Source: a virus
Strand: one strand, 5' to 3'
Virus genome (UHGV): UHGV-1366828
Length of the DNA stretch: 64,000 nucleotides
The notes under the pieces are model-generated. The model worked only from the letters and a program-made list of their open reading frames with translations, made no database searches and had not been told where the DNA came from. Made by a program: the position numbers and the translations under genes. Shown here piece by piece: positions 1-64,000 of the stretch. How positions within the stretch are numbered: position 1 is the stretch's first letter; each line of letters starts with the position of its first letter.

Positions 1-2349
1 GGGACATTCTGTAGCCTGCCGTAACCGAGCTACCATTGACAAAATGTTTGCTGTAGACATATCTACTTTGTCGACCTGGTCAACAATACCTGCTTGAATG
101 TTGGAGTAGAATGTTTCCTGTGTGGGGTTCATTTCTACAATCTGCGTAATTATTGTCTTTTCTGGGAGGTCAAGAAGATCTTTCGTTCTTCTTAGTGAAC
201 ACTCGTTAAGCTGTTCCTTTAACGTATCAACATTTCTGTAACCTACAAAATCGTTGTTGAAGAACCCTGTATAGTTACAGTAGTAATACTTAAAGTTACT
301 AAAACTGCAATGTTCCTTACCAATCCACTTCAATGGAATGTAAGCATCAAGAGGACTATTAAGAAGTAACGTTCCCGTTAAAGCTACTCGATACTTTGCA
401 GAAGTTAACTTCAGAAAATTCTTAGACTGAACAGCTGTAGGATTCTTACAACGATGGACTTCATCAATGATAATGAGGTCGAACTTATTTGCGCCTTTAT
501 TGATTCCTTTTACAACATTTGCATCTCTTAAAGTTTCAATGTTTGTTACAACAAAGAATTCATCAATGGTCCTGTTTAGATCAGCAACTCTGTCATTCAC
601 ACTTCCGATTGTGAATTTACCAGATTTTGTAATACGTTGACCTAATATGTAACAACTTTCCTTAGTATGTTTTTCAATTTCTCTTTTCCAGTTGAATTTA
701 AGGTTGTTAACACCACAAATAATTAAACAGTGCTCAATCCCTTCACGCTTTTTCAGTTCGAGAGCCAAGTAAAGCATCTGCAACGTATTATGTGTTACAC
801 AGCACCCTTCGATTAGATACGTCTTTGAAGGGCTGTCAACAGTAATACATCGTCCAACTTTCAAAGTTATGGGCTCAATTTTAGCAAACCGCCTTCTCGG
901 ATTACCTCCATTGCTTCTTGCTCTTAACAACTCTTTCTTACGTGGCAGGGTTACAAACAAGGAAGGGTCGGCTACACGTATGGTTAGACTATAGGACAAT
1001 CCTGTACACTTCCCGTTATATTTAGCTTGTCCTACATGTTTATGACATATTCCTCCTAGGGACTCTACAATTTCACGAACATCGTCACACAATTTCTCAG
1101 AGACAGTTGAGTAATCTAAGTGATTATCCTTAGCAGCATAACCATCTGTGTCAAACAGTCCTCGAAGAACGTCCATTCTAACTTCAACAGTGTTGTACTT
1201 ATAGACATCAGGAATAAATTTGGTGTGAGAAGTACAACCAAACAATCCCAGGTCAAGAAGGTCTTGATGCAAGGGATTTCCAGCTTCTCTTCTGTACGAC
1301 CACCTAGACCCGGCATATAAACTGTTTTGATTAATACTATATTTTATTTCGTCCAATTTTTTATACATAAGATTAGTATTATCTGTCGGCAACCCTAGAT
1401 ATCTGCACACCTCTTTACCTGACCCAATTCTAACGCCGTCCGCATACCATACGTAACCTCTGTTTGTAATAACTTGTCCCTCTTTCTGGCATATTCTATA
1501 GGATATTGGGGCGCACTTTTTCAACTGTAAATCTTCGGGAAGGTTTTCCCTTACTTTGTTTACAATATGTTCATCCACAGTTGTAATATCAATGGATTTT
1601 GAGATGCTACCGTCACCAAGTAAGACCCCTAACAAATAGGGTTGAATTGGGACATTTTGATGAACAAACTGAATGGGTTTTGTTAGGGGCACATAGTAAG
1701 GCGTTTCTTTTGAGTCAATACGTCTGTAAGATTTTCTACAATCATTCTCAAGAAACCACTTAGTAGGAACAACTCTTCCGTCGGATAATAACCACAAATG
1801 GTCTTCGCAACAGTCAACAGTTAAGCCATCTGTGAATGTAACTCTGTACATATTCAGGTTATCGTGGTCATACACTGCTAACACTTTGCAAGGATTGCCC
1901 TCTTTGTCTATAACAAAATCTCCTACTTTTAATTCTCCCATTGTGGTTTTACCCGTAGGAGTATACACACTAGTATCTAAACTAACGGCTTTTCCAAGAC
2001 CGGGTGCGTCAAGAAGTAGCCATTTATCATGAGACAGGCCAAATTTTATCCCGTCGGCTTGATATGGAAACGGAGTTGTTTTAAACTCGCTAAGTTGAAC
2101 ATCTTTAACAGGATGTTTCTTTTCATCAGGCTTCAACTTTAACTCAATATCGTCAAAAACATTAACACTATTTATAATTGAAGCAAGGTCAGTAACAGGG
2201 ACTTCCCACATCTTACTTTTCTTGTCATAGTTAGCTACAGTAACACTGTTTTTAAGTGCTTCTATAATGTCTTTGTTGTACTCAAAGCTAACATACAGAG
2301 AAGAGGTGCCGGGAACCTTGCTGTTTAATTTTTCTTCAATCGTTATCAA
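1..2349 (-). CDS. SNF2-family (DExH) DNA helicase, partial (3' end beyond window start), interrupted in-frame by an intein; probable TTG start about 2349 after an AAGGAG site
   Basis: I hand-translated the minus strand from 2349 down to 421 and it is continuous with no stops. N-terminal part reads ...PYQADGIKFGLSHDKWLLLDAPGLGK (SNF2 motif I). After the intein comes TLQMLYLALELKKREG..., then DLIIIDEVHRCKN (motif II, DEVH) and LTGTLLLNSPLD (motif III). The ORF track lacks it because the stop lies outside the window. Confidence 0.8.
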   Translation of the reverse strand, partial: MITIEEKLNSKVPGTSSLYVSFEYNKDIIEALKNSVTVANYDKKSKMWEVPVTDLASIINSVNVFDDIELKLKPDEKKHPVKDVQLSEFKTTPFPYQADGIKFGLSHDKWLLLDAPGLGKAVSLDTSVYTPTGKTTMGELKVGDFVIDKEGNPCKVLAVYDHDNLNMYRVTFTDGLTVDCCEDHLWLLSDGRVVPTKWFLENDCRKSYRRIDSKETPYYVPLTKPIQFVHQNVPIQPYLLGVLLGDGSISKSIDITTVDEHIVNKVRENLPEDLQLKKCAPISYRICQKEGQVITNRGYVWYADGVRIGSGKEVCRYLGLPTDNTNLMYKKLDEIKYSINQNSLYAGSRWSYRREAGNPLHQDLLDLGLFGCTSHTKFIPDVYKYNTVEVRMDVLRGLFDTDGYAAKDNHLDYSTVSEKLCDDVREIVESLGGICHKHVGQAKYNGKCTGLSYSLTIRVADPSLFVTLPRKKELLRARSNGGNPRRRFAKIEPITLKVGRCITVDSPSKTYLIEGCCVTHNTLQMLYLALELKKREGIEHCLIICGVNNLKFNWKREIEKHTKESCYILGQRITKSGKFTIGSVNDRVADLNRTIDEFFVVTNIETLRDANVVKGINKGANKFDLIIIDEVHRCKNPTAVQSKNFLKLTSAKYRVALTGTLLLNSPLDAYIPLKWIGKEHCSFSNFKYYYCNYTGFFNNDFVGYRNVDTLKEQLNECSLRRTKDLLDLPEKTIITQIVEMNPTQETFYSNIQAGIVDQVDKVDMSTANILSMVARLRQATECP
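787..1989 (-). mobile_element. Intein (about 401 aa) with LAGLIDADG homing-endonuclease domain, inserted in helicase P-loop between GLGK and TLQ
   Basis: Hint block A AVSLDTSVYTPTG..., block B DCCEDHLWLL, LAGLIDADG motifs LLGVLLGDGSIS and LRGLFDTDGY, C-terminal VTHN followed by Thr (+1). Removing it restores canonical GLGKTLQ. The first residue appears to be Ala rather than Cys/Ser. Confidence 0.75.
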
Positions 2350-2457
2350 ACAATTTATCTCCTTTTATAAGGGGTATATAAGAAAGGTAGCTGACAAAGG
2401 TAACCTAACCTTTCAAATAGAAGAAAATGTCAGCTACCCCCGTTGCGTCGTCAAACA

Positions 2458-2772
2458 TCAACTGATACGCCATTTATAGTCGTAATATTTCCGATGAAGG
2501 TTTCCTTTAGATTTAGTTTCCTCGAAATCAATTCTCCGAACACACTTATGAGACATCTTCTTGTGATAAGGGCTACCATAGTAATACTGTTTAAGATACT
2601 TTCTGTTGTAATAGTTGTTCCACCAAACAGCTACAGACGGAGAATCACTAAGCAATCTTTTAAGTTTCTGCTGATATACTTCTTCACGAAAACGACGATA
2701 TTCTGAAGTCCTGTTCAAAAATATTACCCCTTTCTTTATTTCGGGACATGTTTTGCTATCCAACTTACACAT
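2458..2772 (-). CDS. hypothetical protein (104 aa), basic, Tyr-rich
   Basis: Intact ORF in the co-directional gene array; no recognisable motif. The true start may be downstream if the overlapping small ORF is real. Confidence 0.45.
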   Translation of the reverse strand: MCKLDSKTCPEIKKGVIFLNRTSEYRRFREEVYQQKLKRLLSDSPSVAVWWNNYYNRKYLKQYYYGSPYHKKMSHKCVRRIDFEETKSKGNLHRKYYDYKWRIS

Positions 2773-2861
2773 CTGATACCAATAAGAATCAAGCAGAGAT
2801 AAGAAACAATTTCATTCTCTACTAGTGCCATCAGTATAATCAGAAGAAGGCTGGATAACAT
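2736..2861 (-). CDS. small hydrophobic peptide (41 aa, MLSSLLLIILMALVENEIVSYLCLILIGIRCVSWIAKHVPK)
   Basis: ATG 7 nt downstream of TAAGGAGTG; single predicted TM segment. It is below the 60-aa ORF-track cutoff and overlaps the annotated start of the 104-aa ORF. Confidence 0.3.
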   Translation of the reverse strand: MLSSLLLIILMALVENEIVSYLCLILIGIRCVSWIAKHVPK

Positions 2862-2890
2862 TTTAAACACTCCTTAAAAATAATGATATA

Positions 2891-3196
2891 TCAATCTTCT
2901 GGGAGTAGAATTTTATCCGTGGCTAATATAGTTGTATAATCTTCGTTGAAATTATGGTCTGTATCTTCTTTAGCACTAAAACTAATCTTTGCGCTTATTC
3001 TGAATGGAGTATCACAATAGTTACATGTATAACATTCTTCCGTGTCTATATCTGTTCCGTAAACTTCTAAAATCTTATGAGTGTCTCCGGATCTTTCAAT
3101 ATAGTTAGCCTTTCCAAAAAAAGCTGTAGGTAAATAGATTTCTTGTGCCAAATATTCTGCACCACAACGTGGGCAAGTTATAACTGTTCTTTTCAT
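2891..3196 (-). CDS. zinc-ribbon protein (101 aa; CPRCG ... CNYCD)
   Basis: Two CxxC pairs; AGGAGC 9 nt upstream of the ATG. Confidence 0.55.
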   Translation of the reverse strand: MKRTVITCPRCGAEYLAQEIYLPTAFFGKANYIERSGDTHKILEVYGTDIDTEECYTCNYCDTPFRISAKISFSAKEDTDHNFNEDYTTILATDKILLPED

Positions 3197-3224
3197 TCTA
3201 TAAGCTCCTGTTTTCTACAATAAT

Positions 3225-3253
3225 ATTCTATTATATATAGATACTGAAATCAA
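3225..3253 (-). promoter_or_regulatory. sigma70-like promoter (minus strand): -35 TTGATT, 17-nt spacer, -10 TAGAAT, about 25 nt upstream of the 3196 start
   Basis: Read directly on the minus strand in the AT-rich 265-bp gap. It follows the terminator of the upstream late operon. Confidence 0.4.
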
Positions 3254-3329
3254 CTTGAAATTTCTTAATTTCAAAATATATAATTTAATACTATTATTTG
3301 TTAATTTTATATTGTTATTATTTGTCCTA

Positions 3330-3390
3330 ACTTAGTTAAGAACAGGCTGTTAACTTAGTAAAGAACAAGCCGTTTACTTAGTTAAGAACT
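3330..3390. repeat. Three direct repeats ACTTAGT(T/A)AAGAAC with 23-24 bp spacing (iteron/operator-like)
   Basis: Copies at 3330-3343, 3353-3366 and 3377-3390 in an AT-rich intergenic region between two transcription units. Confidence 0.6.
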
Positions 3391-3404
3391 TATGTTTACT
3401 TTCT

Positions 3405-3445
3405 ATACAACAAAATGAGGACATCCATTACAGATGCCCTCAAGT
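3405..3445 (-). terminator. Candidate rho-independent terminator ending the long structural operon
   Basis: Minus-strand RNA GAGGGCAUCuguaauGGAUGUCCUC (stem with one mismatch) followed by AUUUUGUUGU; lies 20 nt past the stop at 3462. Confidence 0.45.
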
Positions 3446-3461
3446 AGCGTGTATATTTTAG

Positions 3462-3992
3462 TTATTCAATAACTCCGCCGTCAATAACTGACAGGTCAAG
3501 TGAGTCTTTAGAGAACCGAATCTTACTTTCTTCGGGAACTTTCCAACTTCCGTCGTTATCTAGTTGCGCCAACTTAAGGGTCTTTACAACACCTGAATGT
3601 TGTGCTGTATACTCAAGGGCATTGTCAATTACAAGGCCTGTGTAAAGATTATTGTCGTCTTGCCCCCACAGTTCGTTATATACAAGACCGTCGTCAGCTG
3701 TTGCTGAAACTAATTCTATATGAGCATATACACTACCAGAGGTGTAGGTAGTTCCTAGCCCGATAGAACTTACAGGGTCTTCAATACGGAAATAATATCC
3801 AAATAGATTAAATTCTAGAGGCGCATCATCTGTTAATACATCTACATCGGATATGACGAATCCGTCTAAATCAATTAGTTTGTTTGTAATACCAACAAGT
3901 GCTTGTTCTGACATCAGCTTAGCAAGGGGTTTACTCCCGCCACGTCTTGTTGCTGGGAATACATTTATTTTGTTTGAAGTTATCGTTGCCAT
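3462..3992 (-). CDS. hypothetical tail/baseplate-associated protein (176 aa)
   Basis: Last ORF of the tail module; no motif recognised. Confidence 0.45.
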   Translation of the reverse strand: MATITSNKINVFPATRRGGSKPLAKLMSEQALVGITNKLIDLDGFVISDVDVLTDDAPLEFNLFGYYFRIEDPVSSIGLGTTYTSGSVYAHIELVSATADDGLVYNELWGQDDNNLYTGLVIDNALEYTAQHSGVVKTLKLAQLDNDGSWKVPEESKIRFSKDSLDLSVIDGGVIE

Positions 3993-4002
3993 TTATTTCT
4001 CC

Positions 4003-4515
4003 TTAGCCTTCATCTGGGTTTGTCATTCTCATTGCCCATTCAATTATAGCATTTACACCAGGGACAATTCTTGACAACTGTTCTGCTGGAATTTCTAGTC
4101 TTGCCAAATCTCTTTTTCCTGTTTTATCTTCTGTGTCCGTCACTAGATATAACATGAACACATCTGTAGAATCAACAGGAACAGCGGCGTATAACATATC
4201 GCTTGAGATTACCGCTGTAAAGTTAGCAACAAATCTTCCTTGATTGTCTACCTTCCAGCTTGCTCCTGTTAACGGAAGTCTATTTATTGTTAAATAGGAC
4301 AGGAAGTCATTGGTACTGCCAGGTACTAGCTTTCTTACGTCAATGTACTTCGGAATGTCACAATCCCCTCGGTAGTTTCCGCTCATTATTCTTGCAAAAG
4401 ACTCAAACAAAGCAGGCAGTCCTTCATTGTGGGACTGGAAGGAGAATACTCGGTCCTTTATTTTTAATTTTACATTAACATTTCCATTGTACCAAGTTTC
4501 AGTTATATTTTTCAC
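4003..4515 (-). CDS. hypothetical tail protein (170 aa)
   Basis: Intact ORF, tightly packed with its neighbours. Confidence 0.45.
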   Translation of the reverse strand: MKNITETWYNGNVNVKLKIKDRVFSFQSHNEGLPALFESFARIMSGNYRGDCDIPKYIDVRKLVPGSTNDFLSYLTINRLPLTGASWKVDNQGRFVANFTAVISSDMLYAAVPVDSTDVFMLYLVTDTEDKTGKRDLARLEIPAEQLSRIVPGVNAIIEWAMRMTNPDEG

Positions 4516-5624
4516 TTCGTTCTCCGATCTGGATCTTCCAATCCGTAGGCTTGTAGTATATATCTTGCAAAATTACACTCTTCCCATACACCGTTTAACT
4601 GTAAGTAGTATTTTCCCTCACAGTATACTAGAGAGATTTGTGGGAGACCTAGTTGTGCTTTCAGTTCAATTGTTTTTTTACGAGAAGTCCTTCTTGAACG
4701 AGGAATTGACGGAACAGTTCCCTTGAAATCAATTCTTCCAAATTCTAAGTTTCCATTCTCAGCATCTATTCCAGTTACAATAACAGGCTCTCCCCTGCCC
4801 ATAGCATCGTTTACTATTGCTACGGTATACAACTTTTCTGTAAGAGTATTTATGTAATTTTCTGCGTCTTCCAGTTTGGTGTAGTATCCAACAAATCTTG
4901 GGCTGTTGTAACTTGTTGTAGAAATGACAGGGGCAGTGTTTGCTGCACCCACACGGTATTTAGTTTCCGCATTTGACATCCCTTGAGGAGTTCCCCTTAC
5001 TTCAGCATTCAAGTTATCCGAAACAAAGATTAACTCTGCGGAGTCTACATTATACAATACAATATCGGGAAGTTCGACGTTCTTATCAAATTCTATGTAG
5101 TAATTTATACCGGCAGGCAGAATATAGCGAAAAATTTCTTCTAGTACTGTAATGTCGGGTTTTGTTGAAAATGAGTGTATTTTTACTACTAAGCTGTTGT
5201 TTTCTGGAAATTTTCCATTTGCTAACACACAAGGCATTGCTTCAGAAAAAGGTTTACTGTATGGGGTTTTTAAGTAGTAAACTTCCAAATCAGAAGAAAC
5301 GGAATACATTCTTAAGAACAAGTATAACGTTTCTTTTATTGCTTTTAACGACCCTTTATTCTTTACTAGGATCGGGAAACATTCTAGAACTTTACGGAGT
5401 TTTTCGTCGTCTATTTTCTTTTCAGTAAAGAAGCCTAATTTAGTTTGTAGTAGTTGTAATATACTAGTTCTACACTGTTGCGTATCTATCAATTCTACAA
5501 TTGAATCCGTATCGAATTTCATTCCATTGAATACACAATCATATAAACGAGACAAAAGCTGAAAGTCTCTTGACTCCTCAGTGTAGATCTGAGGAGTCAT
5601 TTCTTGTACATTTATTATACTCAT
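4512..5624 (-). CDS. baseplate protein (370 aa), occupying the position of P2 gpI / T4 gp7-like wedge component
   Basis: Overlaps the upstream 1524-aa gene by 1 nt and follows the W/J-like genes; call is by synteny only. Confidence 0.4.
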   Translation of the reverse strand: MSIINVQEMTPQIYTEESRDFQLLSRLYDCVFNGMKFDTDSIVELIDTQQCRTSILQLLQTKLGFFTEKKIDDEKLRKVLECFPILVKNKGSLKAIKETLYLFLRMYSVSSDLEVYYLKTPYSKPFSEAMPCVLANGKFPENNSLVVKIHSFSTKPDITVLEEIFRYILPAGINYYIEFDKNVELPDIVLYNVDSAELIFVSDNLNAEVRGTPQGMSNAETKYRVGAANTAPVISTTSYNSPRFVGYYTKLEDAENYINTLTEKLYTVAIVNDAMGRGEPVIVTGIDAENGNLEFGRIDFKGTVPSIPRSRRTSRKKTIELKAQLGLPQISLVYCEGKYYLQLNGVWEECNFARYILQAYGLEDPDRRTK

Positions 5625-8600
5625 TATCTCTTACCTGCTATATAGATTGAAGTTTTGTCGGAAGAGTCAAACTGACATATTGTGAACTTGTTATAGATGT
5701 GATTCGTATTTAGGAAGGAAGCAGCTTCGAGAGGATTTGCAATCAACTCATCGTCATCTACTTGATATGTGTAGTTGAATATGTTGTCTACATCAAATCT
5801 TGGAATCAACGTTAACATACGTTCAAAATACTCTTCGCTAATACTGTCAGGATGCGTATACAAGAACGGGTTCTGAAGCGTTATTGTAACTTCTTCTGTT
5901 GACATTGTTCTGGTAACGGTTAACTGATGATTGCTCGTAATAGTATCGTCTGTAACTTCAAATGTTAAGTAATATGTACGTTGTCCCTTCAAATCAGTTT
6001 GTGTTGAGTTAAGAGAAGTTAGATTTTCTCCATCAAACTGTATTGTCAACGAATCATTGTCAGGGAACTTATTTGTATTACTAAACGGAATCAAGTATCT
6101 TCCCTTAGGAAGAATGAACTGAATTGTAGCTGTTTTTCCGGAAGCTCCCGCAACCAATTTAATCTTAACATCGTCTTTTCCATATACAACAGTATCTGTG
6201 GAAAGTTGCTTCTGGTAGACAAGAAGATTCATATAACGTCTATTTCCTTCGCTGTCTACAATATAGGTAGGAAGTTTATCCGAACTACCATCAGAATCAA
6301 TAGACATTGAAGAAATAAGAGCTGTTTGATAATAGTTATTGGACTCTTTATCTGCACCCGTTATTACATAAGAAGAAAAATCAGAAGCATTTGCTGTTTG
6401 GAATTCAATGGTCTGATTTGACAGGAGTACTCGTTCTGTGTCCGGACCAACCTTCAGGTTTAACAACGATTGCGCATTCCAAGAGACAACATTTCCACTA
6501 CTATTCTGAAGCTCCATCTGAGGTAGAAACACCCAAGCGTTATCTTCTGGGCTCTGGTACCCGATTGTAAATCCTTGTAATGTCAACGAAGTTGGGTCAG
6601 TTGTATTCTCTGCGTAGGTGTATGTAACAACTACTGTTGCGCCATTCGGAATAACACCTGTATCAACTGTGCAGGTTTGAGCTCCTTGATTGAAGGTATA
6701 GTTGGTAACTGTTACGGCACCTTCCCCTGTTGTCGTATAAACAACGGACACAATTCCTGTAACACTTGTTTGAGTAAATGTTATTGTATTGCTTGTACCG
6801 TCAACCCAGGAATTAACTGTTTTAGATGTTGTGTGTGGAGTTACATTTGATCCTGACTTTACACCGCCTCGATTGAATACTCTAGACCAAGATGCAAGAT
6901 TGTCATTCACAAGCCTGAATTTTGTTCCTGCATTCAATGTGTATATCTTATTCTCTGTTAACTCTACATATCCATTTGTTGGAATTTCTTTCCAGTAGTT
7001 AGCAAGAGCAGATGCGCCAGAGTTTAAGATAACAGAAGAATCTAGAACTTTAACTCTCCACATATTTATTTCTGTGTTAGGCTCTACAACGTGAACTCTT
7101 GTTCCGGAACCCAGAATTGACATCTCGCTCAGGTCAGCATTTGAATATATGAAATACTCTCCTGCATCTAATAACCTGTCGTGTGTTGTATCATTTCCGT
7201 GGTTTACGGGAAATTCATAATACTGTAAATCTTCAGTTGTTTCGTTTAGTATCCAGTAACAATAACAACCATCAGAAGAGTTGATAGTAACTTCATTTAT
7301 TTTCTTGATGACAAGAGTTTTTGTGCCTGACAAGATATTTGCAGCAGAATTCAAGTTTAGACCAACTGCACTTGAAAGATCTGCTAGGTATCCCATATTG
7401 TCCGTACTGGTGTAATTATTCGGGCTCAAGTCTGTTTCTGACTGTAAGAAAGCTCCTCCAACAGACGTATTACTAGAGGTCAGTTCAAATGTAGGACAGA
7501 CGATATGACCTTTACCATAACTAGCAAATCTGTAGTAAGCATCTTTGTTGTCGCTATCTTTCCAGTACAGGAACAAATACTCATTTGGGAGTAACTGATA
7601 GTTTGTATTAGCGTTTATTACTTTACTAGAAGCATTGGGTGTATAGAACTCAAACTTAACATAGTTTGAATAACTTGTTGCATCTATCAGGTTTGGTGAG
7701 TAGAACTGAATGCTTTCATTGTCTCTGAGTGTATACTCATTTGAAGTGTTACTCACAGCTATGTCAACATTAGTTCTTACATATTTAACATCGTTTACTT
7801 CATATTTATCTTGTGCTTCATTGTTTGGACGGTTGCTGTTGTAAGTCTGGTCAAAACGATGTGTGTATTTATTTCCGGAAATGATTAACGGAGTTTTTCC
7901 GGCAAGTATAGACTTAGCATATATCTCATCTTCAAACTGTGTCTTATAAGAGATACGTGCCGTAATTTTGTCACCAGTTACAATATTTGACCCTTCAGTC
8001 GACCAATAAGTAATAACAACAGGAACTCCAGTAGATGACGGAGACGGTAAAGTAACAACTTTATTACTAAAGGTTGATCCCGATAACTCAACTCTACTAC
8101 GGGTAACACTCTCTATACGATTTACTGCGTAAGCTACAGTGAACTGTGTTTGATTTGCTGTTGCAATAAATGTCTCTTCATACTTGAAGTAGATACCATA
8201 ATCTGTTAAATTAACATTTGTTGTGTTTAGTTTCCAGTTTGGACTACTATAAACAAACGTAATAGGCTCGTAGTTTGTCTCGCCTGCTTTCCGCATAAAC
8301 ACTTGAGGGTCGGCAATAGGAACAGACTCGTTCGTAAACTGATATGATATGTCAACTTTATCTTCTGGGGTGTTGATTGCTACTTCAACAAATGGGTAGC
8401 CTGTGTCAACTAGATTTTTATCGTAATACACAGCATATGTAGTAAACTCTATATTTGCCATGTTTACATCTTTTATTCTTGCATCAGAAGCTTGAATAAT
8501 TTCTTTTACTTTTTCCAGTGTTACTTCTGACCCAAAATCAAGTTCTTTTGAACTCAACTTATTATACAGGGCGGATTTTATAGTTCCCATCATGTCAGAA

Positions 8601-10198
8601 GCTTCAACGGAACTTAATGGGTACTGTGTTGTAATACGACAATCAATCGGAAACTTATTCTTGAAAAAGCAGAAGTGAGACGATACGCTACTAGGTGACT
8701 CAAGATTTTTGAAATCATGTTGTAAAGACTTGACATCTTGCAAATAATCTTTAACAGTATCCTGTTGATTGTTACTTAACATATTAAATGTTAAACTGTG
8801 TGCAGCAGCTGTTGTAACTGCTGGCATATACTGTAAAAGATATAACTTTAATGAAAAGGCATCAAAGTTTGGTGTTGAAGAAACTTCGTCAAATGCTCCT
8901 TTAACAAGATTGTATACTTTACCAGAATCGAGGTCGTAGCAATAAGATGTTCCTATCTGCTCCGCTGTATACGCATTGTAGTATATTGTTCCTACTTTTC
9001 CTGCATAAAATGTTGTTCCTGACAGATACCCAGGAATAGCATCTTTTTCAATAACATGTACAGAGGATAGAATACTATCTTTAAGTGTAACTATGTTGTA
9101 AGTATTCTGTAAATCGTTTGTTCTGTCGCAAACAAAACCATTAGAAACAAGTTCAGAATTGAGTAAATAATTCAGGTAGTCTCTTAATGTTACAAGGGTA
9201 TCAAATGTTCCTATAGTTCTCTTGTAATGTTTGTATCCATCTTCAATAGTTTCCGGGTCTTTCCCGTCAACTGCACTGTAGATATTCATTACCTTTACTC
9301 TGTCTGCGTTGATGGTTACAGAGGTGTCTTCAACAGGGGCAAATGAATAATAGAAGTCAGTAAGTACATTTGCCGCAACATTTCCCGCAAGACCATCTGT
9401 TCTAAGATATGTTATGTTGATGCCGTTTTTAAATAGTAGCTCAGCATCTTCGGGGAATTCCAGATAGCAATATGCACCGTCTGACGTTGTTCCGAAACGA
9501 TAGATTGTCTGTCCCGGTTCTTCTACTAACAGATTGTCCTTCTTTACCCACTCATTGTAATTGGTGTTGTCAGAGTTTGTTATGAAGATTCCGTTTTCTG
9601 CTATCATGTTGGTATCAAAATACAACCTATTCTTCGTATCCAAATGAGAAACATTGATGTTTGTTTCACCATTTATTGAATAAGTTGTAGCAACACCTTC
9701 CATAACAACTGCAGAAGAAATTGTTCCGTCAGTTAAAAGATGAACATCACTAACGCTTCGGTCGATTTCTTGCGTGCCGGACGTTCCGATAATGGAATAA
9801 ATGATTTCACGTTCACTGTCTGTCACCATAGTAAACTTAGGAATTGTATAAGACGGTACTTCTGTTGTATCCCCTATATACTTCATAGATATAATGGTAG
9901 AAGCGGAACGGTACCATTTCATGAAATAGCCTAACTGTGCAAATAGTTGTCGAGCGTTGGACAACTGCGAAACAGTTTCTGGAAAACATTCAAGAATGTT
10001 ATTGTCGATGTTATAGTTTATCTTGTCCGCTATTAAAGCATTCAGTTTAAGCAGAATAACCCCAGGGTCAGATTCATTTGACACCGAGGGGTCCCACTTA
10101 TATGTTAATTTCTTAACTAGGTCTAGTAACTCTACGTATACACTTTCAAAATCTTTGTTTGTATAACTAAGAGGTCCTAATGGATTTTGTATACTCAT
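5624..10198 (-). CDS. very large baseplate wedge / fiber-anchoring structural protein (1524 aa), in gpJ/gp6-like position
   Basis: Immediately downstream of the gp25/W-like gene; long beta-rich sequence with many N/T/S/Y residues typical of baseplate and fiber proteins. Confidence 0.5.
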   Translation of the reverse strand: MSIQNPLGPLSYTNKDFESVYVELLDLVKKLTYKWDPSVSNESDPGVILLKLNALIADKINYNIDNNILECFPETVSQLSNARQLFAQLGYFMKWYRSASTIISMKYIGDTTEVPSYTIPKFTMVTDSEREIIYSIIGTSGTQEIDRSVSDVHLLTDGTISSAVVMEGVATTYSINGETNINVSHLDTKNRLYFDTNMIAENGIFITNSDNTNYNEWVKKDNLLVEEPGQTIYRFGTTSDGAYCYLEFPEDAELLFKNGINITYLRTDGLAGNVAANVLTDFYYSFAPVEDTSVTINADRVKVMNIYSAVDGKDPETIEDGYKHYKRTIGTFDTLVTLRDYLNYLLNSELVSNGFVCDRTNDLQNTYNIVTLKDSILSSVHVIEKDAIPGYLSGTTFYAGKVGTIYYNAYTAEQIGTSYCYDLDSGKVYNLVKGAFDEVSSTPNFDAFSLKLYLLQYMPAVTTAAAHSLTFNMLSNNQQDTVKDYLQDVKSLQHDFKNLESPSSVSSHFCFFKNKFPIDCRITTQYPLSSVEASDMMGTIKSALYNKLSSKELDFGSEVTLEKVKEIIQASDARIKDVNMANIEFTTYAVYYDKNLVDTGYPFVEVAINTPEDKVDISYQFTNESVPIADPQVFMRKAGETNYEPITFVYSSPNWKLNTTNVNLTDYGIYFKYEETFIATANQTQFTVAYAVNRIESVTRSRVELSGSTFSNKVVTLPSPSSTGVPVVITYWSTEGSNIVTGDKITARISYKTQFEDEIYAKSILAGKTPLIISGNKYTHRFDQTYNSNRPNNEAQDKYEVNDVKYVRTNVDIAVSNTSNEYTLRDNESIQFYSPNLIDATSYSNYVKFEFYTPNASSKVINANTNYQLLPNEYLFLYWKDSDNKDAYYRFASYGKGHIVCPTFELTSSNTSVGGAFLQSETDLSPNNYTSTDNMGYLADLSSAVGLNLNSAANILSGTKTLVIKKINEVTINSSDGCYCYWILNETTEDLQYYEFPVNHGNDTTHDRLLDAGEYFIYSNADLSEMSILGSGTRVHVVEPNTEINMWRVKVLDSSVILNSGASALANYWKEIPTNGYVELTENKIYTLNAGTKFRLVNDNLASWSRVFNRGGVKSGSNVTPHTTSKTVNSWVDGTSNTITFTQTSVTGIVSVVYTTTGEGAVTVTNYTFNQGAQTCTVDTGVIPNGATVVVTYTYAENTTDPTSLTLQGFTIGYQSPEDNAWVFLPQMELQNSSGNVVSWNAQSLLNLKVGPDTERVLLSNQTIEFQTANASDFSSYVITGADKESNNYYQTALISSMSIDSDGSSDKLPTYIVDSEGNRRYMNLLVYQKQLSTDTVVYGKDDVKIKLVAGASGKTATIQFILPKGRYLIPFSNTNKFPDNDSLTIQFDGENLTSLNSTQTDLKGQRTYYLTFEVTDDTITSNHQLTVTRTMSTEEVTITLQNPFLYTHPDSISEEYFERMLTLIPRFDVDNIFNYTYQVDDDELIANPLEAASFLNTNHIYNKFTICQFDSSDKTSIYIAGKR

Positions 10199-10220
10199 CT
10201 ACATTCTCCAATTCTACTGC

Positions 10221-10598
10221 TTAGATTTCTTCTGTGTCTGTCAGTTGTATTCTATATAAATCTAAAGTATAATCAGTTGCACTAACAGCTTTTATTTCAG
10301 CATACAACTTATCATCTTCAGCAATAATCGAAATGTCTTTTCTTTCAACAAGCATCTGCGGCATATAAGTCTTAATTGCCGTGTATATTTCGTCAATAAC
10401 TAAGTCCCTCAATACAAAATCATTTTGAGAATATATTGTTTGCATAAGTCTTGTTCCGTATCCGGGGTCTCCGAATAAAGAAGTGGCTTCTGTCGCAAGC
10501 AAGAGCTTGAGATTTGTTAATGTAGCCTGTTTGTCTTTATATAAGTTAACGCTTTCACTAGAAAACATATTAGGAAAAGCTAAAGAATATAACGCCAT
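10221..10598 (-). CDS. baseplate wedge protein, GPW/gp25-like (125 aa)
   Basis: The size and the stretch LFGDPGYGTRLMQTIYSQNDF...ERKDISI resemble the GPW_gp25 signature (GER..P.FG...L...F, EPRI). Confidence 0.55.
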   Translation of the reverse strand: MALYSLAFPNMFSSESVNLYKDKQATLTNLKLLLATEATSLFGDPGYGTRLMQTIYSQNDFVLRDLVIDEIYTAIKTYMPQMLVERKDISIIAEDDKLYAEIKAVSATDYTLDLYRIQLTDTEEI

Positions 10599-10645
10599 AA
10601 ATACACTCCTAATATACTATTGTTGTTTATTGATACAATATTTTG

Positions 10646-11230
10646 CTATCCACATCGTTTCCAGGTTCCATTTACATTCAACCAGATAGTTACTCTTTTC
10701 CATGTTCCATTAACATTAAGCCAAGGCTGTACTCGTTTCCATGTTCCACTCACATTCAACCAAGTTCCCCCAAGTAGTGTATAATCACACGTAACCGTAA
10801 CATATGTGATTTCATTAACACCATAATACACATTCCCATTAGTGTTTAATTCAACACGCATATAATGAGCCTGTCCCGATGTTAACCCTTGTGTGGGGGA
10901 CCATTGTATGTAACCAGTTTGTCCTTGAGAAAAGGAAGTCTCGTTGGACAAAACATATGCGGTTCTATCCCAGAACCTTAACGGGTTCGTATTGTAATTA
11001 TTAGTATATTTGTTAGAAACTCCACAGGTTATAGTAACACTGTTTATACGAGCATTGCTGGGCAGGACAAAGTAGAAGTCGTAATAATAGATGTACCCAT
11101 TACCCAACACATCGTTCCAAGGAGATCCCGAATGACCCACCGCCGGATGACTATTTTCAGAGTAATTAGCATTGGCAGCCGCCATTGTAACTACAACCTC
11201 GTCTGTAACTGTCAGATTAACTGTCGGCAT
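10646..11230 (-). CDS. tail fiber tip / receptor-binding protein candidate (194 aa) with C-terminal 3 x 13-aa WLNVNGTWKRV repeats
   Basis: 3 x 39-bp tandem DNA repeat at 10667-10783 encoding GTWLNVSGTWKRVQPWLNVNGTWKRVTIWLNVNGTWKR. Confidence 0.5.
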   Translation of the reverse strand: MPTVNLTVTDEVVVTMAAANANYSENSHPAVGHSGSPWNDVLGNGYIYYYDFYFVLPSNARINSVTITCGVSNKYTNNYNTNPLRFWDRTAYVLSNETSFSQGQTGYIQWSPTQGLTSGQAHYMRVELNTNGNVYYGVNEITYVTVTCDYTLLGGTWLNVSGTWKRVQPWLNVNGTWKRVTIWLNVNGTWKRCG

Positions 11231-11242
11231 TAGTTTTCCTCC

Positions 11243-13459
11243 TTAAGAATACTGAAAATACAATTTTCCGCTCCACCAACCAGAAGGCTCTGCGGTACCA
11301 CAACTATTAGACAAATAATTGTTGTCTAAGAAGAATCCACCCTCCCCCGCATAGAAATACTTCGCGAACATTGACCCGTCAGTTCCCATACGAATTGAAG
11401 TTTCTGCTTTGTTATTTCCCGCATTATAGTTTTCATCTGAAACAAAACTGAAGTAGTAATCGTTTCCTAGTGACCCGACCTCCCAAGTTCCTATGTTACA
11501 TTTTGAAGAAGTAACGGGCCAGAATGCCTGTTTAGATGCATCAAAGTCAGCATTTCTTACTAATGCCTGGTCACGTGCACCTCCCCAGCTTGAAGCTCCG
11601 CCTTTTGGTCTAACAACCCCGTTTCCATTTTCTGATTCAAGTTGTAGCCGTTGTCCATATACCCAAGACCCTGCTCTAACATCTCTTCTTGCATACACGT
11701 CTCCTAATCTGCAATCAACTCCTGCAGCAACTCCAGAATCTCCGTTACCATCAACAAATCCTATACCGTACCAAGATTTAATAGCGATGTTGCAAAATCC
11801 GTCTGCCCCCATTTTGATGCCGTCTCCGTTTCCTTTATATATACCATTGCCAGATCCCCAAGCATCTCCTGAAGCCAGAAGAAGAGCACCGTCAGCATTG
11901 TACTGTGCAAATCCTAAGTTTGTGGGTGAGTTTACACCTACTCTTCCGAAGACAGTTAACTCTTTGTCAGTTGACGAAAGTCCGAAGAATGCAGCTCCAA
12001 GGCCATTGGACTTTAAATTAAGAGTTGCAGCAACACTTGTATTTGTTAAAGTACGTGTTTGAGTAGAAGTTTGCCCAAAAGAGTCAATAGCCAGTACTTC
12101 AATCAGATACGAGGCTGTTGTTGCAATGTTTCCTCCCCCAACAGGATCTGATTTCACATTGTTCTGTATGTCGGTATAATCGCTGTACGAACCTCCAAAC
12201 ACTTGCCAACGAGTCCTTATCAACAGCCAGTTATTTCCATCGTATGAAGTATGTGAAACTGACGGTGTTACTGCATAGTAAGTTCCCGAAGAAGATTCGT
12301 TACCAGAGGAGTCACATCGTATTACAGACAGGCTGTTAAATGATGGAGGGTAGTACGCTTTACCGACAATCGTTTTAGTATAAGTTGTGCCCAACCCTCG
12401 AGAGTCATATGCTGTTATAGTTACAATATTGTTACCAGTAATTGCTTTTCCCAGATTAAACGTTCCTGATTCAGTTATGCTGGTATTGAATGAATTACAG
12501 CTTATTCTAACTTCTCTTAATGTGGAGCCATAGTTACAGGTTATTTTACTTGTATCTAGTGTAGCCTTTACCTCACTAAAGCCCGCCACACAGTTTCCTG
12601 CTTTAACTTCATAAGTAGCAGAAGCCCATCCGGCGGCACATGTAGGAGGTCGGTTGTTAGTCGGGATGCTCAACGTGAACTCCGCAGAAGTTTCTCCTAC
12701 TTTAGCACCGCCACTGTTATAAGAATATACATAGATTCTGAACGACCCTGAAGTAGCATTCGGTATGTTGCTTGCAAGAGAATCTGAGGGGGCAGTATAC
12801 CACATAGACCCGCCCGTAACTTTTTCGCCGATTAACTGCATTCCGCTATGATGTACAAAGGAGTACCAAACATCATACTTGTAATCTGATCTGGACGGAT
12901 TCCATACGATCTGAAACTGCTGGTCCATATACAGCGTTGTAGAAACACTGATGGAGGTTGCAGGGGTTTCCGGCCTTATTTCACTCAGTGAACAAGATAT
13001 GTTTGTTACACCCTTCATAAACGGGTTAAGAGAATTTGTCCCGTTCGTTGTTAAAAACATATAATATGTTCCAGAGGACGTTATATTGCAGGGAACATTT
13101 ACTACAATATTTGCCGTCCCTTCCCAACCGTTAATCCAGGCCACGGATCTTCCGATAACCGCAGTGCTAGGAGCTTCAGTACTAAACGCCGATACAGGGT
13201 CGTAGTCATAAATCAACGCATAAACCGTTACGTTTTCATAGCTATCATTGGAGGCAATATTTCCAATGTTGAAATTCAACCCGGTAACTTGATACCCTGC
13301 AGTTACTGAAATCGGCATCGTATAAACAACACCCTGGTCCCAGAAGCTAGCGTTGTCGTATCCCATCACTATAGGATTTGTTGTTGAATCTACCCATGTT
13401 AATCCTACATTGGGCAGACCTTGTCTGGCTTTATAAAATGATAATGAAACAGTACTCAT
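11243..13459 (-). CDS. tail fiber / receptor-binding protein (738 aa)
   Basis: Beta-rich and S/T/G/N-rich, sitting in the fiber cluster. Confidence 0.5.
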   Translation of the reverse strand: MSTVSLSFYKARQGLPNVGLTWVDSTTNPIVMGYDNASFWDQGVVYTMPISVTAGYQVTGLNFNIGNIASNDSYENVTVYALIYDYDPVSAFSTEAPSTAVIGRSVAWINGWEGTANIVVNVPCNITSSGTYYMFLTTNGTNSLNPFMKGVTNISCSLSEIRPETPATSISVSTTLYMDQQFQIVWNPSRSDYKYDVWYSFVHHSGMQLIGEKVTGGSMWYTAPSDSLASNIPNATSGSFRIYVYSYNSGGAKVGETSAEFTLSIPTNNRPPTCAAGWASATYEVKAGNCVAGFSEVKATLDTSKITCNYGSTLREVRISCNSFNTSITESGTFNLGKAITGNNIVTITAYDSRGLGTTYTKTIVGKAYYPPSFNSLSVIRCDSSGNESSSGTYYAVTPSVSHTSYDGNNWLLIRTRWQVFGGSYSDYTDIQNNVKSDPVGGGNIATTASYLIEVLAIDSFGQTSTQTRTLTNTSVAATLNLKSNGLGAAFFGLSSTDKELTVFGRVGVNSPTNLGFAQYNADGALLLASGDAWGSGNGIYKGNGDGIKMGADGFCNIAIKSWYGIGFVDGNGDSGVAAGVDCRLGDVYARRDVRAGSWVYGQRLQLESENGNGVVRPKGGASSWGGARDQALVRNADFDASKQAFWPVTSSKCNIGTWEVGSLGNDYYFSFVSDENYNAGNNKAETSIRMGTDGSMFAKYFYAGEGGFFLDNNYLSNSCGTAEPSGWWSGKLYFQYS

Positions 13460-13480
13460 ATTTTATCCCTCGTTTGTAGT

Positions 13481-16400
13481 TTAGATATGTTTTATTATCA
13501 ATCCACTTGACGAATCGAATGTTATAACCCATTGTTCGTCTAAAGATAATTTGTTATTCACAGTAGCATTGTTTATATACAATTCTTGGTTAGAAATGTA
13601 CGCTACTTCGGTAGAACCTTCCATGAAACTATTCTTTGTAGGGGACATTTGCTGTTTGAAGTTGCCTTTTCCAAGAGTCATCGTGCTGTTCTGAATATCG
13701 AACTGCATAAATGAGTCAATGTTCTCTTTATATGGAGTAAAGGTAACTGTGTCGAGTTTTGCAGCAAGGACACCGTCTATAGCAGTTAATGTTTGCTGGA
13801 CATGTTGTATATTTTCTGCATTCTGGTGTGTACCGTCTAAAGCATCATTTGCTGTATTTTGGGCATTGTCGGCAGATGATTGAGCGTTATCTGCAGCATC
13901 TTTTGCTTCCTGCGCCTGTAACCAACTTACTACACCAGCATCAAATGCAGCTGACCTTTCAACATTTCCTGCAGTACAGCTATTATCAGAAAAGATAATC
14001 ATCTGGAAAGTGTAGCACAATTTACTGACTGTACCACTGTTTACTATAGGAGCGGAATCCTGCCAAGTAAACGACACTGTTACTTCTTCAGCATCACCAA
14101 CTTTGTTTTTGTACTCACCTGTAGGAACAACAGAAGAATCATTCTCGTCATATACAACGGTGGGAGCAGAGACAAATGTAACATTGTCGACAGTTAACAT
14201 GTACCAACTCTTTAAAGAGCTAGTATCATTCAAATCTTTAATTGTAACTTCGGATAATGTTAATGTTTTTGAAGAAGATACAACTTTACAGATTATTACA
14301 ACTTGACCTCTAACATCAGTTCTAGTTACTGTAACTTTATCCGACGTAGATGTAAGATATTGAATTAGGATTATACTTTCATCTGCAGGGGCTGTATTGA
14401 ATTTAATTGTATCTTTATCAACAACTGTAAATTCTGTAGTAGTAGTTCCGTTTATTGTAATTTCTACTTTAGGACTTGTCGTTGCATTTAAAATGTCAAG
14501 ACCTAAGTCAAATGTTGTTGATGTTCCATTTCCAGTAAACCGCTCTTTAGCAAACCAGTTTAACTGTCCTATTGTTGTAGCCCCGTCTTTTACAACACCT
14601 GTAGCACTTACTGTTAGTTGTTTAACTCCGAGATAAACATCTGCACTCAATGTTGTAGACATAGCTTTTGCATTGAATAGTGTCCCGTTATCTGCTTGAA
14701 TTTCTACAGACAGAACGCTGTCTCCATATACACCGATGATTAAAGCATCTGTTACCGAACCAGACGTGTCGCCATTTGTATAAGTTATTACAGAATAGTT
14801 CCAGAGGTATCTATTGGTGGCATCCATTGACGGAAGGTTCGTAGACCATCCTGTTGTTGGTCGAGTTGTTGTGGCACTAAGCGCGTAATACTCAACAATG
14901 CTAGTTATTCCAACACCAGCAGAACCTGGTTCGCCTTGTGAGCCATATGCGCCTATAATACACGGGTCTGTATATGTCGATACTGTGTTGCTGTATTTAA
15001 CCTCTTCATAATTCCATAAATAAGGTTTGTCAGAACTTATTGTCTGGATATCTGTTGTCCAGCCTTCCGTGTCTCTTGTTACACCTGTACTTACATTGGT
15101 TGCTAGATAATAATTTAGGACTGCTGTAATACTTGTTCCATCTGCGCCGTCTTGACCATTCTGCACTAGAATTACAGGTGTTGCCCATTCGTCTGGAGTA
15201 ATTGTGTCTGTATTTTCTACAGACGCTGCTGTTGCCGCTGTAACATATAACGGGTCTGTTCCTGAAGGGATTGTAGAACTCCACCCAGTAGGAACAGTTG
15301 TAAGCTTCTTTGTCGTAAAGTTGTAAGTTAGGGTAGTAGTCCAGTTAATTGTTGCAGTAGTTGCGCTACGTTTGTACAAGTATACAATGGCAGTATTAAC
15401 ACCATTAGTACCATCTGTACCGTCTTTACCGTCTGTGCCATTTTGGCCCGGTGCGCCGTCTTCAACTAATTTAACAATTGAGCTCCATTCAGAAGGGAGT
15501 ATTGTGTCAGTAGCTTCAGAACTTACAGCTGTTGCTTGAATTGAAAAGCACGGATTTCCATCAGATGCGGGAATTGTTCTTGACCATCCTGCAAGATTTC
15601 CTGACAGTTCTCCTGTAGCAAAAGTATATGTTAAATTGACTGTTGGTTTAGTCAATCCCGTGTCTGTAGAAGCTCTCTTGTAAAGAAATATAGAAGCGGT
15701 ATTCAGACCATTTGTGCCGTCAGTTCCTGGTGCACCATCCTGACCATTCTGCCCATTTTGCGCAAGTATAACAGGTGTTGCCCACTCAGATGAGGGAATT
15801 GAATCGTTACTGGTGTTGGAAGATGCAGTAGCTGCTGTTACAAAAATCGGAGCTGTGCCAGACGGTATTTCTTCATACCAACCTTTAGGAACATTGGTTA
15901 TTGACTTTGTGTCAAAGTTGTATATTAAATCATTTGTCCAGTCAATTGTTGCGGAGTCAGCTCTCTTGTAAAGATATACAACAGCGGAGTTTCTACCGTC
16001 AGTTCCGTCTTTACCGTCAATACCATTGGTGCCATTTCTGCTTACTGAGTAGGAGGTAGAGCTTGTATCATCTGTATATTCAATGACTGTTCGTGTCCAT
16101 AAGTACTGACCCGACCCAGTAGCATCAATTGTATCCTTCCATCCTGTTTGTGGAATATCCGTTCCACTATCCGAAACAACATATGAAATTGTTGTCTGTT
16201 TGATGCCTACACCGTCAGCACCCGGACTACCGTCAGTACCATTTACGCCATTCTTACTTACAGAATAAGATACGGAAGATGTGTTATTTGTATACTCAAT
16301 GGTTGTCCTTGTCCACAAGAATTTACCTTGAGCAACTTCTGGAATGTCCGCCTGCCAACCTGATTGAGGAAACTGAACACCATTATCAAAAACAGCATAC

Positions 16401-18460
16401 TCAATAGTAGTGGTTTTAATTCCGATGCCTGCTTCGCCGTCTTTACCATCTGTACCATTTTTACCATCTGAAACTAACTCAGTAATACTGCTCCACTCTG
16501 ACGGAGAAATTGTATCTGTCTCGCCTGTGCCGATGGCTGTCGCCTGTATAACAAAACAAGGATTTCCGTCGGAGGCAGGAATTGATTGTTTCCATCCACC
16601 GAGTTGTCCTGATAAAGTTCCTGTTGCGAATGTATATGTTAGTGTTCCTGTAGGCTTTGTAATACTGCTAGCAGATGCAGCTCGCTGGTAAAGAAAAACA
16701 GCAGCTGCACTTAATCCAGGAGCACCCTCCTCACCAGGTGCAGAATACATCGAGATTACTGTAGGAGTTGTTTCTTTACTGTCTCCTGTTGTGTAGTGAA
16801 TAATCTCGTACTTCCACAAATACTTATTCTGTGGTGTAGGAGTAATAGGGTTGTCTCCCCAAACCGCTGAACCTTTGGCGGGAGGATTTTCGGGGTCGTT
16901 GTTCAAGGCGAACTTGTCTTCTATGTCTTGAATACCTTTTCCCGTTTCTGCAAAGGTTGTTATAATATGAGGACTTGTTTTTATATATCCCGATATAGTA
17001 TAATGTGTAACCTCTGCATTCCACAGATATTTATTGCTTGCAGAAAGTTCGAGAGAACTCATGTCCTGAGTCCAACCAAGATCCGTCCATTCAGTTTCTA
17101 CTTCAATGTCCGCCGTAGGAGAGGTTGGGGTGTTAGTATTGTTTGTTACAATATACCAATCTACTACAGGTTGGTCAATGTAATCAGAGTTACCATCTTT
17201 AGCTAACACTGTTGGAGCGGACCACGAATTCTTTTGAATCGTATAAGTATCTCCATATCCGATAGCTGTTGCTTGTGTCACATAACAAGGATTGCCGTCC
17301 GTATTAGGAATGGTTAACGACCAGCCATCAGGAGAGGTAGGTTGAATAGCTCCGGTACTAAATGTATAGGTCACTGCAGTTGAAGGAGTTGCAGGGGTAC
17401 TTCCATAACGCTTATATAAGAGAACTGTTTTGGAATTAAGACCACTGGTACTAAATAAGGTAGGAATTGACCATTCTGCTGGAAGGATAGTTGCTTGAGC
17501 TGTTATAGAACTTGCAGTTGCTGCTGTTACGTATAAAGGCTCTGAGCCAGAAGGAATCTCTTCACTCCAGCCTGCTGGTGCTGCAGTTAATTTTTTGTTA
17601 TCAAAATCGTATGTAAGATTCTCTGTCCAATCAATTGCTGTAATCTCATCGACAGAACGTTTATATAGATATACTATTGCAGAGTTTGTACTTACACGGG
17701 AGACACCAAACGCACTATTTGTTTTACCATCTGAAAATCTAGTGTACGTCCATGACCATAAGTAAGGGTTAACATCTGTTGTTTTTGGGGGGTTAGGAAA
17801 CCATATTCCGCTTTGTGTAATATCAGGAGGAGTTGTACCGTTACTACTTATAGCATACTTAACATACGTTTCTTCGATTGTAGCACCTGAACCTGCAGAA
17901 CCTTGTGCTCCTTGTATACAGGTCATACTACGCATGATAGTTCCATCTTCATATGTGACAGTTGTTCTTTGCCACATAAACTTTCCAGGCCAATACTGAG
18001 GTGCTTGCTCAGACCAATTACTAAAGCTGTCGTAGTGGTCTTGATAGTTAGACAATGAGTATTGAATTGAAATTGCTTTTACATTGTTGGAATACTTATC
18101 GTTCAGCTTTTTCAGGGAATCCGGAGTGACTTCACCTATCAGCGTATTTTCTGATAGATTTGTATTTACATTTACTACAAGAGAGTCTGCTGTGATGTCG
18201 GTAGACCCTTCAGGCATACCTTCACGATAAAGTAATCCAATTATGATTGGGAATGAAAGATCGTCATTCTCAAAATCAACAATAACAACATCGCCCTCTT
18301 GATAGTTAGGGCTACAACCAGGTAAGGTTTGGATTGTAGCTGTGTATAATTCATTTGTAGGGGTAGCTGTAGGATCGGACTTTACTTTATTGTATACTGG
18401 TATCCGAACCTTCATGGAATACTTATCTAGTTTCTTTTCAATAATTGCTTTCTGTAACAT
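13481..18460 (-). CDS. giant fiber protein (1659 aa) with about 8 tandem modules, each starting with a collagen-like G-x-x stretch
   Basis: Repeated GTDGKDGEAGIGIK, NGVNGTDGSPGADGVGIK, QNGQNGQDGAPGTDGTNG, GAPGQNGTDGKDGTDGTNG, each followed by a conserved ...VYLYKR...TLTYTF.TG.L.GW...IP..DGNPC..QATA block. Diverged 330-360-bp DNA repeats are visible around 15000-17600. Confidence 0.7.
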   Translation of the reverse strand: MLQKAIIEKKLDKYSMKVRIPVYNKVKSDPTATPTNELYTATIQTLPGCSPNYQEGDVVIVDFENDDLSFPIIIGLLYREGMPEGSTDITADSLVVNVNTNLSENTLIGEVTPDSLKKLNDKYSNNVKAISIQYSLSNYQDHYDSFSNWSEQAPQYWPGKFMWQRTTVTYEDGTIMRSMTCIQGAQGSAGSGATIEETYVKYAISSNGTTPPDITQSGIWFPNPPKTTDVNPYLWSWTYTRFSDGKTNSAFGVSRVSTNSAIVYLYKRSVDEITAIDWTENLTYDFDNKKLTAAPAGWSEEIPSGSEPLYVTAATASSITAQATILPAEWSIPTLFSTSGLNSKTVLLYKRYGSTPATPSTAVTYTFSTGAIQPTSPDGWSLTIPNTDGNPCYVTQATAIGYGDTYTIQKNSWSAPTVLAKDGNSDYIDQPVVDWYIVTNNTNTPTSPTADIEVETEWTDLGWTQDMSSLELSASNKYLWNAEVTHYTISGYIKTSPHIITTFAETGKGIQDIEDKFALNNDPENPPAKGSAVWGDNPITPTPQNKYLWKYEIIHYTTGDSKETTPTVISMYSAPGEEGAPGLSAAAVFLYQRAASASSITKPTGTLTYTFATGTLSGQLGGWKQSIPASDGNPCFVIQATAIGTGETDTISPSEWSSITELVSDGKNGTDGKDGEAGIGIKTTTIEYAVFDNGVQFPQSGWQADIPEVAQGKFLWTRTTIEYTNNTSSVSYSVSKNGVNGTDGSPGADGVGIKQTTISYVVSDSGTDIPQTGWKDTIDATGSGQYLWTRTVIEYTDDTSSTSYSVSRNGTNGIDGKDGTDGRNSAVVYLYKRADSATIDWTNDLIYNFDTKSITNVPKGWYEEIPSGTAPIFVTAATASSNTSNDSIPSSEWATPVILAQNGQNGQDGAPGTDGTNGLNTASIFLYKRASTDTGLTKPTVNLTYTFATGELSGNLAGWSRTIPASDGNPCFSIQATAVSSEATDTILPSEWSSIVKLVEDGAPGQNGTDGKDGTDGTNGVNTAIVYLYKRSATTATINWTTTLTYNFTTKKLTTVPTGWSSTIPSGTDPLYVTAATAASVENTDTITPDEWATPVILVQNGQDGADGTSITAVLNYYLATNVSTGVTRDTEGWTTDIQTISSDKPYLWNYEEVKYSNTVSTYTDPCIIGAYGSQGEPGSAGVGITSIVEYYALSATTTRPTTGWSTNLPSMDATNRYLWNYSVITYTNGDTSGSVTDALIIGVYGDSVLSVEIQADNGTLFNAKAMSTTLSADVYLGVKQLTVSATGVVKDGATTIGQLNWFAKERFTGNGTSTTFDLGLDILNATTSPKVEITINGTTTTEFTVVDKDTIKFNTAPADESIILIQYLTSTSDKVTVTRTDVRGQVVIICKVVSSSKTLTLSEVTIKDLNDTSSLKSWYMLTVDNVTFVSAPTVVYDENDSSVVPTGEYKNKVGDAEEVTVSFTWQDSAPIVNSGTVSKLCYTFQMIIFSDNSCTAGNVERSAAFDAGVVSWLQAQEAKDAADNAQSSADNAQNTANDALDGTHQNAENIQHVQQTLTAIDGVLAAKLDTVTFTPYKENIDSFMQFDIQNSTMTLGKGNFKQQMSPTKNSFMEGSTEVAYISNQELYINNATVNNKLSLDEQWVITFDSSSGLIIKHI

Positions 18461-18477
18461 CTATGCTAGCCCTCTCT

Positions 18478-18723
18478 TCAAAATGTCCTTACTTTAATTG
18501 TGTTACTGTTAATAAAGAAGGTTCCCGTTCTTATTGAAACTTTTCCGTAGTAAGTGTTTATCTGTTGGCAGGCTGTGTCGGAACTTAACTGCCCTGCAAA
18601 CCTTGTTAGATTTGAATCAAAATAATAGGGAGTAAAAGCAGGGCAGTATACATAATTTATTATTTTATTCTTATTTTGAAGTATTGTTGTAATACGTTGC
18701 GTATTTATAACTTTTACGCTCAA
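18478..18723 (-). CDS. hypothetical small protein (81 aa) between hub and fiber (possible spike-tip protein)
   Basis: ORF only; no PAAR motif recognised. Confidence 0.3.
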   Translation of the reverse strand: MSVKVINTQRITTILQNKNKIINYVYCPAFTPYYFDSNLTRFAGQLSSDTACQQINTYYGKVSIRTGTFFINSNTIKVRTF

Positions 18724-18735
18724 CTACATCACCTC

Positions 18736-21324
18736 TTAATTGGAAGTGGTAAAGGTTAAAGTATTGTCACCTGTAACTCTTGTTAGCGAAAGAATTGTTC
18801 TGTAACCACTTGCATCTACAATATCTTGTTGCTTTGTTATTACATACAATCCGCTAGACACGTGACGTTGACCATAGAATAAGGAGTTTATTCTAACATA
18901 GCTCATTAACATAGCAGGACGTAACAGACCTTTAAGTGTTAACTTCGCTTTGACAGGGAATTGTGTCATCTGTGTCCACCAAGTTTTCTGTGCCTGCGTA
19001 GTTTTATGATATCTGCTAGAAGTTGTTGAGTTAGGTGAGTATTCCGTTGTAACATTTCCTGCGTTGTCTATGTTGTATACATAATCTTCTGTAGGAATCT
19101 GTTGAGAATATTTGTATAGTAGACTCCACGAATCATCATTTTCTATCTGGAAATTCATAACATAGTTACTTGGTGTGTCTCCTACATATCCGGAATATCC
19201 AACATCTACTTCATATACATCAGAGCCACTTAACGATTCCGCAGAAGCGTCTGCTGTAACTTTTACAACTCTAAAGTATGGTCCATTGTATTCGTTTGTT
19301 ATATCATCAACAATGGTTAAGTGATATGTAGATTTTCCTAGAGACGTAGTTTGGTCACCAGAGGGGGACATTTCCGATACAAGATAGTTTAGATATGTTA
19401 TCGGGCTCATTCCCTCTTTAGGTTCTAGATGTGTCTCTCTGTCGTCACCAGCTATAAGTCTTCTAGCAATGGTCTTATTCTTCATTCCAGTGAAGACTTG
19501 TCGCAAGCCATATTTTTCAGAGAACAAGATTTCAATTATCTTGTCGCTGGGCTTACAAACAACTCCAGGGAAGTTATAAGAACGAGATGCTAACTGTAAA
19601 GCATTGCTAGTACAGAACAGAGTATATGTTATTCTCGAAGAAGAAAAATCAATGTTTGAAGTCAGTTTAGTTATGATAGCTTCTTCTTCTCTGAATATGA
19701 AGGATGGCGAGCTGTAATCACCATAACTTATTTTTATTTTACCGTAGCCAACACTACTAAATATCTTGTCCAGTAGATTTGGGTCTTGACCAGGTTCAAT
19801 CTGATATACCATGTTGATTGTGTACTGATTTACTGTACCGTTTACTTTTACTATATTGATACTTTGCATATAGTTAGGATAATCAACCCTGACAGTATTT
19901 TCAGACTTTCTATATTTATATGTACCAAATGTGTAGTTTCCTATTTGTAAAGTGATAAACGGACTTTCAACAAATGTTCCTACACTCAGTAGTCCTGTAG
20001 AACGCTGTGTAGAAATGTTTGTAGGAGTTTCATTTATTGTAACTCTTCTCACAACTTCTGCTTCGTCTACGGGACCAGCACTTCTTAATCTACGCTGTGC
20101 TTCAACATATTCTGCATAAGAGGAGTATTTTTTATTTAAATCAGTGTCATTATCAAATTGTTGTTTGCTAATAATGTTAGAGATTGTTTTCTTCCAGTTG
20201 TCAATGGTTCCGCTTATTGCGTTGCCTAATTTATTAACACCTTCATTGAAAGCATTTTCAACGGAAGAGCCTGTTGACTCGGAATTTTCGGGTCCTATAA
20301 CTCCTGTAGCTGCATCTCTGTAACGAAGAACAACTTGCCAAGAACATTCTCTGTAATAATTTCTAGTTGCTATACCGGTTGGAGTACACTCGACCATTCT
20401 ACCATTTCCAATAAACATTGCAGTATGTCCGTTAGCTCCTGCACCAGATGTGCCCGTAGCATTCCAGACAAGGACGTCTCCGGCTCGCATTCCGGTTCCG
20501 TTATCAATGTTTACCATGGAACGAACATCGGTGAACCCGTTCGCTACAAAACAACGTTTCATGTCGCCTGTATAAGAAGCGCCTGTTTGAACGCCTGCTT
20601 TGTTCCATGCAGAAATAATAAAAGCAGAACAGTCATATGAGGTGGGTCCCCATCTATTTGTCATGCTGTACGTATAACCTTTATTGCACTGAGCAACTGC
20701 CCACTGGATTGCTTTGTCTGTTGCAGTGGGTTGACTTGTTCCGTATAATGAATTTGTTGAAGATGTATAAGGAGCAGTGTACCCACTGTACTTGTTATAG
20801 AAAGCATACGCATGAGATCTACGAACATCATAATTATAAACAGCAGGACGTTCATATTGCTCAAGGACTAAGTCACAAGCAGCACGAACGTCCGTAGCTC
20901 TCTTTAATTGATTTCCCCAAGATGCATTACTAAAGGCATTGTCAGCAAAGGTTAACTGTGTGTCAAGATTTCCAACTGAAGTACCACGTTGTTTTGCAAG
21001 CTCATAAAGGTCTCTTTTATATGTCCACCAAGTCCATTGAGCAAGTCCGTATCCTATAGAATCGTGAACAAATTTATCTTTGGAGTATGCTCCACTATCT
21101 ACCTGTTGAGTATAGTCAGCATCAGACCAACCATATCCGTTTTGAACATTGTTTGCAATAAGTGCACTTTCTGCTTGGAAGTTGCCCATTATACCGGCGA
21201 TGCCTTCAGAGCTGTACCCTTTAGACCGGAAAAATGACCATATCTGTTGTTCAACTGTTTGATTTGTTCTGTTTATAGCGTTAGCTCTTAGTCCGCTGCC
21301 CTCAATGTCTTGATATACTTGCAT
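18736..21324 (-). CDS. baseplate hub / tail-associated lysin (862 aa): N-terminal lysozyme-like domain + Cys-His peptidase (CHAP/NlpC-P60-like) + C-terminal structural domain
   Basis: GIMGNFQAESALIANNVQNGYGW...GYGLAQWTWWTYKRDLYELAKQRG...EQYERPA is paralogous to the domain in the 62538-63953 endolysin. CSAFIISAWNKAG ... GHTAMFIGNG gives the Cys/His peptidase signature. Confidence 0.65.
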   Translation of the reverse strand: MQVYQDIEGSGLRANAINRTNQTVEQQIWSFFRSKGYSSEGIAGIMGNFQAESALIANNVQNGYGWSDADYTQQVDSGAYSKDKFVHDSIGYGLAQWTWWTYKRDLYELAKQRGTSVGNLDTQLTFADNAFSNASWGNQLKRATDVRAACDLVLEQYERPAVYNYDVRRSHAYAFYNKYSGYTAPYTSSTNSLYGTSQPTATDKAIQWAVAQCNKGYTYSMTNRWGPTSYDCSAFIISAWNKAGVQTGASYTGDMKRCFVANGFTDVRSMVNIDNGTGMRAGDVLVWNATGTSGAGANGHTAMFIGNGRMVECTPTGIATRNYYRECSWQVVLRYRDAATGVIGPENSESTGSSVENAFNEGVNKLGNAISGTIDNWKKTISNIISKQQFDNDTDLNKKYSSYAEYVEAQRRLRSAGPVDEAEVVRRVTINETPTNISTQRSTGLLSVGTFVESPFITLQIGNYTFGTYKYRKSENTVRVDYPNYMQSINIVKVNGTVNQYTINMVYQIEPGQDPNLLDKIFSSVGYGKIKISYGDYSSPSFIFREEEAIITKLTSNIDFSSSRITYTLFCTSNALQLASRSYNFPGVVCKPSDKIIEILFSEKYGLRQVFTGMKNKTIARRLIAGDDRETHLEPKEGMSPITYLNYLVSEMSPSGDQTTSLGKSTYHLTIVDDITNEYNGPYFRVVKVTADASAESLSGSDVYEVDVGYSGYVGDTPSNYVMNFQIENDDSWSLLYKYSQQIPTEDYVYNIDNAGNVTTEYSPNSTTSSRYHKTTQAQKTWWTQMTQFPVKAKLTLKGLLRPAMLMSYVRINSLFYGQRHVSSGLYVITKQQDIVDASGYRTILSLTRVTGDNTLTFTTSN

Positions 21325-21334
21325 AGGCTAATCC

Positions 21335-21649
21335 TCACTGAAATTCAATACTCGACAGAATTGGAATATTTAATGTACTTCCTTCAACAGGCTTTCTAAA
21401 TGGGTCTGATATGTTATTAAAATCACATATTGCCCAAAAGTATACAGGAGAGTTATAAAAAGCAAGAGATAGAGAGTCATATGTGTCATTCTTTTTTACA
21501 ACATATGCTGTATACGGAGTTGTTTTGTCGAGGTGTCGTGTAGTTCCGTAGATATATTTTCCATCTGACTTGTTATAGTAATAAGGAAATGAGCTATATC
21601 TAGAAACTCTTTTATAACTCTTATAAGTTTTGTTAGTTAATTTATCCAT
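21335..21649 (-). CDS. LysM-domain tail protein (P2 gpX-like, 104 aa)
   Basis: YVVKKNDTYDSLSLAFYNSPVYFWAICDFNNISDP matches the LysM pattern (..V..GDTL..IA..y......I...N.i). Confidence 0.55.
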   Translation of the reverse strand: MDKLTNKTYKSYKRVSRYSSFPYYYNKSDGKYIYGTTRHLDKTTPYTAYVVKKNDTYDSLSLAFYNSPVYFWAICDFNNISDPFRKPVEGSTLNIPILSSIEFQ

Positions 21650-21660
21650 ACACCGCTACC

Positions 21661-22314
21661 TCATCTCGGATTAGAATAAGCAGAAAAGGGCTGTGCTGCT
21701 ACGTACAGATTTCTTGCAAGAGATGTGTTTAGCCCTCTGGAACTGCCCATTTGTGCAGCTATAAGGGCATCGTAAGGCTCTGTTTCGGTTACTCCAAAGG
21801 CGACGTCAACTAATGCATACTTACCGTCGCTTAGAATTGGATAACGATAAGTAACGCCTACAGAACCTGTTATAACACCTTTTATAAACAGGTCTTGACC
21901 TAGTCTTAAAGCAACCTGAGGAGGATTTACCATCTTCTTTGCTACTTCATATGTAGGAAGAGCGGCTGCTTGAATATATTTAATTAAAAGGTCTGTGTAA
22001 TCATCGTTGCTGTTGTTTTCAATCATCGCTGTGCTAACACCGTAGTTGATCTGCTTCATCATATCTCTGTGTAGATTGAATGATACCTGTAAAGTACGAG
22101 GACCCGAACTGGAATAAGAATAGATTGGGGCAGACCTTGCAAGGGGTGTAGACGAGTTGAAGTTAACATTCTGGGTATCAGTTACTGAGTCAGCGTAAGC
22201 TGGCAGCAAAATACATACACCCATTGTACCTTTGTTATTTGGCACATGATATAGATACAGATAGTTGTCTGGCATGACATATCTACTATATCTGTTGTTA
22301 TATGTTACAGCCAT
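21661..22314 (-). CDS. hypothetical tail protein (217 aa)
   Basis: Lies between the tape measure and hub genes; no motif recognised. Confidence 0.4.
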   Translation of the reverse strand: MAVTYNNRYSRYVMPDNYLYLYHVPNNKGTMGVCILLPAYADSVTDTQNVNFNSSTPLARSAPIYSYSSSGPRTLQVSFNLHRDMMKQINYGVSTAMIENNSNDDYTDLLIKYIQAAALPTYEVAKKMVNPPQVALRLGQDLFIKGVITGSVGVTYRYPILSDGKYALVDVAFGVTETEPYDALIAAQMGSSRGLNTSLARNLYVAAQPFSAYSNPR

Positions 22315-23486
22315 TACATGTATCCTTTCATTATTGCATTTTCGACATCTTTATCAACATATCCGGTGATGTCAATTTTTCTTGTGTGTTTACTTAAAAG
22401 ATAGTCTCTATAAACAGCTCTTCGTAAATTATTATCCCAAACACCTGTTTGTGTCATTCTATTTCGTTGGGCAATCTTTATGTCAAGAGAACATTCATCT
22501 CTTGGAGTAATCACATTGTTAAGAAGATACTCAATCAGTCTGTTTGAAAACGGACGTTGCTCCTTGTTACTAAATTGTAACAAATCGAGTTCCGTTAGCA
22601 TCATCTTGTCCAATTCAGGAGGGGAAATCTCATTCTTTTCCTGTTTTACTTTATCGTCATACGACACATCTAACACAGGCTCGAAGTTGTAAATCTCATT
22701 ACAAGATAGGTTTGTGTAGTCTCCTTCAAGAACCATAAGACTCGTCTCTACAGTAGACATAAACTGAATTAGAAGGTATAAGAATTTTTCGTTACGTTGA
22801 TGTACCTTTGCGTTTCTGTCTCCTTCATGATTCTTTACCTCTACAGTGAATGGACGTCTGAAGGAGCAAGACAGCTCTTTGTGTACATTAACGTACTCAT
22901 TACGAGAACAAAGGTCACTGGTCAAGTCAAACGAAACTGAACCCGACCAGGCAGGAACAAGCTGATTATTTTCTTGATATATTGGAGCAATCATTACAGC
23001 AGAGCTAGAGTCGGCTGCGATTGTATATTTTCGGTTAAACTTTATTGGAACCATTGCCACTTTATATGATGAGTTATCACCTTGTACAACTCCTGTTGAG
23101 TCAATGTAGTAATTAGAAATGTACTGTTTTCCCCAGCAGTTATAAAATGGCATTAAATCTATATTAAAACAATCTCGAATAGTTCGTAGATAATTTCCTA
23201 ATTGACGATGTGTTTTTACATCATAGTATAGGTTATCTGATTTGAAAGGCTCTGTAAACTTTGGATAATAATCTCCAAAAGAGTAGTGCTGTAATACTTG
23301 AACTTCCGCATCTTCAGAGAATCGCCCACTCTTTGTACACTTGAATATGTTACATCTGTTTATGTAGATAAAGGGAGAAAGAATATAATCTCCCTCCCGT
23401 ACTGTGTCGCAAATCGGAAGAGGAGTATTACTGAGTAAGTTTTTTATCAGTTTACTCTCAATAGTGTTAGTGTAGTACTCACTCAT
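22314..23486 (-). CDS. hypothetical tail protein (390 aa), distal-tail/baseplate assembly position
   Basis: Immediately downstream of the tape measure gene. Confidence 0.4.
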   Translation of the reverse strand: MSEYYTNTIESKLIKNLLSNTPLPICDTVREGDYILSPFIYINRCNIFKCTKSGRFSEDAEVQVLQHYSFGDYYPKFTEPFKSDNLYYDVKTHRQLGNYLRTIRDCFNIDLMPFYNCWGKQYISNYYIDSTGVVQGDNSSYKVAMVPIKFNRKYTIAADSSSAVMIAPIYQENNQLVPAWSGSVSFDLTSDLCSRNEYVNVHKELSCSFRRPFTVEVKNHEGDRNAKVHQRNEKFLYLLIQFMSTVETSLMVLEGDYTNLSCNEIYNFEPVLDVSYDDKVKQEKNEISPPELDKMMLTELDLLQFSNKEQRPFSNRLIEYLLNNVITPRDECSLDIKIAQRNRMTQTGVWDNNLRRAVYRDYLLSKHTRKIDITGYVDKDVENAIMKGYM

Positions 23487-23488
23487 AA

Positions 23489-26110
23489 TTATAATCTCCT
23501 AACTGTGTCAAGTATCTGCATCATATAGGTTGCGCTGTTGTCATTTGTTGGAATTGTGTTCTGAATCTGTTGTAAAAGAATCTTCATTCCTTCGGGGTCT
23601 AGTTGAAGTATTAAGTTGCTGAGCTGGTCAAATGAAGATTTTTCTAACTCTGCCAACTTTACTCTAATCGGATTTGATTGTGTTTCAAATAGCTCTTTGT
23701 AAATGTCATTGGCACCTGTATTTATCTGCTCGCTCATTCCTGTAATTGCTGTTGTTGCATTTGCAAGGTTTGTAGCGTTAGTTACCAAGTTATTTATTGT
23801 GCTGCTTGCTCCTGTTGTATTGTAGTAAGCACTTGAGCTAAGTCCTTCCACAACAGGGGCTTCATATCCGAATGTAGACCCAGTAATGACAACATCATTA
23901 TAACTCTGCTGTGCAGCTCTGTAGCTACCAGTTAATCCACCGACACCTCCGGAGTATGTAACTCCTCTAATACCTTGTGTATAGTCGGTTCCTCTCATTG
24001 TGAACGGGTCCCAATCAAATCCCATAAGAGATTTATTCTGGCCTGCCATCGTGTCAAACATATTACCGACAGCCGAGCCCAATGCACTCGCAATATTAAA
24101 CGGAAGAGTAAGTATATTTCCTAGAGAGCCGAGGACGCCCATTATGCCTCCGCCGCTTGTGTTGAAAGCAAAGCTAGTATTAGAAATATCCCCAAGAGTT
24201 TCAGACAAACTCGAAAGCATCGGAAGAGCACTAATAACCTTGGTAATCATACCAACTGTGCTGTTCTGTAATCCTACAGCACCTAACAATTGGTCTACAA
24301 ACTGTGTAGCGTACCACGTCATGTACTGGGCATCATTCTGTGCCATATTCATTCCCCAGTTAAACATGAAGTTGTCTGCCATGGTCTGCACTCTTTCAGA
24401 GGCAGCAGTTCTTCCTACTACTGTTTGAAGTTGATTTTTCGTTTCATTTATCGACTGGTCATATGTAGTATTTGACCTGTATATAGCAGAAATATCATTG
24501 TTTGTAAGGTTACTAACAGCTCTTAAGTCTGTTAATGTTATTCCTAAAACATCAGACCACTGTGAACGTAATACCTGATTGTCTGTTGTATTTTCTGCAA
24601 TTGTTCCCAAATAGTCAACCATTGAACGCATTAAATCATTAACATTGGAAGCATTCAATCCCTGCGTTAACAAATCAGAATATGACAGCCCAGCATTCGT
24701 CGCTGACATATTCATTAAAACTGATAATGGTTGGTTACCGTTTAAGGTATTTATGTTACCTGATGCAAGAGCGTTGATGCCGGATGCAATCGAGGCAACA
24801 GCCTGGTCTGATAATCCTACACTATACAAAGATGCAAGCCATTTTTGCACCGCATATGTAAATGATGTAGCATTATTCTTATCCATGCTAGAGATGGAAT
24901 CTGTTAAAGCAGCTAACACGCTGTCATACATTGTGTTAAGATATGATGTATCTTCAAACTGGCTGTTTAAGAATTTTGTTAACTGAGCTTCTGAACCCAA
25001 CTGTGACATTGTAAGGTCTGCTTGTTGAATTCGAATCATACGTTGTAAAGTGTTGTCAAGAACATCAAATGTTGTCACCATTTTGTCCGACAATGTAGCT
25101 AACATAGCTCTTTGTTCTATGTTGTAAGCAATGCCATTTTCAGTTAACTTTGCAACATTCTGCAGTAATTCTTTCTGAGAAACAAATCTACTTGCACCAA
25201 TTGTATTCTGAACATCGTCTGTTATCTGTTTAAAGAACCCTGTTTGAGCTTCCTCACTTTGTAGCCGAGCATCAACTTTACCCATATACTGGTTCTGGAA
25301 GTTTGCTGCTTGAGTAAAGTTTTGTGACATTTTTTTGCTAATGCCAGACACAACATCAAGAATCTTACCAAAGGTAGAAAGTCCTTCTGCAGAACTTGCA
25401 GAGGAGAACCCAGACTCTGCTAATGCCGAGGCATTTCGAGTCTCGTTATCTTTTTGTTCTTGGGCAATACGTTCTCTTGCGGCAGCTCTTTCTTCTTCCG
25501 TACTAGCAGTATCTTCAATAATTGCTTGATTTTCACGAAGAATACGTTGATGAAGTTTTTGGTTTTCTTTCTGTTTCTCTACAAACTTGTTAGCTCTTTG
25601 TTGTGCATTAGCAAACCGTTCTGCTCTTGTTGCATTTTCCTGTGCGCCTTTTGCTATATGCTCGTCTATTTTTACTTGACGTTTCTTTGCATTTTCAAGC
25701 AGCAGTTGTGTGCTAAGAGACTGTTGGTCTAGAGCTTTCAGTTTCTCATTTATTTCAGCACGTTGATTTTCATCTTCTACTTGGTCTCTTTGCAATTTCA
25801 GCATATACTCTTTTTGCTGTTGCTGTTTCTGTTGGTTTTGTAAGTATTCTATATTCTGTTTATTTATTGCAGCCTGTTGATTTAGCTCAAGGTTTGCTAA
25901 TTGATAACGTTGACGAGCTCTCACAGCACGCTCTATTTCAAACTTCTGCGTATCCGTCAATGTTTTACCAATCTTTTCTTGTAGCTTTGCCTGGTCCGCC
26001 AACGCCTTGTTAATCATTTGTTGTGTCTTAGCTTCAGAAGCAAAGTCAGCAGCTTTTCGTTGGTTGGAGGCTTCTATTCGATCCATCAAATCGTCTACAT
26101 TAAAGGCCAT
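23489..26110 (-). CDS. tail tape measure protein (873 aa)
   Basis: Long Q/E/K/A/R-rich coiled-coil N-terminal half and G/S/T-rich C-terminal half; sits downstream of the sheath/tube/chaperone genes; AGGTGA site before the ATG. Confidence 0.7.
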   Translation of the reverse strand: MAFNVDDLMDRIEASNQRKAADFASEAKTQQMINKALADQAKLQEKIGKTLTDTQKFEIERAVRARQRYQLANLELNQQAAINKQNIEYLQNQQKQQQQKEYMLKLQRDQVEDENQRAEINEKLKALDQQSLSTQLLLENAKKRQVKIDEHIAKGAQENATRAERFANAQQRANKFVEKQKENQKLHQRILRENQAIIEDTASTEEERAAARERIAQEQKDNETRNASALAESGFSSASSAEGLSTFGKILDVVSGISKKMSQNFTQAANFQNQYMGKVDARLQSEEAQTGFFKQITDDVQNTIGASRFVSQKELLQNVAKLTENGIAYNIEQRAMLATLSDKMVTTFDVLDNTLQRMIRIQQADLTMSQLGSEAQLTKFLNSQFEDTSYLNTMYDSVLAALTDSISSMDKNNATSFTYAVQKWLASLYSVGLSDQAVASIASGINALASGNINTLNGNQPLSVLMNMSATNAGLSYSDLLTQGLNASNVNDLMRSMVDYLGTIAENTTDNQVLRSQWSDVLGITLTDLRAVSNLTNNDISAIYRSNTTYDQSINETKNQLQTVVGRTAASERVQTMADNFMFNWGMNMAQNDAQYMTWYATQFVDQLLGAVGLQNSTVGMITKVISALPMLSSLSETLGDISNTSFAFNTSGGGIMGVLGSLGNILTLPFNIASALGSAVGNMFDTMAGQNKSLMGFDWDPFTMRGTDYTQGIRGVTYSGGVGGLTGSYRAAQQSYNDVVITGSTFGYEAPVVEGLSSSAYYNTTGASSTINNLVTNATNLANATTAITGMSEQINTGANDIYKELFETQSNPIRVKLAELEKSSFDQLSNLILQLDPEGMKILLQQIQNTIPTNDNSATYMMQILDTVRRL

Positions 26111-26126
26111 CTATATATCACCTGCC

Positions 26127-26385
26127 GTGGCTAACGTTTATTTTTGCTTGCGGCTTCTCGTTTATGTTTCTCAATCAATTCTTGTTGCTGTTGTAAATCT
26201 TGAATAATCAGTTGTAACAGAATTTCTCTTTCTGTGGGTGTTATGTCTTTTGTGTCGTTATATGAAGTGTGTGTATTTTTTGAAATCAGATAACGTTCGT
26301 TTACGATGTCTCTAAATCTTACTGGGGCATATAACTTATTCTCCTTTTCAGATATCCAGAGAGGGTCGAAAAAACTCTCTGTCAG
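26127..26385 (-). other. Start-codon-less +1-frame ORF (about 85 codons) overlapping the 3' end of the upstream gene: candidate programmed-frameshift extension of a tail assembly chaperone
   Basis: The +1 frame opens at a TAA 37 nt before the 0-frame stop (26348) and runs to a TAG at 26127 without any ATG/GTG. A U6 run (mRNA GAG UUU UUU CGA, forward A6 at 26369-26374) lies inside the overlap window. Confidence 0.3.
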
Positions 26386-27124
26386 CTCTTAGGCTGACGT
26401 TATAATCAAGACCGCAGACATCGCACATACAATGAAGTGTGTTGTCTACACCGAAAGAGCTGTTTGCTTTGTCTGCATATACAAGTATTGTATTGGTGTC
26501 CGCCATTGGAAGATTCTTCACCCATTCAGTAATCTTTACTGGGTTTACGGGAGATCCATCAATACTCTTTATCAACTCTTGAATTGTAAACACCGTTGTG
26601 TAGTCAACTGTTTGTCCGCTCTTCTTCCGATACTCTTTTGCGTTATACTGCGCGCTGTCTACCATACGAGGGGTCTGTAGATATATTTCAATCTTACTTT
26701 TTGTCATTGGAAGTTCAAACGAAAGGTACTTTGAAACCTCTTCTTGGTTGTATGCTTTTAACGGTAATTTTGTAAGATCTATGGTATCTACATTACCACA
26801 GCCACAATAAGGACAAGTTGTGCTTAGCTTATAGTTATTTCCGTATGTAACTACACGGAGCATATACAACAAAAATCGGTAGTCCGCAAGACACATATCG
26901 CGACTTGAAATGTTACAAGGAGAAATAATACAGTCGTCGATAATCTCACAAATGTTCTTATATGGCATATCAGAAGGAGAGAGTCGTTTCATCTCTTCTT
27001 GTGTTGTCATAGAACGAAGTGTGATGTCTGGGCCTACCAGTTCACTATATATTTTACCTTCACTGGGAAGAGTAAAAGTCTGATTGATTGTGTAATCTTT
27101 TTGATTCATTTGACCATTCTCCAT
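26348..27124 (-). CDS. Cys-rich protein (258 aa) in the tail assembly chaperone position (between tube and tape measure)
   Basis: CPYCGCG ... CMCDVCG motifs; GGAGAA site upstream; position matches G/GT- or E/E'-type chaperones. Confidence 0.4.
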   Translation of the reverse strand: MENGQMNQKDYTINQTFTLPSEGKIYSELVGPDITLRSMTTQEEMKRLSPSDMPYKNICEIIDDCIISPCNISSRDMCLADYRFLLYMLRVVTYGNNYKLSTTCPYCGCGNVDTIDLTKLPLKAYNQEEVSKYLSFELPMTKSKIEIYLQTPRMVDSAQYNAKEYRKKSGQTVDYTTVFTIQELIKSIDGSPVNPVKITEWVKNLPMADTNTILVYADKANSSFGVDNTLHCMCDVCGLDYNVSLRADREFFRPSLDI

Positions 27125-27134
27125 ATAAAATAAT

Positions 27135-27172
27135 ATTTAGTTAAATAAATTATCTTATATATCAATGTCAAA
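27135..27172 (-). promoter_or_regulatory. possible internal promoter in the 156-bp AT-rich gap (perfect TTGACA; three AAGATAA repeats)
   Basis: Minus strand TTGACAttgatatataagataattt; no well-spaced -10 element, hence low confidence. Confidence 0.25.
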
Positions 27173-27280
27173 TGTTATCTTAACAATTTATAACGTTATC
27201 TTGATATATAAAATAATAGGTAATCCCTTAAGGAAATCATATTCATGACTGTCCCTATTACTTTATACAATTTAATTCAA

Positions 27281-27889
27281 TTAGATGTCAGCATCCAACT
27301 TAGCGTGGTCATACTGAATTGTTGCAGAAACTTTACGAGCAGAGTTGCCATTGTCGCTGTCAAAGTCGTCTTCTGACAGACCGCTAATCCAGCAACCGTA
27401 AAGTGTCCAGCTTCTAACAACTTGATAATCAGGGCTATACTCAATAAGAGTACAATTCTTCTTGTAGTCCTGAACCAGGCCCACCTTTTCCGTAATTACA
27501 TTGTAGGAAAGGTTCTGCCATGCCATTAAGTAGTCTTTTGTTCCAGCTCCGATGTAATCGTTTACAATCAGGCTTCCTTCTCCGAATGTCGGGACTCCCG
27601 CGTACTTCAGGAGGTTGTTACCTCTACGAACCTGAATTACTTCCTGCGTGAAGTGAGGAACAGATGCTCTAGTAACTGACATACGAATAATCTCTTGACC
27701 CTTTTGCAGCTTCGTCATGTTACTGTCGTTACTGCTAGCAGGTTGAAGGTTGTCAAAATCAGAGATTAGAAACTCGAAGTTATTAGAACGAGCAATTTCG
27801 TATAGGTTCGGATTGTCTGCAAGATTGTAAGTACCGATAGCAAAATTGGAGCTAACATCAACTGTACTGGGATTGTATTTGATACTCAT
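27281..27889 (-). CDS. tail tube protein candidate (202 aa)
   Basis: Directly downstream of the sheath-like gene; AAGGAGG site; size fits. Confidence 0.5.
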   Translation of the reverse strand: MSIKYNPSTVDVSSNFAIGTYNLADNPNLYEIARSNNFEFLISDFDNLQPASSNDSNMTKLQKGQEIIRMSVTRASVPHFTQEVIQVRRGNNLLKYAGVPTFGEGSLIVNDYIGAGTKDYLMAWQNLSYNVITEKVGLVQDYKKNCTLIEYSPDYQVVRSWTLYGCWISGLSEDDFDSDNGNSARKVSATIQYDHAKLDADI

Positions 27890-27912
27890 ATTATTCTATC
27901 CTCCTTATCCCG

Positions 27913-29253
27913 TTACGCCACAGTCACGTCATCGTCGGTCATGTAAACCGTGATATCAAAGCTCTCAACAGCGTAAATCGGATAAATGCGAATCGATGCG
28001 CTAATCTTCGTCGGACTGTCGGAAGTATTACGGATAATTCTATATCCAGAAATTCCACTACCAGAAACCATCTGGTCAAGCAGCGGAGTCAGATAAGACT
28101 TGAAGTTTGTCCACAGTGTAGCGGTATTCTGCTCGTACAGAAGATTGATGCAAGCAGTGTAAATCTGCTTCTTAACATCACACGTAAGGTTACGAAGATT
28201 CAGATAAGACATTGCCTGAAGGCCTAATGTACCGTTCTGTCTGAGAGTTCTGTTACCCCAGATGCAATATCCATAAGGCTTGATACGAGTGATGGCGTTA
28301 ACATAGATGCCGTTAAGAGATGTGCTAGTACCGAAATTCTGATAGCCATCTGCAATAGCATTTGTTAACACTTCATTTGTATGAAGTTCTTTAAGTCCCG
28401 GAACAAGTCCTCTGCTAACACCCGCCACGACATTCCAGTTATAGTTGGTTTGAAGTGATTGAGCAAGAGATGTCAGATAAGCAAATGAACCAGGAAGACT
28501 TACTGCTGAATAGTTGTCGTTTGTGTAAACTGCTTGCGGATAAATCGCCCAAGGAGTAAACATTGCTCCGAATGCGCCGTTAGTGAAGCTATTTGAGTAA
28601 GTATTATTCAATGCGTAAACAACAGAGGTTGTTGCTGATGCACTTAATGCTCTTCCAGGATTGTCTGTATGGTCAATGAGAGCGACAGCATCTCCACGAG
28701 TGGCACAGATACTTAGCATATCAATAACAATACTGTTAGTCTCGTACTCGAATACAGGATATCCGCCTGAGGTCAGATACTTGAAATCAAAGTCGCCTTT
28801 ACTGATTAGATTTGTTGTAGCTGCTGCATACAGTGTTGACAGCTGAGCATAAAGGTCTTTTGCAGTTCCTGTAAACTTACCATTTTCATTGATCTGCTCA
28901 TCTGTATTTATCTTACAGTAGACAACCTGTAACCCCTGAGACAGAAGCTTGGCTGCATAAATCCAAGACGGATCAGGTTCATCTGCATCAAATAGATTAC
29001 CTTCTGCGGGAACAGCGTTTGTTGCAAAACCTTTTAAGTCGCCAAACACATCATAAGCAGACGCTGCATTAAACAACACCGGGAAAGAACCGAAGGCGGT
29101 GTAGAACTCTGAAAGCGTGCTGCAAGCAACAGGAGCATACTGTTCAACGGTTTTTACAGAAGACAATCCAGGGATAAAAACAATGTCTGTATTAGAAAGG
29201 GCTTCAACCGATTGTGTTAAGTCCTTTTCAGAAATATTTATTCTGAGAGCCAT
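27913..29253 (-). CDS. tail sheath protein candidate (446 aa)
   Basis: Gene order (sheath, tube, chaperone, tape measure), size, AAGGAG site; shows myovirus-type organisation. Confidence 0.55.
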   Translation of the reverse strand: MALRINISEKDLTQSVEALSNTDIVFIPGLSSVKTVEQYAPVACSTLSEFYTAFGSFPVLFNAASAYDVFGDLKGFATNAVPAEGNLFDADEPDPSWIYAAKLLSQGLQVVYCKINTDEQINENGKFTGTAKDLYAQLSTLYAAATTNLISKGDFDFKYLTSGGYPVFEYETNSIVIDMLSICATRGDAVALIDHTDNPGRALSASATTSVVYALNNTYSNSFTNGAFGAMFTPWAIYPQAVYTNDNYSAVSLPGSFAYLTSLAQSLQTNYNWNVVAGVSRGLVPGLKELHTNEVLTNAIADGYQNFGTSTSLNGIYVNAITRIKPYGYCIWGNRTLRQNGTLGLQAMSYLNLRNLTCDVKKQIYTACINLLYEQNTATLWTNFKSYLTPLLDQMVSGSGISGYRIIRNTSDSPTKISASIRIYPIYAVESFDITVYMTDDDVTVA

Positions 29254-29264
29254 TTATTGTCTCC

Positions 29265-29903
29265 TTAATCTATATTGATTGTTTCTTTAATAAAAGTTTT
29301 CTCGTCCGGGTTTCTTACGTATAGCATATTTTCATCTTCAATTGTGAGGTTATTTGCTACACGAAGATCCCACAGATAAGCGTCGTCTATATTTACTGTA
29401 ACAGATAATCTAGTAAACTGTCCGTTAAATAAACGAATAGAAGTATTCGATGTATCCATTACGTCAGAGTTAATTCGTATGTTGGCGTTATGTTTGAAAT
29501 TTATGTCCCTATACGGAATGATAATACTTAGGGTGGGGTAGTTGATAATATTAAATACAAGATTTCTCATGTACATATCAGCTTCTTTTTGATACCGAGT
29601 ATATATATCAAATTGATACTGAATGTTTATAGGTACCTGAGCCAACATAGAAGCTGTCTTTTCTCCTTGGACAACTTTTATGCCGTTATACGTTGTAGGC
29701 TTCTTATTTGTATTTGATATTGTATATCCCTTGGGTCTTGTTACTGTAAGTATTGGAAGTTTTATAGGGCTGTCCTTAGTCTCATCTGCAACAACTTGAA
29801 AAAGGTCTCGAATTTCATCAACACCATATACGTGGAGGTTTGTTTTTTCTGTCCAATACTTTATCTTACTTAGTAAAGCATCGTCATACAGATATACGCT
29901 CAT
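29265..29903 (-). CDS. hypothetical protein (212 aa), tail completion/terminator position
   Basis: Synteny only. Confidence 0.35.
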   Translation of the reverse strand: MSVYLYDDALLSKIKYWTEKTNLHVYGVDEIRDLFQVVADETKDSPIKLPILTVTRPKGYTISNTNKKPTTYNGIKVVQGEKTASMLAQVPINIQYQFDIYTRYQKEADMYMRNLVFNIINYPTLSIIIPYRDINFKHNANIRINSDVMDTSNTSIRLFNGQFTRLSVTVNIDDAYLWDLRVANNLTIEDENMLYVRNPDEKTFIKETINID

Positions 29904-30442
29904 TTACCCTCCTCGTTAAATGTTGGATATTCAAACATTGAATCATTCTCCTGATTTAGAAGATTGAAACTTGAATCAGAATAATCTTCAATTTCCGTCT
30001 TCACTAGTGTATCTTCATACTCTGGAGCGATTTCACAAGCTACTGAAGAGGGAAAAATCATAATGTTTGAAATCTTTATTACTCTAAACAATCTGCCTTC
30101 ACTGTTATCAAGTCCTCCCGGAACAACAAATAAAGCTCCTTGTTGTAAATCTGGCAAGTCATATCTAACATGAATAATAGAGCTTGTATCTTGTAATTCA
30201 GATACCCAACCTAATTTCTTCAATGTTTGTTGCGATGGGTAGTCTTCAAAGATGCAATATTCCAACATAGGCTTCTGGTAGTTACTTTCTATTTCAGCAT
30301 ATGTTGTATAGTGTTTATCTTTAGCAGGAGCTCTATAGATAACACGTATTCCAAGAAGTTTTGCCATTTCTTTGAAATACATACGATGTAGTTTTGTATT
30401 AGAATTAACTAATAACCCATAATTTTCATCATACGGGGTCAT
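29900..30442 (-). CDS. hypothetical protein (180 aa), neck/tail completion position
   Basis: Synteny only. Confidence 0.35.
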   Translation of the reverse strand: MTPYDENYGLLVNSNTKLHRMYFKEMAKLLGIRVIYRAPAKDKHYTTYAEIESNYQKPMLEYCIFEDYPSQQTLKKLGWVSELQDTSSIIHVRYDLPDLQQGALFVVPGGLDNSEGRLFRVIKISNIMIFPSSVACEIAPEYEDTLVKTEIEDYSDSSFNLLNQENDSMFEYPTFNEEGK

Positions 30443-30491
30443 CTATAACACCTACCTTACTAAATTAAAATCTCTTTGTAAATAGTTAACG

Positions 30492-31811
30492 TCACTTAGA
30501 ATTGGCGCCTGTTTTTCTCTTAGAATCGGGGGACCGTTGACCTTCGCCCGCAAGAATAAAATCATACACATATTTCAAAGCTGCATAATGATTTTTCTTT
30601 GCTTGAAGAACCTGAAGGAACTGCTGCGCCTTTGCGCCACCCTTATCAGCGAGAATGTCCCGGCAAGCCTTTACCAGCTCTTCTTTAGAAGCTGCACCGT
30701 CAATTGCTTCCTTGTTGTCTAGAAGAAGCTTATTGATGCTGTTTCCTTTTTCAGACAAGTTAACTTCTTGAGCTTCTGTAAGAGAATTAGTTTTTAAAGT
30801 CCCGTAAATTCTAGTTGATTTACCAGCTTCGTTCTTTGTCATATAGTTGTAATTGAATCTTTCAGTAATGAATGATTTATTCTCATTAAGTGTGCCCGTA
30901 AGGGTAAATGCTTTACGACCTCTGGTAATATTCTTATTCTCGCCAATGAAACGTAACTTGTTATTCTTTGTAGCAGTTTTTGCTTCAAAGACAAACTTTG
31001 TGGGCTTCATCTTACCAGAGTTGAACTTAATCAAACCTTCAACAACTAATGTATTTCCCTGTGAAGAAACGTCTGTTGTTTTATATGAACTCACGTTTTC
31101 ATAAACGGCTTTAAGATACGCTTCTCCTAACTCATCAAAAGAATCTGAATCAAAATCTTCAACATCGTAGTCAACTTCATCTTCAGGCCAAGGACTTTCC
31201 TCAGTTTCCTCAATCGTGTCCGCTACTTCTGTTGGAACAGGAGCAAGAACTTCTGCTTCTTCTTCAGTATCTTTAACAGGTTCAGCTTCAATTGTAAGTT
31301 TTCCGTCATCATCAGCATCCAGTGTAACCTTTTGATCTTCAGTAGCGACTTCTACGGTTTCAAATTCTTCTGTGAGTTCTTCGTCAACATGTTCTTCGGA
31401 CTCTTTTTCTTCTTCAGAAGAGTCCTCCTTCTCATCTTCCTGTTCGTCTTCTTCGTCTTTTCCCTCTTCGAACGGACTTACAATACCAATTACTTTAAAG
31501 CCCTCGGAAGTGTAACAATAGGGGCATTCTTCCCCAACATTGACAAGCTCTTCTACGTCGTCCTTAACAATATCCTCCAGCTTTTTATATACCATGGAGT
31601 TACAAACAGGGCAGTGAAGAATTACTTTCCCGATATAAGTATCTTGCAATTCATCCTCAGTTTCCGCCTCTGGATCAATTACGTCTTGAGAGGGAGTACC
31701 GGGGTCTGCTAAAAGTTGCCCCATATCGTCAATGGAGTCAGTATTATATAGCGAAAAGTCCTCTTCCGTAAGAAAGTCTAATTTCTTGAAAGCTTCGCTC
31801 AGATAATTCAT
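30492..31811 (-). CDS. highly acidic protein (439 aa) with central D/E-rich low-complexity region
   Basis: ORF with a CPVC...CPYC zinc-ribbon-like pair near the N-terminus, then an E/D-rich linker. Confidence 0.4.
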   Translation of the reverse strand: MNYLSEAFKKLDFLTEEDFSLYNTDSIDDMGQLLADPGTPSQDVIDPEAETEDELQDTYIGKVILHCPVCNSMVYKKLEDIVKDDVEELVNVGEECPYCYTSEGFKVIGIVSPFEEGKDEEDEQEDEKEDSSEEEKESEEHVDEELTEEFETVEVATEDQKVTLDADDDGKLTIEAEPVKDTEEEAEVLAPVPTEVADTIEETEESPWPEDEVDYDVEDFDSDSFDELGEAYLKAVYENVSSYKTTDVSSQGNTLVVEGLIKFNSGKMKPTKFVFEAKTATKNNKLRFIGENKNITRGRKAFTLTGTLNENKSFITERFNYNYMTKNEAGKSTRIYGTLKTNSLTEAQEVNLSEKGNSINKLLLDNKEAIDGAASKEELVKACRDILADKGGAKAQQFLQVLQAKKNHYAALKYVYDFILAGEGQRSPDSKRKTGANSK

Positions 31812-31857
31812 TTATTAAATCTCCTCGTCTATTTATCCGAATAATTATCCGACGTCA

Positions 31858-32595
31858 TCAATCAACCGCATTGTAGAAAAGGGCTGTGTTTGACGACAAC
31901 GTTTGTCTTAACTCTTGCAGCTCAGAGGTTCCTTCAGCTAGAATATCTCGACCGTCTTGCGTCCATATTGCATTCGACTGTGTGTACCTACTACGAACTC
32001 TTCCTGCTACAATCTTTGTTTTAGCTACAGCCATCCGTATCAAAACATCCGTCCAATAATCTGAAGTGATTTCAGACACATCTTGATAGATTGGTATATA
32101 TTCTACAGTTATATTACTTGGAGCATTACTTGCAACATTTATATACAATTTTTGTGAGTCTCTGTCGTATATATATGCCAGATCCGTACTAGTCGTATTT
32201 CTCATCTGAAGGATAGTGTTATACGACATGTAATTCAGCATATAATCCTGAAAGCCTCTCATGTTACCTGTTCCCGAGATTAACTGCCACTGTGCTGCTT
32301 GCATCGGATCTACAGCTTTTGTCAACGATGTACTAGCCTCTCCGTACCCTTCTGTACGATAAACTCTAAATACATTGCTGACGTATATCTTCTGGTCATT
32401 AGTTTGCTTTGGATCCGATAAGTCAATACAACGACTAAAAGGAATGGTTACAATCTTTGTACTGGTTATGTAGCGTTGTAATTCTCGTAGAGAGCTAGCT
32501 ATGATGCTGTCTACAGTAGTTGGGGTTAATTCTAATTCAAGTAGTTGACCTGTGAGCATCAATGTGACTTCGTCACGAACTTGATCCTGTGTCAT
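31858..32595 (-). CDS. hypothetical virion protein (245 aa)
   Basis: GAGGTGA site upstream. Confidence 0.4.
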   Translation of the reverse strand: MTQDQVRDEVTLMLTGQLLELELTPTTVDSIIASSLRELQRYITSTKIVTIPFSRCIDLSDPKQTNDQKIYVSNVFRVYRTEGYGEASTSLTKAVDPMQAAQWQLISGTGNMRGFQDYMLNYMSYNTILQMRNTTSTDLAYIYDRDSQKLYINVASNAPSNITVEYIPIYQDVSEITSDYWTDVLIRMAVAKTKIVAGRVRSRYTQSNAIWTQDGRDILAEGTSELQELRQTLSSNTALFYNAVD

Positions 32596-32634
32596 TGATT
32601 ATACTCACCTCACATCTTAACATATACGCTTATA

Positions 32635-32658
32635 GGGGCAAGGTATAACACTTGCCCC
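32635..32658 (-). other. perfect 8-bp GC-rich stem-loop (GGGGCAAG-8nt-CTTGCCCC)
   Basis: Lies between the small 56-aa ORF and the 32595 start; followed by a weakly U-rich stretch. Possible attenuator or mRNA stabiliser. Confidence 0.45.
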
Positions 32659-32673
32659 TTTGATATGTCTATT

Positions 32674-32844
32674 TTAAGTATTGATGTCAGTTCCTTCTAC
32701 TTGAATGTGAACCTTATCTGCGTTGTCTTTATAGATGCATACATCGGGAGTTCCAGACGTTGGCATCTGGCTATTCTGGAACATAATGTTCAAGCACTCA
32801 ACTTCAACACCGCTCACTAATTTCTTTCCTTCATATATAAACAT
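32674..32844 (-). CDS. small protein (56 aa, MFIYEGKKLVSGVEVECLNIMFQNSQMPTSGTPDVCIYKDNADKVHIQVEGTDINT)
   Basis: ATG 8 nt after AAGAGGT; fills an otherwise empty 284-bp gap; below the ORF-track size cutoff. Confidence 0.4.
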   Translation of the reverse strand: MFIYEGKKLVSGVEVECLNIMFQNSQMPTSGTPDVCIYKDNADKVHIQVEGTDINT

Positions 32845-32879
32845 ATGTCAAATACCTCTTATAAGTCTATTTTTGATTG

Positions 32880-33299
32880 TCAGGTTTCTGCAGCAGCTGT
32901 CACAGTAAACGTAACATCAACAGAATCATTGTCATCTGAAACAGTGTAAATCCATGTGCCCGCTGTTGCATCTGCTGTTGCGGTCACAGTGATTTCATTA
33001 CCACTGATGGTTTTAGTTAGCCCTGTAGACGTTGATCCTTCAGCTTTCTTAATACACTTCAGGGTTCCTGTCACATTACTTGCTGTAAGTTTAACAGTAC
33101 TTCCTCCGGCTGTAATATTTGCTGTTGTGGGAGTAACTTTGAGAGCTCCGTTAGTATCTAGAGCCTTATTCCCGATTAAAATTTCAACTTTACCGGATTC
33201 CTTTGTGAGAGTAATGTCAGGACTCGATAAATCTAAATTTTCTTGTGCTCCTTGTTCTAAGATGAACATTAGGGCGCCGTCTTTTTCATATATGAGCAT
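32880..33299 (-). CDS. Ig-like (Big_2-type) domain protein (139 aa), decoration/Hoc-like candidate
   Basis: T/S/A-rich beta sequence VKLTASNVTGTLKC...VTATADATAGTWIYTVSDDNDSVDVTFTVTA. Confidence 0.45.
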   Translation of the reverse strand: MLIYEKDGALMFILEQGAQENLDLSSPDITLTKESGKVEILIGNKALDTNGALKVTPTTANITAGGSTVKLTASNVTGTLKCIKKAEGSTSTGLTKTISGNEITVTATADATAGTWIYTVSDDNDSVDVTFTVTAAAET

Positions 33300-34907
33300 T
33301 TAGGTTTCCTCTCTTTTCAGAAGAGCATCAATTTCATTGTTTGCTCTGTCAATTCTAGCTTTTGAATTTTGATTTGCATCATCATAATACTTCTTTAGAG
33401 AATCAATTCGACTTTCGTATTGTGCTTTTAGCTTATTTATTTTAGCATCTTGTTCTGCTTGTGAATTGTCTACGAACTGTTGTGCTTCTTTTCTTCTCTG
33501 TAAAATGTCTTTCATGTTACGAACATTTTTTGTCATTTGCTGGTTATCAGCTATACGTTCCATTCGTTGATACTTCGTACTATTCCAGTACTCGTCATTA
33601 TTAACTTGGTGTTCTCTTTCATAATCAGGAGCCGGGGAAAAGTAGTCACCTACAAACCGATTAGCGTTTTCTCCGCGTTCTGGGCGTTTTCTTGCGCGAT
33701 CTGCATAATTGATTTTGTCAAAACGTCTGTAGATACCTCCTGTTTTTGAATCTATTCTGGGTACTACATCGTCTCTATTAAAGATATACACGTTATTATT
33801 AGGAATGTCGCGTCTTACTGAGCCAACATTCTTTATATATGTGTCTCTTCCTAAATTGTATTTCTGTAATACTGCTTTCTCCTCGGGAGTTAGAGATGCG
33901 TTGGCTCTCTCTTGTGTCTTTCTAAAAATCTGTTTTAGAATTTCAGAGTCATGTTTGTCTTCGTCTGACATTTCAGCTTCATTTAAAGAGTTCAGTTTTT
34001 CTTCAATAGCACGTCTAAGAGATTCTTTTCTTAGCAGCTTGTTAATTTTGCTGGTTGCATCAGCTACACCTTGCTGACCTCTTTCAGACTCTTTCTGTCT
34101 TTGCTCATCAGCATATGCCATCGCATCATCGAATCTTCTGCGAGCATCAGCAACATTTCTTGCATAATTCAAATTGACATTATCAAGATCTTTCTGATTT
34201 TCTTTTCTAGATGCTAAGGCCGCTTTCATATCTCTTACTGGCTGAGACATCTGTTTATTTACTGCAACACGGTCCTTTTCTACATCGGTTAAATCCGCAT
34301 CTGCGCCGCCGTTTCCTGCAATTGTAGCCGGCCTGTTATGCTCCTTATCCCACTGGTCCTGACCAAATCTTCCGGTATTATCATGCGTAAATGTATTGTC
34401 CCCAAAAGTGTCAACATCCGTAACTGGTGCATAATGAGACACTTTACGATACGGACGATCTTGAGCGGGACCTTTTTCTTTACGCTTTCTGATAAAGTCC
34501 GCAATATTAGTTTCTTTGTTAACTTTAACTCTGTCAAGATCCCCTGCTAAGGTACGAATCTGCCTGTTTAGTCCAGATCCTCTCTCATAATCAACATCAT
34601 TATCTTTGATAGGAGTGATGTCCCTGGCACCATTCCACCTCTTAGTTCTTTGTGGAAGTGTTAGATTATATTTGTCTGCAATATCTAATTCTTGAGGTGT
34701 CCACCTAATAGCTCTTCGTTTATCATAACTAAAATCTCTAGCTTTTGAAAGTATCTGACGAAGCACTTCATTGTCTCTTCTGTCTTCATCAGACATAGTA
34801 GCTTCCTTAAGTGTATTCAAGATAGAAGTTATCTGATTAACTACGCTTTCTTGAAGAACGTTGAATTGGTTTAATTCAAATCCTTCGTTTAGAAATTTTA
34901 AACTCAT
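33300..34907 (-). CDS. basic/charged repeat-containing protein (535 aa), internal virion protein candidate
   Basis: Internal duplication (MSDEDRRDNEVLRQILSKARD ... MSDEDKHDSEILKQIFRKTQE); R/K/D/E-rich. Confidence 0.4.
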   Translation of the reverse strand: MSLKFLNEGFELNQFNVLQESVVNQITSILNTLKEATMSDEDRRDNEVLRQILSKARDFSYDKRRAIRWTPQELDIADKYNLTLPQRTKRWNGARDITPIKDNDVDYERGSGLNRQIRTLAGDLDRVKVNKETNIADFIRKRKEKGPAQDRPYRKVSHYAPVTDVDTFGDNTFTHDNTGRFGQDQWDKEHNRPATIAGNGGADADLTDVEKDRVAVNKQMSQPVRDMKAALASRKENQKDLDNVNLNYARNVADARRRFDDAMAYADEQRQKESERGQQGVADATSKINKLLRKESLRRAIEEKLNSLNEAEMSDEDKHDSEILKQIFRKTQERANASLTPEEKAVLQKYNLGRDTYIKNVGSVRRDIPNNNVYIFNRDDVVPRIDSKTGGIYRRFDKINYADRARKRPERGENANRFVGDYFSPAPDYEREHQVNNDEYWNSTKYQRMERIADNQQMTKNVRNMKDILQRRKEAQQFVDNSQAEQDAKINKLKAQYESRIDSLKKYYDDANQNSKARIDRANNEIDALLKREET

Positions 34908-34976
34908 AAATAACTTTCTCCATTTAATTTAATACGGTAGGGATTACTTATAGTAGTATATACAATATATCTGTTT

Positions 34977-35936
34977 TTACTCTAGTATCAATTGGTTGAT
35001 GTAAGTTTTGTAATTTCCTACACCTTGTAACTGCCCTCCTACACTTATAATTTGATTTCCTGTAATGTCAGATAAATCCATGGTGTATGTAGTATCTGAG
35101 CTATTGAGTTGTACATACTTTGTGTATGTAGTATTGGTCGTAGAAGTATTACTTTGTCCTATCCCTACTAAGCCATAAGCGTTACCACTAGTGGTAGCAT
35201 GACCTACAATGGTCAATGTAGAATACTCAGTCAGGTCAATTTCAGAAGAGTTAGCGCGGGCAGTGTACGTTCCGCTTCCCCTAACAACATAAAAGTATGC
35301 GTACAAATAACCATCAGAGTTCAGAGCATACCCGTCTAAGCCGTTGTTTGTAAACGCTACACCGGCTGTACCATTGTTATAAACATAAAACTTTTCTTTC
35401 TTAGGAATCCACTCTCCGTTGACTTTAAGGTAAACCCCACTGGACTGTTGCCAAACTCCGTTTACCTTAACATACACAGCGTCTGCTAACTTCCATACAC
35501 CGCCTACCTTAACATAAACTTCATTGGCAGTAACTTTTTCTGGCACAGTTAACGTAACGGAGCTTGCTGTATGCCCGCTTGAGCCGTCTTCCACCCCAGC
35601 ACGTATTGTTGCCTCACTGTAAGATGCGGGAAACACTGCATACCAAGTAAATTTCAGACTGAAACCGTCACCTACGAGATATCTTTCTGAAGGAGACTCA
35701 CTGTCTCCAGCCCATGCATGAAAGTAAAACTGTTGAGTAGCATTGTAACCGGCGTAATTGGATGTGTACAACTTTACCCGAACGCACAGCTCATTATTCC
35801 GTAACCTTGCAATGGCGCATGCCGAATAAAACCTATACCCATAACTACCCTTTTTATATCTATAAACCACTGTACCACTAGTTTCTGTAGACCATGAAAC
35901 TACATTACTTGGTTCAGTTGTCTTCCATGTTGGCAT
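34977..35936 (-). CDS. fiber protein (319 aa) with 3 x 13-aa (Y)xKVNGxW repeats
   Basis: VYVKVGGVWKLADAVYVKVNGVWQQSSGVYLKVNGEWIP encoded by a 39-bp-period DNA repeat around 35400-35520; same motif family as the 10646-11230 protein. Confidence 0.5.
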   Translation of the reverse strand: MPTWKTTEPSNVVSWSTETSGTVVYRYKKGSYGYRFYSACAIARLRNNELCVRVKLYTSNYAGYNATQQFYFHAWAGDSESPSERYLVGDGFSLKFTWYAVFPASYSEATIRAGVEDGSSGHTASSVTLTVPEKVTANEVYVKVGGVWKLADAVYVKVNGVWQQSSGVYLKVNGEWIPKKEKFYVYNNGTAGVAFTNNGLDGYALNSDGYLYAYFYVVRGSGTYTARANSSEIDLTEYSTLTIVGHATTSGNAYGLVGIGQSNTSTTNTTYTKYVQLNSSDTTYTMDLSDITGNQIISVGGQLQGVGNYKTYINQLILE

Positions 35937-35947
35937 AATAACACTCC

Positions 35948-37549
35948 TTATGTAGTAGGGTATTTAATATATATGTCTCCGTTATTTCCTGTCGAATTGT
36001 CAGGGACATCTGTGCCTTCTAGTATTGGATGATATTCTTGTTGGTTTATGTATAACACACCCTCATTTACTCCAATCATCCATTTGTTCGTAACATAGGA
36101 AAATATACCGTGCCAAGAGTTATTTGACTCGGGGCCTACATACATCGAAACAGACGTGTCAGGATTCGTACTGTGTACTCCCGGCAGATAATTAGAGTTG
36201 ATATACAAAATATGTTTATGTAGTTCTCCGTCGGGAGAGATCTGCATCAGCAATATACTATCATCCTTATTATTATTATTTGCAGCTTGATAAAACTTAT
36301 AGCAGCCACCAGTTTCATAGAAGTCTATGCTATTATGGTCATGGTACCCGAAATCTATTGCATGGTTGTATCCGTCCGCACCTTCATTACGAAGTCTTCT
36401 AGCAGTAAGATACCCCGTATCGTTGTCTCCCGTACTCAGGTGAGGAGCCACGATAGATCCCGTTGCTGTACCTCCGGAAAGGGGCAGAAACATATTTCCT
36501 TCGACGATTAACAATGGCTCAGTTCCGCGCTTGCGGATTGTTATTGAATCACCCACACGCGTAAGTTCGATACTTCCGCCGGTAAGCTCGAACCACTCAT
36601 TGTTCATTGCGTATACGACATTCATGTCATTCAGCCATGAAAACGTGAATTTTCCAGCATACATATACTTAACAACGGTAAAGGAAAAGTCGGCGGGCAG
36701 AGCATTTAATTCGGTCAAGCCGCAGGTAAATAGGACGTCATTTGCAGATGTGTCGGCATAAACTATGCCCCCGTTGAAAGGTACTACATTTACAAATGTA
36801 TAATTGCTATTGATCGACCAAGAAGGAGGCGTTTTTGCATCGTTTGCAAATTTCGCTCGAGTTACAATACCATCAGCAATATTATTCGTACCAACAGCCC
36901 CTGCATCAGAAGAGAGAGCACCCACATCTGCAGCGCCAAGATTTACTTCGCCCGTTTTCCCATTTACACTTGTAACAGGAGCAGACTGTAATGCAGTGTC
37001 TGCTTTTCCAAGGGACGCTTGAACTGCATCCGATAAATCAGTTTTCGGAATTCCGCCCGCAGGTTTTGAATAAGTTCCAGTATTTTTTGTAAACCCTTTT
37101 GCAGCAACATCTTCTTCAAGAGTGGCTTTATCCTGTTTTCCACTTATGTCTTGATGTTGAGTAAGAAAGCCGGAGTCATTCTGTAACTCACTTGTCTTTG
37201 AAGGAATCGTGGGCTTATCGCTTAAATCAGTATAACTCCCACTAAAATTTGATGTTCCTGCACCTATTGCAGCTCTAGCCCCCGCAGCAGTACTTGCCCC
37301 TGTTCCGCCTGAGTCAAGGGGTAGTGGTGTTGTTTTAAAGGCTGCTCTAATAAATGTTTCAATCTTTGATTTTATTTCTGACCACAGAGTCTTCTTTGTT
37401 ACTCCTGCACTTTTATCAAACTGTACAAGATAATCGTTGTCTTGTAATTCAGTTGTGATTGTGGCATACTGAATCTTACCTTCTTTATCAGACAAGTCTG
37501 TATAGACTACGGGGTCGTAATCTGAAGATCTTTTACCTAAATATTTCAT
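35948..37549 (-). CDS. tail fiber protein (533 aa)
   Basis: N-terminal PLPLDSGGTGASTAAGARAAIGAGT motif common at tail-fiber N-termini. Confidence 0.6.
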   Translation of the reverse strand: MKYLGKRSSDYDPVVYTDLSDKEGKIQYATITTELQDNDYLVQFDKSAGVTKKTLWSEIKSKIETFIRAAFKTTPLPLDSGGTGASTAAGARAAIGAGTSNFSGSYTDLSDKPTIPSKTSELQNDSGFLTQHQDISGKQDKATLEEDVAAKGFTKNTGTYSKPAGGIPKTDLSDAVQASLGKADTALQSAPVTSVNGKTGEVNLGAADVGALSSDAGAVGTNNIADGIVTRAKFANDAKTPPSWSINSNYTFVNVVPFNGGIVYADTSANDVLFTCGLTELNALPADFSFTVVKYMYAGKFTFSWLNDMNVVYAMNNEWFELTGGSIELTRVGDSITIRKRGTEPLLIVEGNMFLPLSGGTATGSIVAPHLSTGDNDTGYLTARRLRNEGADGYNHAIDFGYHDHNSIDFYETGGCYKFYQAANNNNKDDSILLMQISPDGELHKHILYINSNYLPGVHSTNPDTSVSMYVGPESNNSWHGIFSYVTNKWMIGVNEGVLYINQQEYHPILEGTDVPDNSTGNNGDIYIKYPTT

Positions 37550-38065
37550 TTAACTTTTCACTCCATATATAAGGCAGTACCAATAAGTTCCTATAAACGA
37601 GATATACCCTGTCGCATTAACCACTCCATTTTCAACATTTATGTATGAATTACTGTTTGTATTCGATTCGATGATCCACACATCTCGTATGACACCACCA
37701 GCTGATGCAACAGGTGCCGCATTACTGAAATACCCGAACGATTTTTTAGAAGTAAAAAACAACTGCTGAATACTAGCAGGAATATCTTCCCGAACATTCC
37801 AGTAATTTGTACACAGGAGATATCCTGCCAGTATATTATCTGATTTAGGCAGTGTCCATGTTGTAGCTGAGGTATTGAACGTTACGGTTCCAGTAAGTAT
37901 CTCCGTGAAGGGTGCTACATCTGCAACATTCAAGGAAGAGATCTCTTGTGGCATCTGATTCAATGTCATTGTAGAAGTTTTTCCGGACTTACTACGTATT
38001 GCATCAGCAACGGACGTTAATTTACTGTCGAATGCTGTTGAATCTATTGCTTTGTCAATTGCCAT
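37550..38065 (-). CDS. hypothetical tail fiber-associated protein (171 aa)
   Basis: ORF abutting the fiber gene. Confidence 0.35.
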   Translation of the reverse strand: MAIDKAIDSTAFDSKLTSVADAIRSKSGKTSTMTLNQMPQEISSLNVADVAPFTEILTGTVTFNTSATTWTLPKSDNILAGYLLCTNYWNVREDIPASIQQLFFTSKKSFGYFSNAAPVASAGGVIRDVWIIESNTNSNSYINVENGVVNATGYISFIGTYWYCLIYGVKS

Positions 38066-38115
38066 TAGTAGTTACCCCCCCCCGTGTATACTGGTAGCTG
38101 ATTTAGCATTGCTTG

Positions 38116-38826
38116 TTATACTGCTGCGGGTGTTTGTACGGGTCCGATTATTATAACTCTGAATTCTCCTGCGGGAATATTCGTACCGGAAGGGGCTCGA
38201 AAAGCATATGTGGAGATGCTCATATCATAATACAACCCAACAGTAACACTGTAGTCAGTGGGGGAAACTTTTACGTCACCTAGTACCTGTTCCCCCGTTG
38301 ACTTATATATCGAAACCAATACATTGTTAGAGCTGAACCCGTGGTCAGACGCAGGAATTGTCCAAGTAAAATAACCATAGTCATCTCCAAAAGTTTCAGG
38401 ATTCTCCGCAGAATATACCGTACAAGGAACCAACGTACCCGTAATTGTTTCCCCCTTTGCATTATGTGCTGTTGTTCCTAGCAGTAATGTTTCTGGCGAT
38501 ACTGTGTCAGAGGTTAAGTCCAACACAGTAACGCCGTTTAGATCTACTTTATTCACATTGGAGGCCGGAAGTAGCATTGCATTACTTCTTAGAAATTGAA
38601 GTAAGCTACCCACAGGATAGTCATCCATCTCGATAATTTTATACCCATCGTTTGTCCACCCTGATGAAGCGCTGTATGCAACATATTGACCGTCTGAAAC
38701 ATATAGTAATGTATTAGCGGTTACACTGATTTGTTGAAATGTTTTTCCATTGCTCCTAAATGGAATATAATAACTACCTGTAGGAGATAACGTTAAAACA
38801 TCTTTAAACTTCCATTTGTAAGACAA
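38116..38826 (-). CDS. hypothetical structural protein (236 aa)
   Basis: ORF only. Confidence 0.35.
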   Translation of the reverse strand: MSYKWKFKDVLTLSPTGSYYIPFRSNGKTFQQISVTANTLLYVSDGQYVAYSASSGWTNDGYKIIEMDDYPVGSLLQFLRSNAMLLPASNVNKVDLNGVTVLDLTSDTVSPETLLLGTTAHNAKGETITGTLVPCTVYSAENPETFGDDYGYFTWTIPASDHGFSSNNVLVSIYKSTGEQVLGDVKVSPTDYSVTVGLYYDMSISTYAFRAPSGTNIPAGEFRVIIIGPVQTPAAV

Positions 38827-38832
38827 GCGTCA

Positions 38833-39423
38833 TCACGCTCCGATCTTCAGTGTCTGACCTCCAGCTTCGTTGTCAGTGTAAGTAACAGGAATTGCATTGA
38901 CTGTGACAGATGACAGGTAGTTGTAATCAGGACTGTCAGGTGTAACCTCTTGAGCTTCAAATGTTGGGGTTACAGTTTTTGCTTGAGGCTTTGCATCTTC
39001 TGTTCCTGACATTGTACCCGTTACACCAAGGATTGCAATACCGTCACGAATATTTTCAGGAATGATCTTTGCAGCTTCTGTCGGGTCAATCTGAGCCTTA
39101 CCGGAGCCATCGTGGAAGCCCATCGGAATTGTTACAGGCGTTGCCTTCTTTGTTATGTTAAGTGTCTTAGCGCCGTTGTTCGGCATCGTACCGGTAATTT
39201 TTGCACCGGCCTTGTAAGCTGTTTTACCTAAAAGAATCTCTGCTGCAGTAGCAGTAGCGTCTTTCGTATCAGCGTCAAACGTACTAGTACCTACAATAGG
39301 TGCGCCTGACTTGTCGTGAGCCTTTATACCTTTTGCAAGTTTTTCAGGTGTAATATCGTCTTGCGTAAGGTCAAATTTTACTTCTTCGCCAACAATAAGT
39401 TTATTGATATATGTATTTGGCAT
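38833..39423 (-). CDS. hypothetical structural protein (196 aa), two internal repeats
   Basis: Repeated KITGTMPNNG / ILGVTGTMSG segments. Confidence 0.35.
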   Translation of the reverse strand: MPNTYINKLIVGEEVKFDLTQDDITPEKLAKGIKAHDKSGAPIVGTSTFDADTKDATATAAEILLGKTAYKAGAKITGTMPNNGAKTLNITKKATPVTIPMGFHDGSGKAQIDPTEAAKIIPENIRDGIAILGVTGTMSGTEDAKPQAKTVTPTFEAQEVTPDSPDYNYLSSVTVNAIPVTYTDNEAGGQTLKIGA

Positions 39424-39424
39424 A

Positions 39425-39700
39425 TTAGTCTACTCCTAATATAAGTGTTTTTCCCCCAGCGTCATTTCCGACTTCATACTGGGGAATCTTTAATACAGTT
39501 ATGTCATCTTTAGGAACTGTTCCCTTTGTTGGTAATTCGATATCTTGATATAACTTAGGTGTTACTTCATATGGACCTTTGTAAGGTAACCCTGTACCGG
39601 TTACTAATGCAGCTTGAAACTCAAAATCTAATGGGTTTATTGGTGTTGCTTCAAACGATATCTTCGGCGTATTTATCTCAAAAGAGACAACAGGTCTCAT
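39425..39700 (-). CDS. hypothetical protein (91 aa)
   Basis: ORF; related C-terminus (GKTLILGVD) to the following gene's GQTLKIGA. Confidence 0.3.
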   Translation of the reverse strand: MRPVVSFEINTPKISFEATPINPLDFEFQAALVTGTGLPYKGPYEVTPKLYQDIELPTKGTVPKDDITVLKIPQYEVGNDAGGKTLILGVD

Positions 39701-40005
39701 ATAATCTCCTTAGATAACGATACGTCAACATCTATTTTTTGAGTAGGAGTTTTAAACACATCGCCATTCTCAAACTTTATTCGAGCCTGAGCCTCTACAA
39801 TTCTAGGAAGCGAAAACGTCTCTTCCTGTGTTACAGGGAAGAAAAACGTACCGTCCGAAAACGAAACTTCATCCGGATACATCCGTGTTGTATCGTGCAA
39901 TGTAAATTCAATCTTTTCAACATTTGAAACATCTAGTGGTTCATCGTTGAATTTAATTGTCATTGCTATGTTATATTGGTCTCCCTGAGAAATTCTACCG
40001 GACAT
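39697..40005 (-). CDS. hypothetical protein (102 aa)
   Basis: ORF only. Confidence 0.3.
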   Translation of the reverse strand: MSGRISQGDQYNIAMTIKFNDEPLDVSNVEKIEFTLHDTTRMYPDEVSFSDGTFFFPVTQEETFSLPRIVEAQARIKFENGDVFKTPTQKIDVDVSLSKEII

Positions 40006-40052
40006 CGCATCACCTCCTTAATGTTATATTACTTCATCGTAAAGCAACACAG

Positions 40053-40583
40053 TTATTTGTTCTTGTCCCACTTCTTGTCATACCAGGAAGGAGCATCGTA
40101 TTCAACTAGCCCTGATTTCAATAACGCGATTTCTGTGACTGTCTTTCCGCCGACACTAAATTGAACAAGAATGCCATCATAGCCCTGTTCTCTAGCTATC
40201 TTGTGATAAAATACTTGTAAATCATCCAGACCCGTGGACATTCTATAGAAAGAATCTTTATACTTAATATATACAAAATTTCCTTCTTTAGTACGTTCAC
40301 GAGCAATTATTCGTGTTCCAAGAATATCGTTCAAGTCATTTCCTAAATACACACTGGTTACATCAGGCTGTTTTCCAAGGTCTATGAGATTGACTTTATC
40401 TAAATCTATTACAGAGGTTAACAGGGCTCCTTCGTCATCTGTACCGTCTTGCCAATATGATGTAGCCTCGTCTTTGGAAACAGTCCACCACTCAGCTCTT
40501 CCGTCCCCTTCTACATTCGGCTGTAGACCTTTAATAACCCCTCTATAGACTGGAATTTTTTCTTCACGTAGTAAAAATCTCAT
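40053..40583 (-). CDS. hypothetical protein (176 aa); weak ADP-ribosyltransferase-like hints (VYRG, TSV)
   Basis: Only short motifs; not a secure call. Confidence 0.25.
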   Translation of the reverse strand: MRFLLREEKIPVYRGVIKGLQPNVEGDGRAEWWTVSKDEATSYWQDGTDDEGALLTSVIDLDKVNLIDLGKQPDVTSVYLGNDLNDILGTRIIARERTKEGNFVYIKYKDSFYRMSTGLDDLQVFYHKIAREQGYDGILVQFSVGGKTVTEIALLKSGLVEYDAPSWYDKKWDKNK

Positions 40584-41443
40584 TCGGCGTTCTCCGAATC
40601 TGAAATTAGATTATCAAAATCAATCTGTCGTTTCATTGGCCTGTTCTGCTTTTGGAATCTGTACTCGTTACCCTTCTGGAACTGTGTCTTAGTTCTTGCC
40701 CACTTGTTGGCAACATTAAGTAGATCTTTATCTGCACTAACTGAGATGTCGGGTTGTCCTTCTTCTGGTTTCTCCTCAGGCGGCTGTAGTTGTAGCTGAA
40801 CATCGCCCGTATACTCACGTTGATATATCGCAGGATATATTACATCTGCATACATGTTAGGGTAATGTTGTTCCATGTATCTGATGTAATTAAAGATTAC
40901 AGAAGCTACTTTAGTTAGCCAACTATTATTTGACAACACTAACAGTATATGTTTGCAACCCCTGCCCTTGGTGTCATTTGGGTTTGTAATATTAGAAGGC
41001 CTAGTTTCCTTGTCTCCTACAATAATGTCATGCACGCTTAGATAATAGCCAAATCTATACTGAAAATCGGGACAACTACATCTAACGTAAACATTCTCCC
41101 CGTTAAAGGAGCTTACAAGAGCTCTGATAACACACCGTAGGTTTAATACGTCATTGTTTGCTGCTAGTTGTTTGTGTATTTGGTCAAGTACTTCTCCAAA
41201 ACTGATTCGAACAATATAATCGTTAGTTTCTCCTCTTACTTTTACGTCTACGTCAAGAATGTTATTCTGGAAGAACTTATTCATATCAATGGAATTCATT
41301 TCTCTTACAGAATTAGCAACTCTGCTATGTAGACGTCTTTCATAACGATTCTTTCCACGAAACTGATTTTCAGGAGCATAATTATCTGCGTGTTTTGAGT
41401 TTGAAATCAGCTCTTGTCTCTTATCTTCTAAAAGTTTGTTCAC
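40580..41443 (-). CDS. SWIM zinc-finger domain protein (287 aa)
   Basis: CSCPDFQYR ... CKHILLVL matches the CxC-x(n)-CxH SWIM signature. Confidence 0.55.
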   Translation of the reverse strand: MNKLLEDKRQELISNSKHADNYAPENQFRGKNRYERRLHSRVANSVREMNSIDMNKFFQNNILDVDVKVRGETNDYIVRISFGEVLDQIHKQLAANNDVLNLRCVIRALVSSFNGENVYVRCSCPDFQYRFGYYLSVHDIIVGDKETRPSNITNPNDTKGRGCKHILLVLSNNSWLTKVASVIFNYIRYMEQHYPNMYADVIYPAIYQREYTGDVQLQLQPPEEKPEEGQPDISVSADKDLLNVANKWARTKTQFQKGNEYRFQKQNRPMKRQIDFDNLISDSENAE

Positions 41444-41468
41444 AGAATAATTATACCTCCTTCTTTAA

Positions 41469-42098
41469 TTATTTTGTAGCTACGATTAGTTTTCCTTTTA
41501 CTTCAACATTATCTTGACCAAACACTTCGCCAATCTCTTCAGCGTAGTCCTCAAGCTTCATAAATGTTTGATACTTATCTCCGCCAGTAGGTCTACCTTG
41601 ACCTGTACCAGCACCCGCACCACAACCAACATATACATCAAAATAAGCAGTTCCACCAGGCTTCAAAATTGAGTAAATATTTGCTATGATTTCATTTACT
41701 CTAATGTCTTTTTCTTTTACAACATTCAGAACATTAGCGCAAGTTGCTGTGTCAGTGTGTCCGCCGACTTCGTCGAGTTTGTCAAGAGAAGCACTCTGCT
41801 CTTCTGCACTTTGATTATACTTATCAAACCCAATATAGTCTACGCCCTTTTCAGCTAAGAAATTAGCAATCTGAGCCTGAGTTGTTGCTTCCCCACAACC
41901 GTAGTCAAAATTAACAGTCCCGGGCTTCCAGTTACGAACGTTCTTGAATAGAGCAGGGACTCTACCCATTCCTTTATTTGCTACGCCGTTACCATGAGCA
42001 GTTGACTTGGAAGTGAACTCCTGTTCCTTGTCATAGGAAAATCTTCCTTCTTCCAAGGCCTTTAGCTTGTCGAAAGCTTCACTAATAATATAGTTCAT
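41469..42098 (-). CDS. class I SAM-dependent methyltransferase-like protein (209 aa)
   Basis: Motif I FDYGCGEA, motif II VDYIGFD, motif III ILKPGGTAYF. Confidence 0.5.
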   Translation of the reverse strand: MNYIISEAFDKLKALEEGRFSYDKEQEFTSKSTAHGNGVANKGMGRVPALFKNVRNWKPGTVNFDYGCGEATTQAQIANFLAEKGVDYIGFDKYNQSAEEQSASLDKLDEVGGHTDTATCANVLNVVKEKDIRVNEIIANIYSILKPGGTAYFDVYVGCGAGAGTGQGRPTGGDKYQTFMKLEDYAEEIGEVFGQDNVEVKGKLIVATK

Positions 42099-42120
42099 TT
42101 ATGACCTCACACGTTAACAA

Positions 42121-42438
42121 TCAAGAATTATAGAATAGTCTACGTAGCTGTGCCTTAACAAGGGCAGTAACAAGCTGGTCAGCAACTGAAAATTGATCCT
42201 TGTAATCTGCTGTGTCATAATCCTCTTTGGCCCACTTTGCGTCATATTCACGCACCAAGGTCTGAATGTCTTCAGGGTCAACATAAAGGCCGGGGCTGTC
42301 AAGAAATTCCGAAACCTGGTCCTCATAAAAGTCTTCAAGAATGCCGTAAACCTTATTACGAGCCTGTCGATAATCCTTTTCAAGCTCCTCAGCTTCATTC
42401 AGTTTACGAAAAGATTCATTTACTAATGCTTTATTCAT
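42121..42438 (-). CDS. small acidic protein (105 aa)
   Basis: ORF; D/E/Y-rich. Confidence 0.35.
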   Translation of the reverse strand: MNKALVNESFRKLNEAEELEKDYRQARNKVYGILEDFYEDQVSEFLDSPGLYVDPEDIQTLVREYDAKWAKEDYDTADYKDQFSVADQLVTALVKAQLRRLFYNS

Positions 42439-42443
42439 ATTAT

Positions 42444-43181
42444 TTACTCCTCAAATAGATTTATAAACTTCCCTGTGTATATGTAATGTTCAAGGGACAA
42501 TTTTCTTGACAAACAATTCGTTAACGCTTCCTTCAATAAAGAAAGCTCTCCTCGGTCACGTAACGTTTTAAAGATTTCATTCCCTCTACCGTATTCTCCT
42601 TCAATAGAAATTGAATTCTTTCGCATTAAGTAGAGGGCATCTAAAACATCAGTAATCTGCTCGTAGTCCTTTGACGTAATTGCCGCGTGAATTCTTTCAG
42701 TCCAAGCATCTAATTCTTGTGTTAGATCTCGCTTCTCAATCGTAATTGGTTTGGGTTCTTTCACCCACTTATTTCTACGAATAGAATAAATACCGTTAGA
42801 TTGAACGGACGAATGTAAATCTTCAACATAGAGTTCAACAGGAATTTCTTTTATCTTTATGTCAAATTCTTTATTGAAAGCTGTCTTCTTTAGATTAAAG
42901 ACTAACGTCTGTATATCTTCAGGAACACCTTCTGTTAGTTCAGTGTTAACAATTAAGTGAACATCGATGTCGGAATGCTGTGTATAGTTGTAAGATGCAT
43001 TACTTCCTACCAAAACTACATCTACAATATGCATCGGTATTTCAACATACTCTTCAAAATTGTCTGCAATTTCAAGTAGCTTTTGTCTAACTTCAGGTAT
43101 CAATGTGTTATCTTTCCATAACTTTGGGTTTAAAGTTTCATGCAACTGAAAATCTTCAAGTACGTTCTTCATATGTCTCAT
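42444..43181 (-). CDS. nucleotidyltransferase (Pol-beta superfamily) domain protein (245 aa)
   Basis: VLVGSNASYNYTQHSDIDVHLIV matches the minimal NTase fold signature (GS..x9-13..D.D). Confidence 0.55.
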   Translation of the reverse strand: MRHMKNVLEDFQLHETLNPKLWKDNTLIPEVRQKLLEIADNFEEYVEIPMHIVDVVLVGSNASYNYTQHSDIDVHLIVNTELTEGVPEDIQTLVFNLKKTAFNKEFDIKIKEIPVELYVEDLHSSVQSNGIYSIRRNKWVKEPKPITIEKRDLTQELDAWTERIHAAITSKDYEQITDVLDALYLMRKNSISIEGEYGRGNEIFKTLRDRGELSLLKEALTNCLSRKLSLEHYIYTGKFINLFEE

Positions 43182-43450
43182 AAAAGATCCGCCAATCTAA
43201 TAATGTCTGAACTAGAAATCTTATTATTATGGTGAAGAGCAGTATGTGCGCTGCTTCCGTGTTCAGAGCTTTTTCTTACCAGACTAAGATTAGTTATACT
43301 ATAATTAGAGTGGTCTTTATCTTCATGATGTAACACCCAATCATCAGGGTCAATTGAAACTCCTGTAAGATACTGTACTAAAGCACACACTACTTTTTTG
43401 GCTTCGGTCTGCCCTCTAAATCCTTCTTCTAGTAATTTAAATCTCATTCT
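43178..43450 (-). CDS. small HNH endonuclease (about 90 aa); real start probably the internal Met MRFKLLEEG (the 135-aa ORF overlaps QueH)
   Basis: WVLHHEDKDHSNYSITNLSLVRKSSEH gives the HNH pattern (HH..D..N...NL....H). Confidence 0.5.
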   Translation of the reverse strand, partial: RMRFKLLEEGFRGQTEAKKVVCALVQYLTGVSIDPDDWVLHHEDKDHSNYSITNLSLVRKSSEHGSSAHTALHHNNKISSSDIIRLADLL

Positions 43451-43967
43451 TTGAATACTCACACCCACAATAATTCTGTTGATATAAATTATACTTCTCG
43501 CACAGTTGCAATGATCTAGGAAACAGATATCCGAAATCAAACGGCATATACATAACTCCCACAGACCCGCCAACAGCGGTTCCAATACTGTTTATAACAG
43601 CTGAATCTTTATACGGACTGATTGTTAATGTAGTTGAAAAATATCCAAATCCATTATTGTTTGCATATATTGCAGCACCCTTCAATCTCTGACCGATACA
43701 TACCTTGCATCTTTTTCCACCCTCGGGTTCATTACTTAAAGAAGAACATGCGTTATAATATTCCTCCGGATAGAAATCTGCAATAACTACCGGTACATTA
43801 TAAAGTTTACCGAGTCGGATAAGCTCGTCGGATCTTTTATAGTATTCAATTTCATCTGTAATACAAGGATTGTAATAATACAACGTTATATCAAAATACT
43901 TTGAGTACTCATCAATAACAGCACTACTACAGGGTGCGCAACAAGCATGAAGTAATAATTTATCCAT
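43437..43967 (-). CDS. queH: epoxyqueuosine reductase QueH (DUF208)-like protein (about 176 aa from MDKLLLHACCAPCS)
   Basis: N-terminal LLLHACCAPCS plus the downstream CKVC / CGCE cysteine pairs, as I recall for the DUF208/QueH family; size fits. Confidence 0.55.
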   Translation of the reverse strand: MDKLLLHACCAPCSSAVIDEYSKYFDITLYYYNPCITDEIEYYKRSDELIRLGKLYNVPVVIADFYPEEYYNACSSLSNEPEGGKRCKVCIGQRLKGAAIYANNNGFGYFSTTLTISPYKDSAVINSIGTAVGGSVGVMYMPFDFGYLFPRSLQLCEKYNLYQQNYCGCEYSKNEI

Positions 43968-43984
43968 CTGTTCAGTTCCTCCGA

Positions 43985-45397
43985 TCAATTCTTTTTCCAC
44001 ATGTAACATGACTGACCACAATCATATATCTCTACAAAACTGTGTGCGATCATTAACTCATCGTTTGATGTTCCTTTACCATAATGTGTTCCAAATAGCT
44101 GGTCAAAGCCTCTTTGTCTTAACAGGTTGTCTGTAATATGTTGACCCGTGTTTATGTTAAACCAGTGTCGTGTTGGAATACCATAATCGCGAAGTTCAAA
44201 CCCCAAGGAAGTATAAACGTCGCCGTTAAATTTACTGTTATCACAATAGGATATAATGGACGACGGAGAATAGTTCTTTACAAAATAACTAAATAACTTT
44301 TCAGCTCCGCCAACTACATATCTGTGAGAACAGTATCTTATAAGCTCGTATTCGTAATTCTTGTTATATCTTGGACGACCGAACGTCATAATTGAAACTA
44401 GTTCATCATTACAGTAAAGTCCCAAATCAATTGTGCTTTTAGCATAACCTTGTAGATGATATTTGTTCAGATAATTTATACAATCTTTCTTGTTGACTTG
44501 TTTTACAACACAGTTACGAGCATATACTTTTTCTCTGGGCAGAAGCAAAGAAACAATTTTATCCCAATCATCCCAATCCCAAACATGAATACATCTATAG
44601 CCGTTATCTTGAGCTACTTTACTCTTCTTATAATGATAATCTTTCTGAAGTGTTGTTGACCCAGGAATAGGACAGAATGTCACGTTGTGACAAGGCCAAG
44701 GATTTATTTCTATAAGAATGTCGTTTACTTTGAAGTCGTATTTAAAATGTTTGTTGTCATATCCGATGTAGAATTCTCTTGTATATTCAATTCCTGCAGT
44801 ATCCAACAATTCTGAAAACTTGGCGTTAGGCTTACTATCATTTGTATATTTTGCAAGGGCAAAAGAATTTACAACTCCATACTTGTCAAGGTTTGTAGCT
44901 GACCTTGCATGTTTAGCATGCTCAATCTTTTCTGGAACATTGAAATAATGTTTGTATCGTTCTTCAATTAGATGTTGTAATTCTTCATGAGATTTTTTAC
45001 CCCATGCAGCTTTACAACCTTCCGACACCTTTTCATAATGTTCTTCTTTTGTTATCCCCTTGCTTTGTAGATTGGCAAGCATCGTAGCGTAAACTTGTTT
45101 GTCATATTTTTCTTTGCTTCCTGCATTCTTATACTTAGTTTTAAGAACTAACCTTGCAGACTGCTTGCGTGGCTTTCTTATACCGTATTCTTTTATGACT
45201 TTATCTAATGTCCAAGATGTAATGTTGTACTTCTTCATCAGAAAGTCATAAGTACAGTTTTTATTCAAATATAAATCCGTAATTTCTTCACGTGGAATTT
45301 TTGACAATACATTCTTTTCAAACTTTTCTCTGTTAATTCTTTTAAGAGTTTCTGATGTTCCATTAGACATTTTACTGTTACTCCTGTGTGTAAACAA
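43985..45397 (-). CDS. endonuclease-like protein, paralog A (470 aa): N-terminal module + conserved C-terminal domain shared with the 45485-46987 gene
   Basis: C-terminal about 230 aa nearly collinear with paralog B (GYRCIHVWDWDDWDKIVSLLLPREKVYARNCVVKQV ... YELIRYC ... GGAEKLF.YFVK.YSP.S..SYCD.SKF.G.VY..LGF). EINPWPCHN + YHYKKSK is reminiscent of a PD-(D/E)xK-type nuclease core. Confidence 0.5.
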   Translation of the reverse strand: MFTHRSNSKMSNGTSETLKRINREKFEKNVLSKIPREEITDLYLNKNCTYDFLMKKYNITSWTLDKVIKEYGIRKPRKQSARLVLKTKYKNAGSKEKYDKQVYATMLANLQSKGITKEEHYEKVSEGCKAAWGKKSHEELQHLIEERYKHYFNVPEKIEHAKHARSATNLDKYGVVNSFALAKYTNDSKPNAKFSELLDTAGIEYTREFYIGYDNKHFKYDFKVNDILIEINPWPCHNVTFCPIPGSTTLQKDYHYKKSKVAQDNGYRCIHVWDWDDWDKIVSLLLPREKVYARNCVVKQVNKKDCINYLNKYHLQGYAKSTIDLGLYCNDELVSIMTFGRPRYNKNYEYELIRYCSHRYVVGGAEKLFSYFVKNYSPSSIISYCDNSKFNGDVYTSLGFELRDYGIPTRHWFNINTGQHITDNLLRQRGFDQLFGTHYGKGTSNDELMIAHSFVEIYDCGQSCYMWKKN

Positions 45398-45407
45398 ATA
45401 AAAAAAT

Positions 45408-45445
45408 ATGGAGAAGGGAGCTAAAGTCCCCTCCCCATAATATAT
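45408..45445 (-). terminator. rho-independent terminator between the two paralogs
   Basis: Minus-strand GGGGAGGGGA-cuuuagc-UCCCUUCUCC (10-bp stem, 2 G.U pairs) followed by AUAUUUUUUUAUUUGUUU. Confidence 0.6.
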
Positions 45446-45484
45446 TATAAGGTGTTTCTAAATTGTAAACAACTTGACCGTCTC

Positions 45485-46987
45485 TCAACTGAAAAATGTG
45501 TACTTGGCTTGACCCGCATCATATACCTCTACAAAACCGTGTTGAATCATCAGTTCTCTATTTGATGTGCCTTTACCATAATTGGTATGAAACAGATTGT
45601 CAAAGCCCACTTTGTTTACAGAAGAATCTAGTATATGTTGTTTACTATTCATGTTGTACCAGTGTTTACTAATATTTATACTTTCCAAGGTCATGTTTAA
45701 TTTCTGGTACACATTACCAGAAAATTTGCTCATATCACAGTAGGAAACAACCGATTTTGGAGAATACTTCTTTACAAAATAATCAAACAGTTTCTCCGCT
45801 CCTCCAATAACAGACTTACAACTACAATAACGAATCAACTCGTATTCATACTTATCTGTATACCGAGGTTTACCAAACGTCATCAAAGAGATTAAATCGT
45901 CATTGTAAAATAGACCGACTGCTATGTCCGAAGATATATAACCTTGTAAATGATAGTTATTTAGAAACTCTTTCGTTTCTTCTTTAGGTAGTTCTTTAAC
46001 AGTACATTTTCTGGCATATACTTTTTCTTGAGGACGAAGTAAAGAAATTATCTTCCCCTTATCATCCCAGTCCCAAATATGAATACACCTGTAACCATTC
46101 TGAGAAGCTAACCTAGATTTGTCTCTATGATATGTAGGACTTTTAACGTTATCATCACCAAAAGGTGACCATGTTGAATTGTGTGTAGCAGAAGGATTTA
46201 CTTCTACTAGTATATTTTGTCCTGTTAATTCAAAATCAAAACTTTTGTTAATAAGTGTTTTTTCTCTACTGAATTCTATGTTGTTATCAGACAACAATAT
46301 TCCAAATTCTTGATTAGGAGAAGATAGACTGCTGTTCCCCTTACTAAATTGACATTGAGGAAGCAATGTAGGAAACTCTACTCCATACTTTTCTAAGCAT
46401 GTTTGCTTCATGCTCTCTATAGCTTTTTCACGACTGCCAGGAAGCTGAGAAACATTTGTTATACCGTATCGTTCAATCAAGTTATTTTTCTGAGATTCTG
46501 CTATATGATCATAGGCTGCAGAAATTGAACCATAAGTTCTAATAAAACCTTCTTGAACTAGGTCAACACGTTGAAAAGGATTGTCTACACCATATCGTTC
46601 TTGGCAAGTCTTTTTAATTTTCTTCCGAATATCTGTGTTACCCGAAGCTGATGGTGTCCCGTATCTTTCAATACACGTTTCCTTAATCTTTTCTGTGTTG
46701 TTGTAATTAGGGTCTCCATATCTAGACTCTTTGGATTGCTTTATCCGATTCTTTATCGTATCGGATTTTGACGGATTGTCTACACCGTACTTCTCTATGC
46801 AGGTATATCTAGTTTCCTGTTGTCTACTATGAATCGGAATGCCTTGTTTCTCAAGAGCATTAACAACTACATACTTTGACGTATTATAATGTTTAGAAAT
46901 ATAATCCGCAGAGTGCGAACTATACAACCTTTCCAGTTCTTCTTTGTTTACAAAATCAAGAAATAGCTGTGTTTTATTTTTTCTCAT
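45485..46987 (-). CDS. endonuclease-like protein, paralog B (500 aa) with 4-5 N-terminal repeats C(I/L)E(K/R)YGV.NP...K.K.T
   Basis: Repeats CIEKYGVDNPSKSD / CIERYGTPSASGN / CQERYGVDNPFQ / ERYGITNVSQ / CLEKYGVEFPTL, then the conserved C-terminal domain shared with paralog A. Confidence 0.5.
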   Translation of the reverse strand: MRKNKTQLFLDFVNKEELERLYSSHSADYISKHYNTSKYVVVNALEKQGIPIHSRQQETRYTCIEKYGVDNPSKSDTIKNRIKQSKESRYGDPNYNNTEKIKETCIERYGTPSASGNTDIRKKIKKTCQERYGVDNPFQRVDLVQEGFIRTYGSISAAYDHIAESQKNNLIERYGITNVSQLPGSREKAIESMKQTCLEKYGVEFPTLLPQCQFSKGNSSLSSPNQEFGILLSDNNIEFSREKTLINKSFDFELTGQNILVEVNPSATHNSTWSPFGDDNVKSPTYHRDKSRLASQNGYRCIHIWDWDDKGKIISLLRPQEKVYARKCTVKELPKEETKEFLNNYHLQGYISSDIAVGLFYNDDLISLMTFGKPRYTDKYEYELIRYCSCKSVIGGAEKLFDYFVKKYSPKSVVSYCDMSKFSGNVYQKLNMTLESINISKHWYNMNSKQHILDSSVNKVGFDNLFHTNYGKGTSNRELMIQHGFVEVYDAGQAKYTFFS

Positions 46988-47043
46988 CTAGCTGTCTCCT
47001 TACAGACATATAAGTAAATCAAGCAGTAATCTTGAAGTAAGGT

Positions 47044-47101
47044 TCAAGAAACAGTTTCGAACCTGCTGTCCTGCTTGATGTGTAACACTTTATACAATTT
47101 T
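47044..47101 (-). other. nested inverted-repeat RNA structure 60 nt downstream of the capsid gene stop
   Basis: Outer 7-bp pair CAAGCAG/CTGCTTG enclosing CTTGAA-gtaagg-TTCAAG and a palindromic GTTTCGAAC; no U-tract. Confidence 0.4.
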
Positions 47102-47136
47102 GCTAGAGGGTCTGTTCCTTTGAGTATTATTTATCC

Positions 47137-48156
47137 TCAGGCCTTGATCTTACCCGCTACCAGGAGGCTAGGATTGAGAAGCTTCAGGTCGTACATCGTA
47201 CTCCAGCCTTGTGTGGTTCCACCATCGGCGAACTGAAGCAGCTGAGTAGGAACAACGCTCATGTAAGGAGCATAAACAGCGGCGGAGCTCATTAAATCGC
47301 TGCCGTTGACACCTACAATGAACTTACCAGCTTCAAGAGCAGGAGAAACGAACACCTTAAGAGAACCGAGAGTACCAGCGAAGTAAGGACCGTTAACATC
47401 GCTCACAGGAGCAGGAGTCCAGTCACGAATGAAAGCAAACACCGGAAGAAGGTCGCTGGCGCAAATCATGTAGTTAGGAACAAATTTCTTTGTACGGTCG
47501 TACACTACGCGCTTGGCATCTTCAACAGTTTCCATGAATCCCTGATAGTGCTCTGTTTTGGAAACACCTACATTAGGAGTCTTGCTCCATTCAAGGGTTG
47601 TGTCGGTCGGGGTATTGTCGATAAGAAGCTGAACAACTTCTGTGTCGATTTCATATTCGAGCTGACCAACAGCCTTCTCTGCAAGCTGGTCACCAAGGTC
47701 GAAACCGTAGTCGGTCTTAGCCTGGAAAGCAGCAATCTGAGAGTAGTAAACAGCGATACGACGAGCCTTCGCAACAAGAGCGATATTCTTCATCTCTGCC
47801 TTGAGCATCGGAAGGTCGTTCTGAGGAACAACTACGTTGTCGTAGTAATAAGCTACACGGTCAGTGGCAACAAGAGTTGTGGTAATTGTCTTGCCGTCAG
47901 CGCCAACATTCACATAAGTGGGATCACCAGTTGCGTGAGTAACCTTAACGTCGTACTTAACGCCGTCCTTCTCAAACGCGCCCTTAACAACAGGAGTCCA
48001 GGAAAGAGCAAGAGAAGCACCAGCCGTCGGAGTTTCAACAACACGGTCACCAGTGTAATCAGCATCGACATCGCCGAGAGCGAACGGGCTGTTCAGAAGC
48101 TTACCAGCAGTGGTCTGACCCTTGGTCTTACCAGCAGTATACTCAATGTAAGTTAT
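47137..48156 (-). CDS. major capsid protein (T4 gp23-like), exon 2 (339 codons)
   Basis: The frame stays open upstream of the annotated TTG back to a TAG at 48223-48225; no Shine-Dalgarno site; sequence continues exon 1 across the junction (...PMSSMSGF|ITYIEYTAGKTKG, compare T4 ...PMNSPTGQVFALRAVYGKDP); C-terminal ...AAVYAPYMSVVP resembles gp23 ...GIYYAPYVALTP. Confidence 0.7.
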   Translation of the reverse strand: MTYIEYTAGKTKGQTTAGKLLNSPFALGDVDADYTGDRVVETPTAGASLALSWTPVVKGAFEKDGVKYDVKVTHATGDPTYVNVGADGKTITTTLVATDRVAYYYDNVVVPQNDLPMLKAEMKNIALVAKARRIAVYYSQIAAFQAKTDYGFDLGDQLAEKAVGQLEYEIDTEVVQLLIDNTPTDTTLEWSKTPNVGVSKTEHYQGFMETVEDAKRVVYDRTKKFVPNYMICASDLLPVFAFIRDWTPAPVSDVNGPYFAGTLGSLKVFVSPALEAGKFIVGVNGSDLMSSAAVYAPYMSVVPTQLLQFADGGTTQGWSTMYDLKLLNPSLLVAGKIKA

Positions 48157-49151
48157 CAAATGTGTTACGAATAATTCATCTATCTTTATACTAATTTTTT
48201 GAAGGGATTTGTTAACCTTCCTCTAACATAACCTTCAGGAGGATCGCCAATAAACATATGCTCTTCTTTTCCGTTATTCCACCAACGAGAACCTTTATGT
48301 GCTTCTATACTTCTTTGTATAGAATATTCCGTGGGTTTCTGCCCTTTACTAGATTCTCTCATCTTGAGAATTGTTTCTTCTGAGCGTTTCTTACCAGTAT
48401 TCGCTTTAGCTCTTTTTAGTTTAGTTTCTTCAGATTGTTTTTTTCCTGTCCAGTAAGCTAACTTGTACCTTAATTCTGGAACAAGATTAACATTACCGTC
48501 TCCACCATCAGTTAGATTATACCCATTAGGATATCTACACTGTAGCGTTTCAATCCAGAAACTTTCTTTTTCGTTTAATTCTTCAAGAGTTTCAGCTGTA
48601 TCAATAAGCTCTCGCGAAAAATTTTCTAGCCCATAGAACTTAATGCTACTTTTAATATAAGTTCCGCTAGTAATGTAATTCTCATCAAGTTTTGGAAAAG
48701 AATATTTATGTTTACCAACATACACTTTATGTGTAATCAGGTTTGTTAGTTTATACACATAACCATACATATTTTAATCTCCTCTAAAGATAAAATATAT
48801 TAAAAAGTAGTAATTCAAATATTAGAGGTATTTGAAAAAGGGAGCTAACCTCTGTCCTACTTTATAACTAAGTTATAAAGATATCAAATTATTCTCTTTA
48901 TGTTACCATAAAGTTCAGACTATATCATCATCCTATATTGTTTTATCCTCTATAGGACGCCTCGCACTTGGACCTCATTTGAGGTCTACTCTACTCTTTT
49001 ACTCGCATAAGTTTTTCTCTTATGCTACAATTTCGATAGTCGTTGAGCCTTCTCTAATTATTAGAGCTTGGCTGCTGATTGTCCCGTCGGGATTTTCCAG
49101 CAATTCACGAGGTTTTTTACTATATATTACTATATAGGGATTCTAAACTTA
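48157..49151 (-). mobile_element. Group I intron (995 nt) carrying a GIY-YIG homing endonuclease ORF
   Basis: P1: exon GGAUUU pairs with intron GAAUCC (U.G at the splice site), and the intron starts with an in-frame UAA. Core elements P AAUUGCUGGAAA, Q AAUCAGCAGC, R GCUCAACGACUAUCG and S GAUAUAGUCUG are present. Intron ends ...CACAUUUG (omega-G). The HE ORF lies 3' of S. Confidence 0.7.
48186..48770 (-). CDS. GIY-YIG homing endonuclease with NUMOD3 DNA-binding repeats (194 aa), intron-encoded
   Basis: YGYVYKLTNLITHKVYVGKH (GIY...YIG), R..E...N.. core, tandem GKKQSEETKLK / GKKRSEETILK NUMOD3-like motifs; AGAGGAG site upstream. Confidence 0.75.
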   Translation of the reverse strand: MYGYVYKLTNLITHKVYVGKHKYSFPKLDENYITSGTYIKSSIKFYGLENFSRELIDTAETLEELNEKESFWIETLQCRYPNGYNLTDGGDGNVNLVPELRYKLAYWTGKKQSEETKLKRAKANTGKKRSEETILKMRESSKGQKPTEYSIQRSIEAHKGSRWWNNGKEEHMFIGDPPEGYVRGRLTNPFKKLV

Positions 49152-49439
49152 AAATCCAGACATAGAGCTCATCGGGTGGACAATTACTAGCTCATTAGCA
49201 ATTAAGTTAGGAAGAGCAACAGTTGTAAGGTTCAGGCAGAATTTCTTATAGAGTCCGAGATCTGAACGCTGTGTGCCAGAAGCAGCATCAAAAGCTTCAG
49301 AAAGGAACTTTGAAGTATTGTCAAGCACCTTAGCAATAACTAGCTTCTTGTGGTTATCCATCTTCTCGCCGTTGTGAGTTCTGCCGTAAACGGATTCAGA
49401 AACTGCAAGACGACCTTTGTATTGTTCTAAAAGATTCAT
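49152..49439 (-). CDS. major capsid protein (gp23-like), exon 1 (96 codons)
   Basis: KKLVIAKVLDNTSKFL ... LTTVALPNLIANELVIVHPMSSMSGF parallels the T4 gp23 N-terminus (KQAIIAKIFENQEKDF ... MVRRAIPNLIAFDICGVQPMNSPTG). Confidence 0.7.
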
Positions 49440-49459
49440 TATATTTACCTCTTTATATT

Positions 49460-50980
49460 TTATTTAAGTCGTGCTAGAGACAGTAAGTCATCGTCTACTA
49501 AATCGTCTTGAACGAAAGGAATTATTTCCTTCTTAGGAGACGTAATCTTAGCACTTAACTTCTCCTGTAGTTGCATTGACTGAAATGGTAACTTACTTAA
49601 GTTAAGATTTACAGACTGTAGACTTTCGCATACAGAATCAATATCGTCAAATGTGTAACTATCAGGCAATCTATTTAAAATTTCATTCTTCGATACACCA
49701 AGTCTCACTGATTGCGATTCAACATAACGGTTAACCGCACCAGCGGCTATCTTCTTGTACTTTTCAACAAGATTGTTTGAAGCACTTAACTTCTTGGTGT
49801 ATTCTGTCTTCTTTTGAGCTAAGTCTTTCTGAACTGTCGAAAGTTTTTCAGTTAAAGAAGTGATTTCTTTACTGCTATCTTCATTAGCAATCTTCAGCTG
49901 TTCGGTTAGTTCCGCAACTTTACTTCTGCTCGAAGTAACTGATTCAGCTAACGCCTTAGAACGTTCAGTTAAACTATTCTTAGACTTAATAGCTTCATAT
50001 TTAGCGGAAGCTAACTGTTCGTTTAACTGACTAACTTGCTGCTCATAATTACTTAACTTCTCTTGTAGAGAAACAACTTTCTTCGCTTCCTCTGATAACT
50101 TCAGAATCGCTTGTTTGTACTTAGTCATCTTTTCGTTACATGACGCTTCTTTAGTATAACTAACTGACAACTTCTCCTGTAACTCAATTAGCTGCTGTTC
50201 TTTCTCTTTATTTTCTTTCAAGGAGGCTTGAAGCTGTTCTAACAAATCTGCTTCGGTAGTATCGACTGCAACGCCTTCGTTAACAACTTCTTTATAATTA
50301 ACAGAAGAAGGTTTTTCTACATTTTCTTCTTCTGGGGTATATTCAATCTGGAGAGTATTCAATGTCTCCTGCATAATTTTTCTGTCTGACGCAGACGCTT
50401 TTTCTAGAGATTCCTGTAATGCCTTTTTTAACGGAATAGTGGAATTTCCAACAGACTCCGTAACGTATTCCATACGAGCAGCCTTTACTGCGGGTAGAAG
50501 AACAACGTCAAAGCAACTAAAATCATATGTGTCTTCGTCTACAGATTCATTTCCATCAATATCTGTTGACACATCTCCTGAACCTCTAGAGGAGATTCCC
50601 ATCTTATATCCATAGTCGCAAAGGGTCTTTAAGATGCGACCATTCGGAGTGTCAAGAATGTCAAAAGAGCTAATCAGCTGCCCTTTATTATTCTTCTGAG
50701 GAGGATTGGGCATACAAATAGCAATCTTCTCCATGTCAATCTCTTGACGGTCAGCAGGGTGACCAAGTTCTCCGAAATATCCACCATTTTCAAATGTTTC
50801 CTGAGCTATAGGACTGTTAAAAACATTCTCCCAAAGCTGTTCAGAATATTTTCTTCCATTACGAGTAGGATTTATAATGTCAGCAACTGGTCCGGACAGA
50901 CGACCTAATATAGGGCTGCCTTTTTCGCTGACTAGAGCTGATCTGTCAAAGGTCAACTCTTCGTTTGACTTTCTATCCAT
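49460..50980 (-). CDS. prohead protease-scaffold fusion (506 aa): N-terminal protease-like domain + long coiled-coil + C-terminal tail
   Basis: Sits between portal and capsid genes; residues 200-440 are a heptad-rich Q/E/K/L/S coiled coil; call is by position and composition. Confidence 0.5.
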   Translation of the reverse strand: MDRKSNEELTFDRSALVSEKGSPILGRLSGPVADIINPTRNGRKYSEQLWENVFNSPIAQETFENGGYFGELGHPADRQEIDMEKIAICMPNPPQKNNKGQLISSFDILDTPNGRILKTLCDYGYKMGISSRGSGDVSTDIDGNESVDEDTYDFSCFDVVLLPAVKAARMEYVTESVGNSTIPLKKALQESLEKASASDRKIMQETLNTLQIEYTPEEENVEKPSSVNYKEVVNEGVAVDTTEADLLEQLQASLKENKEKEQQLIELQEKLSVSYTKEASCNEKMTKYKQAILKLSEEAKKVVSLQEKLSNYEQQVSQLNEQLASAKYEAIKSKNSLTERSKALAESVTSSRSKVAELTEQLKIANEDSSKEITSLTEKLSTVQKDLAQKKTEYTKKLSASNNLVEKYKKIAAGAVNRYVESQSVRLGVSKNEILNRLPDSYTFDDIDSVCESLQSVNLNLSKLPFQSMQLQEKLSAKITSPKKEIIPFVQDDLVDDDLLSLARLK

Positions 50981-51127
50981 CTATATTCCTTTCAACACAT
51001 CATTTCTAATCTAACACGAACATTCTGTAGCTGCCCTATCTACAGCTGTTTTCACCGGGATCAATTTGTATTGACTGTATAAATTTAGCACTAAAGTTTT
51101 GATAAAATAAGTTTTTCTACAAATTAC

Positions 51128-52078
51128 TTAAAAAACAATCTTATCGTCAATCTTAGGCGGGTCATTTTTAATCTCTTTTCTTGTAATAGCTGTATATGCA
51201 GGCTTTGCTGCTGTATTCACATAAGTTTCAGAAACGGGATAAAAATCTCTATAACCTCTTGCCCATGTTTGTTTGACAATTTCTCTTGCTAAATCAGTTC
51301 TGCCCTTTGCATACTGCAAAAGATGTTCTAGTCTCATCTTCCATTGGGTGACATTTATTGATTTATACAATTTCTGATCCACTAAATAATTGTTTACATA
51401 TTCAGCAAGATCTGTATCAGAGATAAGTTCAAAAGTTAAATCAGTACACTGTTCTAGATTAGATTTCTTCTTTGGCTTTGTAGCTATCTGTTTAGTTTCA
51501 TTTTCTAAAAGATTAGATACTTTTCCTGAATTGTTAATAAACGGTGTAGCTGTTAAAACTATATTGTTATTTTTATTTGTTAATGGTATATTGTTATTAT
51601 TTGTCTTTACTGAGTTAAGATCTTGTTCTTTACTTTCTTTACTACTTGCTGTTAACTCAGTTAAGCACTTATCACAAGTTTCTTTACTACTTGTTGAGTC
51701 CTGGTCGTTATTATTATCTTCATCGTCTTCAAGCAATATAGCGTAGAACTGTTCTTCATTGATGCGAAAGTATCTTTTAGCAGGCATTCCTGCTACTTTA
51801 ACATCAAGTATTTTCAATTCTACAAGATGCTTAATAATTGAACGTTGTTGATAATCAGACAACGTTGTCGATTCCATGACATTTTCAACAGTGCTATAGA
51901 AATAGCCGTCATCTGTCAGGCTGTGCATTTTATTCCAGTAGTCATACTCTGAAATAATTTCGCCAAGAAAAATACTCTCGTGGAGTCCTATCTTCTTGGC
52001 GAGTGTTTTATTATATAGCCCGTAATTGTTACTGGCGAATTGTGTTAGCAATTTCTTTTCTCTGATTGAAAGCCCCAT
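51128..52078 (-). CDS. hypothetical protein (316 aa) with a possible N-terminal winged-helix domain and N/S-rich linker
   Basis: Unexpected location inside the head-assembly block. Confidence 0.35.
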   Translation of the reverse strand: MGLSIREKKLLTQFASNNYGLYNKTLAKKIGLHESIFLGEIISEYDYWNKMHSLTDDGYFYSTVENVMESTTLSDYQQRSIIKHLVELKILDVKVAGMPAKRYFRINEEQFYAILLEDDEDNNNDQDSTSSKETCDKCLTELTASSKESKEQDLNSVKTNNNNIPLTNKNNNIVLTATPFINNSGKVSNLLENETKQIATKPKKKSNLEQCTDLTFELISDTDLAEYVNNYLVDQKLYKSINVTQWKMRLEHLLQYAKGRTDLAREIVKQTWARGYRDFYPVSETYVNTAAKPAYTAITRKEIKNDPPKIDDKIVF

Positions 52079-52103
52079 AATCTGTTCTCCTTAGTTTAAA
52101 ATA

Positions 52104-52301
52104 TTATCTGTTGTTACGACGTTCGTCAACGTACTGCTTCAGCATTTCAAGTGTTTCGGGAGTATTCTTGAAAATGAAGTCACAATAACGAGGGTTCTGA
52201 ACGTTTACTTTCTTTCCTTCGCAACGGATTCCCGCATTGACCAATCTGTCAGCGAGTTTAAGACTATGAATGTATAGATATTCTGATTCAATATGATCCA
52301 T
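52104..52301 (-). CDS. hypothetical small protein (65 aa)
   Basis: ORF only. Confidence 0.3.
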   Translation of the reverse strand: MDHIESEYLYIHSLKLADRLVNAGIRCEGKKVNVQNPRYCDFIFKNTPETLEMLKQYVDERRNNR

Positions 52302-52369
52302 TTGGATTACATACCTCCGTAATTTTATATTTTATATTATAGTTAATTCTAGGTGATTATTCAACTTTG

Positions 52370-52831
52370 TTATCTGTAGCATGTTTCAAGAACTTTTATG
52401 TCCGCCTTTATCATGGACAATAGCTTTATACAAGGAGTCAAGTCATATGTTTTTGTGTAGTAATACAAACACTGATACACTTCTTGTAGTCTTGAGAATC
52501 TATAAAACATCTGTTTATTCTGAAGTTGTTCAGAAAACAGTGTTGCCTGTAAGGAGTAAGAATTCAAGGTTGATAAAACTTTGTTTATATTTTCAGGGTC
52601 GGGGTCTTTCATTAAGTTTATATATAATGTTGATTTCTTGTTGTTGTAACTCTTGCGTAGCTTTTCGTAGAACATTGCTAAATCAAGAGGCCGGTTGTCG
52701 TTTATGAATTTCAGTACCTCTACAGTAGGACCGGAAGATCTCAACAATGTTTTTACTTCATTCGAGCAATCAATACCCGATTCTTGAAGTTCATTCAGTA
52801 GTATTAAACAGTCTGTTTTTGATATTGCCAT
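52370..52831 (-). CDS. hypothetical protein (153 aa)
   Basis: ORF only. Confidence 0.35.
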   Translation of the reverse strand: MAISKTDCLILLNELQESGIDCSNEVKTLLRSSGPTVEVLKFINDNRPLDLAMFYEKLRKSYNNKKSTLYINLMKDPDPENINKVLSTLNSYSLQATLFSEQLQNKQMFYRFSRLQEVYQCLYYYTKTYDLTPCIKLLSMIKADIKVLETCYR

Positions 52832-52861
52832 ACTTTGTCCTTTCCAATATTATTGGCTAAT

Positions 52862-54781
52862 TTATAGGTTTGCTGTGTTTGTCATGTCAATTCCTAGATC
52901 TGCGGGAGAAGGTAGAGGAGCAATAGTTTCTTCCTCTGCGGGAGCAGGAGGCATTTCATCAGCAGAATCTTCAGTAGGAACAGGAAGTTCTACATCTCCT
53001 GCGTGTCCTCCGGATCGAGGCATTCTAACATTTACATCAATGTCCCTGTCATCAGGTTCGTTATTTTCTTCTTCTGCCAGTGCTCCTTCTTCTTCCATTT
53101 TATCAATTTCTTCTTGAATGACATTTATTACTTCTGGATTATCAATAATCTCAGCAAGTAAGATCTTAAGAATACGAAGCCTCTGAGACGGGTCCTCTAC
53201 ATCAGACAGTAGGTTCATAACATCTTGTGTAATTCCTACCTTTGATGACAGATTGTCTCGTCTATCAATTTCTTCTTGAGTTGTCGGAGGTTGCATCTTG
53301 ATAGTGAATTTGTTTACATAAGAAACTAGTCCTTTATCAAGAAGCAGAAGATTAATCAGGTCAGTAACTAACTGAATAAGTGTGTTCTGAATACGTTTAA
53401 TAGTTTTTGCGTATCTAGCAGAAATCAGTGACAGAGAAGCTCCGCCATTGAAGCCGGCTCCGTCCTCAGTGTCTCCCATATACTGTTTCGGAATTTTTAA
53501 TCCGCCGAAAAGTTTATTCTTAAAGTAGTCTATGTCAGTAAGACCCTTTACATCAACGTCTCCGCCGATTTGCTGAGTGGATATGCTTCCTATTCCGTTG
53601 TGCATCGGAACGTATATACAGTTTTCCATTGGTCCTGGATTTGTATACTCGGACATAATATTACCAGTGTCAAGAGACGCTTTTCGTTCAAATAGCGCCT
53701 TTATGCCCATCATATGTTTTCCAACATTCTCTTGTGGCATATCGCCTACTTCAACATTGATAACTCTTAATATAGAACTCTTAGTAAGGCGATTCAGAAG
53801 TAGTGAGTTCTCAAGTAGTGTAAGAGTTCTCCATAGTTTGTATACAGAGTATAGAATAGATTGTCCGTGTCGCACAGTATAACTTAACTTATTTGTGTCA
53901 TCGGAGGTGTTCATATCGTTATTGAGAAAGATGTCTACTAATTCAGGAAAACGTTGAAAATCATCTTCTAAAGAGGCGTGAACAAAGGCAGTTGCATCGT
54001 ACAAGGTTACATCAGAACGATTAAACCGATATCTCCAAGAAGGAATATCAATTGAAGATTGCTTCTGTTGTAGACCCGATCTAACAGGCGCTTTGATGTA
54101 GGCATATGTTTTGCCGAATTTAGTTAACTCAAACATTTCAGCGGGATTAGACACCATCTCTACGTATTGAGCATAACGGTCATCTTTTGAATTAGCGTGT
54201 ACCATAACTGATTCGTCTAGTTTAGAGTTTTCTCTGTTTTCGTGAATCTTTTCCAGTTCTTCTTTAAGATACTTTTTCTTGTCGGAAACATCGTCGGAAT
54301 TGAATAACCCGTCTTCTATATCAGAGTTACGGTACATACGAAGATAAACGTCCCCGTACTTACACAAACAGTAAGCCCATTTAAAGATGTTCTTGTCCAC
54401 ATTCAAAACATCTAACAGATATGTTATATACTTTAAAACATCTTCGTCGTCTGATTGGCAACAAACAATGCGACCATTCTCGGAAAGCTCTGTTGAATCT
54501 TCTGTGTATATTTCAAGTGCAGAAGCTATCGTAGTGTCTTCACACATAGTGTCAATGACTTCATAAAGAAGTTCTCTGTTCTGTGAAACTTGAGTAAAGG
54601 ATTCTAACTTACTGATGTCCATCATACTGGACTTAACACCATTTATCAGAGCATCATAAAACTCTCCGTCTGTGTCTATGCCAATATTTCTTTTCGGAGT
54701 AGGTACGGGGTTTAATTTTGTTCCGTACAAATCCGTTGCATCAGCAAATACAGACTCACTATTTTTTAAATCGTTTTCCAT
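52862..54781 (-). CDS. portal protein (639 aa)
   Basis: Immediately downstream of the terminase large subunit; size; acidic/proline-rich C-terminal tail. Confidence 0.6.
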   Translation of the reverse strand: MENDLKNSESVFADATDLYGTKLNPVPTPKRNIGIDTDGEFYDALINGVKSSMMDISKLESFTQVSQNRELLYEVIDTMCEDTTIASALEIYTEDSTELSENGRIVCCQSDDEDVLKYITYLLDVLNVDKNIFKWAYCLCKYGDVYLRMYRNSDIEDGLFNSDDVSDKKKYLKEELEKIHENRENSKLDESVMVHANSKDDRYAQYVEMVSNPAEMFELTKFGKTYAYIKAPVRSGLQQKQSSIDIPSWRYRFNRSDVTLYDATAFVHASLEDDFQRFPELVDIFLNNDMNTSDDTNKLSYTVRHGQSILYSVYKLWRTLTLLENSLLLNRLTKSSILRVINVEVGDMPQENVGKHMMGIKALFERKASLDTGNIMSEYTNPGPMENCIYVPMHNGIGSISTQQIGGDVDVKGLTDIDYFKNKLFGGLKIPKQYMGDTEDGAGFNGGASLSLISARYAKTIKRIQNTLIQLVTDLINLLLLDKGLVSYVNKFTIKMQPPTTQEEIDRRDNLSSKVGITQDVMNLLSDVEDPSQRLRILKILLAEIIDNPEVINVIQEEIDKMEEEGALAEEENNEPDDRDIDVNVRMPRSGGHAGDVELPVPTEDSADEMPPAPAEEETIAPLPSPADLGIDMTNTANL

Positions 54782-54803
54782 ATTTACCCCTTTGTAAAAC
54801 TAT

Positions 54804-56312
54804 TTATAAAACAATACCATTTGCAAGATAGCTGGAATACAGTTCGCTTGCTTTCCCCATTCCAAAATCAAGAAATGTTGATTTATAGGGTTGTATTGAG
54901 TCTAATTTTTTAAGCTCTTCTTCAAAGTTTAATACAATTTGTGCTCGGTCCACTTCCGTTGTTGCTTGACTTACATCGATTGTTGTTTGTATCGTTTCTC
55001 CCCAGTCAAAAGAAAATTCTTCCGCATGTTGTGAAGCATTGTAGAGAGCTCCGCATACACCGTCTGCCGCGTCTTTTCTGCCCATGGGAGTGTGGTCAAT
55101 TTTTCCGTTTCCGTCTTTTTCAAGATCAAGAAGTTCCTCTACAAGTTCCGTTGTAGGATACATATCAAATCGTTCTTCGTAGATTGCATTCTTAAACGTC
55201 AGATATGGTAAACACACCTTCTGTTCTCTATCTACTCGGTCAACAGATATAATTGAAGTGTTAAAATGTTCTCCCTTTAACACTTGTAATAAATCATAGG
55301 ACTGGAAGGTATCTGCGGATACGCCTTTAATGTTAAATCCTTCTTGACGTAGCCAACGAATGAAGTTTCTGTTCTTTTCAAATGATACTTGACAACCTTT
55401 AGGAGCTTTTATACTTACATGAAATGCTAGAGTGTAATACAAATCTTTTGACGGGTCTTCTCCTGGCTTTGTTGGTTTCTTTCCGTTAATCCAAACTCCT
55501 CCGATACCTGTAGCGTCTCCTGACACTGACATATCAAGGTGTATGTACAACGGACGAGATTTTAGTTTTGGATCTATACGAGTTTTATCAATAAAGTCTG
55601 AATATTGTGTCTTGTCATCTGCCCCGTCTCCGACAGATATGATTTCTTTTGTAAATAGATTTTTGCGTTTTTCATTTCTGACAGCCGCAATTCTATTTCC
55701 TGCAAAATATTTAGTTGTTCCTGAAGTAGAGATGCCTGCAATATCTGTCAAAGCAATGTTGATATCATCTATAAAGTTCTCGTAATATCCCATAGGGACA
55801 TCTATGAGGGTGTATCCTCGGTCTCTATATGTTTGTAAATCTTCCTCGGTAGAATTCAGCGGAACTACTTCACTGTTAAGAAATTTATTACCTACAGCTA
55901 CTTTGAATTTTACTGCGCTGTCTTTATCAGTTCTTATCACCCACTGAGGCTCATCAACTATGTATGTTGTTTTACTGTCGTTATTCTTTTTTCCTTCAAT
56001 GAACGTTTCCATGTAAGACTGCTCAGTTCGTTTTGACGATGCAAGAATAAGCAATGTAGGATTGTGTTCTCCATGCATAAAACGAGATTGCATACGAGCA
56101 CTTGCTGTGTTAACAAGGTCTTTTGCTTTCTTTTTCTGCATTTCTACGTCTTGTGTTGGTACAAAAGAGACCTCGTCGCAGAAACAGTTGTGAGAAACTA
56201 CGTACGAGGAATTTGTTTTAACAAGAAAATTATTGTACGGATTAGCATTTATAACATCATAGAATTTTTTTGGTGTAGTTAAAGTAATTCGGGTTATACT
56301 TTTTATTTTCAT
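54804..56312 (-). CDS. terminase large subunit, C-terminal fragment: C-intein (42 aa) + C-extein (Walker B end + RNaseH-like nuclease domain)
   Basis: Probable start MKIKSITRITLTTPKKFYDVINANPYNNFLVKTNSSYVVSHN|CFCDE..., preceded by AGAGGA; the IntC resembles DnaE IntC (MIKIATRKYLGKQNVYDIGVERDHNFALKNGFIASN). Nuclease motifs LYIHLDMSVSGDATGIGGVWI and GVCGALYNA. The track's TTG 'MEDERKV' start is probably an artefact. Confidence 0.7.
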   Translation of the reverse strand: MKIKSITRITLTTPKKFYDVINANPYNNFLVKTNSSYVVSHNCFCDEVSFVPTQDVEMQKKKAKDLVNTASARMQSRFMHGEHNPTLLILASSKRTEQSYMETFIEGKKNNDSKTTYIVDEPQWVIRTDKDSAVKFKVAVGNKFLNSEVVPLNSTEEDLQTYRDRGYTLIDVPMGYYENFIDDINIALTDIAGISTSGTTKYFAGNRIAAVRNEKRKNLFTKEIISVGDGADDKTQYSDFIDKTRIDPKLKSRPLYIHLDMSVSGDATGIGGVWINGKKPTKPGEDPSKDLYYTLAFHVSIKAPKGCQVSFEKNRNFIRWLRQEGFNIKGVSADTFQSYDLLQVLKGEHFNTSIISVDRVDREQKVCLPYLTFKNAIYEERFDMYPTTELVEELLDLEKDGNGKIDHTPMGRKDAADGVCGALYNASQHAEEFSFDWGETIQTTIDVSQATTEVDRAQIVLNFEEELKKLDSIQPYKSTFLDFGMGKASELYSSYLANGIVL

Positions 56313-56503
56313 TGATCGTATATGTCCTCTCGTAATCCAACATACTTTTCTTTCATCTTCCAACTTAGATTATCAATAACATACTGAAATTTATTTTTTA
56401 TACAAGTACCGTATTCATTATAGAATAATTTATAATTAACAGCTTGTGATAAGGCACATTGTCTCCTAAGTTTGCAAGTCTCAAGCTCCCTGTTAAATAC
56501 TAT

Positions 56504-57442
56504 TTAATTAAATACAATATCTTCTAGTTCATCTTCCATTGTAAGGTCTTGCGCTTCTTTATACTCACCATTCTTAAGCATGAATCTATGATTCGGTGTA
56601 CAGTGTATAACAGTGCCGTCTTCTAGTTCTATTTCATACTCCTCTGTAAAAACACCTGTTTCTTTAACAGTACACTCTTCGCTTAACGTCAGTGTATGTT
56701 CATCCGATATAGTCGGAACACGAATAATTTTATTTTCTAAATCACGAATCTTGGCTTCCCCGTTTTCTGTCATGATCAGTGTATCGCCATCAAGACAAGA
56801 AAACACAGCTCTTCCGAGTATATGTCGAGGTAATGAACCATAAAGCAGGTCAATACCTTTTGGAGGAACCCAGACAATGTTTGTGCTACCTGACAAAGAA
56901 CCATTCTTCATAAACCAAGGAGAATTTTGTAACAGCTCTTGACATTTTTGCCAGCCTACACCAGCAGCTGCATCCATTGTTATGTTGATGAATGCAAAAG
57001 TAATTTTATCAATAGGCTGTAACCCATAGTGTAAGTAAGGGTCTTTAAGGCACATCATTCTATATAATTGATAAAGGATGCAAAGAACAGCCATGAAAGA
57101 TTTACCAATACCAATTGAACCAGTCAATGCAAGAGTATTATATGCTGTGTCAACATTTGTAGGAAAAATCTTTTTCAGTGTATCAACCCAGTATGGATAT
57201 ACAGTTTTCCTGCCTTCAGCATCTATAAGACTCTTTCCTAGATAGTATTCGTTGTAAAGAAATGTTTCTATATCCACAGGAATTTCTTCGTAGTCTTGAT
57301 ATACCAAATCTTGATAAACATCGGAAGACCCCGACTGTGAATACTGTTTTAGTATTTCAATGGCAACTTTCTTTTCATCCTCTGTTAGGTTGTTTAGTTC
57401 TTTCTGAATGTCTGAACTTATAAAACTTAAAGTGTCAGGCAC
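56504..57442 (-). CDS. terminase large subunit, N-terminal fragment: ATPase N-part (Walker A GSIGIGKS) + N-intein (97 aa), ends at a stop codon
   Basis: ...ILGRAVFS|CLDGDTLIMTENGEAKIRDL...LEDGTVIHCTPNHRFMLKNGEY...DIVFN*. Hint block A CLDGDTLI, block B TPNH, closely paralleling DnaE IntN (CLSYETEIL...LEDGSLIRATKDHKFMT). Confidence 0.7.
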   Translation of the reverse strand: MPDTLSFISSDIQKELNNLTEDEKKVAIEILKQYSQSGSSDVYQDLVYQDYEEIPVDIETFLYNEYYLGKSLIDAEGRKTVYPYWVDTLKKIFPTNVDTAYNTLALTGSIGIGKSFMAVLCILYQLYRMMCLKDPYLHYGLQPIDKITFAFINITMDAAAGVGWQKCQELLQNSPWFMKNGSLSGSTNIVWVPPKGIDLLYGSLPRHILGRAVFSCLDGDTLIMTENGEAKIRDLENKIIRVPTISDEHTLTLSEECTVKETGVFTEEYEIELEDGTVIHCTPNHRFMLKNGEYKEAQDLTMEDELEDIVFN

Positions 57443-57463
57443 AGTCTGCTCACCCCTTTTATC

Positions 57464-57910
57464 TTACCATATTCTGTTACTGTAATCGTCCTCTATAACA
57501 TAAAAGTCTTTTCTATTTGTAACTGTTTTTAATACAAGATTACCAGAGCTGTCTTTTACTTTAACTCTGATCTGATATTTGTATTGTCCAGGGAAGATTT
57601 TCATTGTGTCTTCCTCAGTTAATGTGACAATAATATTTCCTTTATCGTCAATGTTATTTAGTACTTTTGTAGTAGAGGCTTTATCATTACTAAACTCTGT
57701 AATAACACTCCCGTCAGTACTAAATGTCTTTTTCATTACAAATTCATAGTTAATGGAATTAGGAATGAAAATATAGAAAAACAGCATACAACCGTCGTTT
57801 TTCTCAAACTTGTATGCTGTTTCACTATTGTCGACATAAACAGGAAATGTATAACTGAAATCGTCTCCGCGACTCAAATATATATTCTTGTGTTGGTCAA
57901 CTCTATACAT
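57464..57910 (-). CDS. hypothetical beta-rich protein (148 aa) upstream of the terminase
   Basis: ORF only; does not look like a helical TerS. Confidence 0.35.
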   Translation of the reverse strand: MYRVDQHKNIYLSRGDDFSYTFPVYVDNSETAYKFEKNDGCMLFFYIFIPNSINYEFVMKKTFSTDGSVITEFSNDKASTTKVLNNIDDKGNIIVTLTEEDTMKIFPGQYKYQIRVKVKDSSGNLVLKTVTNRKDFYVIEDDYSNRIW

Positions 57911-57918
57911 ATTGCACC

Positions 57919-59061
57919 TTATTCTTCGTCTGGAAGATTATCTAGAACTTTTTCCGCCTCTTCCATAGTGTATCCTTCTGGAATGTAGATGGTGCAAGCA
58001 AACGCTTGGTTCTTATTCCGAGTGCTTCCGAGACCAACTTTGAACTTAAGCCCATATGCTTCAGCAACATTGATTGCATTCTGAAGTTTGTCTTTTACAG
58101 GAGCATATACAGTAATGTTGCCATCTGCGTCGGTTGACAGGGCATTATATGTGTATCTCTGAGAAGCTTTCTTATTCACACGATTTTTAGATCCGTCAGT
58201 GTCTTTCTCTAGTTCATTGTAAATAATTCCCCAGAGTGAACTATTCATTTCATCTTCGTCGCGTTTCTGTTCAGGAGTCAGAACTTCTCTATTCTTACGA
58301 CCATCTTCGTTGAGAGCTTCTTCAACCTTTTCATCAACAACGGAGTCCATGATGTGTTCCTTTACTTCGTTGATGCCCTGGATAGCGTCGTCATATGTAT
58401 TGTACTTCTGCATGAAGATTCTTTGTGGATTGGGGTTACCTGTATCTTCTGTAACATCAACCCAGATGTAATCAGGAGTTTCAACAGAGCCTCTAGGAGA
58501 AATTACAAAAGTGTACTGTTTGTTGTTAAAATCTCGAATAGTGTGCAGAGCGGTCTTTCGGTTTTTAATTTTTTCTACAAGATCTGCAGGATCAAACTCT
58601 TCAAGTGTTCCGTTGATAAACGTAAACTGTCCCGCTTCAGTAAGCTGCTCGTCAAGTTCTGTTATAGCGTCTGCGGAATCAATGAGCTCATTTGCAAGGT
58701 CTTTCACTATATCAGCTAATTCCTCATAAGTTTCTGCTCCGTGAGTAGCGTAGCTACCTCTAACACAGTTGTCAATTTCGTACTTAACATCAGCCAGTTT
58801 TTCTAAAACCTGTACTAGGTCAGAGTCTTCTAGATCCCATCCATCGCTATCGTAGTCTTCAGTAAGCCCTTTGTTTTCCTCAATCTTATCGTCTTTTGTC
58901 CCAAGAACGGGCTTTTCCATAGGTTCGGTTTCTTTCTCGAAGTTCTTTTGTGTTTTCTTTGACATTGCAACAGCATCTCCCATAATAGGATTCAAGGAGG
59001 TAACTTTATTTTCAGCTTCGTCAAAGTTGTTAATATTTTCAGTAAGTTTTCTAATTTTCAT
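57919..59061 (-). CDS. hypothetical acidic protein (380 aa)
   Basis: ORF only. Confidence 0.35.
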   Translation of the reverse strand: MKIRKLTENINNFDEAENKVTSLNPIMGDAVAMSKKTQKNFEKETEPMEKPVLGTKDDKIEENKGLTEDYDSDGWDLEDSDLVQVLEKLADVKYEIDNCVRGSYATHGAETYEELADIVKDLANELIDSADAITELDEQLTEAGQFTFINGTLEEFDPADLVEKIKNRKTALHTIRDFNNKQYTFVISPRGSVETPDYIWVDVTEDTGNPNPQRIFMQKYNTYDDAIQGINEVKEHIMDSVVDEKVEEALNEDGRKNREVLTPEQKRDEDEMNSSLWGIIYNELEKDTDGSKNRVNKKASQRYTYNALSTDADGNITVYAPVKDKLQNAINVAEAYGLKFKVGLGSTRNKNQAFACTIYIPEGYTMEEAEKVLDNLPDEE

Positions 59062-59073
59062 TACACGTTCCCC

Positions 59074-60027
59074 TTAAGAAAAATACATATTATATTCATT
59101 TCGAGGAGTTTCTCCTCCCTCATACACGCTGTAAACGAACATACTGTTCTCTACTCTTACTCCATCTAGCTCCCAAGGAACTGTCCAGCTCTTGGCTCCA
59201 GGAGCATAATCTTGCGGAGGTCCCATGACAGTAACGTCAACACCTTCGTCAGCAAGTTCCCCAAACATCTTGCCGATGGCAGCAGGATCTTGCCAACCGT
59301 TGTATCGGTTAACAATGGAGTTCAGTTTACGACGAATACGTTCATTTATTTTGCCCGTACGCTCTAAATTGTTATGCTCTTTCTCAGTTAGCTCTTCATT
59401 TACAACGTTCAGCTGTTGAGCTGCTTCAGACTCCCCTGCTGCAATATTCTCAACATTAGGAGAAAGCATAGCAAGAGCAGCTTGAAGTCTACCAATATGA
59501 TTGTTAATGTCAGCAACAATGTCTTTTGCCAGATTAGCAATATTGGGTTGATTATTTGCATCGGCGTTTACAATAAGGTCGGTGTAGGCGCTGTTCATAC
59601 CCCAATTCTGAATAATCAAATTGTTAATAAGGCCTGCTACTCCTGCATCGGGACCCGCTGTAACAGTTTCTTTACTAGGCTCTACATCTGCAACAATTTC
59701 AATTTCTTCAGATGGGAGAACATCGTTGATGTCTTCTAAAACAGTATTGACGCATTCGTCAAGGTCTTCGTCTTCGAAACCATTATAGTTGTTGTACCAC
59801 TCAGTTGCTTCGTCGTTAGTGTCACAAGTCCAGTCAGCATTGTATGGATCGGGTCCGTACACATCTTCATCACCGAATATAAAGAAATAATTATCCTCAT
59901 CGGGATTATAGTACATCGTATAATCCGTATAAAATCCGTCGCTGTCCATTACTTGTTTGGAAATTATTCTCTGATACTTACCGGTGTCGAAAGTTTCTTC
60001 CAAAATCATTACTGTTGTTCCTCCCAC
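59074..60027 (-). CDS. hypothetical acidic protein (317 aa)
   Basis: ORF only. Confidence 0.35.
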   Translation of the reverse strand: MGGTTVMILEETFDTGKYQRIISKQVMDSDGFYTDYTMYYNPDEDNYFFIFGDEDVYGPDPYNADWTCDTNDEATEWYNNYNGFEDEDLDECVNTVLEDINDVLPSEEIEIVADVEPSKETVTAGPDAGVAGLINNLIIQNWGMNSAYTDLIVNADANNQPNIANLAKDIVADINNHIGRLQAALAMLSPNVENIAAGESEAAQQLNVVNEELTEKEHNNLERTGKINERIRRKLNSIVNRYNGWQDPAAIGKMFGELADEGVDVTVMGPPQDYAPGAKSWTVPWELDGVRVENSMFVYSVYEGGETPRNEYNMYFS

Positions 60028-61310
60028 GCTTTAATTGCTGCGTCAAATGTAGTCTTTAGCTTTTCGTACAAACGAATAAATTCATCTGTTTCCCAATCTT
60101 CAAGTCTCGGGGCAAGACGTTTGTCAACTTCATATAGACGTTTATAGTCAGACAGAAGATTCTGTGCACTTTCAACGGAGTCAACAGCGACTGAAAATTG
60201 TGTGTCGTCCATCCAATCTTCCCAGTTCTGATAGATATATCCGTCAGGAAAATCCCACTCCATGGAATTTGCAAAGTCAAGGAACTCTATCACTGCCTTC
60301 TTCAGTTTGTTGAACAACTGGTCTGTATAATCTTCTTTAAGATTCTCGTCCTTCTGTTTGTACTTTCCATTAAGGTAAGCGGAAATAATCTCAGGGTCAT
60401 TTGTAGAATTTACTACTTTACGAAGTTCCTCTTTCTCATCCGGCGTCATGTTGGGAGTGACTGCTTCAAAAAGATTTCTTAAGTCAAGGTAATTTCCGTT
60501 GTCCAAACAAGCTTCATCCATACGACTTAACTTCTGTCTTACTGTAAGGCTTTCCTCATATGTCTCATCAGGAATATCGTATTCAGCATCATATGCTTTC
60601 TGCTCAGCTTGTCTATTACGAGTCTCAGCAAACTCACGCATTACATCTTCAATGTCAGCAGCATCTTGAAGTCTATTAGCAATACGGAAAAGTTGCTGAT
60701 CCGTATATTTATCAAAGTCATAATTCTTTCCGAAAGATCTAATCTTCTGAATAAGATTGGTTCTGTCAGCGTTTTCAGTTTTTGCTTCACATATATTTTT
60801 ACGACTGTAATTTTCGTTCATCATTCCGTCCACCGCATTTACATATTTTCTACCAGAAGTTTCATCGGGGAAATACAGAAACAGACCCGTTGGTGTGTTT
60901 TCTGCAACAAGATGCGCACCAAACATTTCATATTCAACTGCATTTTCTTTTCCTTTATATACAGGCCCAATCTTCTGACCAACTTCTGTCATGTAGTATT
61001 TTGGGTCATACTCGTTGTTACGGTCAAGCATGACGACAAGGTCGTCCATATTTCGTACACGAAGTTTACGAGCAATACGAGCAAACAATTTCAAATCAGC
61101 ATCAAGTTGGTCTTCGGACATATTTGCCATAAGGTCATCTAACATATCAGACATGTATCGAACGTCTTTATGTGCCCAATCTTCCGACATCGCAGTAATA
61201 TTTACATCGTCTCCTGTTGAGTTGTTAAATCGTTCTGCGTTCTTTTCTGGGTCTCCTGCATCAAGTGTTGCAAAATAACTTAAAGCGCCTTTCTTTTTCT
61301 TAACGTTCAT
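60009..61310 (-). CDS. hypothetical protein (433 aa)
   Basis: ORF only. Confidence 0.35.
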   Translation of the reverse strand: MNVKKKKGALSYFATLDAGDPEKNAERFNNSTGDDVNITAMSEDWAHKDVRYMSDMLDDLMANMSEDQLDADLKLFARIARKLRVRNMDDLVVMLDRNNEYDPKYYMTEVGQKIGPVYKGKENAVEYEMFGAHLVAENTPTGLFLYFPDETSGRKYVNAVDGMMNENYSRKNICEAKTENADRTNLIQKIRSFGKNYDFDKYTDQQLFRIANRLQDAADIEDVMREFAETRNRQAEQKAYDAEYDIPDETYEESLTVRQKLSRMDEACLDNGNYLDLRNLFEAVTPNMTPDEKEELRKVVNSTNDPEIISAYLNGKYKQKDENLKEDYTDQLFNKLKKAVIEFLDFANSMEWDFPDGYIYQNWEDWMDDTQFSVAVDSVESAQNLLSDYKRLYEVDKRLAPRLEDWETDEFIRLYEKLKTTFDAAIKAWEEQQ

Positions 61311-61324
61311 TTGTGTCTCCTTAC

Positions 61325-61717
61325 TTAAACAAAGTCTTTATATGACATTCCGGACCCGTTGTCATCACCATAGTCCGCTTCTTCAGTATATTCATCTACT
61401 GCATCATCATAGAAGAAGTCATACGCATCTTCATCGAACAAGTCGGTATTTTCTGCGACACTTTGAACTAGTTCAGAAAATTTTTCTTCTGAGGTTAGTT
61501 CGTCATATCCTTCTGGGAGTCCGTCTACATCTCTTAAAGCATCTTCTAGCTCTGCAACATAGCCTTTGTCATAATAGTCGTTTACTAAATATTTTGCAAA
61601 ACGATAATTATCTTCGATAGAAGGTTCAAATTCATATTCTACTTCACCAGCACCGTCCCAAGAAGGAAATAGCGTATAGTGAATAGTTGTTAAGTTTTCG
61701 TTCAGTTTAAATTTCAT
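61325..61717 (-). CDS. small acidic protein (130 aa), first gene of the long late operon
   Basis: AAGAGG site 8 nt before the ATG; promoter immediately upstream. Confidence 0.4.
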   Translation of the reverse strand: MKFKLNENLTTIHYTLFPSWDGAGEVEYEFEPSIEDNYRFAKYLVNDYYDKGYVAELEDALRDVDGLPEGYDELTSEEKFSELVQSVAENTDLFDEDAYDFFYDDAVDEYTEEADYGDDNGSGMSYKDFV

Positions 61718-61739
61718 ATTTCAATACCTCTTACTTATG

Positions 61740-61790
61740 TATACAATATGTTATAATTTAGCAGAAAATAATACAATATTCAACTGTTAT
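61740..61790 (-). promoter_or_regulatory. sigma70-like promoter (minus strand): -35 TTGAAT, 17-nt spacer, -10 TAAATT
   Basis: Read on the minus strand between the terminator at 61805-61840 and the gene start at 61717. Confidence 0.4.
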
Positions 61791-61804
61791 TTAATTTTAT
61801 TAAA

Positions 61805-61840
61805 TTAAAAACGCCCTCTAATACAGAGAGCGTTCTAATC
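61805..61840 (-). terminator. rho-independent terminator after the lysis cassette
   Basis: Minus-strand ACGCUCUCU-guauu-AGAGGGCGU stem (one mismatch) followed by UUUUUAAUUUAAU. Confidence 0.5.
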
Positions 61841-61854
61841 AGGATAACACGATA

Positions 61855-62166
61855 TTACTCTGTCTTAAGCTGTTTATGAAGTTTAAGTACTTCAGCTTCA
61901 ATCATGTTTTCAAGAGTTTCCATGTCAACTGTGAGACCTTGCTTCTTAAGCATTTCGGTAAGATAGTTAACAACATACTCTTTCTTTGCTTTACCTTCGT
62001 CAGTAGCAAATAGCTGGTCTGCAGCGTGCACAGCAATTTCTACATAGGTCATTACTTTGTTTAGCTTCTCTTGACCAAACTTCTGTTTAAGCAGGGGAAT
62101 AACGAATGTTGCTACAAGGGCATAAATTAGCAGAATTACAAGCTGAAAAATGTTGGTGATGTCCAT
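61855..62166 (-). CDS. holin-like small membrane protein (103 aa; one N-terminal TM then charged tail)
   Basis: IFQLVILLIYALVATFVIPLL hydrophobic segment; adjacent to the endolysin. Confidence 0.45.
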   Translation of the reverse strand: MDITNIFQLVILLIYALVATFVIPLLKQKFGQEKLNKVMTYVEIAVHAADQLFATDEGKAKKEYVVNYLTEMLKKQGLTVDMETLENMIEAEVLKLHKQLKTE

Positions 62167-62189
62167 GATGTTTTCTTCTCCTTAATTTA

Positions 62190-62522
62190 TTATAGATGTT
62201 TTCCTTCATACTTAGGGCGTTGCTGATTAAATTCATTACATTGCTCTTCTATAAGCATTTTTATCTCTAGGTCTGTAATAACAATACTCTTATTTGCCAG
62301 AATCTCTTTTATGGATTCAACCGCCTTTGCGTATTTCTCTGCGCCTAACATTTCTGGGTAGAGTTGTTCTACAGCTCTTACACAAGTTTTAACAGTGTCT
62401 CTCTTTTGTTTTTCTTGGCAGTTTTTCTGATACTTTTTTCCAATCCATGCTCCAACAGCTGTTATAATACCTGTTAGTATGGTGTAAAGTATCTGGTTAC
62501 CATATAATACAAGAAATTGCAT
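62190..62522 (-). CDS. holin/antiholin-like small membrane protein (110 aa)
   Basis: ILYTILTGIITAVGAWIG TM segment then a charged C-terminal region. Confidence 0.45.
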   Translation of the reverse strand: MQFLVLYGNQILYTILTGIITAVGAWIGKKYQKNCQEKQKRDTVKTCVRAVEQLYPEMLGAEKYAKAVESIKEILANKSIVITDLEIKMLIEEQCNEFNQQRPKYEGKHL

Positions 62523-62537
62523 ACTTTGTCCTCTTTA

Positions 62538-63953
62538 TTAAAATGTTCCAGAATCTACCCAACCATAAACTGTTGAACCCTGCCCCGGAACCTTAACTAA
62601 ATGATACGGGTGTTTACCGTTACGGTTAATAGCTGTAATTGTAGCCTTTCCTGGTCTGCATCTAAATCCAAATGCAAATGCTGATGAACTTGTATAGTGT
62701 GTGTTACCCTTAAAATTGACTACATCGCCCACTTCAGCAACTTTTGGAGCAACAGGAGTTGCAGGAGTCGGCGTAGGGGCAGGGGTTACATTTCCGTACT
62801 TTTTTAGGAATGTTTCTCCCATATTGGCTCTTGCCGCTTTCACTGCCTCGGACTGGTTTGCAGGTCGTTCGTAGTTTACTAAAATGAAGTCCGATGCTGC
62901 ACGAACATCTTTTGCATTCTTTATTGTGTCGACTAGACCTTGATAACCTGCCATTTCGGAAACCATAAATTCCAACTGCATCTTCGGGTCGCCAATTGAT
63001 CTGTTATTGGACTTAGCGTAGTTGTATAGTGCTTTCTTCCGTGACCAGTATGTCCACTGTACTAGACCATAGCCAACAGCATCGTTAACAAAGTTTGTGT
63101 ACGTACCATTGTCTACGCTTTCAGTATATGTCTTGTCGTTGTACCCCAAAGCTGCTTCGTAGGAATTCTGCATATTATTTGCTTGTAAAGCACTTTCTGC
63201 ATAAAGGTTTCCCATGATTGCAGCTACACCATACGGATTGTTGTAAACAGACATTAGGTAGTCCCACATCTGTTTTTCTGTCATTGCAGTTGTATTTCCA
63301 ACCGGAACAGCAGGAATAATATTCGATACATCGGTTGTTGTAGAACCTTCTGCAAGTACAATGTCCTTGATGTTAATCGGTGACATGATGCTGTTTGTAC
63401 CGCTTGCATTCTTATCGATAACTACGCGGTCACCGTTTATAGCTAATACAACCCAGACGTCATTCTTTACAAAATCAGGAATAAATCCTCCAGTGTACCA
63501 GGTATTTCCAATAACTTTAACTTTACTTCCAACCTGAATATTCGTGTTAGGAACAGTTATTGAAGGTGCGGCAGGAACACTTGTAGCAGCATCATCATAT
63601 TTCGGAAGTCCATATCCTCTAATATATCTGCTGTTAACTTGTCTGTTGGTAAATGCAACTGAATTATTGCAGTTTCCTTCAATAATTGTCATGTTCGTTC
63701 CCACAACAGAATAAACAATTCCTACGTGGTCAGCTACTCCTGTATTGTCTCCAAAGCCAGAATCTTGCCAATCATAGAAGATAATATCTCCTGGCTTTGG
63801 AGTATACGAATCATCTTCCATCCAACGGTTATGTTGCTGGAATAGTTGGATCATTCTAGGACAACTACATTCTGGGTAGATAATATCAGTGGCTCCGACC
63901 TTTTGTGCCACAGCAGATACAAATGTTGCACACCAAGGGTCAGTGTACGTCAT
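62538..63953 (-). CDS. endolysin (471 aa): CHAP peptidase + SH3-like + lysozyme-like domain + C-terminal SH3-like binding domain
   Basis: CHAP Cys/His (DPWCATFVS ... DHVGIVYS); AAIMGNLYAESALQANNMQNSYEAALGYND...GYGLVQWTYWSRKKALYNYAKSNN...NYERPA is paralogous to the hub-protein domain. The reading frame stays open to the window edge, so the N-terminus could extend further. Confidence 0.65.
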   Translation of the reverse strand: MTYTDPWCATFVSAVAQKVGATDIIYPECSCPRMIQLFQQHNRWMEDDSYTPKPGDIIFYDWQDSGFGDNTGVADHVGIVYSVVGTNMTIIEGNCNNSVAFTNRQVNSRYIRGYGLPKYDDAATSVPAAPSITVPNTNIQVGSKVKVIGNTWYTGGFIPDFVKNDVWVVLAINGDRVVIDKNASGTNSIMSPINIKDIVLAEGSTTTDVSNIIPAVPVGNTTAMTEKQMWDYLMSVYNNPYGVAAIMGNLYAESALQANNMQNSYEAALGYNDKTYTESVDNGTYTNFVNDAVGYGLVQWTYWSRKKALYNYAKSNNRSIGDPKMQLEFMVSEMAGYQGLVDTIKNAKDVRAASDFILVNYERPANQSEAVKAARANMGETFLKKYGNVTPAPTPTPATPVAPKVAEVGDVVNFKGNTHYTSSSAFAFGFRCRPGKATITAINRNGKHPYHLVKVPGQGSTVYGWVDSGTF

Positions 63954-64000
63954 TCTATAGCCTGCAGGTAACGGGGTTATAGTATTATAAGTATCAATTA

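Follow-up and report, generated by a model that had tools for sequence, protein, structure and literature searches.

The SNF2-family helicase gene lying on the minus strand at the start of the window (the whole 64,000-nt stretch of phage DNA analysed here) most probably carries a class 3 intein with a two-motif LAGLIDADG homing endonuclease, inserted at GLGK/T in the Walker A motif (a slash marks the insertion point throughout); to this reading, including the mechanism proposed below, we assign a probability of roughly 0.88. It rests on the anatomy of the element, its exact boundaries, its fold, the conservation of its catalytic residues, the existence of empty-site alleles and the purifying selection acting on the exteins.

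Read from 2349 down to 1, the minus strand translates as one uninterrupted frame that leaves the window at its edge. A preliminary description of this DNA had read a single open frame from 2349 to 421, with SNF2 sequence, a 401-aa insert, TLQMLYLALEL and DEVH, as well as a helicase missed by the ORF track, and translation bears out both points; the gene is absent from the ORF list because ORFs running off the window are not listed. Its parts are the following:

Positions 2359-2364, minus strand: ribosome-binding site AAGGAG, 9 nt 5' of the start codon (direct sequence reading).
Positions 2347-2349, minus strand: TTG start codon of the helicase precursor gene (the 560-aa intein-free orthologues align from residue 1).
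Positions 1990-2349, minus strand: N-extein, 120 codons, ending in ...DAPGLGK, with Lys-1 at 1992-1990 (translation, Pfam).
Positions 787-1989, minus strand: probable class 3 intein, 401 codons (1,203 nt), from Ala1 (GCC, 1989-1987) to Asn401 (AAT, 789-787).
Positions 784-786, minus strand: Thr+1 (ACG), first residue of the C-extein, Walker A Thr of GLGKT and predicted acceptor nucleophile.
Positions 1-786, minus strand: C-extein, its first 262 codons only, the gene extending past window position 1 (Pfam SNF2-rel_dom, 1.7e-21).

The assignment of the host protein to the SNF2-family helicases is based on the SNF2-rel_dom match (1.7e-21), the Walker A motif GLGK/T and the motif II DEVH. Pfam weakly recognises a HARP-like region at the N terminus of the N-extein, which also includes the first half of Walker A, and the C-extein contains the SNF2 ATPase lobe 1, with DEVH at 465-454. 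Only the full-length intein-free orthologues (560 aa) show the Helicase_C lobe; the part of the gene within the window ends before it, at residue 382 of the spliced product, and judging by the length of these orthologues about 178 further codons are to be expected. The nearest annotated helicases, from the phages Streptococcus Dp-1/MS1, Bacillus Flasso and Clostridium phiCTP1, are at most 43% identical, and a megablast of window positions 1-6000 against deposited phages returned no match. The gene comes from a tailed-phage contig, the source being an uncultured phage of roughly 130 kb, and no prophage copies of this phage were found in 185,579 species genomes.

The precursor reads ...LLLDAPGLGK/AVSLDTSVYT...CCVTHN/TLQMLYLALEL...DEVH, with neither a stop nor a frameshift over the 401 intein codons from 1989 to 787, and the insertion point falls between Lys120 and Thr121 of Walker A. 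In alleles of this helicase that lack the intein (560 aa), the corresponding stretch is GGA AAG/ACG TTG CAA, that is, GLGK/TLQ without interruption, and it is because they run unbroken that the insert can be defined as exactly 1,203 nt, in frame, between those two residues. The empty site reads ...CCGGGTCTTGGAAAG/ACGTTGCAAATGC..., and the empty allele L002 reads ...CCGGGTCTTGGAAAG/ACGTTGCAAATGCTC... around the junction. Compared with these alleles, the exteins of the window show 98-99% protein and 92-95% nucleotide identity, and the DNA flanking the insertion is collinear with the intein-free loci (96.6% over 8.8 kb). As had been proposed, then, the insertion separates the Lys and the Thr of GLGKT, and its removal restores a conserved host sequence, the Walker A P-loop. 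All 120 near and distant orthologues among the matches listed are intein-free, as are all 13 IMG/VR loci, so that the occupied allele is rare among the sampled alleles.

The intein itself had been described as a Hint fold plus LAGLIDADG at 787-1989, to be checked with HMMs for both, and the lack of a Hint hit had been named as a result that would speak against it. The outcome of that check was divided: LAGLIDADG_3 matched, and the Hint and intein models of Pfam and NCBIfam gave no match above threshold on the splicing domain. That silence, which formally corresponds to the result named, is not an absence of Hint, since a sequence search of the PDB and structure prediction do find the fold. The best phmmer matches in the PDB are the inteins MchDnaB1 (6rix/6riy) and MsmDnaB1 (6bs8/6own), with E about 2e-8 and with both the N and C parts covered. 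The AF2 model of the intein reaches a pLDDT of 87 and a pTM of 0.84; in Foldseek, the whole model matches PI-SceI at 5.6e-19, and the Hint core superimposes on 6bs8 with an rmsd of 1.2 Å and 36% identity. With homologues at E values down to 4e-84 in a search of 5.8 billion proteins, together with the PDB inteins at 2e-8 and the PI-SceI fold at 5.6e-19, the identification as an intein is far beyond chance. In the model, the Hint fold encloses a two-motif LAGLIDADG endonuclease, and the inteins that come nearest to its core, by sequence and predicted structure, are those of the mycobacterial DnaB-1 type, which belong to class 3. The motifs reported previously (DCCEDH, LLGVLLGDGSIS, LRGLFDTDGY and CCVTHN/T) are all present where they had been placed, and the splicing blocks are located as follows:

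Positions 1951-1989, minus strand: splicing block A (AVSLDTSVYTPTG), whose residue 1 is a non-nucleophilic Ala (PDB search, homologue alignment).
Positions 1786-1827, minus strand: splicing block B (GLTVDCCEDHLWLL), aligned to Mch His65/Trp67.
Positions 811-858, minus strand: splicing block F (VGRCITVDSPSKTYLI), its Cys aligned to the catalytic Cys118 (Msm) and Cys124 (Mch).
Positions 787-807, minus strand: splicing block G (GCCVTHN; homologue alignment).

The same anatomy bears on the reading of the insert as a group I or group II intron whose LAGLIDADG ORF is in frame by chance, which would make it an element acting at the RNA rather than the protein level. Phage introns do commonly carry LAGLIDADG endonucleases and there are other mobile elements in the same window, among them the split intein in the terminase, which the preliminary description had identified correctly. 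Nevertheless, the insert is in frame, free of stops and a multiple of three (1,203 nt), the N and C halves of Hint bracket the endonuclease with splice-junction residues at the exact ends, all homologues keep the arrangement ...GK/X...THN/T or S, and Rfam found no intron or other RNA family in window positions 1-3500. An intron is thus barely credible.

The residues expected to carry out splicing are conserved throughout the family. Of the 58 homologues whose alignment covers residue 1, 46 have Ala there, and none (0/58) has Cys, Ser or Thr. Block B contains Cys61 (B:7, 1809-1807), His64 (B:10, 1800-1798) and Trp66 (B:12, 1794-1792, the "W" of the WCT triplet), the His being conserved in 90/92 homologues and the Trp in 88/92. 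In block F, Cys381 (F:4, TGT at 849-847) is the "C" of WCT and the predicted initiating nucleophile, and a Cys is found there in every one of 77 homologues; the same holds (77/77 each) for the three residues that end block G, namely Thr399 (G:5, 795-793, the "T" of WCT), His400 and Asn401 (789-787). The +1 residue is Thr in 61 of these homologues and Ser in the other 16, never Cys. The required intein end, His400-Asn401, and the hydroxyl nucleophile, Thr+1, are therefore in place, and His64, Trp66, Cys381 and Thr399 align with Mch His65/Trp67/Cys124/Thr143 and Msm Cys118.

These residues also decide the class. Ala is indeed the first residue of the intein (codon GCC at 1989-1987), as the preliminary description had stated, and from it a class 2 intein of the KlbA type had been deduced. 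As in the class 2 intein of Methanocaldococcus jannaschii KlbA, an Ala1 start implies that the first acyl shift is skipped; however, that one is a mini-intein in KlbA with no WCT, Asp F:4, Ser G:6 and Cys+1, all of which differ here (PMC4031507). More generally, class 2 is defined by a missing WCT triplet, which is present in the window, and its known members are all KlbA orthologues with Asp F:4, Ser G:6, Thr B:7 and Cys+1 (PMC2807308, PMC4031507), in contrast to the Cys F:4, His G:6, Thr G:5, Trp B:12 and Thr+1 observed in an intein whose host is a helicase. [quoted passage not shown] Class 2 is consequently very improbable, and the earlier assignment did not stand: Trp B:12, Cys F:4, Thr G:5, His G:6 and Thr+1 align with class 3 catalytic residues.

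The sequence features of class 3, whose definition and mechanism are taken from PMC2807308, PMC5222942 and PMC4031507, are all found here: there is no Ser, Thr or Cys at position 1, the WCT triplet is formed by Trp66/Cys381/Thr399, and +1 is Thr (ACG, 786-784). Host and site are typical as well, this being the P-loop GLGK/T of a SNF2 helicase on a tailed-phage contig: class 3 inteins have been described in DnaB, RecG, SNF2 and TerL, mostly at the P-loop (PMC2807308, PMC5222942, PMC4031507), and the homologues of the window's intein reside in SNF2, PhoH, RecA, DnaB, UvrD-like and TerL proteins. The catalytic roles of Mch His65/Trp67/Cys124/Thr143 and of Msm Cys118 are documented (PMC7664689, PMC6195587). 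The grafting of WCT onto a class 1 intein was insufficient for class 3 splicing (PMC7664689), and the motif by itself is therefore no proof of a class 3 mechanism. The element is an ordinary one, a clean further instance of the well-described class 3 inteins.

The splicing chemistry that we infer from these alignments would proceed as follows. A single precursor would be translated, in which the ATPase is presumably inactive because the intein breaks the P-loop. Since Ala1 cannot undergo an N-S acyl shift, Cys381, positioned by His64, Trp66 and Thr399, would instead attack the Lys(-1)-Ala1 bond directly, giving, by homology, a thioester known as the "block F branched intermediate". The N-extein would then be transferred to the hydroxyl of Thr+1, generating the standard block G branched ester, and the cyclisation of Asn401, assisted by His400, would release the intein. 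A final O-N shift would yield the native GLGKTLQ P-loop and, with it, an active helicase.

Between the Hint halves lies the endonuclease, with these features:

Positions 925-1686, minus strand: LAGLIDADG (dodecapeptide) homing-endonuclease domain, about intein residues 102-355 (Pfam, AF2, Foldseek).
Positions 1600-1638, minus strand: first LAGLIDADG motif (YLLGVLLGDGSIS), acidic Asp126 at 1614-1612 (Asp in at least 90% of the family).
Positions 1294-1479, minus strand: 62-aa insert private to this intein, within the first half of the endonuclease (GQVITNRGYVWYADGVRIGSGKEVCRYLGLPTDNTNLMYKKLDEIKYSINQNSLYAGSRWSY; intein residues 171-232), boundaries approximate (missing in 40/40 aligned relatives).
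Positions 1230-1204, minus strand: block D Lys257 (SHTKFIPDV).
Positions 1135-1176, minus strand: second LAGLIDADG motif (MDVLRGLFDTDGYA), acidic Asp282 at 1146-1144 (this Asp conserved in 90% or more of the family).

In Pfam, the domain is matched by LAGLIDADG_3 (1.4e-9) and Hom_end (2.6e-4), and the AF2 model retrieves PI-SceI, TliVMA, PI-PfuI and I-DmoI as structural matches in Foldseek. It is of the two-motif type, with a pair of alpha-beta-beta-alpha-beta-beta-alpha subdomains, YLLGVLLGD126G and LRGLFDTD282G each contributing a conserved acidic residue, and Gly277, Asp280, Gly283 and Lys257 are invariant in the family alignment. Potential cleavage targets exist in the form of the empty-site alleles. 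The enzyme is predicted to be active and would be expected to cut intein-free helicase alleles at GGA AAG/ACG TTG during co-infection, and the repair of the cut allele would copy the intein in (homing).

The 62-aa insert is predicted to fold as strand-strand-helix-helix (AF2, pLDDT 65-73). HMMER found no homologue of it in 1.84 billion representative proteins; four weak matches were rejected, as they merely reflect the YxWYxDG hairpin motif of PKD/Ig repeats. A tblastn search against phages returned only noise, no repeats flanking the insert were found, and neither Pfam nor PHROGs supports an origin from NUMOD/HTH modules. The insert could impair the endonuclease. Alternatively, one may speculate, at rather long odds, that this orphan is a recently gained module for DNA recognition or regulation, which gave the enzyme a new target range and allowed the intein lineage to enter the helicase of this phage, and that, instead or in addition, splicing is conditional on redox state or zinc. 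The latter idea draws on a family-wide Cys at B:7 near Cys381 and on the pairs Cys60/61 and Cys396/397, which by analogy could provide such a switch. If true, the activity of the helicase would be gated post-translationally, as for the mycobacterial DnaB-1 class 3 intein.

The selection acting on the exteins bears indirectly on whether the element still splices. Their dN/dS against the empty alleles is 0.013-0.023, and the changes private to the window comprise 23 synonymous and 1 non-synonymous. This excess on the window's own branch points to a working helicase and thereby implies splicing, provided that the intein has been present over a good part of that branch. As for its arrival, the SNPs private to the window show no clustering around the insertion site that would mark a co-conversion tract (a weak comparison, with three reference alleles), and no same or near-identical intein, that is, none above 44% identity, was found in IMG/VR or in 5.8 billion proteins, so that neither line of evidence points directly to recent homing. 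Nor is there any compositional sign of recent import, as the GC and GC3 of the intein equal those of the exteins.

The rarity of the occupied allele, with 120 listed orthologues and 13 IMG/VR loci lacking the intein, and the private insert inside the endonuclease might suggest a decayed, non-splicing remnant within a dead or cleavage-only helicase allele or, in a milder form, an immobile intein that keeps splicing with an inactive endonuclease. There is even a published precedent in Arth_1007, a class 3-like intein pseudogene (PMC3196547). Nonetheless, its exteins measure 66 aa, whereas those of the window consist of full-size helicase sequence and are under strong purifying selection, also on the window's own branch (23:1). 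In addition, the 1,203-nt frame is intact with all the catalytic splicing residues, the endonuclease retains its block D Lys and the Asp of each LAGLIDADG motif, and the structural model is confident and well folded. Decay is thus quite unlikely, and a class 3 intein remains the preferred reading.

Among characterized inteins, those that match the Hint core best, in sequence as in structure, are the class 3 DnaB-1 inteins of Mycobacterium smegmatis and M. chimaera (DnaB-b site; 6BS8/6OWN and 6RIX/6RIY). They share with it Ala1, His B:10, Trp B:12, Cys F:4, Thr G:5 and the His-Asn end, and also the kind of site, a helicase ATPase P-loop whose Walker A hydroxyl residue is supplied by the +1 Ser/Thr (PMC6195587). 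However, they are mini-inteins of 139-145 aa devoid of endonuclease, in contrast to the 250-aa LAGLIDADG domain present here; their host is a bacterial DnaB instead of a phage SNF2 protein, the identity of the Hint cores is only about 27-36%, and B:7 is Asp in them and Cys in the window. The founding class 3 intein, that of mycobacteriophage Bethlehem DnaB (MP-Be DnaB), whose Cys F:4 was established experimentally as the obligate nucleophile, is likewise phage-encoded and helicase-sited, and shares the non-nucleophilic residue 1, WCT, Thr+1, a full size (341 aa) and an endonuclease region (PMC2807308). Compared by published features, it differs in residue 1 (Pro, Ala in the window), in B:7 (Ser, here Cys), and in host protein and phage group. 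The Deinococcus radiodurans Snf2 intein, as cited in PMC5222942 and PMC4031507, is also a class 3 intein in a SNF2-family helicase, although a bacterial one, for which Brace et al. (2010) are cited as having detected the block F branched intermediate experimentally.

Inteins at the same site occur in distant metagenomic orthologues (P0004, P0005 and P0014, as well as P0001-P0003), with N-exteins of 118-119 aa that end in GLGK or GMGK and are followed by T. They have the class 3 residues and the LAGLIDADG domain in common with the window's intein, identity amounting to only 31-44% for the intein and 37-56% for the exteins, and are 338-363 aa long, without the 62-aa insert. At least P0001, P0002, P0004, P0005 and P0014 carry a second, split intein after motif II, which is not found in the window's gene. 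The best whole-chain structural matches, namely PI-SceI (yeast VMA1), the archaeal VMA inteins and PI-PfuI, likewise have a two-motif LAGLIDADG endonuclease interrupting the Hint domain, but they are class 1 inteins (Cys1, Cys+1) with 12-17% identity to the window's and unrelated hosts; moreover, the additional DNA-recognition region of PI-SceI belongs to its Hint domain rather than to its endonuclease.

In practical terms, the locus should be annotated as a single intein-containing SNF2 helicase precursor gene, with the intein labelled as class 3, not class 2, a distinction that determines which residue (Cys381) to mutate in order to trap or control splicing. The sequence, at most 44% identical to anything sampled, is a divergent class 3 intein usable for intein engineering, and the occupied and empty alleles, 98-99% identical in protein, make up a natural matched pair that is convenient for testing homing and extein dependence. 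For the biology of these elements, it is one more case linking class 3 inteins, phages and helicase P-loops and, since this association was already known, it leaves the current understanding unchanged.

When the minus strand is translated from 2400 to 1, a stop is followed by one open frame that reaches window position 1; the start codon of this frame is likely the TTG at 2349-2347, nine bases downstream of an AAGGAG ribosome-binding site (2364-2359). This helicase frame is absent from the mechanical ORF list only because the list omits ORFs running off the window. Its product reads, in order, ...FPYQADGIKFGLSHDKWLLLDAPGLGK / AVSLDTSVYT ... EGCCVTHN / TLQMLYLALEL ... IIIDEVHRCKNP ... LTGT, with all the motifs quoted in the preliminary description in their places, and the middle segment (401 codons, 1989-787, minus strand) is, as claimed there, an uninterrupted frame without stop or frameshift. 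Pfam places SNF2-rel_dom (E 1.7e-21) and ResIII in the C-terminal part, and matches the insert to LAGLIDADG_3 and Hom_end. Helicase residues ~20-70 (2290-2140, minus strand) give a weak Pfam HARP match (E 1e-4, below cut-off), and HARP (PF07443) is a precomputed match in several helicase orthologues, which hints at a SMARCAL1-like annealing helicase.

Comparison of the junctions with intein-free alleles, together with the collinearity of the flanks, establishes the element as a clean insertion of 1,203 nt that keeps the frame and separates Lys120 from Thr121 in the Walker A motif GLGKT. When the conceptually spliced extein (382 aa, i.e., the helicase parts flanking the insert) was searched against 5.8 billion proteins, 3,352 matches were obtained, and each of the top 120 is a helicase of ~560 aa without interruption; 30 of these 120 cover the query completely (100%) at 96-99% identity, one cluster among the 30 comprising 462 member sequences. 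The 13 further loci of the helicase in IMG/VR are also uninterrupted (13/13), and three contigs with intein-free alleles (L001-L003) were retrieved. The empty site reads ...GGT CTT GGA AAG / ACG TTG CAA ATG..., and the occupied site in the window ...GGT CTT GGA AAA / GCC GTT AGT ... ACA CAT AAT / ACG TTG CAG ATG..., while the flanking DNA is collinear with the empty-allele contigs (identity 96.6% over the upstream 8.8 kb and 94.3% on the downstream side). This Lys/Thr position has been named the "classic" P-loop insertion (PMC5050341). Small ORFs upstream of the helicase (compare window ~2450-2900) vary among the three alleles: in L001, two additional small genes, of 41 and 86 aa, separate a 101-aa gene from the helicase, and these are uncalled in L002 and L003.

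The preliminary description had proposed a Hint plus LAGLIDADG intein starting with Ala1 in the SNF2 P-loop, and had made it depend on a Hint domain hit. In that respect Pfam and NCBIfam are blank, with no Hint/intein-splicing match on the flanking parts of the insert, whereas three independent tests (PDB sequence search, structural model and Foldseek) find the intein fold and overturn this absence. The top phmmer matches among PDB sequences are the class 3 DnaB mini-inteins of Mycobacterium chimaera (MchDnaB-1, 6rix/6riy) and M. smegmatis (MsmDnaB-1, 6bs8/6own), with E ~2e-8 to 6e-8, followed by the gp41-1, PI-SceI and DnaE inteins, the alignment spanning the N-terminal 70 and C-terminal 22 residues of the insert. 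An AlphaFold2 model built on an alignment of 41 sequences is confident (mean pLDDT 87, pTM 0.84); as a whole chain it retrieves from the PDB, using Foldseek, the intein-endonucleases PI-SceI (E 5.6e-19), TliVMA, PhoVMA and PI-PfuI, and its Hint core is closest to MsmDnaB-1 (rmsd 1.2 A over 78 columns, 36% identity). Together with the junction DNA, these results bear out the proposed intein, and since no Rfam family, self-splicing introns included, is found in window 1-3500, the element acts at the protein level.

Regarding the mechanism, no Trp-Cys-Thr triplet occurs in class 2 inteins, whose F:4, G:6 and +1 (the first C-extein residue) are Asp, Ser and Cys, whereas in class 3 inteins B:12 is Trp, F:4 Cys and G:5 Thr, with +1 almost always Ser/Thr (PMC2807308, PMC4031507, PMC5222942). 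The corresponding residues in the window are the following.

Splicing residues of the window intein (block:position)
1989-1987, minus strand: Ala1 (GCC), intein position 1
1800-1798, minus strand: His64, B:10
1794-1792, minus strand: Trp66, B:12
849-847, minus strand: Cys381, F:4
795-793, minus strand: Thr399, G:5
792-790, minus strand: His400, G:6
789-787, minus strand: Asn401, G:7
786-784, minus strand: Thr, C-extein +1

From Ala1, a KlbA-type class 2 intein had been proposed, an assignment contradicted by the Trp66/Cys381/Thr399 triplet, His at G:6 and Thr+1. In the HMMER alignment, the class 3 residues pair with MchDnaB-1 His65, Trp67, Cys124 and Thr143 and with MsmDnaB-1 Cys118, which form the class 3 active site according to crystallography and mutagenesis (PMC7664689, PMC6195587). 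A search with the intein sequence gave 96 homologues. Of the 58 that align at residue 1, 46 have Ala and none has Cys/Ser/Thr (0/58); B:10 is His in 90/92 and B:12 Trp in 88/92; Cys F:4, Thr G:5, His G:6 and Asn G:7 are each found in 77/77; at +1, Thr occurs in 61, Ser in 16 and Cys in 0, and the N-extein ends with Lys in 52 and Arg in 5. The homologues are hosted by SNF2, PhoH, RecA, DnaB, UvrD-like and TerL proteins. Judged from these sequences, the pattern is a family property and not a coincidence, and class 2 is therefore rejected in favour of class 3. As for B:7 (1809-1807, minus strand), usually Thr in class 1 inteins, it is Cys in 62/92 members of the family alignment (consensus CEDHLW), and adjacent Cys pairs (C60/C61 and C396/C397) lie close to the splice junctions of the window intein. 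Redox/zinc control of splicing is reportedly a feature of MsmDnaB-1, and by analogy these cysteines could be relevant to such control.

By homology, the precursor, with its P-loop broken, should be devoid of ATPase activity; Cys381 would attack the Lys(-1)-Ala1 amide bond, giving a thioester block F branched intermediate, the N-extein would be passed to the Thr+1 hydroxyl, Asn401 would cyclise to free the intein, and an O-N shift would restore GLGKTLQ. Against five intein-free alleles, the exteins show dS of 0.29-0.46 and dN/dS of 0.013-0.023, and the nucleotide states private to them are 23 synonymous versus 1 non-synonymous. This lends indirect support to productive splicing, because a lineage with a permanently broken P-loop would hardly be expected to keep such constraint, an argument that presupposes the presence of the intein over a good part of the window's branch.

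Both LAGLIDADG motifs retain their acidic residue (YLLGVLLGD126G, LRGLFDTD282G), all family members share the block D lysine (SHTK257FIP) as well as Ser310 and Gly312 of the block-H-like stretch ESLGG, and at least 90% of them have Leu311 and Gly313 of that stretch, which suggests an intact two-motif enzyme. At 401 aa, the intein is longer than its same-site relatives (338-363 aa), the difference being a stretch of 62 residues in the first half of the endonuclease (~residues 171-232, 1479-1294, minus strand), missing from 40/40 aligned relatives and modelled with moderate confidence (pLDDT 65-73) as strand-strand-helix-helix. The searches do not support the idea that it is a small DNA-binding module with a helix-turn-helix, such as other homing endonucleases of phages contain: Pfam, PHROGs and phage tblastn give no match, and exhaustive HMMER against 1.84 billion representatives gives no homologue, its four weak matches being to the YxWYxDG hairpin of PKD/Ig repeats. 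No DNA repeats flanking the stretch were found, and by all these comparisons it is an orphan.

Predicted natural targets of the endonuclease exist, namely the empty helicase alleles. Homing has left no direct trace in the comparisons made: no clustering of window-private SNPs is seen at the intein junction (with three references only), and the composition of the intein (GC 39.6%, GC3 34.2%) is close to that of the exteins (36.7%, 34.6%). No intein more than 44% identical to it occurs in the 5.8-billion-protein collection or IMG/VR; the nearest relatives occupy the identical site in metagenomic helicase orthologues with exteins ~37-56% identical (P0001-P0005, P0014). Since the extein residues adjoining the junction are identical to those of the local empty alleles, a donor as distant as these orthologues is unlikely, and the intein probably circulates at low frequency in its own or a close, poorly sampled phage population.

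The window spans a structural and replication region of a tailed phage, with genes for the portal, the head protease, tail-fibre proteins and a homing endonuclease that stands free. Near-identical phages are present on contigs of 82-134 kb, with no close relative among deposited phages and no prophage copy in the species-genome collection. The intein family is widespread in deposited phages, where tblastn finds it in 619 records, 300 of them mycobacteriophages and many others matching jumbo-phage helicases and terminases, all below ~38% identity. Amid the head genes, a 500-aa ORF (46987-45485, minus strand) matches PHROG homing endonuclease/HNH endonuclease families (E 8e-75) and may be the one carried by the capsid intron mentioned in the preliminary description. 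The large terminase seems to be made from two frames, the products of which are joined by a naturally split intein of the class 1 type: the first (57463-56504, minus strand; Walker A GSIGIGKS) ends ...LGRAVFS/CLDGDTLIMT...TPNHRFML...IVFN and a stop, and the second (56369-54804, minus strand), ~130 nt apart, starts MKIKSITRI...SYVVSHN/CFCDEVSF (Walker B), with a Pfam Intein_splicing match of 5e-5, below the curated cut-off. A second, naturally split intein also lies after motif II of the helicase in P0001, P0002, P0004, P0005 and P0014; on the P0004 contig (L017, 6001-8908) the helicase ORF ends ...TPEHKIYTKNRGYVEAQSL... and a stop, and the next ORF reads MKLIKKEI...GILVHN/CKSPTSQ, matching residues 230-484 of the intact helicase. 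The window helicase is uninterrupted there (DEVHRCKNP).

The preliminary description was thus right on what the element is and where it lies, and wrong on its class, which is 3 and not 2. The window intein adds a new and divergent member to a kind that is already well described, with host type and site as expected for it, and would not surprise a specialist; only the existence of matched alleles with and without the intein, and the orphan endonuclease insert, go slightly beyond the routine.

Follow-up and report, generated by a model that had tools for sequence, protein, structure and literature searches.

Whether a phage carries the last, tRNA-type step of queuosine (Q) synthesis among the genes for its own capsid and tail, and what such a step would serve, is the question raised by this locus. 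QueH is the cobalamin-independent epoxyqueuosine reductase; QueG, of unrelated fold and cofactor, is cobalamin-dependent and catalyzes the same reaction. For a long time the "queuosine" genes of phages were taken to act on tRNA; later they were linked to DNA modifications that shield phage genomes from restriction systems. The stretch of DNA analyzed here (the window) comprises 64,000 nucleotides of the virus genome UHGV-1366828, in which a sequence-only reading had proposed a QueH-like gene of phage origin. The same reading had suggested that the gene might adjust the Q status of host tRNA to phage codon usage or, alternatively, belong to a new 7-deazaguanine DNA-modification route.

The proposed open reading frame is present, intact, and on the minus strand, with an ATG at 43967, a TAA stop at 43437-43439, and a protein N-terminus of MDKLLLHACCAPCS. 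Translation from the ATG at 43967 is supported by the Shine-Dalgarno sequence listed below. A longer, TTG-started frame (to 44021) was rejected, as it would overlap the upstream gene and the orthologues in loci L005 and L007 begin MDK or MDR.

43437..43967, minus strand: QueH coding sequence, 176 amino acids, stop codon included in the coordinates; the phage-associated "short form" of the epoxyqueuosine reductase family
43978..43982, minus strand: Shine-Dalgarno GGAGG, 10 nt 5′ of the QueH ATG, read from the sequence

The encoded protein is a full-length member of the QueH family, with the QueH fold and all of the family's metal-ligand cysteines, and the agreement in motif and profile is far beyond chance. 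It matches Pfam PF02677, the profile check that had been proposed for it, with an E of 1.6e-54 and 185.1 bits (cut-off 23.5), residues 4-175 aligning with positions 1-175 of the 175-position profile, and phmmer aligns it with Thermotoga maritima QueH (7lc5) at E 1.7e-22; an NCBIfam search with the protein matched no model. Seven cysteines are kept: C9, C10, and C13 (CCAPC), C87 and C90 (CKVC), and C167 and C169 (CGC). Each is 100% conserved in both the phage set and the cellular set of the alignment, and they align with the T. maritima motifs, in which position 13 is Asp, so that the cysteine motifs first noticed by eye do correspond to the conserved cysteines of the family. These cysteines are presumably the ligands of the metal centers.

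All 26 positions that are invariant across the cellular and phage sequences are retained, including the non-cysteine residues H7, P12, E82, R86, R94, T112, T113, S117, P118, and K120 in the first part of the protein and N126, G129, D144, F145, S152, Y162, Q164, G168, and S172 in the second. The AlphaFold2 model (pLDDT 93.1) has 7lc5 as its best PDB match, with a TM score of 0.91 and an rmsd of 1.5 Å over 177 columns, and the next fold family in that comparison (TtuA, LarE) reaches a TM of at most 0.6. The gene product thus shares with QueH (DUF208, PF02677, IPR003828; T. maritima 7lc5, 7lc7 with GMP, and 9deu with queuosine) the full-length profile, the fold, and the CCxPC/CxxC/CGC motifs. It differs from cellular QueH in being phage-encoded, in changes at K146, K147, and R163, and in that neither tgt nor queA turned up beside it in the phage loci searched.

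The window corresponds to the late region of a gut myovirus that has a Gp23 capsid and a genome of ~140 kb. All of its genes lie on the minus strand and include an endolysin, two holins, a T4-type portal, a prohead protease, a Gp23-like capsid protein, tail sheath, tail tube, and tail fibers, so the phage origin proposed earlier is supported by the capsid, portal, tail, and lysis genes. The placement of QueH inside a structural operon was correct in that it lies among structural genes; more precisely, a short island of variable content separates the capsid gene from the tail genes, and within it QueH is bracketed by homing-endonuclease genes. The genes of the island and its upstream border are as follows.

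47137..49439, minus strand: Gp23-like major capsid gene, upstream of the QueH island (PF07068 E 2.9e-21)
45485..46987, minus strand: second, paralogous homing-endonuclease-like gene (DUF7487), between the capsid gene and QueH (phrog_3339 E 7.7e-75, PF24308 E 4.3e-31)
43985..45397, minus strand: homing-endonuclease-like gene immediately 5′ of QueH (phrog_3339 E 5e-56, phrog_559 "HNH endonuclease" E 1.6e-48)
43178..43447, minus strand: small HNH-like open reading frame, 89 amino acids, overlapping the QueH 3′ end by 11 nt (phrog_15471 "HNH endonuclease", weak, E 4e-4)
42444..43181, minus strand: Pol-beta-fold nucleotidyltransferase, 245 amino acids (phrog_36119 E 1.6e-44, PF01909 E 5.9e-5)
41469..42098, minus strand: SAM-methyltransferase-like gene, 209 amino acids, in the same island as QueH (PF13489 Methyltransf_23 E 4.4e-7)

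The endonuclease gene next to QueH is found in related loci L001, L003, and L004 and missing from L002, L005, and L007, and the small HNH-like frame is called as a gene on contigs with an identical QueH. The capsid gene is split by a group I intron (48896-49161; Rfam RF00028, 106 bits) that carries a GIY-YIG endonuclease gene (48186-48770), and it is uninterrupted in L005 and L007. A promoter and terminator scan stayed at background level except for a terminator-like hairpin at 45439-45407, between the two endonuclease genes. At the edge of the window, positions 1-2460, for which no open reading frames had been listed, are not non-coding; a large minus-strand frame runs off the window there.

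Three genes near QueH were considered as functional partners. The nucleotidyltransferase is the conserved downstream neighbor of QueH in L001-L005 and L007, but a role in CCA addition or tRNA repair gained no support: a PDB sequence search was empty, and the model (pLDDT 80) has no significant structural neighbor, the top one being an ANT-type adenylyltransferase at a TM of 0.27. No functional link is drawn. The methyltransferase, two genes from QueH, was rejected as an analogue of DpdM, which has a DUF3109 metal-binding fold and not that of a Rossmann methyltransferase; the gene is also missing from L001 and L005. A radical SAM gene near QueH in L006, considered as QueE or queuine lyase, gave only generic radical-SAM and "Fe-S oxidoreductase" matches.

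QueH is under strong purifying selection, with dN/dS of 0.03-0.11 across eight orthologues and dS up to about 3 (saturated). Its place next to the capsid gene is conserved in L001-L005 and L007, and many independent contigs, drawn from several samples and sources, show it in the same position between capsid and tail. An identical protein occurs on eight contigs, the longest of 140 kb, and cluster P0001 alone has 140 member sequences. The gene changes genome position together with homing endonucleases.

Within the family, the window QueH belongs to a clade of 43 sequences that occurs, in the present data, on phage contigs only. It has G146, Y147, and Q163 where the long form has K146, K147, and R163, residues kept in 99% of 76 compared long-form homologues and also basic in T. 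maritima QueH (R146, K147, R165). The clade has a common pattern at these positions (FGYQ, FGFQ, FSYQ, and similar), comprising S143F, K146G, K147Y/F, R163Q, and a two-residue deletion, at sites whose conservation among the 76 long-form sequences is 95-99%. The altered positions adjoin the invariant D144 and F145, and the site of R163 lies four residues before C167/C169. K146, K147, and R163 presumably contribute to tRNA binding, and their loss would be unexpected were the mode of tRNA binding unchanged.

The best 80 cellular matches among 185,579 species-representative genomes are at most 53% identical to the window QueH; all of them have DFKK, with R at 163 wherever the motif is readable, and the short-form clade is absent from them. 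The protein is ~25 residues shorter at the N-terminus than its closest cellular homologues, from gut Firmicutes, an extension that T. maritima QueH also lacks. No short form was found among the deposited phage records of INPHARED, where the best matches are at most 51% identical and the four read in sequence lack the PFDFG motif of the clade. Among these, the "Bacteriophage sp." records L147-L149 were rejected as phage QueH, because they are unverified fragments that encode the cellular long form and neither DpdA nor a transporter. A megablast of the 12-kb QueH neighborhood against INPHARED returned only a 45-nt match at chance level and no close sequenced isolate. QueH-like genes do already lie unrecognized in phage databases, as PHROGs v4 family phrog_3217 ("unknown function") matches the window QueH at E 3e-26 over residues 25-173 only. 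A "hypothetical protein" of the E. coli lambdoid phage HannyBb is 37% identical, and its 143-148 loop, YNWRKQGG, places it outside the short-form clade.

[quoted passage not shown] Searches with E. coli QueA and Tgt (tblastn, E ≤ 0.01) found nothing in the window or any phage locus, and neither family, nor QueG, gave a Pfam or PHROGs match in the window and relatives scanned. The preQ0-synthesis genes folE, queD, queE, and queC were likewise found in neither the window nor the phage loci, so that of the companions suggested for the gene, queC/D/E and tgt came back negative. Contig 128299 was searched over ~87 kb (37-124 kb), and coverage of the 133.6-kb relative reached 123.9 kb; the Pfam scans covered 20 of the larger open reading frames of the stretch walked, and the PHROGs scans ~40 of the 57 frames in the window.

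Concrete support for both tRNA tuning and a 7-deazaguanine DNA route came from outside the window. The best reading, tentatively preferred, is that the window QueH reduces epoxyqueuosine on tRNA. The gene, encoding a working QueH-type iron-sulfur reductase, would be an ancient acquisition from gut Firmicutes, retained by a myovirus of ~140 kb with a Gp23 capsid that infects anaerobes of the gut or rumen. During infection, the enzyme would carry out the two-electron reduction of the epoxide of oQ to Q at position 34 of GUN-anticodon tRNAs. The oQ-tRNA would be made by the Tgt and QueA of the host, because the phage encodes neither, and in the absence of QueA and Tgt homologues host-made oQ-tRNA is the only known source of an epoxide substrate. 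The phage YhhQ/QPTR importer might raise the supply of precursor while QueH relieves a bottleneck at the last step, which may be limiting or missing in the host because host QueG depends on cobalamin.

The substrates would include the phage's own tRNA-Asn and tRNA-Tyr and, in some strains, tRNA-Asp. Contig 3300045988_128299, whose QueH is 97% identical, encodes 20 tRNA genes, including Asn(GUU), Asp(GUC), and Tyr(GUA), as well as an RNA ligase and a peptide deformylase. Genes for tRNA-Asn and tRNA-Tyr occur in all four relatives examined and that for tRNA-Asp in some strains, in an array of ~20 genes. That array, seen in close relatives and not within the 64-kb window, lies some 30 kb from QueH. 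Of the late-gene codons in the window, 20% are NAY, so the four amino acids decoded with Q would matter to the phage. The more specific idea of matching Q status to codon usage fared poorly, as NAY codons end in U in a mild 52-64% of cases overall, and NAC is favored in the capsid and tail-tube genes. Whether tRNA bears oQ or Q is not known to have been reported to alter fitness. Counting against reduction on tRNA are the presence of DpdA in every adequately sequenced lineage, the loss of the basic residues, and the scarcity of tRNA genes in a second, 60-kb lineage, with at most one per stretch sampled and none with a GUN anticodon.

The main rival is the DNA route, a possible but doubtful explanation in which short-form QueH would serve in tailoring or salvage within the DpdA-based 7-deazaguanine modification of phage DNA. 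A QPTR or QrtT transporter might, with similar doubt, import a queuosine-family precursor, and QueH might reduce an epoxy-queuine-type compound as the base, as the nucleoside, or in DNA. DpdA could then conceivably install the base to give dQ or a derivative, which an adjacent glycosyltransferase-like protein could glycosylate further in some Dp-1-like phages. That the short form has left tRNA altogether and, with QPTR/QrtT and DpdA, yields dQ or a glycosylated derivative in phage DNA is rather unlikely.

The search for dpdA that the DNA route called for was positive, in close relatives and not in the window. Every short-form-QueH lineage with enough sequence available also carries a DpdA DNA transglycosylase. 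It occurs on the QueH-bearing contigs IMG/VR 128299 and ENA scaffold_965, and DpdA, a Q-precursor transporter, and a short-form QueH stand together on each of these two and on IMG/VR contigs 118865 and 3300021400_000130, the four representing two related myovirus lineages. The same set is present in 9 of the 11 QueH-bearing loci of Dp-1-like phages of ~60 kb. The transporter in the genome of contig 128299 matches PF02592 (YhhQ/QPTR) with 60.7 bits (cut-off 27.2) and that of the 60-kb lineage TIGR00697, the NCBIfam "queuosine precursor transporter", with 64 bits (cut-off 51), while one phage has a PF12822 (QrtT-family) gene in place of YhhQ/QPTR. Between lineages QueH is better conserved (54-67% identical) than DpdA (about 35%) or the transporter (about 30%), which also fits a role in this module.

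Likeness to phage Dp-1 adds to the case. The DpdA homologue at 7970-8890 of locus L138 matches phrog_887 (E 3.3e-39), with no Pfam match, and is 35% identical (E 1e-44) to Dp-1 gp7 and 27% to CAjan DpdA; across the QueH phages DpdA is 35-43% identical to gp7, lies beside DNA polymerase A, and belongs to a replication module of like gene order. Dp-1 DNA carries dPreQ1, and tailoring of dPreQ1 after its insertion into DNA has precedent in DpdM and DpdN. Conserved DpdA neighbors include a nucleoside 2-deoxyribosyltransferase-like protein, an SGNH/GDSL hydrolase, and an SDR, and in many Dp-1-like contigs a glycosyltransferase-like gene adjoins DpdA (phrog_2456 E 9e-9; phrog_842, the T4 glucosyl-HMC glucosyltransferase family, E 3e-5). 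Hydroxyl groups are present on the side chain of Q and absent from preQ0 and preQ1. The loss of three basic residues near the active site, with aromatics gained, fits a substrate without a tRNA backbone. Dp-1 differs in having queF-like, queC, queD, queE, folE, and QueT genes and no QueH, whereas the QueH phages are without synthesis genes; they also resemble the group with "DpdA only, plus or minus YhhQ" (PMC6884629, PMC10516641), having DpdA and a Q-precursor transporter, plus QueH. To date, Q-pathway genes in phages with DpdA have been linked to DNA modification and not to tRNA (PMC6884629, PMC10516641).

Several observations weigh against the DNA route. No QueA homologue is found in the window, in 37-124 kb of contig 128299, or in the Dp-1-like loci, leaving the phage without an evident way to make the epoxide on DNA, and neither free oQ nor epoxyqueuine is known to be abundant. 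With every family-invariant residue in place, the reaction chemistry has probably not changed, nor has the Q-type moiety. The DpdA and transporter module can do without QueH, since L016 and L017 have DpdA, GDSL, and transporter genes yet no QueH within 10 kb, and the L016 transporter is 97% identical to that of the QueH-bearing L013. Common ancestry of a homologous replication module may account for part of the co-occurrence. Finally, dQ was undetected in any phage DNA tested in 2019 (PMC6884629).

It is improbable that the fold and metal sites have been kept for another reductive substrate or role, such as a different 7-deazaguanine intermediate or counter-defense against host systems based on 7-deazaguanines. 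The clade-specific remodeling of the 143-148 loop and R163, the confinement of the clade to phage contigs here and its absence from the best 80 cellular matches, and the relocation of the gene with homing endonucleases would suit such a change. Set against them are the retention of 26 of 26 invariant positions, a fold essentially identical to that of QueH, a gene neighborhood that offers no candidate alternative substrate, and co-occurring transporter families that are specific for Q precursors. That the gene is a contaminant, the product of a chimeric assembly, or a decaying passenger of homing endonucleases, as the mobile genes on its flanks and the long-form INPHARED fragments might suggest, is very improbable and is effectively refuted by synteny and selection, given the same capsid-tail location on many independent contigs, the low dN/dS at saturated synonymous divergence, the intact frame with its good ribosome-binding site, and the 140 members of cluster P0001.

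The survey of Hutinet in 2019 reported QueA, QueG, and QueH absent from all viruses analyzed (PMC6884629), and despite that report abundant phages of gut and rumen carry an intact QueH that purifying selection maintains. The altered loop of the clade is probably substrate-proximal, and the clade is found alongside DpdA and a Q-precursor importer. If QueH acts on tRNA, it would apparently be the first late-step Q gene found in a phage, and its carriers bring tRNAs for Asn, Tyr, and Asp. A DNA or salvage route would instead imply a Q-type base in DNA that has so far escaped notice, and a metalloenzyme about which little is understood would gain a new class of substrate; a base at the level of dQ would mark the first recruitment of a late, Q-specific part of the tRNA pathway to DNA, which the 2019 survey expressly did not find. 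The gene set suggests that phage and host compete in the gut for the micronutrient queuine and for preQ1.

The 176-aa protein encoded between the capsid and tail genes is a QueH family member by profile, residues and fold. Its reading frame is intact and is laid out as follows:

window 43437..43967, minus strand: QueH ORF, ATG start, 176 codons plus stop, N-terminal sequence MDKLLLHACCAPCS...

A GGAGG ribosome-binding site can be read 10 nt 5′ of the ATG. A mechanical ORF list offered a longer frame from a TTG at 44021, which was rejected because it overlaps the upstream gene and divergent orthologs start MDK or MDR, so the extent first assigned from sequence alone, 43437-43967, is correct. 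Pfam gave one match only, to PF02677 (E 1.6e-54; 185 bits, with a curated cut-off of 23.5 bits), spanning all 175 profile positions, and phmmer against all PDB sequences returned only T. maritima QueH and its mutants (E 1.7e-22). The AlphaFold2 model (pLDDT 93.1) superposes on crystal structure 7lc5 with a TM of 0.91 and an rmsd of 1.5 Å, and the runner-up folds were the related PP-loop-type Fe-S enzymes TtuA and LarE (TM ≤0.6). The protein was aligned with 120 database homologs and the T. maritima sequence, and columns with the same residue in at least 90% of both a short and a long subset were taken as conserved. All are retained: H7, C9, C10, P12, C13, E82, R86, C87, C90, R94, T112, T113, S117, P118, K120, N126, G129, D144, F145, S152, Y162, Q164, C167, G168, C169, and S172. 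The profile match is thus significant and the cysteine motifs align with those of the family, as the QueH/DUF208 assignment made in the sequence-only reading had implied.

The homologs comprise 45 short sequences (172-190 aa, 54-97% identity to the query) and 76 longer ones (≥199 aa, ∼50% identity) of the type seen in cellular genomes. The short form lacks the 20-25-residue N-terminal extension of the longer group and differs from it by S143F, K146G, K147Y/F, R163Q, and a two-residue deletion. Conservation at the changed positions is 95-99% within the longer group (n=76), with 99% at the three basic ones, where the T. maritima protein carries R146, K147, and R165. These changes adjoin the invariant D144/F145 and also fall four residues ahead of the C167/C169 ligands. 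Judged from the alignment, the window protein departs from one regularity of its family, namely these three conserved basic residues.

Sequences bearing F143 (n=43) formed a single clade in 23 of 30 bootstrap replicates of a neighbor-joining tree. Patterns derived from this clade were used to scan one genome per species from 185,579 species; the best 80 matches, in MAGs and isolates of Clostridia and Bacilli (for example Faecalibacterium, Christensenellaceae, and Gemmiger), reached at most 53% identity. All 80 carry DFKK, with R163 wherever the motif was readable, and none has the phage PFDFG motif, which is suggestive of a short-form clade limited to phage contigs among the matches listed. 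The short form was not found in INPHARED deposited phage records, where the best matches were ≤51% identical and three unverified fragments that were inspected carry the cellular form. The lambdoid, temperate Escherichia phage HannyBb encodes a 37%-identical homolog in its nin region (PP925841.1 33011-33697), annotated as a hypothetical protein, with a loop unlike both the cellular and the short phage forms.

The minus strand carries all credible genes of the window. In descending coordinates, the late module comprises an endolysin, two holins, a T4-type portal, an S77-type prohead protease, and a Gp23-like capsid protein, followed by tail sheath, tail tube, and very large tail or fiber proteins. 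A lytic N-terminal domain (phrog_20388) is common to an 862-aa tail-region protein (18736-21324, minus strand) and the endolysin (62538-63953, minus strand), and the tail-region copy is probably a tail-associated lysin. From the capsid gene to QueH, the following elements occur:

47137-49439, minus strand: Gp23-like major capsid gene, split by a group I intron
48896-49161: group I intron in the capsid gene (Rfam RF00028, 106 bits)
48186-48770, minus strand: GIY-YIG/NUMOD3 homing endonuclease gene carried by the intron
45485-46987 and 43985-45397, minus strand: two tandem paralogous large homing-endonuclease-like genes in the capsid-QueH gap (phrog_3339, DUF7487)

Among related phage loci, the capsid gene is uninterrupted in L005 and L007 and has an insertion of another size at this site in L002 and L004. 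The tandem genes are separated by a strong terminator-like hairpin (45439-45407) and share ∼48% identity over ∼350 aa with each other's relatives; related phages carry a single copy or lack both. At its stop codon, QueH is overlapped by a small HNH-like ORF, and downstream lie a pol-beta-fold nucleotidyltransferase, a methyltransferase-like gene, a SWIM-finger protein, and then the tail genes. The SWIM-finger protein has 287 aa in the window (40580-41443) and 698 aa including an intein (PF14890) in L152 (12525-14621), a 140-kb contig whose QueH is identical to that of the window. Counting this intein, seen in another strain, the QueH island has one intron, one intein, and no fewer than three free-standing endonuclease genes.

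The phage setting first read from the sequence recurs across viral contigs. In IMG/VR, QueH is found on six viral contigs at 74-99% identity, and the order capsid, QueH, nucleotidyltransferase is kept in five of the six and in one ENA contig, with or without the endonucleases. The identical protein occurs on eight contigs, the longest of 140 kb.

Within the 64-kb window there are no tRNA genes, and no Q-pathway family besides QueH was detected among ∼50 ORFs scanned, in agreement with whole-window tblastn. Relatives supply a wider view, chiefly IMG/VR contig 3300045988_128299 (133.6 kb, QueH 97% identical), read in six successive 10-kb stretches upstream of the window's right end. Its array of 20 tRNA genes includes Asn(GUU), Asp(GUC), and Tyr(GUA); all four close relatives have the Asn and Tyr genes, and tRNA-His was not found in their array, His making up only 1% of window codons. 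The array (L116 931-8275) also has the unusual predicted anticodons tRNA-Ile(UAU) and tRNA-Cys(ACA), most others having U34. In the replication module, DnaB, primase, and DNA polymerase A are followed by a PF02592 (YhhQ/QPTR) transporter (60.7 bits) and then by genes for a nucleoside 2-deoxyribosyltransferase-like protein, a 307-aa product, and an SDR. Pfam gave nothing for the 307-aa product, which matches phrog_887, 'queuine tRNA-ribosyltransferase' (E 3e-39), and is 35% identical to Streptococcus phage Dp-1 gp7 (E 1e-44) and 27% to phage CAjan DpdA; it is therefore a DpdA. ENA scaffold_965 (80 kb) likewise has both a polymerase-transporter-Ndt-GDSL-DpdA-SDR block and, next to its capsid gene, a QueH of 84% identity. 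By protein identity (95-99%) and gene order in these relatives, the tRNA array, DpdA, and transporter would belong to the window's genome, outside the window itself.

Of queC, queD, queE, dpdA, and tgt, which the sequence-only reading named as possible companions, dpdA is thus present in relatives, and the others gave no signal: neither E. coli QueA and Tgt nor Dp-1 QueF-like, QueC, QueD, QueE, FolE, and QueT had a tblastn match at E≤0.01 in the window or any phage locus. The 128299 contig also encodes RecA and a clamp loader, together with an RNA ligase, serine hydroxymethyltransferase, peptide deformylase, and anaerobic ribonucleotide reductase-like genes, located in relatives as follows:

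L103 8003-9193: full-length serine hydroxymethyltransferase (514 bits)
L120 4144-5319: RNA ligase with OB domain
L124 6777-7427: peptide deformylase
L120 7177-9655: NrdD/NrdG-like anaerobic ribonucleotide reductase and two glutaredoxin-like proteins (read by eye)

The anaerobic-type reductase hints that the host is a strict anaerobe. A radical SAM enzyme (PF04055, Fer4_12) directly 5′ of a 178-aa protein with repeated cysteine motifs, CTGLCFGCTGCTSGCKN..., looks like a putative phage-encoded peptide-maturase/substrate pair (L124 8390-9721, L120 17-553).

Other phages also combine QueH, DpdA, and transporter. In a 153-kb relative (L006 and L139), identity is 91% for DpdA, 75% for the transporter, and 74% for QueH. 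There QueH (L006 10001-10525) separates two early genes that adjoin each other in the window's lineage (L103 4868-5694), and its neighbors are a deoxyribosyltransferase-like gene and an NCS2 nucleobase permease; by position, QueH has been relocated, or was gained twice, within one phage group. A second lineage consists of diverse ∼60-kb phages with Dp-1 gene order. Polymerase A comes first, in some cases with a glycosyltransferase-like gene after it; DpdA, an SGNH/GDSL hydrolase, and a QPTR transporter come next, and genes for beta clamp, a Cas4-like protein, RecU, and RecA precede QueH. This transporter scores above the NCBIfam equivalog threshold for 'queuosine precursor transporter'. DpdA and the transporter lie within 10 kb in nine of the 11 QueH-bearing loci of the second lineage; the other two represent one phage, whose covered stretch has a transporter gene of the PF12822 (QrtT) family at its margin. 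L016 and L017 have DpdA, GDSL, and transporter, that of L016 being 97% identical to the one in QueH-bearing L013, with no QueH within 10 kb, so QueH is accessory and no obligatory part of the DpdA-plus-transporter module. In many Dp-1-like phages, a ∼299-aa protein between DNA polymerase A and dpdA (L145 2624-3520; also L014, L017, L018, L144, L146, and L156) matches phage glycosyltransferase families, phrog_2456 (E 9e-9) and phrog_842, T4 beta-glucosyl-HMC alpha-glucosyltransferase (E 3e-5), which hints at a glycosylated DNA base.

Phage Dp-1, whose DNA contains dPreQ1, has preQ1-synthesis genes and QueT and lacks QueH. The present genome fits the described group with DpdA and a transporter but without preQ0 synthesis (Hutinet 2019, PMC6884629), to which QueH is a new addition; the viruses analyzed there had no QueA, QueG, or QueH homologs, and dQ was undetected. 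Full-text literature searches turned up no subsequent description of phage QueH or of DNA containing deoxyqueuosine, and the PHROG matching QueH is labeled 'unknown function'.

That the protein is a predicted working QueH-type reductase, and part of the phage's 7-deazaguanine/queuosine gene repertoire, is well supported. The leading account of its role, though somewhat short of an even chance, is that it completes Q on host-made oQ-tRNA, a route that calls for no new chemistry. The host's Tgt and QueA would supply oQ-tRNA, the phage importer would increase precursor supply, the phage would add its own Asn, Tyr, and Asp tRNAs, and QueH would finish Q where the host's last step is limiting or absent. 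Relatives carry those tRNAs and NAY codons make up 20% of late-gene codons, but the proposed tuning of tRNA Q to phage codon usage is a weak argument: the NAU bias is weak and NAC is preferred in the capsid and tube genes. This account also has to face the basic residues lost in the short form, leaves the DpdA link without explanation, and resembles earlier tRNA-boost proposals for phage Q genes that yielded to DNA modification once DpdA was found in those viruses.

A role in a DpdA-linked DNA-modification or salvage route, a serious though less probable option, would account for the DpdA and transporter association, the remodeled loop, the nearby deoxyribosyltransferase-like, esterase, and SDR genes, and the glycosyltransferase-like gene of the second lineage. 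However, it requires an epoxide substrate, which the phage cannot make since no QueA was found, and a DpdA capable of inserting a Q-type base. That the phage QueH has a changed substrate or role is unlikely. An artefact or pseudogene is highly improbable, as pairwise dN/dS among eight orthologs is 0.03-0.11, with synonymous sites near saturation, and the gene is thus functional in the phage and no decaying passenger. This phage QueH is of genuine interest for 7-deazaguanine specialists and can be tested directly.

Follow-up and report, generated by a model that had tools for sequence, protein, structure and literature searches.

Two candidate Hef-like homing endonuclease genes with predicted Mom-like domains, downstream of a T4-like phage capsid gene

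Genes and terminator behind the capsid gene

The window, a 64,000-nucleotide stretch of the virus genome UHGV-1366828, belongs to a T4-like phage and carries, on its minus strand, two paralogous genes, HefB and HefA (47% identity over 358 aa, E 5e-111), directly downstream of the gene for a Gp23-like major capsid protein. The 3' exon of this conserved neighbour gene (47137..48159, minus strand; Pfam Gp23 E 3e-21) stops at 47137, with HefB following 149 bp downstream. A group I intron (48896-49161; RF00028, 106 bits) with a GIY-YIG ORF interrupts the capsid gene, whose 3' and 5' exons are contiguous in relatives that do not have the intron. HefB (45485..46987, minus strand) is an ORF of 500 aa with an ATG behind AGGAG. 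HefA had been listed as a 470-aa ORF (43985-45397, minus strand) starting from TTG 45397, but its start is most likely ATG 45370, giving 461 aa (43985..45370, minus strand), because this ATG has AGGAG upstream, TTG 45397 falls inside a terminator T-tail, and the HefA calls in relatives begin at MSNGTSE.

The terminator in question, an intrinsic one (45397..45439, minus strand; hairpin 45439-45407 followed by a T-run), lies between the two genes and has a 13-bp stem with a dG of -20.3 kcal/mol (z -4.9). Since the same hairpin is found directly 3' of the capsid gene in the relatives L011, L005 and L007, which lack HefB, the terminator behind HefB is the capsid gene's own, now displaced: HefB occupies the stretch from the capsid stop codon to this terminator, and HefA the stretch from the terminator to the next gene. 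The initial annotation of the locus, which had described a paralogous minus-strand pair, a strong terminator between its members and a position immediately behind an intron-containing capsid gene, was accurate in these respects.

Predicted architecture and family placement

Structure models (AF2; pLDDT 92.7 for HefB) predict that each protein is built from three modules: an N-terminal helical array, a Vsr-like nuclease core and a Mom-like GNAT domain. The fold assignments rest on predicted structures because sequence-only PDB searches with HefB, the nuclease profile and the C-terminal profile gave nothing significant; an NCBIfam search likewise found nothing. A common C-terminal domain had been recognized earlier and is real, although the region common to HefA and HefB extends over about 360 aa rather than 230 and holds two domains rather than one.

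HefB begins with a small helical bundle (aa 5-47; 46847..46975, minus strand; AF2 helices at 5-12, 15-24, 27-33 and 38-47) that appears to be helix-turn-helix-like, and Pfam HTH_28 is present at the N-terminal end of some homologs. There follow seven helical (E/S)(K/R)YG repeats (aa 55-213; 46349..46825, minus strand; DUF7487, Pfam PF24308 E 4e-31), with the YG at residues 67, 90, 109, 132, 152, 174 and 201. The units have a period of 19-27 aa and a Cys in four of the seven, a count and a spacing that replace the four to five 30-aa repeats proposed at first; in the AF2 model each unit is a helix ending at YG, and the array presumably binds DNA. HefA has one clear unit besides degenerate ones and gives no Pfam match to DUF7487. 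NUMOD motifs have no Pfam match in either protein, HefB carrying DUF7487 repeats instead, and NUMOD3 is carried by the homologs P0020 and P0059.

The repeats are followed by a nuclease core of ~100 aa (HefB aa 218-317, 46037..46336; HefA ~44534-44848; both minus strand), which is predicted to be a Vsr-like (EDxHD-type) variant of the PD-(D/E)xK fold and ends in GYRCIHIWDWDD. In a Foldseek search of the PDB with an AF2 sub-model (pLDDT 84.6), the top match was the homing endonuclease I-Bth0305I (3R3P; E 2.9e-4, TM 0.63/0.66), covering 95 of 97 residues, and the next were structures of Vsr (1VSR and 1CW0, E 7e-3 each). Across 79 homologs, E242, D251, E262, P265, H269, Y286, H287, K290, W307 and D308, among them the putative catalytic residues, are invariant, and neither HefA nor HefB departs from the family at any invariant nuclease position. 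E242, D251, E262, N264 and H269 of HefB are conserved; D196, N208 and H213 of I-Bth0305I correspond to the invariant D251, N264 and H269, and E262 is probably the extra conserved acidic residue that Taylor et al. pointed out. The position of D222 of I-Bth0305I, the last Asp of EDxHD, seems to be taken by the invariant H287, as judged by an indirect alignment to 3R3P via Acj9. The label 'HNH endonuclease' given to the Hef-like family in PHROG 559 finds no support: no HNH-type Pfam family matches HefA or HefB at E <= 0.1, the HNH (beta-beta-alpha-metal) fold is absent from the structural matches of the nuclease core and of the C-terminal domain, and the predicted fold is Vsr-like.

I-Bth0305I is the prototype of the Vsr-like EDxHD homing endonucleases, and its nuclease domain and the HefB core appear to be of one fold (TM ~0.65). 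The two enzymes nevertheless differ in build: I-Bth0305I is an intron-encoded protein of 266 aa with NUMOD-type N-terminal motifs that ends with the nuclease domain (PMC3239194), whereas HefA and HefB are free-standing, have DUF7487 repeats, seemingly replace the final Asp by His287 and continue into an extra 185-aa domain.

This last domain (HefB aa 318-500, 45488..46036; HefA ~43988-44530; both minus strand) is predicted to have a Mom-like GNAT fold. Its top Foldseek matches in the PDB are chains A and B of phage Mu Mom (8BV8; E 1e-8 and 3e-7), with generic GNATs ranking behind, and a stand-alone phage Mom in BFVD also matches. Profile comparison agrees: the Mom family profile (33 sequences) aligns to the C-terminal profile with a probability of 81% and E 1.2e-5, while hhalign of the C-terminal profile against the single Mu Mom sequence is too weak (E 0.035). 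HefA also shows a weak match to the Mom-like PHROG 1384. The Pfam Mom model (PF25680) matches neither HefA nor HefB; the homologs P0008, P0087 and P0020 score 21.7-25.8 bits against a gathering cut-off of 27.1 bits, and their matches are confined to the first 50 positions. The motifs YELIRYC, GGAEKLF and YFVKxYSP all fall in this domain. The initial annotation was right to propose a PD-(D/E)xK-like nuclease, in that a Vsr-like core akin to 3R3P and Vsr is predicted, but it had drawn that core around YELIRYC and GGAEKLF, which lie in the Mom-like GNAT domain; structure searches of the C-terminal region thus assign most of it to a Mu Mom-like GNAT and the remainder to the I-Bth0305I/Vsr type of nuclease.

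By sequence, both proteins belong to the very large Hef-like family of free-standing homing endonucleases, so that the earlier suspicion of an uncharacterized family does not hold: PHROG 3339 ('homing endonuclease') matches full length (HefB E 8e-75, HefA E 5e-56), Hef and Hef-like annotations are attached to the homologs, and a Mom-REase literature exists. HefB has at least 4591 homologs. With tblastn, 412 phage records are matched, annotated Hef, Hef-like or homing endonuclease and including Acj9, CP30A, IBB_35 and phiP4-3, and the genes are multi-copy in jumbo and Campylobacter phages. The combination of nuclease and Mom-like module matches ~16,000 cluster representatives, with up to ~17 Hef-like copies per genome. 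Fusions of this kind have been described in jumbo phages as Mom-REase fusions, with five copies in PA5oct (PMC7824862), where tblastn also finds five places. At the DNA level, megablast of the locus against GenBank phages returned no close relatives, the sole match being one of 45 bp to two Aeromonas phages.

Sequence similarity places HefA and HefB in one protein family with the Hef-like proteins Acj9p227, F-LimIII/VII/VIII/X of LIMEstone1 (a Dickeya phage) and those of the Campylobacter CP220/CP30A type, and indirectly with Hef of the T4-related phage U5, although identity to T4-type Hef-like members is only ~26%. HefB matches Acj9p227 by BLASTP with E 5e-22, collinearly over residues 89-400, a stretch that takes in the repeats, the nuclease and the first part of the GNAT domain. 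The link to U5 Hef itself runs through Acj9, in which Acj9p227 is a 'Hef-like' gene between nrdA and nrdB, and through Campylobacter phage IBB_35, in which a gene next to the matched homolog bears the note 'similar to Hef [Bacteriophage U5]'. The U5 hef gene is placed at the mobE position near nrdB in a passage of PMC2988022 and in the title of Sandegren 2005; compared with the Hef-like genes at nrdA/nrdB, a location downstream of the capsid gene is new. Hef-type enzymes were assigned to the Vsr-like EDxHD family by Taylor 2011 (PMC3239194). These Hef-like enzymes also have a lifestyle in common: their genes are free-standing, lie squeezed in among conserved genes of the phage and are often present in several copies.

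Cassettes, selection and the case for homing

How did the two genes come to lie behind the capsid gene? Among relatives with 95-98% identical capsid genes, HefB and HefA are both found in three (L001, L002, L004), HefA alone in three (L005, L006, L025) and neither in one (L011); in the more distant L008-L010 the next conserved gene directly follows the capsid gene, and in the distant phages L019, L022 and L034 a Hef-like gene also lies directly after it. HefA and HefB each form a discrete cassette, which phages that otherwise hardly differ may have or lack. The HefB cassette (45475..47088, minus strand; 1614 bp) consists of a 101-nt structured 5' leader (folding z -2.9, with the Shine-Dalgarno sequence inside a small hairpin), the ORF and 10 nt; where it is missing (L005, L006, L025, L011), only 'AT' joins ...TTGTATAAA to AGTTGTTTA.... 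The HefA cassette (43985..45396, minus strand; ~1.41 kb) begins just past the terminator T-run and closes with the HefA stop codon; in its place L011 has an unrelated spacer of ~50 bp, and homology restarts exactly at the QueH ribosome-binding site TCGGAGG.

The junctions of both cassettes are clean, and no target-site duplication or terminal repeats were found at either, which rules out a transposon-like insertion. Tandem duplication in place, the origin that the first description of a duplicated tandem pair would suggest, is ruled out as well: these are separate cassettes that relatives carry independently, and the two genes differ at 53% of positions. A further relative, L033, carries an intact Hef-like ORF inside a group I intron of its capsid gene if TAG is read as Gln; a pseudogene is rejected here, since TAG accounts for all ten stops within the ORF and three of these fall where the family conserves Gln.

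HefB also has an evolutionary history that differs from that of its flanks. In the same genome pairs, the dS of HefB is 1.4-1.7, whereas the capsid gene has 0.11-0.21 and HefA 0.13-0.20, which makes the synonymous divergence of HefB ~10 times that of its flanks. Together with the presence/absence polymorphism, this foreign history points to recent movement, and the mobility of HefA and HefB is well supported; universal synteny, which would have argued against it, is not seen among relatives.

The available data favour, with a probability of roughly 0.8, the view that HefA and HefB are free-standing Hef-like homing endonuclease genes that entered the intergenic DNA behind the capsid gene independently. 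The initial annotation had suggested such enzymes, and the Hef-like annotation of homologs, the best match of the predicted core to I-Bth0305I and the presence/absence polymorphism all argue for them. By analogy to U5 Hef, I-Bth0305I and T4 Seg/Mob, the protein would, upon co-infection, bind a long target that lies within the capsid-gene region, or close to it, in a phage without the gene; the target would then be cut by the nuclease core, probably as a dimer because there is one active site per core; and recombinational repair would transfer a copy of the cassette, along with flanking markers, to the recipient. The T4 Seg (GIY-YIG) and Mob (HNH) enzymes show the same genomic behaviour as HefA and HefB, being encoded by intergenic cassettes beside essential genes and missing in relatives, and their spread has been inferred to proceed via neighbour-gene cleavage and co-conversion (PMC2988022); their catalytic folds are unrelated to the predicted Vsr-like fold. 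A GIY-YIG enzyme of the T4 Seg kind sits in the intron of the window's own capsid gene.

Have these proteins kept the ability to cut? Homing endonuclease genes often degenerate once fixed, and HefA and HefB could in principle be decayed or domesticated remnants that no longer cut DNA and survive in a DNA-binding or regulatory role, or else as neutral passengers. Such a fate would fit HefA, which is without most canonical repeats and has no DUF7487 match, and it would fit the comparison of HefB-plus with HefB-minus genomes, the outcome of which also counts against homing: the final 500 bp of the capsid gene hold no fixed differences, and alignment of the capsid 3' end and terminator revealed no target site and no target-site or immunity polymorphism. 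Selection tells against decay, however. The dN/dS of HefB against its relatives is 0.07-0.09, values across every module span 0.04-0.19, and purifying selection acts on all three modules (0.07-0.18 over all of them, the nuclease core included); both ORFs are intact, every family-invariant nuclease residue is retained in both proteins, and the polymorphism and the foreign history of HefB suggest recent movement. We regard loss of cleavage as very unlikely.

The Mom-like domain and its possible roles

If HefA and HefB are homing endonucleases, why do they carry a strongly constrained GNAT domain that such an enzyme does not obviously need? The Mom-like domain is the most constrained module, tighter than the nuclease (dN/dS 0.04-0.06), and 32 of its ~185 columns are invariant. 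Its best structural match, Mu Mom (8BV8; PF25680), is a Gly-tRNA-dependent GNAT that modifies DNA at adenine N6; unlike Mu Mom, the Mom-like domain of HefA and HefB is fused to a nuclease. In the profile-profile alignment, H58, E108, R111, S146, D149, G156 and Y159 of Mom correspond to the invariant H346, E383, R386, S415, D418, G424 and Y427. The residues essential for momylation are R111, S124, D149 and R151 (PMC13219725). S124 has no Ser counterpart, its aligned site being a non-conserved position in the GGAEK loop with the invariant GG, and R151 aligns to a gap, with the invariant K421 nearby.

Iyer et al. 2021 read the jumbo-phage Mom-REase fusions as conflict enzymes, and applied here their reading would make HefA and HefB single-chain, restriction-modification-like proteins, in which the Mom-like domain acylates the phage's own adenines and the nuclease destroys unmodified host or competitor DNA, mobility being secondary. 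The same nuclease-Mom fusion (PMC7824862; five copies in PA5oct), the exceptional constraint on the GNAT domain and the conserved counterparts of Mom H58, R111, D149 and Y159 speak for this reading, which we nonetheless judge improbable. The missing counterparts of S124 and R151 weigh against it, and so does the rest of the evidence: HefA and HefB are dispensable in near-identical phages; multiple copies, beside conserved genes and inside introns, are the lifestyle of a homing element and not of a defence system; a long and variable N-terminal repeat array suits a long specific target better than a short restriction site; and the best match of the nuclease core is a bona fide homing enzyme. 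The conflict-enzyme and homing readings are compatible, and both could be true.

Returning to homing endonucleases, our best guess is that the Mom-like domain is a DNA-engaging or dimerising module beside the cleavage site; it may also have a catalytic role in base modification. A more speculative idea, which we consider doubtful, is that an active Mom-like domain marks a base (with an acyl or aminoacyl-derived group) at the enzyme's own target or close by, which would unite cutter and antidote in one chain. This would explain why the GNAT domain is the most constrained module, why the flanking capsid sequence shows no immunity polymorphism and how genomes tolerate up to ~17 copies. If true, it would amount to a homing endonuclease with modification-based self-immunity, effectively a mobile single-polypeptide restriction-modification unit.

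As annotation, two more Hef-like homing endonuclease genes are ordinary for T4-like phages. The locus also offers a natural allelic series, in which 95-98% identical genomes carry both cassettes, a single one or none, with base-exact junctions, and to which the relative found in a capsid-gene intron can be added; together these form a ready set of substrates for mapping cleavage sites in the Hef-like family, whose biochemistry is little studied. Three literatures, on Hef-like homing enzymes, on the EDxHD/Vsr-like family and on the 'Mom-REase fusions' of jumbo phages, meet in one architecture, and the role of its Mom-like domain bears both on the means by which homing enzymes spare their own genome and on how DNA hypermodification enzymes spread.

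Two Hef-like genes behind the capsid gene

HefB (45485-46987, minus strand) and HefA (43985-45397, minus strand, as listed) are intact ORFs of 500 and 470 aa that share 47% identity across 358 aa (E 5e-111); no other paralogs of this type are present in the 64-kb window. The arrangement described in the initial annotation, two paralogous ORFs behind the capsid gene (Gp23-like, 3' end at 47137, upstream of HefB) with a terminator between them, holds: an intrinsic-terminator hairpin (45439-45407) combines a 13-bp GC-rich stem with a T-run and has a folding energy of -20.3 kcal/mol (z -4.9 against shuffles). HefB begins at an ATG preceded by AGGAG. The listed TTG start of HefA (45397) is within the T-tail of the terminator, an alternative ATG at 45370 has AGGAG ahead of it, and a MSNGTSE start is also called in related contigs; thus, HefA is most likely 461 aa long.

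The family was initially left unplaced, wrongly: HefA and HefB are new members of the Hef-like family, which is already known and very large. PHROG 3339 ("homing endonuclease") matches both proteins full length, and by tblastn 412 GenBank phage records contain homologs. The names given to these are Hef, Hef-like or homing endonuclease and, in one case, "nuclease/acetyltransferase". Several copies per genome are common: CP30A-type Campylobacter phages have 10-11, PA5oct has five, and an uncultured jumbo phage has as many as 17. When the nuclease plus Mom-like module was used in an exhaustive HMMER scan, 16,265 cluster representatives matched at E <= 1e-3 (11,739 at 1e-10); among the best 150 of the 16,265 matches, the module is nearly always C-terminal in proteins of 450-800 aa. 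Acj9p227, which is 533 aa long, annotated "Hef-like homing endonuclease" and sited between nrdA and nrdB, aligns collinearly with HefB. According to the title of Sandegren 2005, mobE is replaced by hef. Phage U5 hef is a unique endonuclease that cleaves nrdB (review PMC2988022), and Hef-type enzymes belong to the Vsr-like EDxHD family (Taylor et al., PMC3239194). Iyer et al. (PMC7824862) describe such proteins in jumbo phages as Mom-REase fusions and count five copies in PA5oct.

With 79 homologs as input, AlphaFold2 models HefB at a mean pLDDT of 92.7, and the model divides into three parts. The first, residues 1-234, is helical. It has four short helices (5-47) that resemble a helix-turn-helix bundle; seven more each carry a terminal (E/S)(K/R)YG (Y67, 90, 109, 132, 152, 174, 201), and these units recur every 19-27 aa. 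This array, Pfam DUF7487 (E 4e-31), bears out the modular xE(K/R)YG units noticed in the initial annotation but not their count and length, given there as 4-5 units of 30 aa. In HefA one unit is clear and others are degenerate; the DUF7487 model finds no match in this protein. Residues 218-317 form a small α/β nuclease core (pLDDT 84.6 when modelled alone), whose top solved structure is the I-Bth0305I catalytic domain (3R3P; E 2.9e-4, TM 0.63/0.66, 95/97 residues), followed by E. coli Vsr (1VSR and 1CW0, E 7e-3). E242, D251, E262, P265, H269, Y286, H287, K290, W307 and D308 are invariant across the 79 homologs, HefA included. The best PDB sequence match of the Acj9 Hef-like nuclease domain is also 3R3P (E 0.024), which supports the mapping of the HefB core onto I-Bth0305I; in this indirect alignment, D196, N208 and H213 of I-Bth0305I pair with D251, N264 and H269, while the last Asp of EDxHD is seemingly replaced by the invariant H287. 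PHROG 559, labelled "HNH endonuclease", also matches both proteins full length (43985-46987); HefA and HefB showed neither an HNH motif nor an HNH fold, their nuclease is Vsr-like, and the label seems to be a misannotation that is spreading through phage records.

Cassettes at the capsid terminator

The window proteins were mapped onto 34 related loci, collected by an IMG/VR capsid-protein search and look-ups of the closest HefB homologs, and the DNA was aligned. The comparison of relatives for presence/absence, advised at the outset, yields an allelic series with both genes, HefA alone or neither: capsid-HefB-HefA in L001, L002 and L004; capsid-HefA-QueH in L005, L006 and L025 (98% capsid identity); and capsid-terminator-QueH in L011 (also 98%). 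At 86% capsid identity (L007), the slot is filled by a different, unrelated 182-aa ORF (9118-9666); at 84% (L008-L010), the next conserved gene directly follows the capsid gene.

Both cassettes have exact junctions. That of HefB (47088-45475, 1614 bp) is represented by "AT" alone in L005. It begins 48 bp past the capsid stop codon, ahead of the hairpin, and in Hef-less genomes the same hairpin directly follows the capsid gene; the terminator separating the paralogs is thus the capsid gene's own. The HefA cassette extends from 45396, just past the T-run, to its own stop codon (43985); L011 has an unrelated ~50-bp spacer in its place, and homology returns at the QueH ribosome-binding site. Junction alignments reveal no target-site duplication at either cassette.

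The slot from the capsid terminator to a conserved 245-aa gene is hypervariable (window 43423-45396; L007 9118-9666; L001 13011-13316; L008-L010) and holds HefA, QueH, the unrelated ORF (L007) or nothing (L008-L010). QueH (43437-44021; Pfam QueH, E 2e-54) is missing from L001 and L004 although these are otherwise collinear. A small ORF just downstream of QueH (about 43178-43470, minus strand) carries an HNH-like motif, LHHEDKDHSNYSITNLSLV, has a 96-aa homolog in L001 (13030-13320) and could represent a third, small nuclease-like gene of this locus.

Against L001 and L004, HefB has dS of 1.4-1.7 (dN/dS 0.07-0.09), whereas the capsid 3' exon in the same genome pairs has 0.11-0.21 (dN/dS 0.09-0.13); HefA has 0.13-0.20 (dN/dS 0.09-0.18) against L001, L004, L005 and L025. 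Synonymous sites in HefB are saturated (window 45485-46987 versus L001 10001-11503 and L004 3820-5322). The HefB alleles, whose dS so far exceeds that of capsid and HefA, thus differ in history from their flanks, and their history is much deeper; horizontal exchange of cassettes would be expected to give this pattern. At one and the same site, lineages have exchanged the HefB cassette.

Introns, expression and proposed homing

The neighboring capsid gene does contain an intron, as first proposed: a group I intron (48157-49151; RF00028, 106 bits, ribozyme core 48896-49161) with a GIY-YIG/NUMOD3 ORF (48186-48770). The gene is a group I intron hotspot. The window intron follows capsid residue 96; across L001, L004, L005, L006, L011, L025 and L033, varied combinations of introns following residue 63, 89 or 96 occur in relatives whose capsid genes are >95% identical, L025 and L001 have two introns and L033 four, and resident endonuclease ORFs differ or are absent. 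One of the four L033 introns holds a 525-aa Hef-like ORF (IMGVR_UViG_3300028797_000104, 2923-4500), intact provided that TAG encodes Gln. TAG accounts for each of the ten internal stops, three of which coincide with Gln positions conserved in the family, and the terminal stop is TGA; thus, this phage appears to use stop-codon recoding, reading TAG as glutamine. In L019, L022 and L034 (capsid identity about 50%), a Hef-like gene immediately follows the capsid gene. Both this placement and the intron-borne ORF fit a homing element.

How would such an element move? If U5 Hef, I-Bth0305I and T4 Seg/Mob are a guide, (i) the N-terminal helical array would bind an extended target within or close to the capsid-gene region of a phage that lacks the cassette; (ii) the Vsr-like core, with a single active site and probably as a dimer, would make the break; and (iii) recombinational repair would copy the cassette, together with flanking markers, into the recipient. 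The target site was not found: over the final 500 bp of the capsid gene, no difference is fixed between HefB-plus and HefB-minus genomes. The homing-endonuclease interpretation, offered in the initial annotation, is supported by the match of the Vsr-like core to I-Bth0305I and by cassette-like presence/absence; the architecture, conserved putative catalytic residues and horizontal HefB history were also seen in this analysis.

HefB lies ahead of the capsid terminator, a position that suggests late expression by read-through. The 101-nt leader of the gene (46988-47088, minus strand) is structured (z -2.9), with the Shine-Dalgarno in a small hairpin, and may be a translational control element, resembling the control known for T4 homing genes. 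A 9-bp inverted repeat in the leader, ATCAAGCAG...CTGCTTGAT, encloses two smaller hairpins, distinct from that of the Shine-Dalgarno.

A Mom-like domain in a probable homing enzyme

Residues 318-500 of HefB have a GNAT fold in the AlphaFold2 model. Of the motifs first ascribed to one nuclease core, only GYRCIHIWDWDD is in the nuclease; YELIRYC, GGAEKLF and YFVKxYSP fall in this domain. Its top solved structure is phage Mu Mom (8BV8, E 1e-8), with ordinary acetyltransferases all ranked below; a weak PHROG "Mom-like" match and sub-threshold Pfam Mom matches in homologs agree with this assignment, and the domain profile matches a 33-member Mom family profile with 81% probability (E 1.2e-5). Mu Mom H58, E108, R111, S146, D149, G156 and Y159 pair with invariant H346, E383, R386, S415, D418, G424 and Y427 of HefB. 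Purifying selection acts on all modules; within HefB, dN/dS is lowest here (0.04-0.06), so the proteins are kept functional. In P0241, an 829-aa homolog from the representative search, two nuclease plus Mom-like modules are in tandem in a single polypeptide.

What might this domain do? There are two readings. In one, the protein would be restriction-modification-like (PMC7824862): DNA of the phage itself would be shielded by modification, and DNA that lacks it would be attacked by the nuclease. The strong constraint on the domain and the conserved counterparts of Mom R111, D149, H58 and Y159 favor such a role. However, Mom S124, one of two residues reported as essential for catalysis (PMC13219725), aligns in the profile-profile comparison with a non-conserved position next to an invariant Gly-Gly, and Mom R151 with a gap, so that counterparts of neither are found; as a main role, it is also at odds with genes that are dispensable in near-identical phages and with a family of multi-copy, intron-borne or intergenic cassettes. 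In the other, structural reading, the domain helps to engage DNA beside the cut or supplies a dimer interface. A hybrid, in which a homing enzyme marks its own target and hence carries its own immunity, seems rather unlikely. The significance of HefA and HefB is modest: their locus provides a clean, naturally occurring allelic series, and their family, which is very large, carries a puzzling Mom-like domain.
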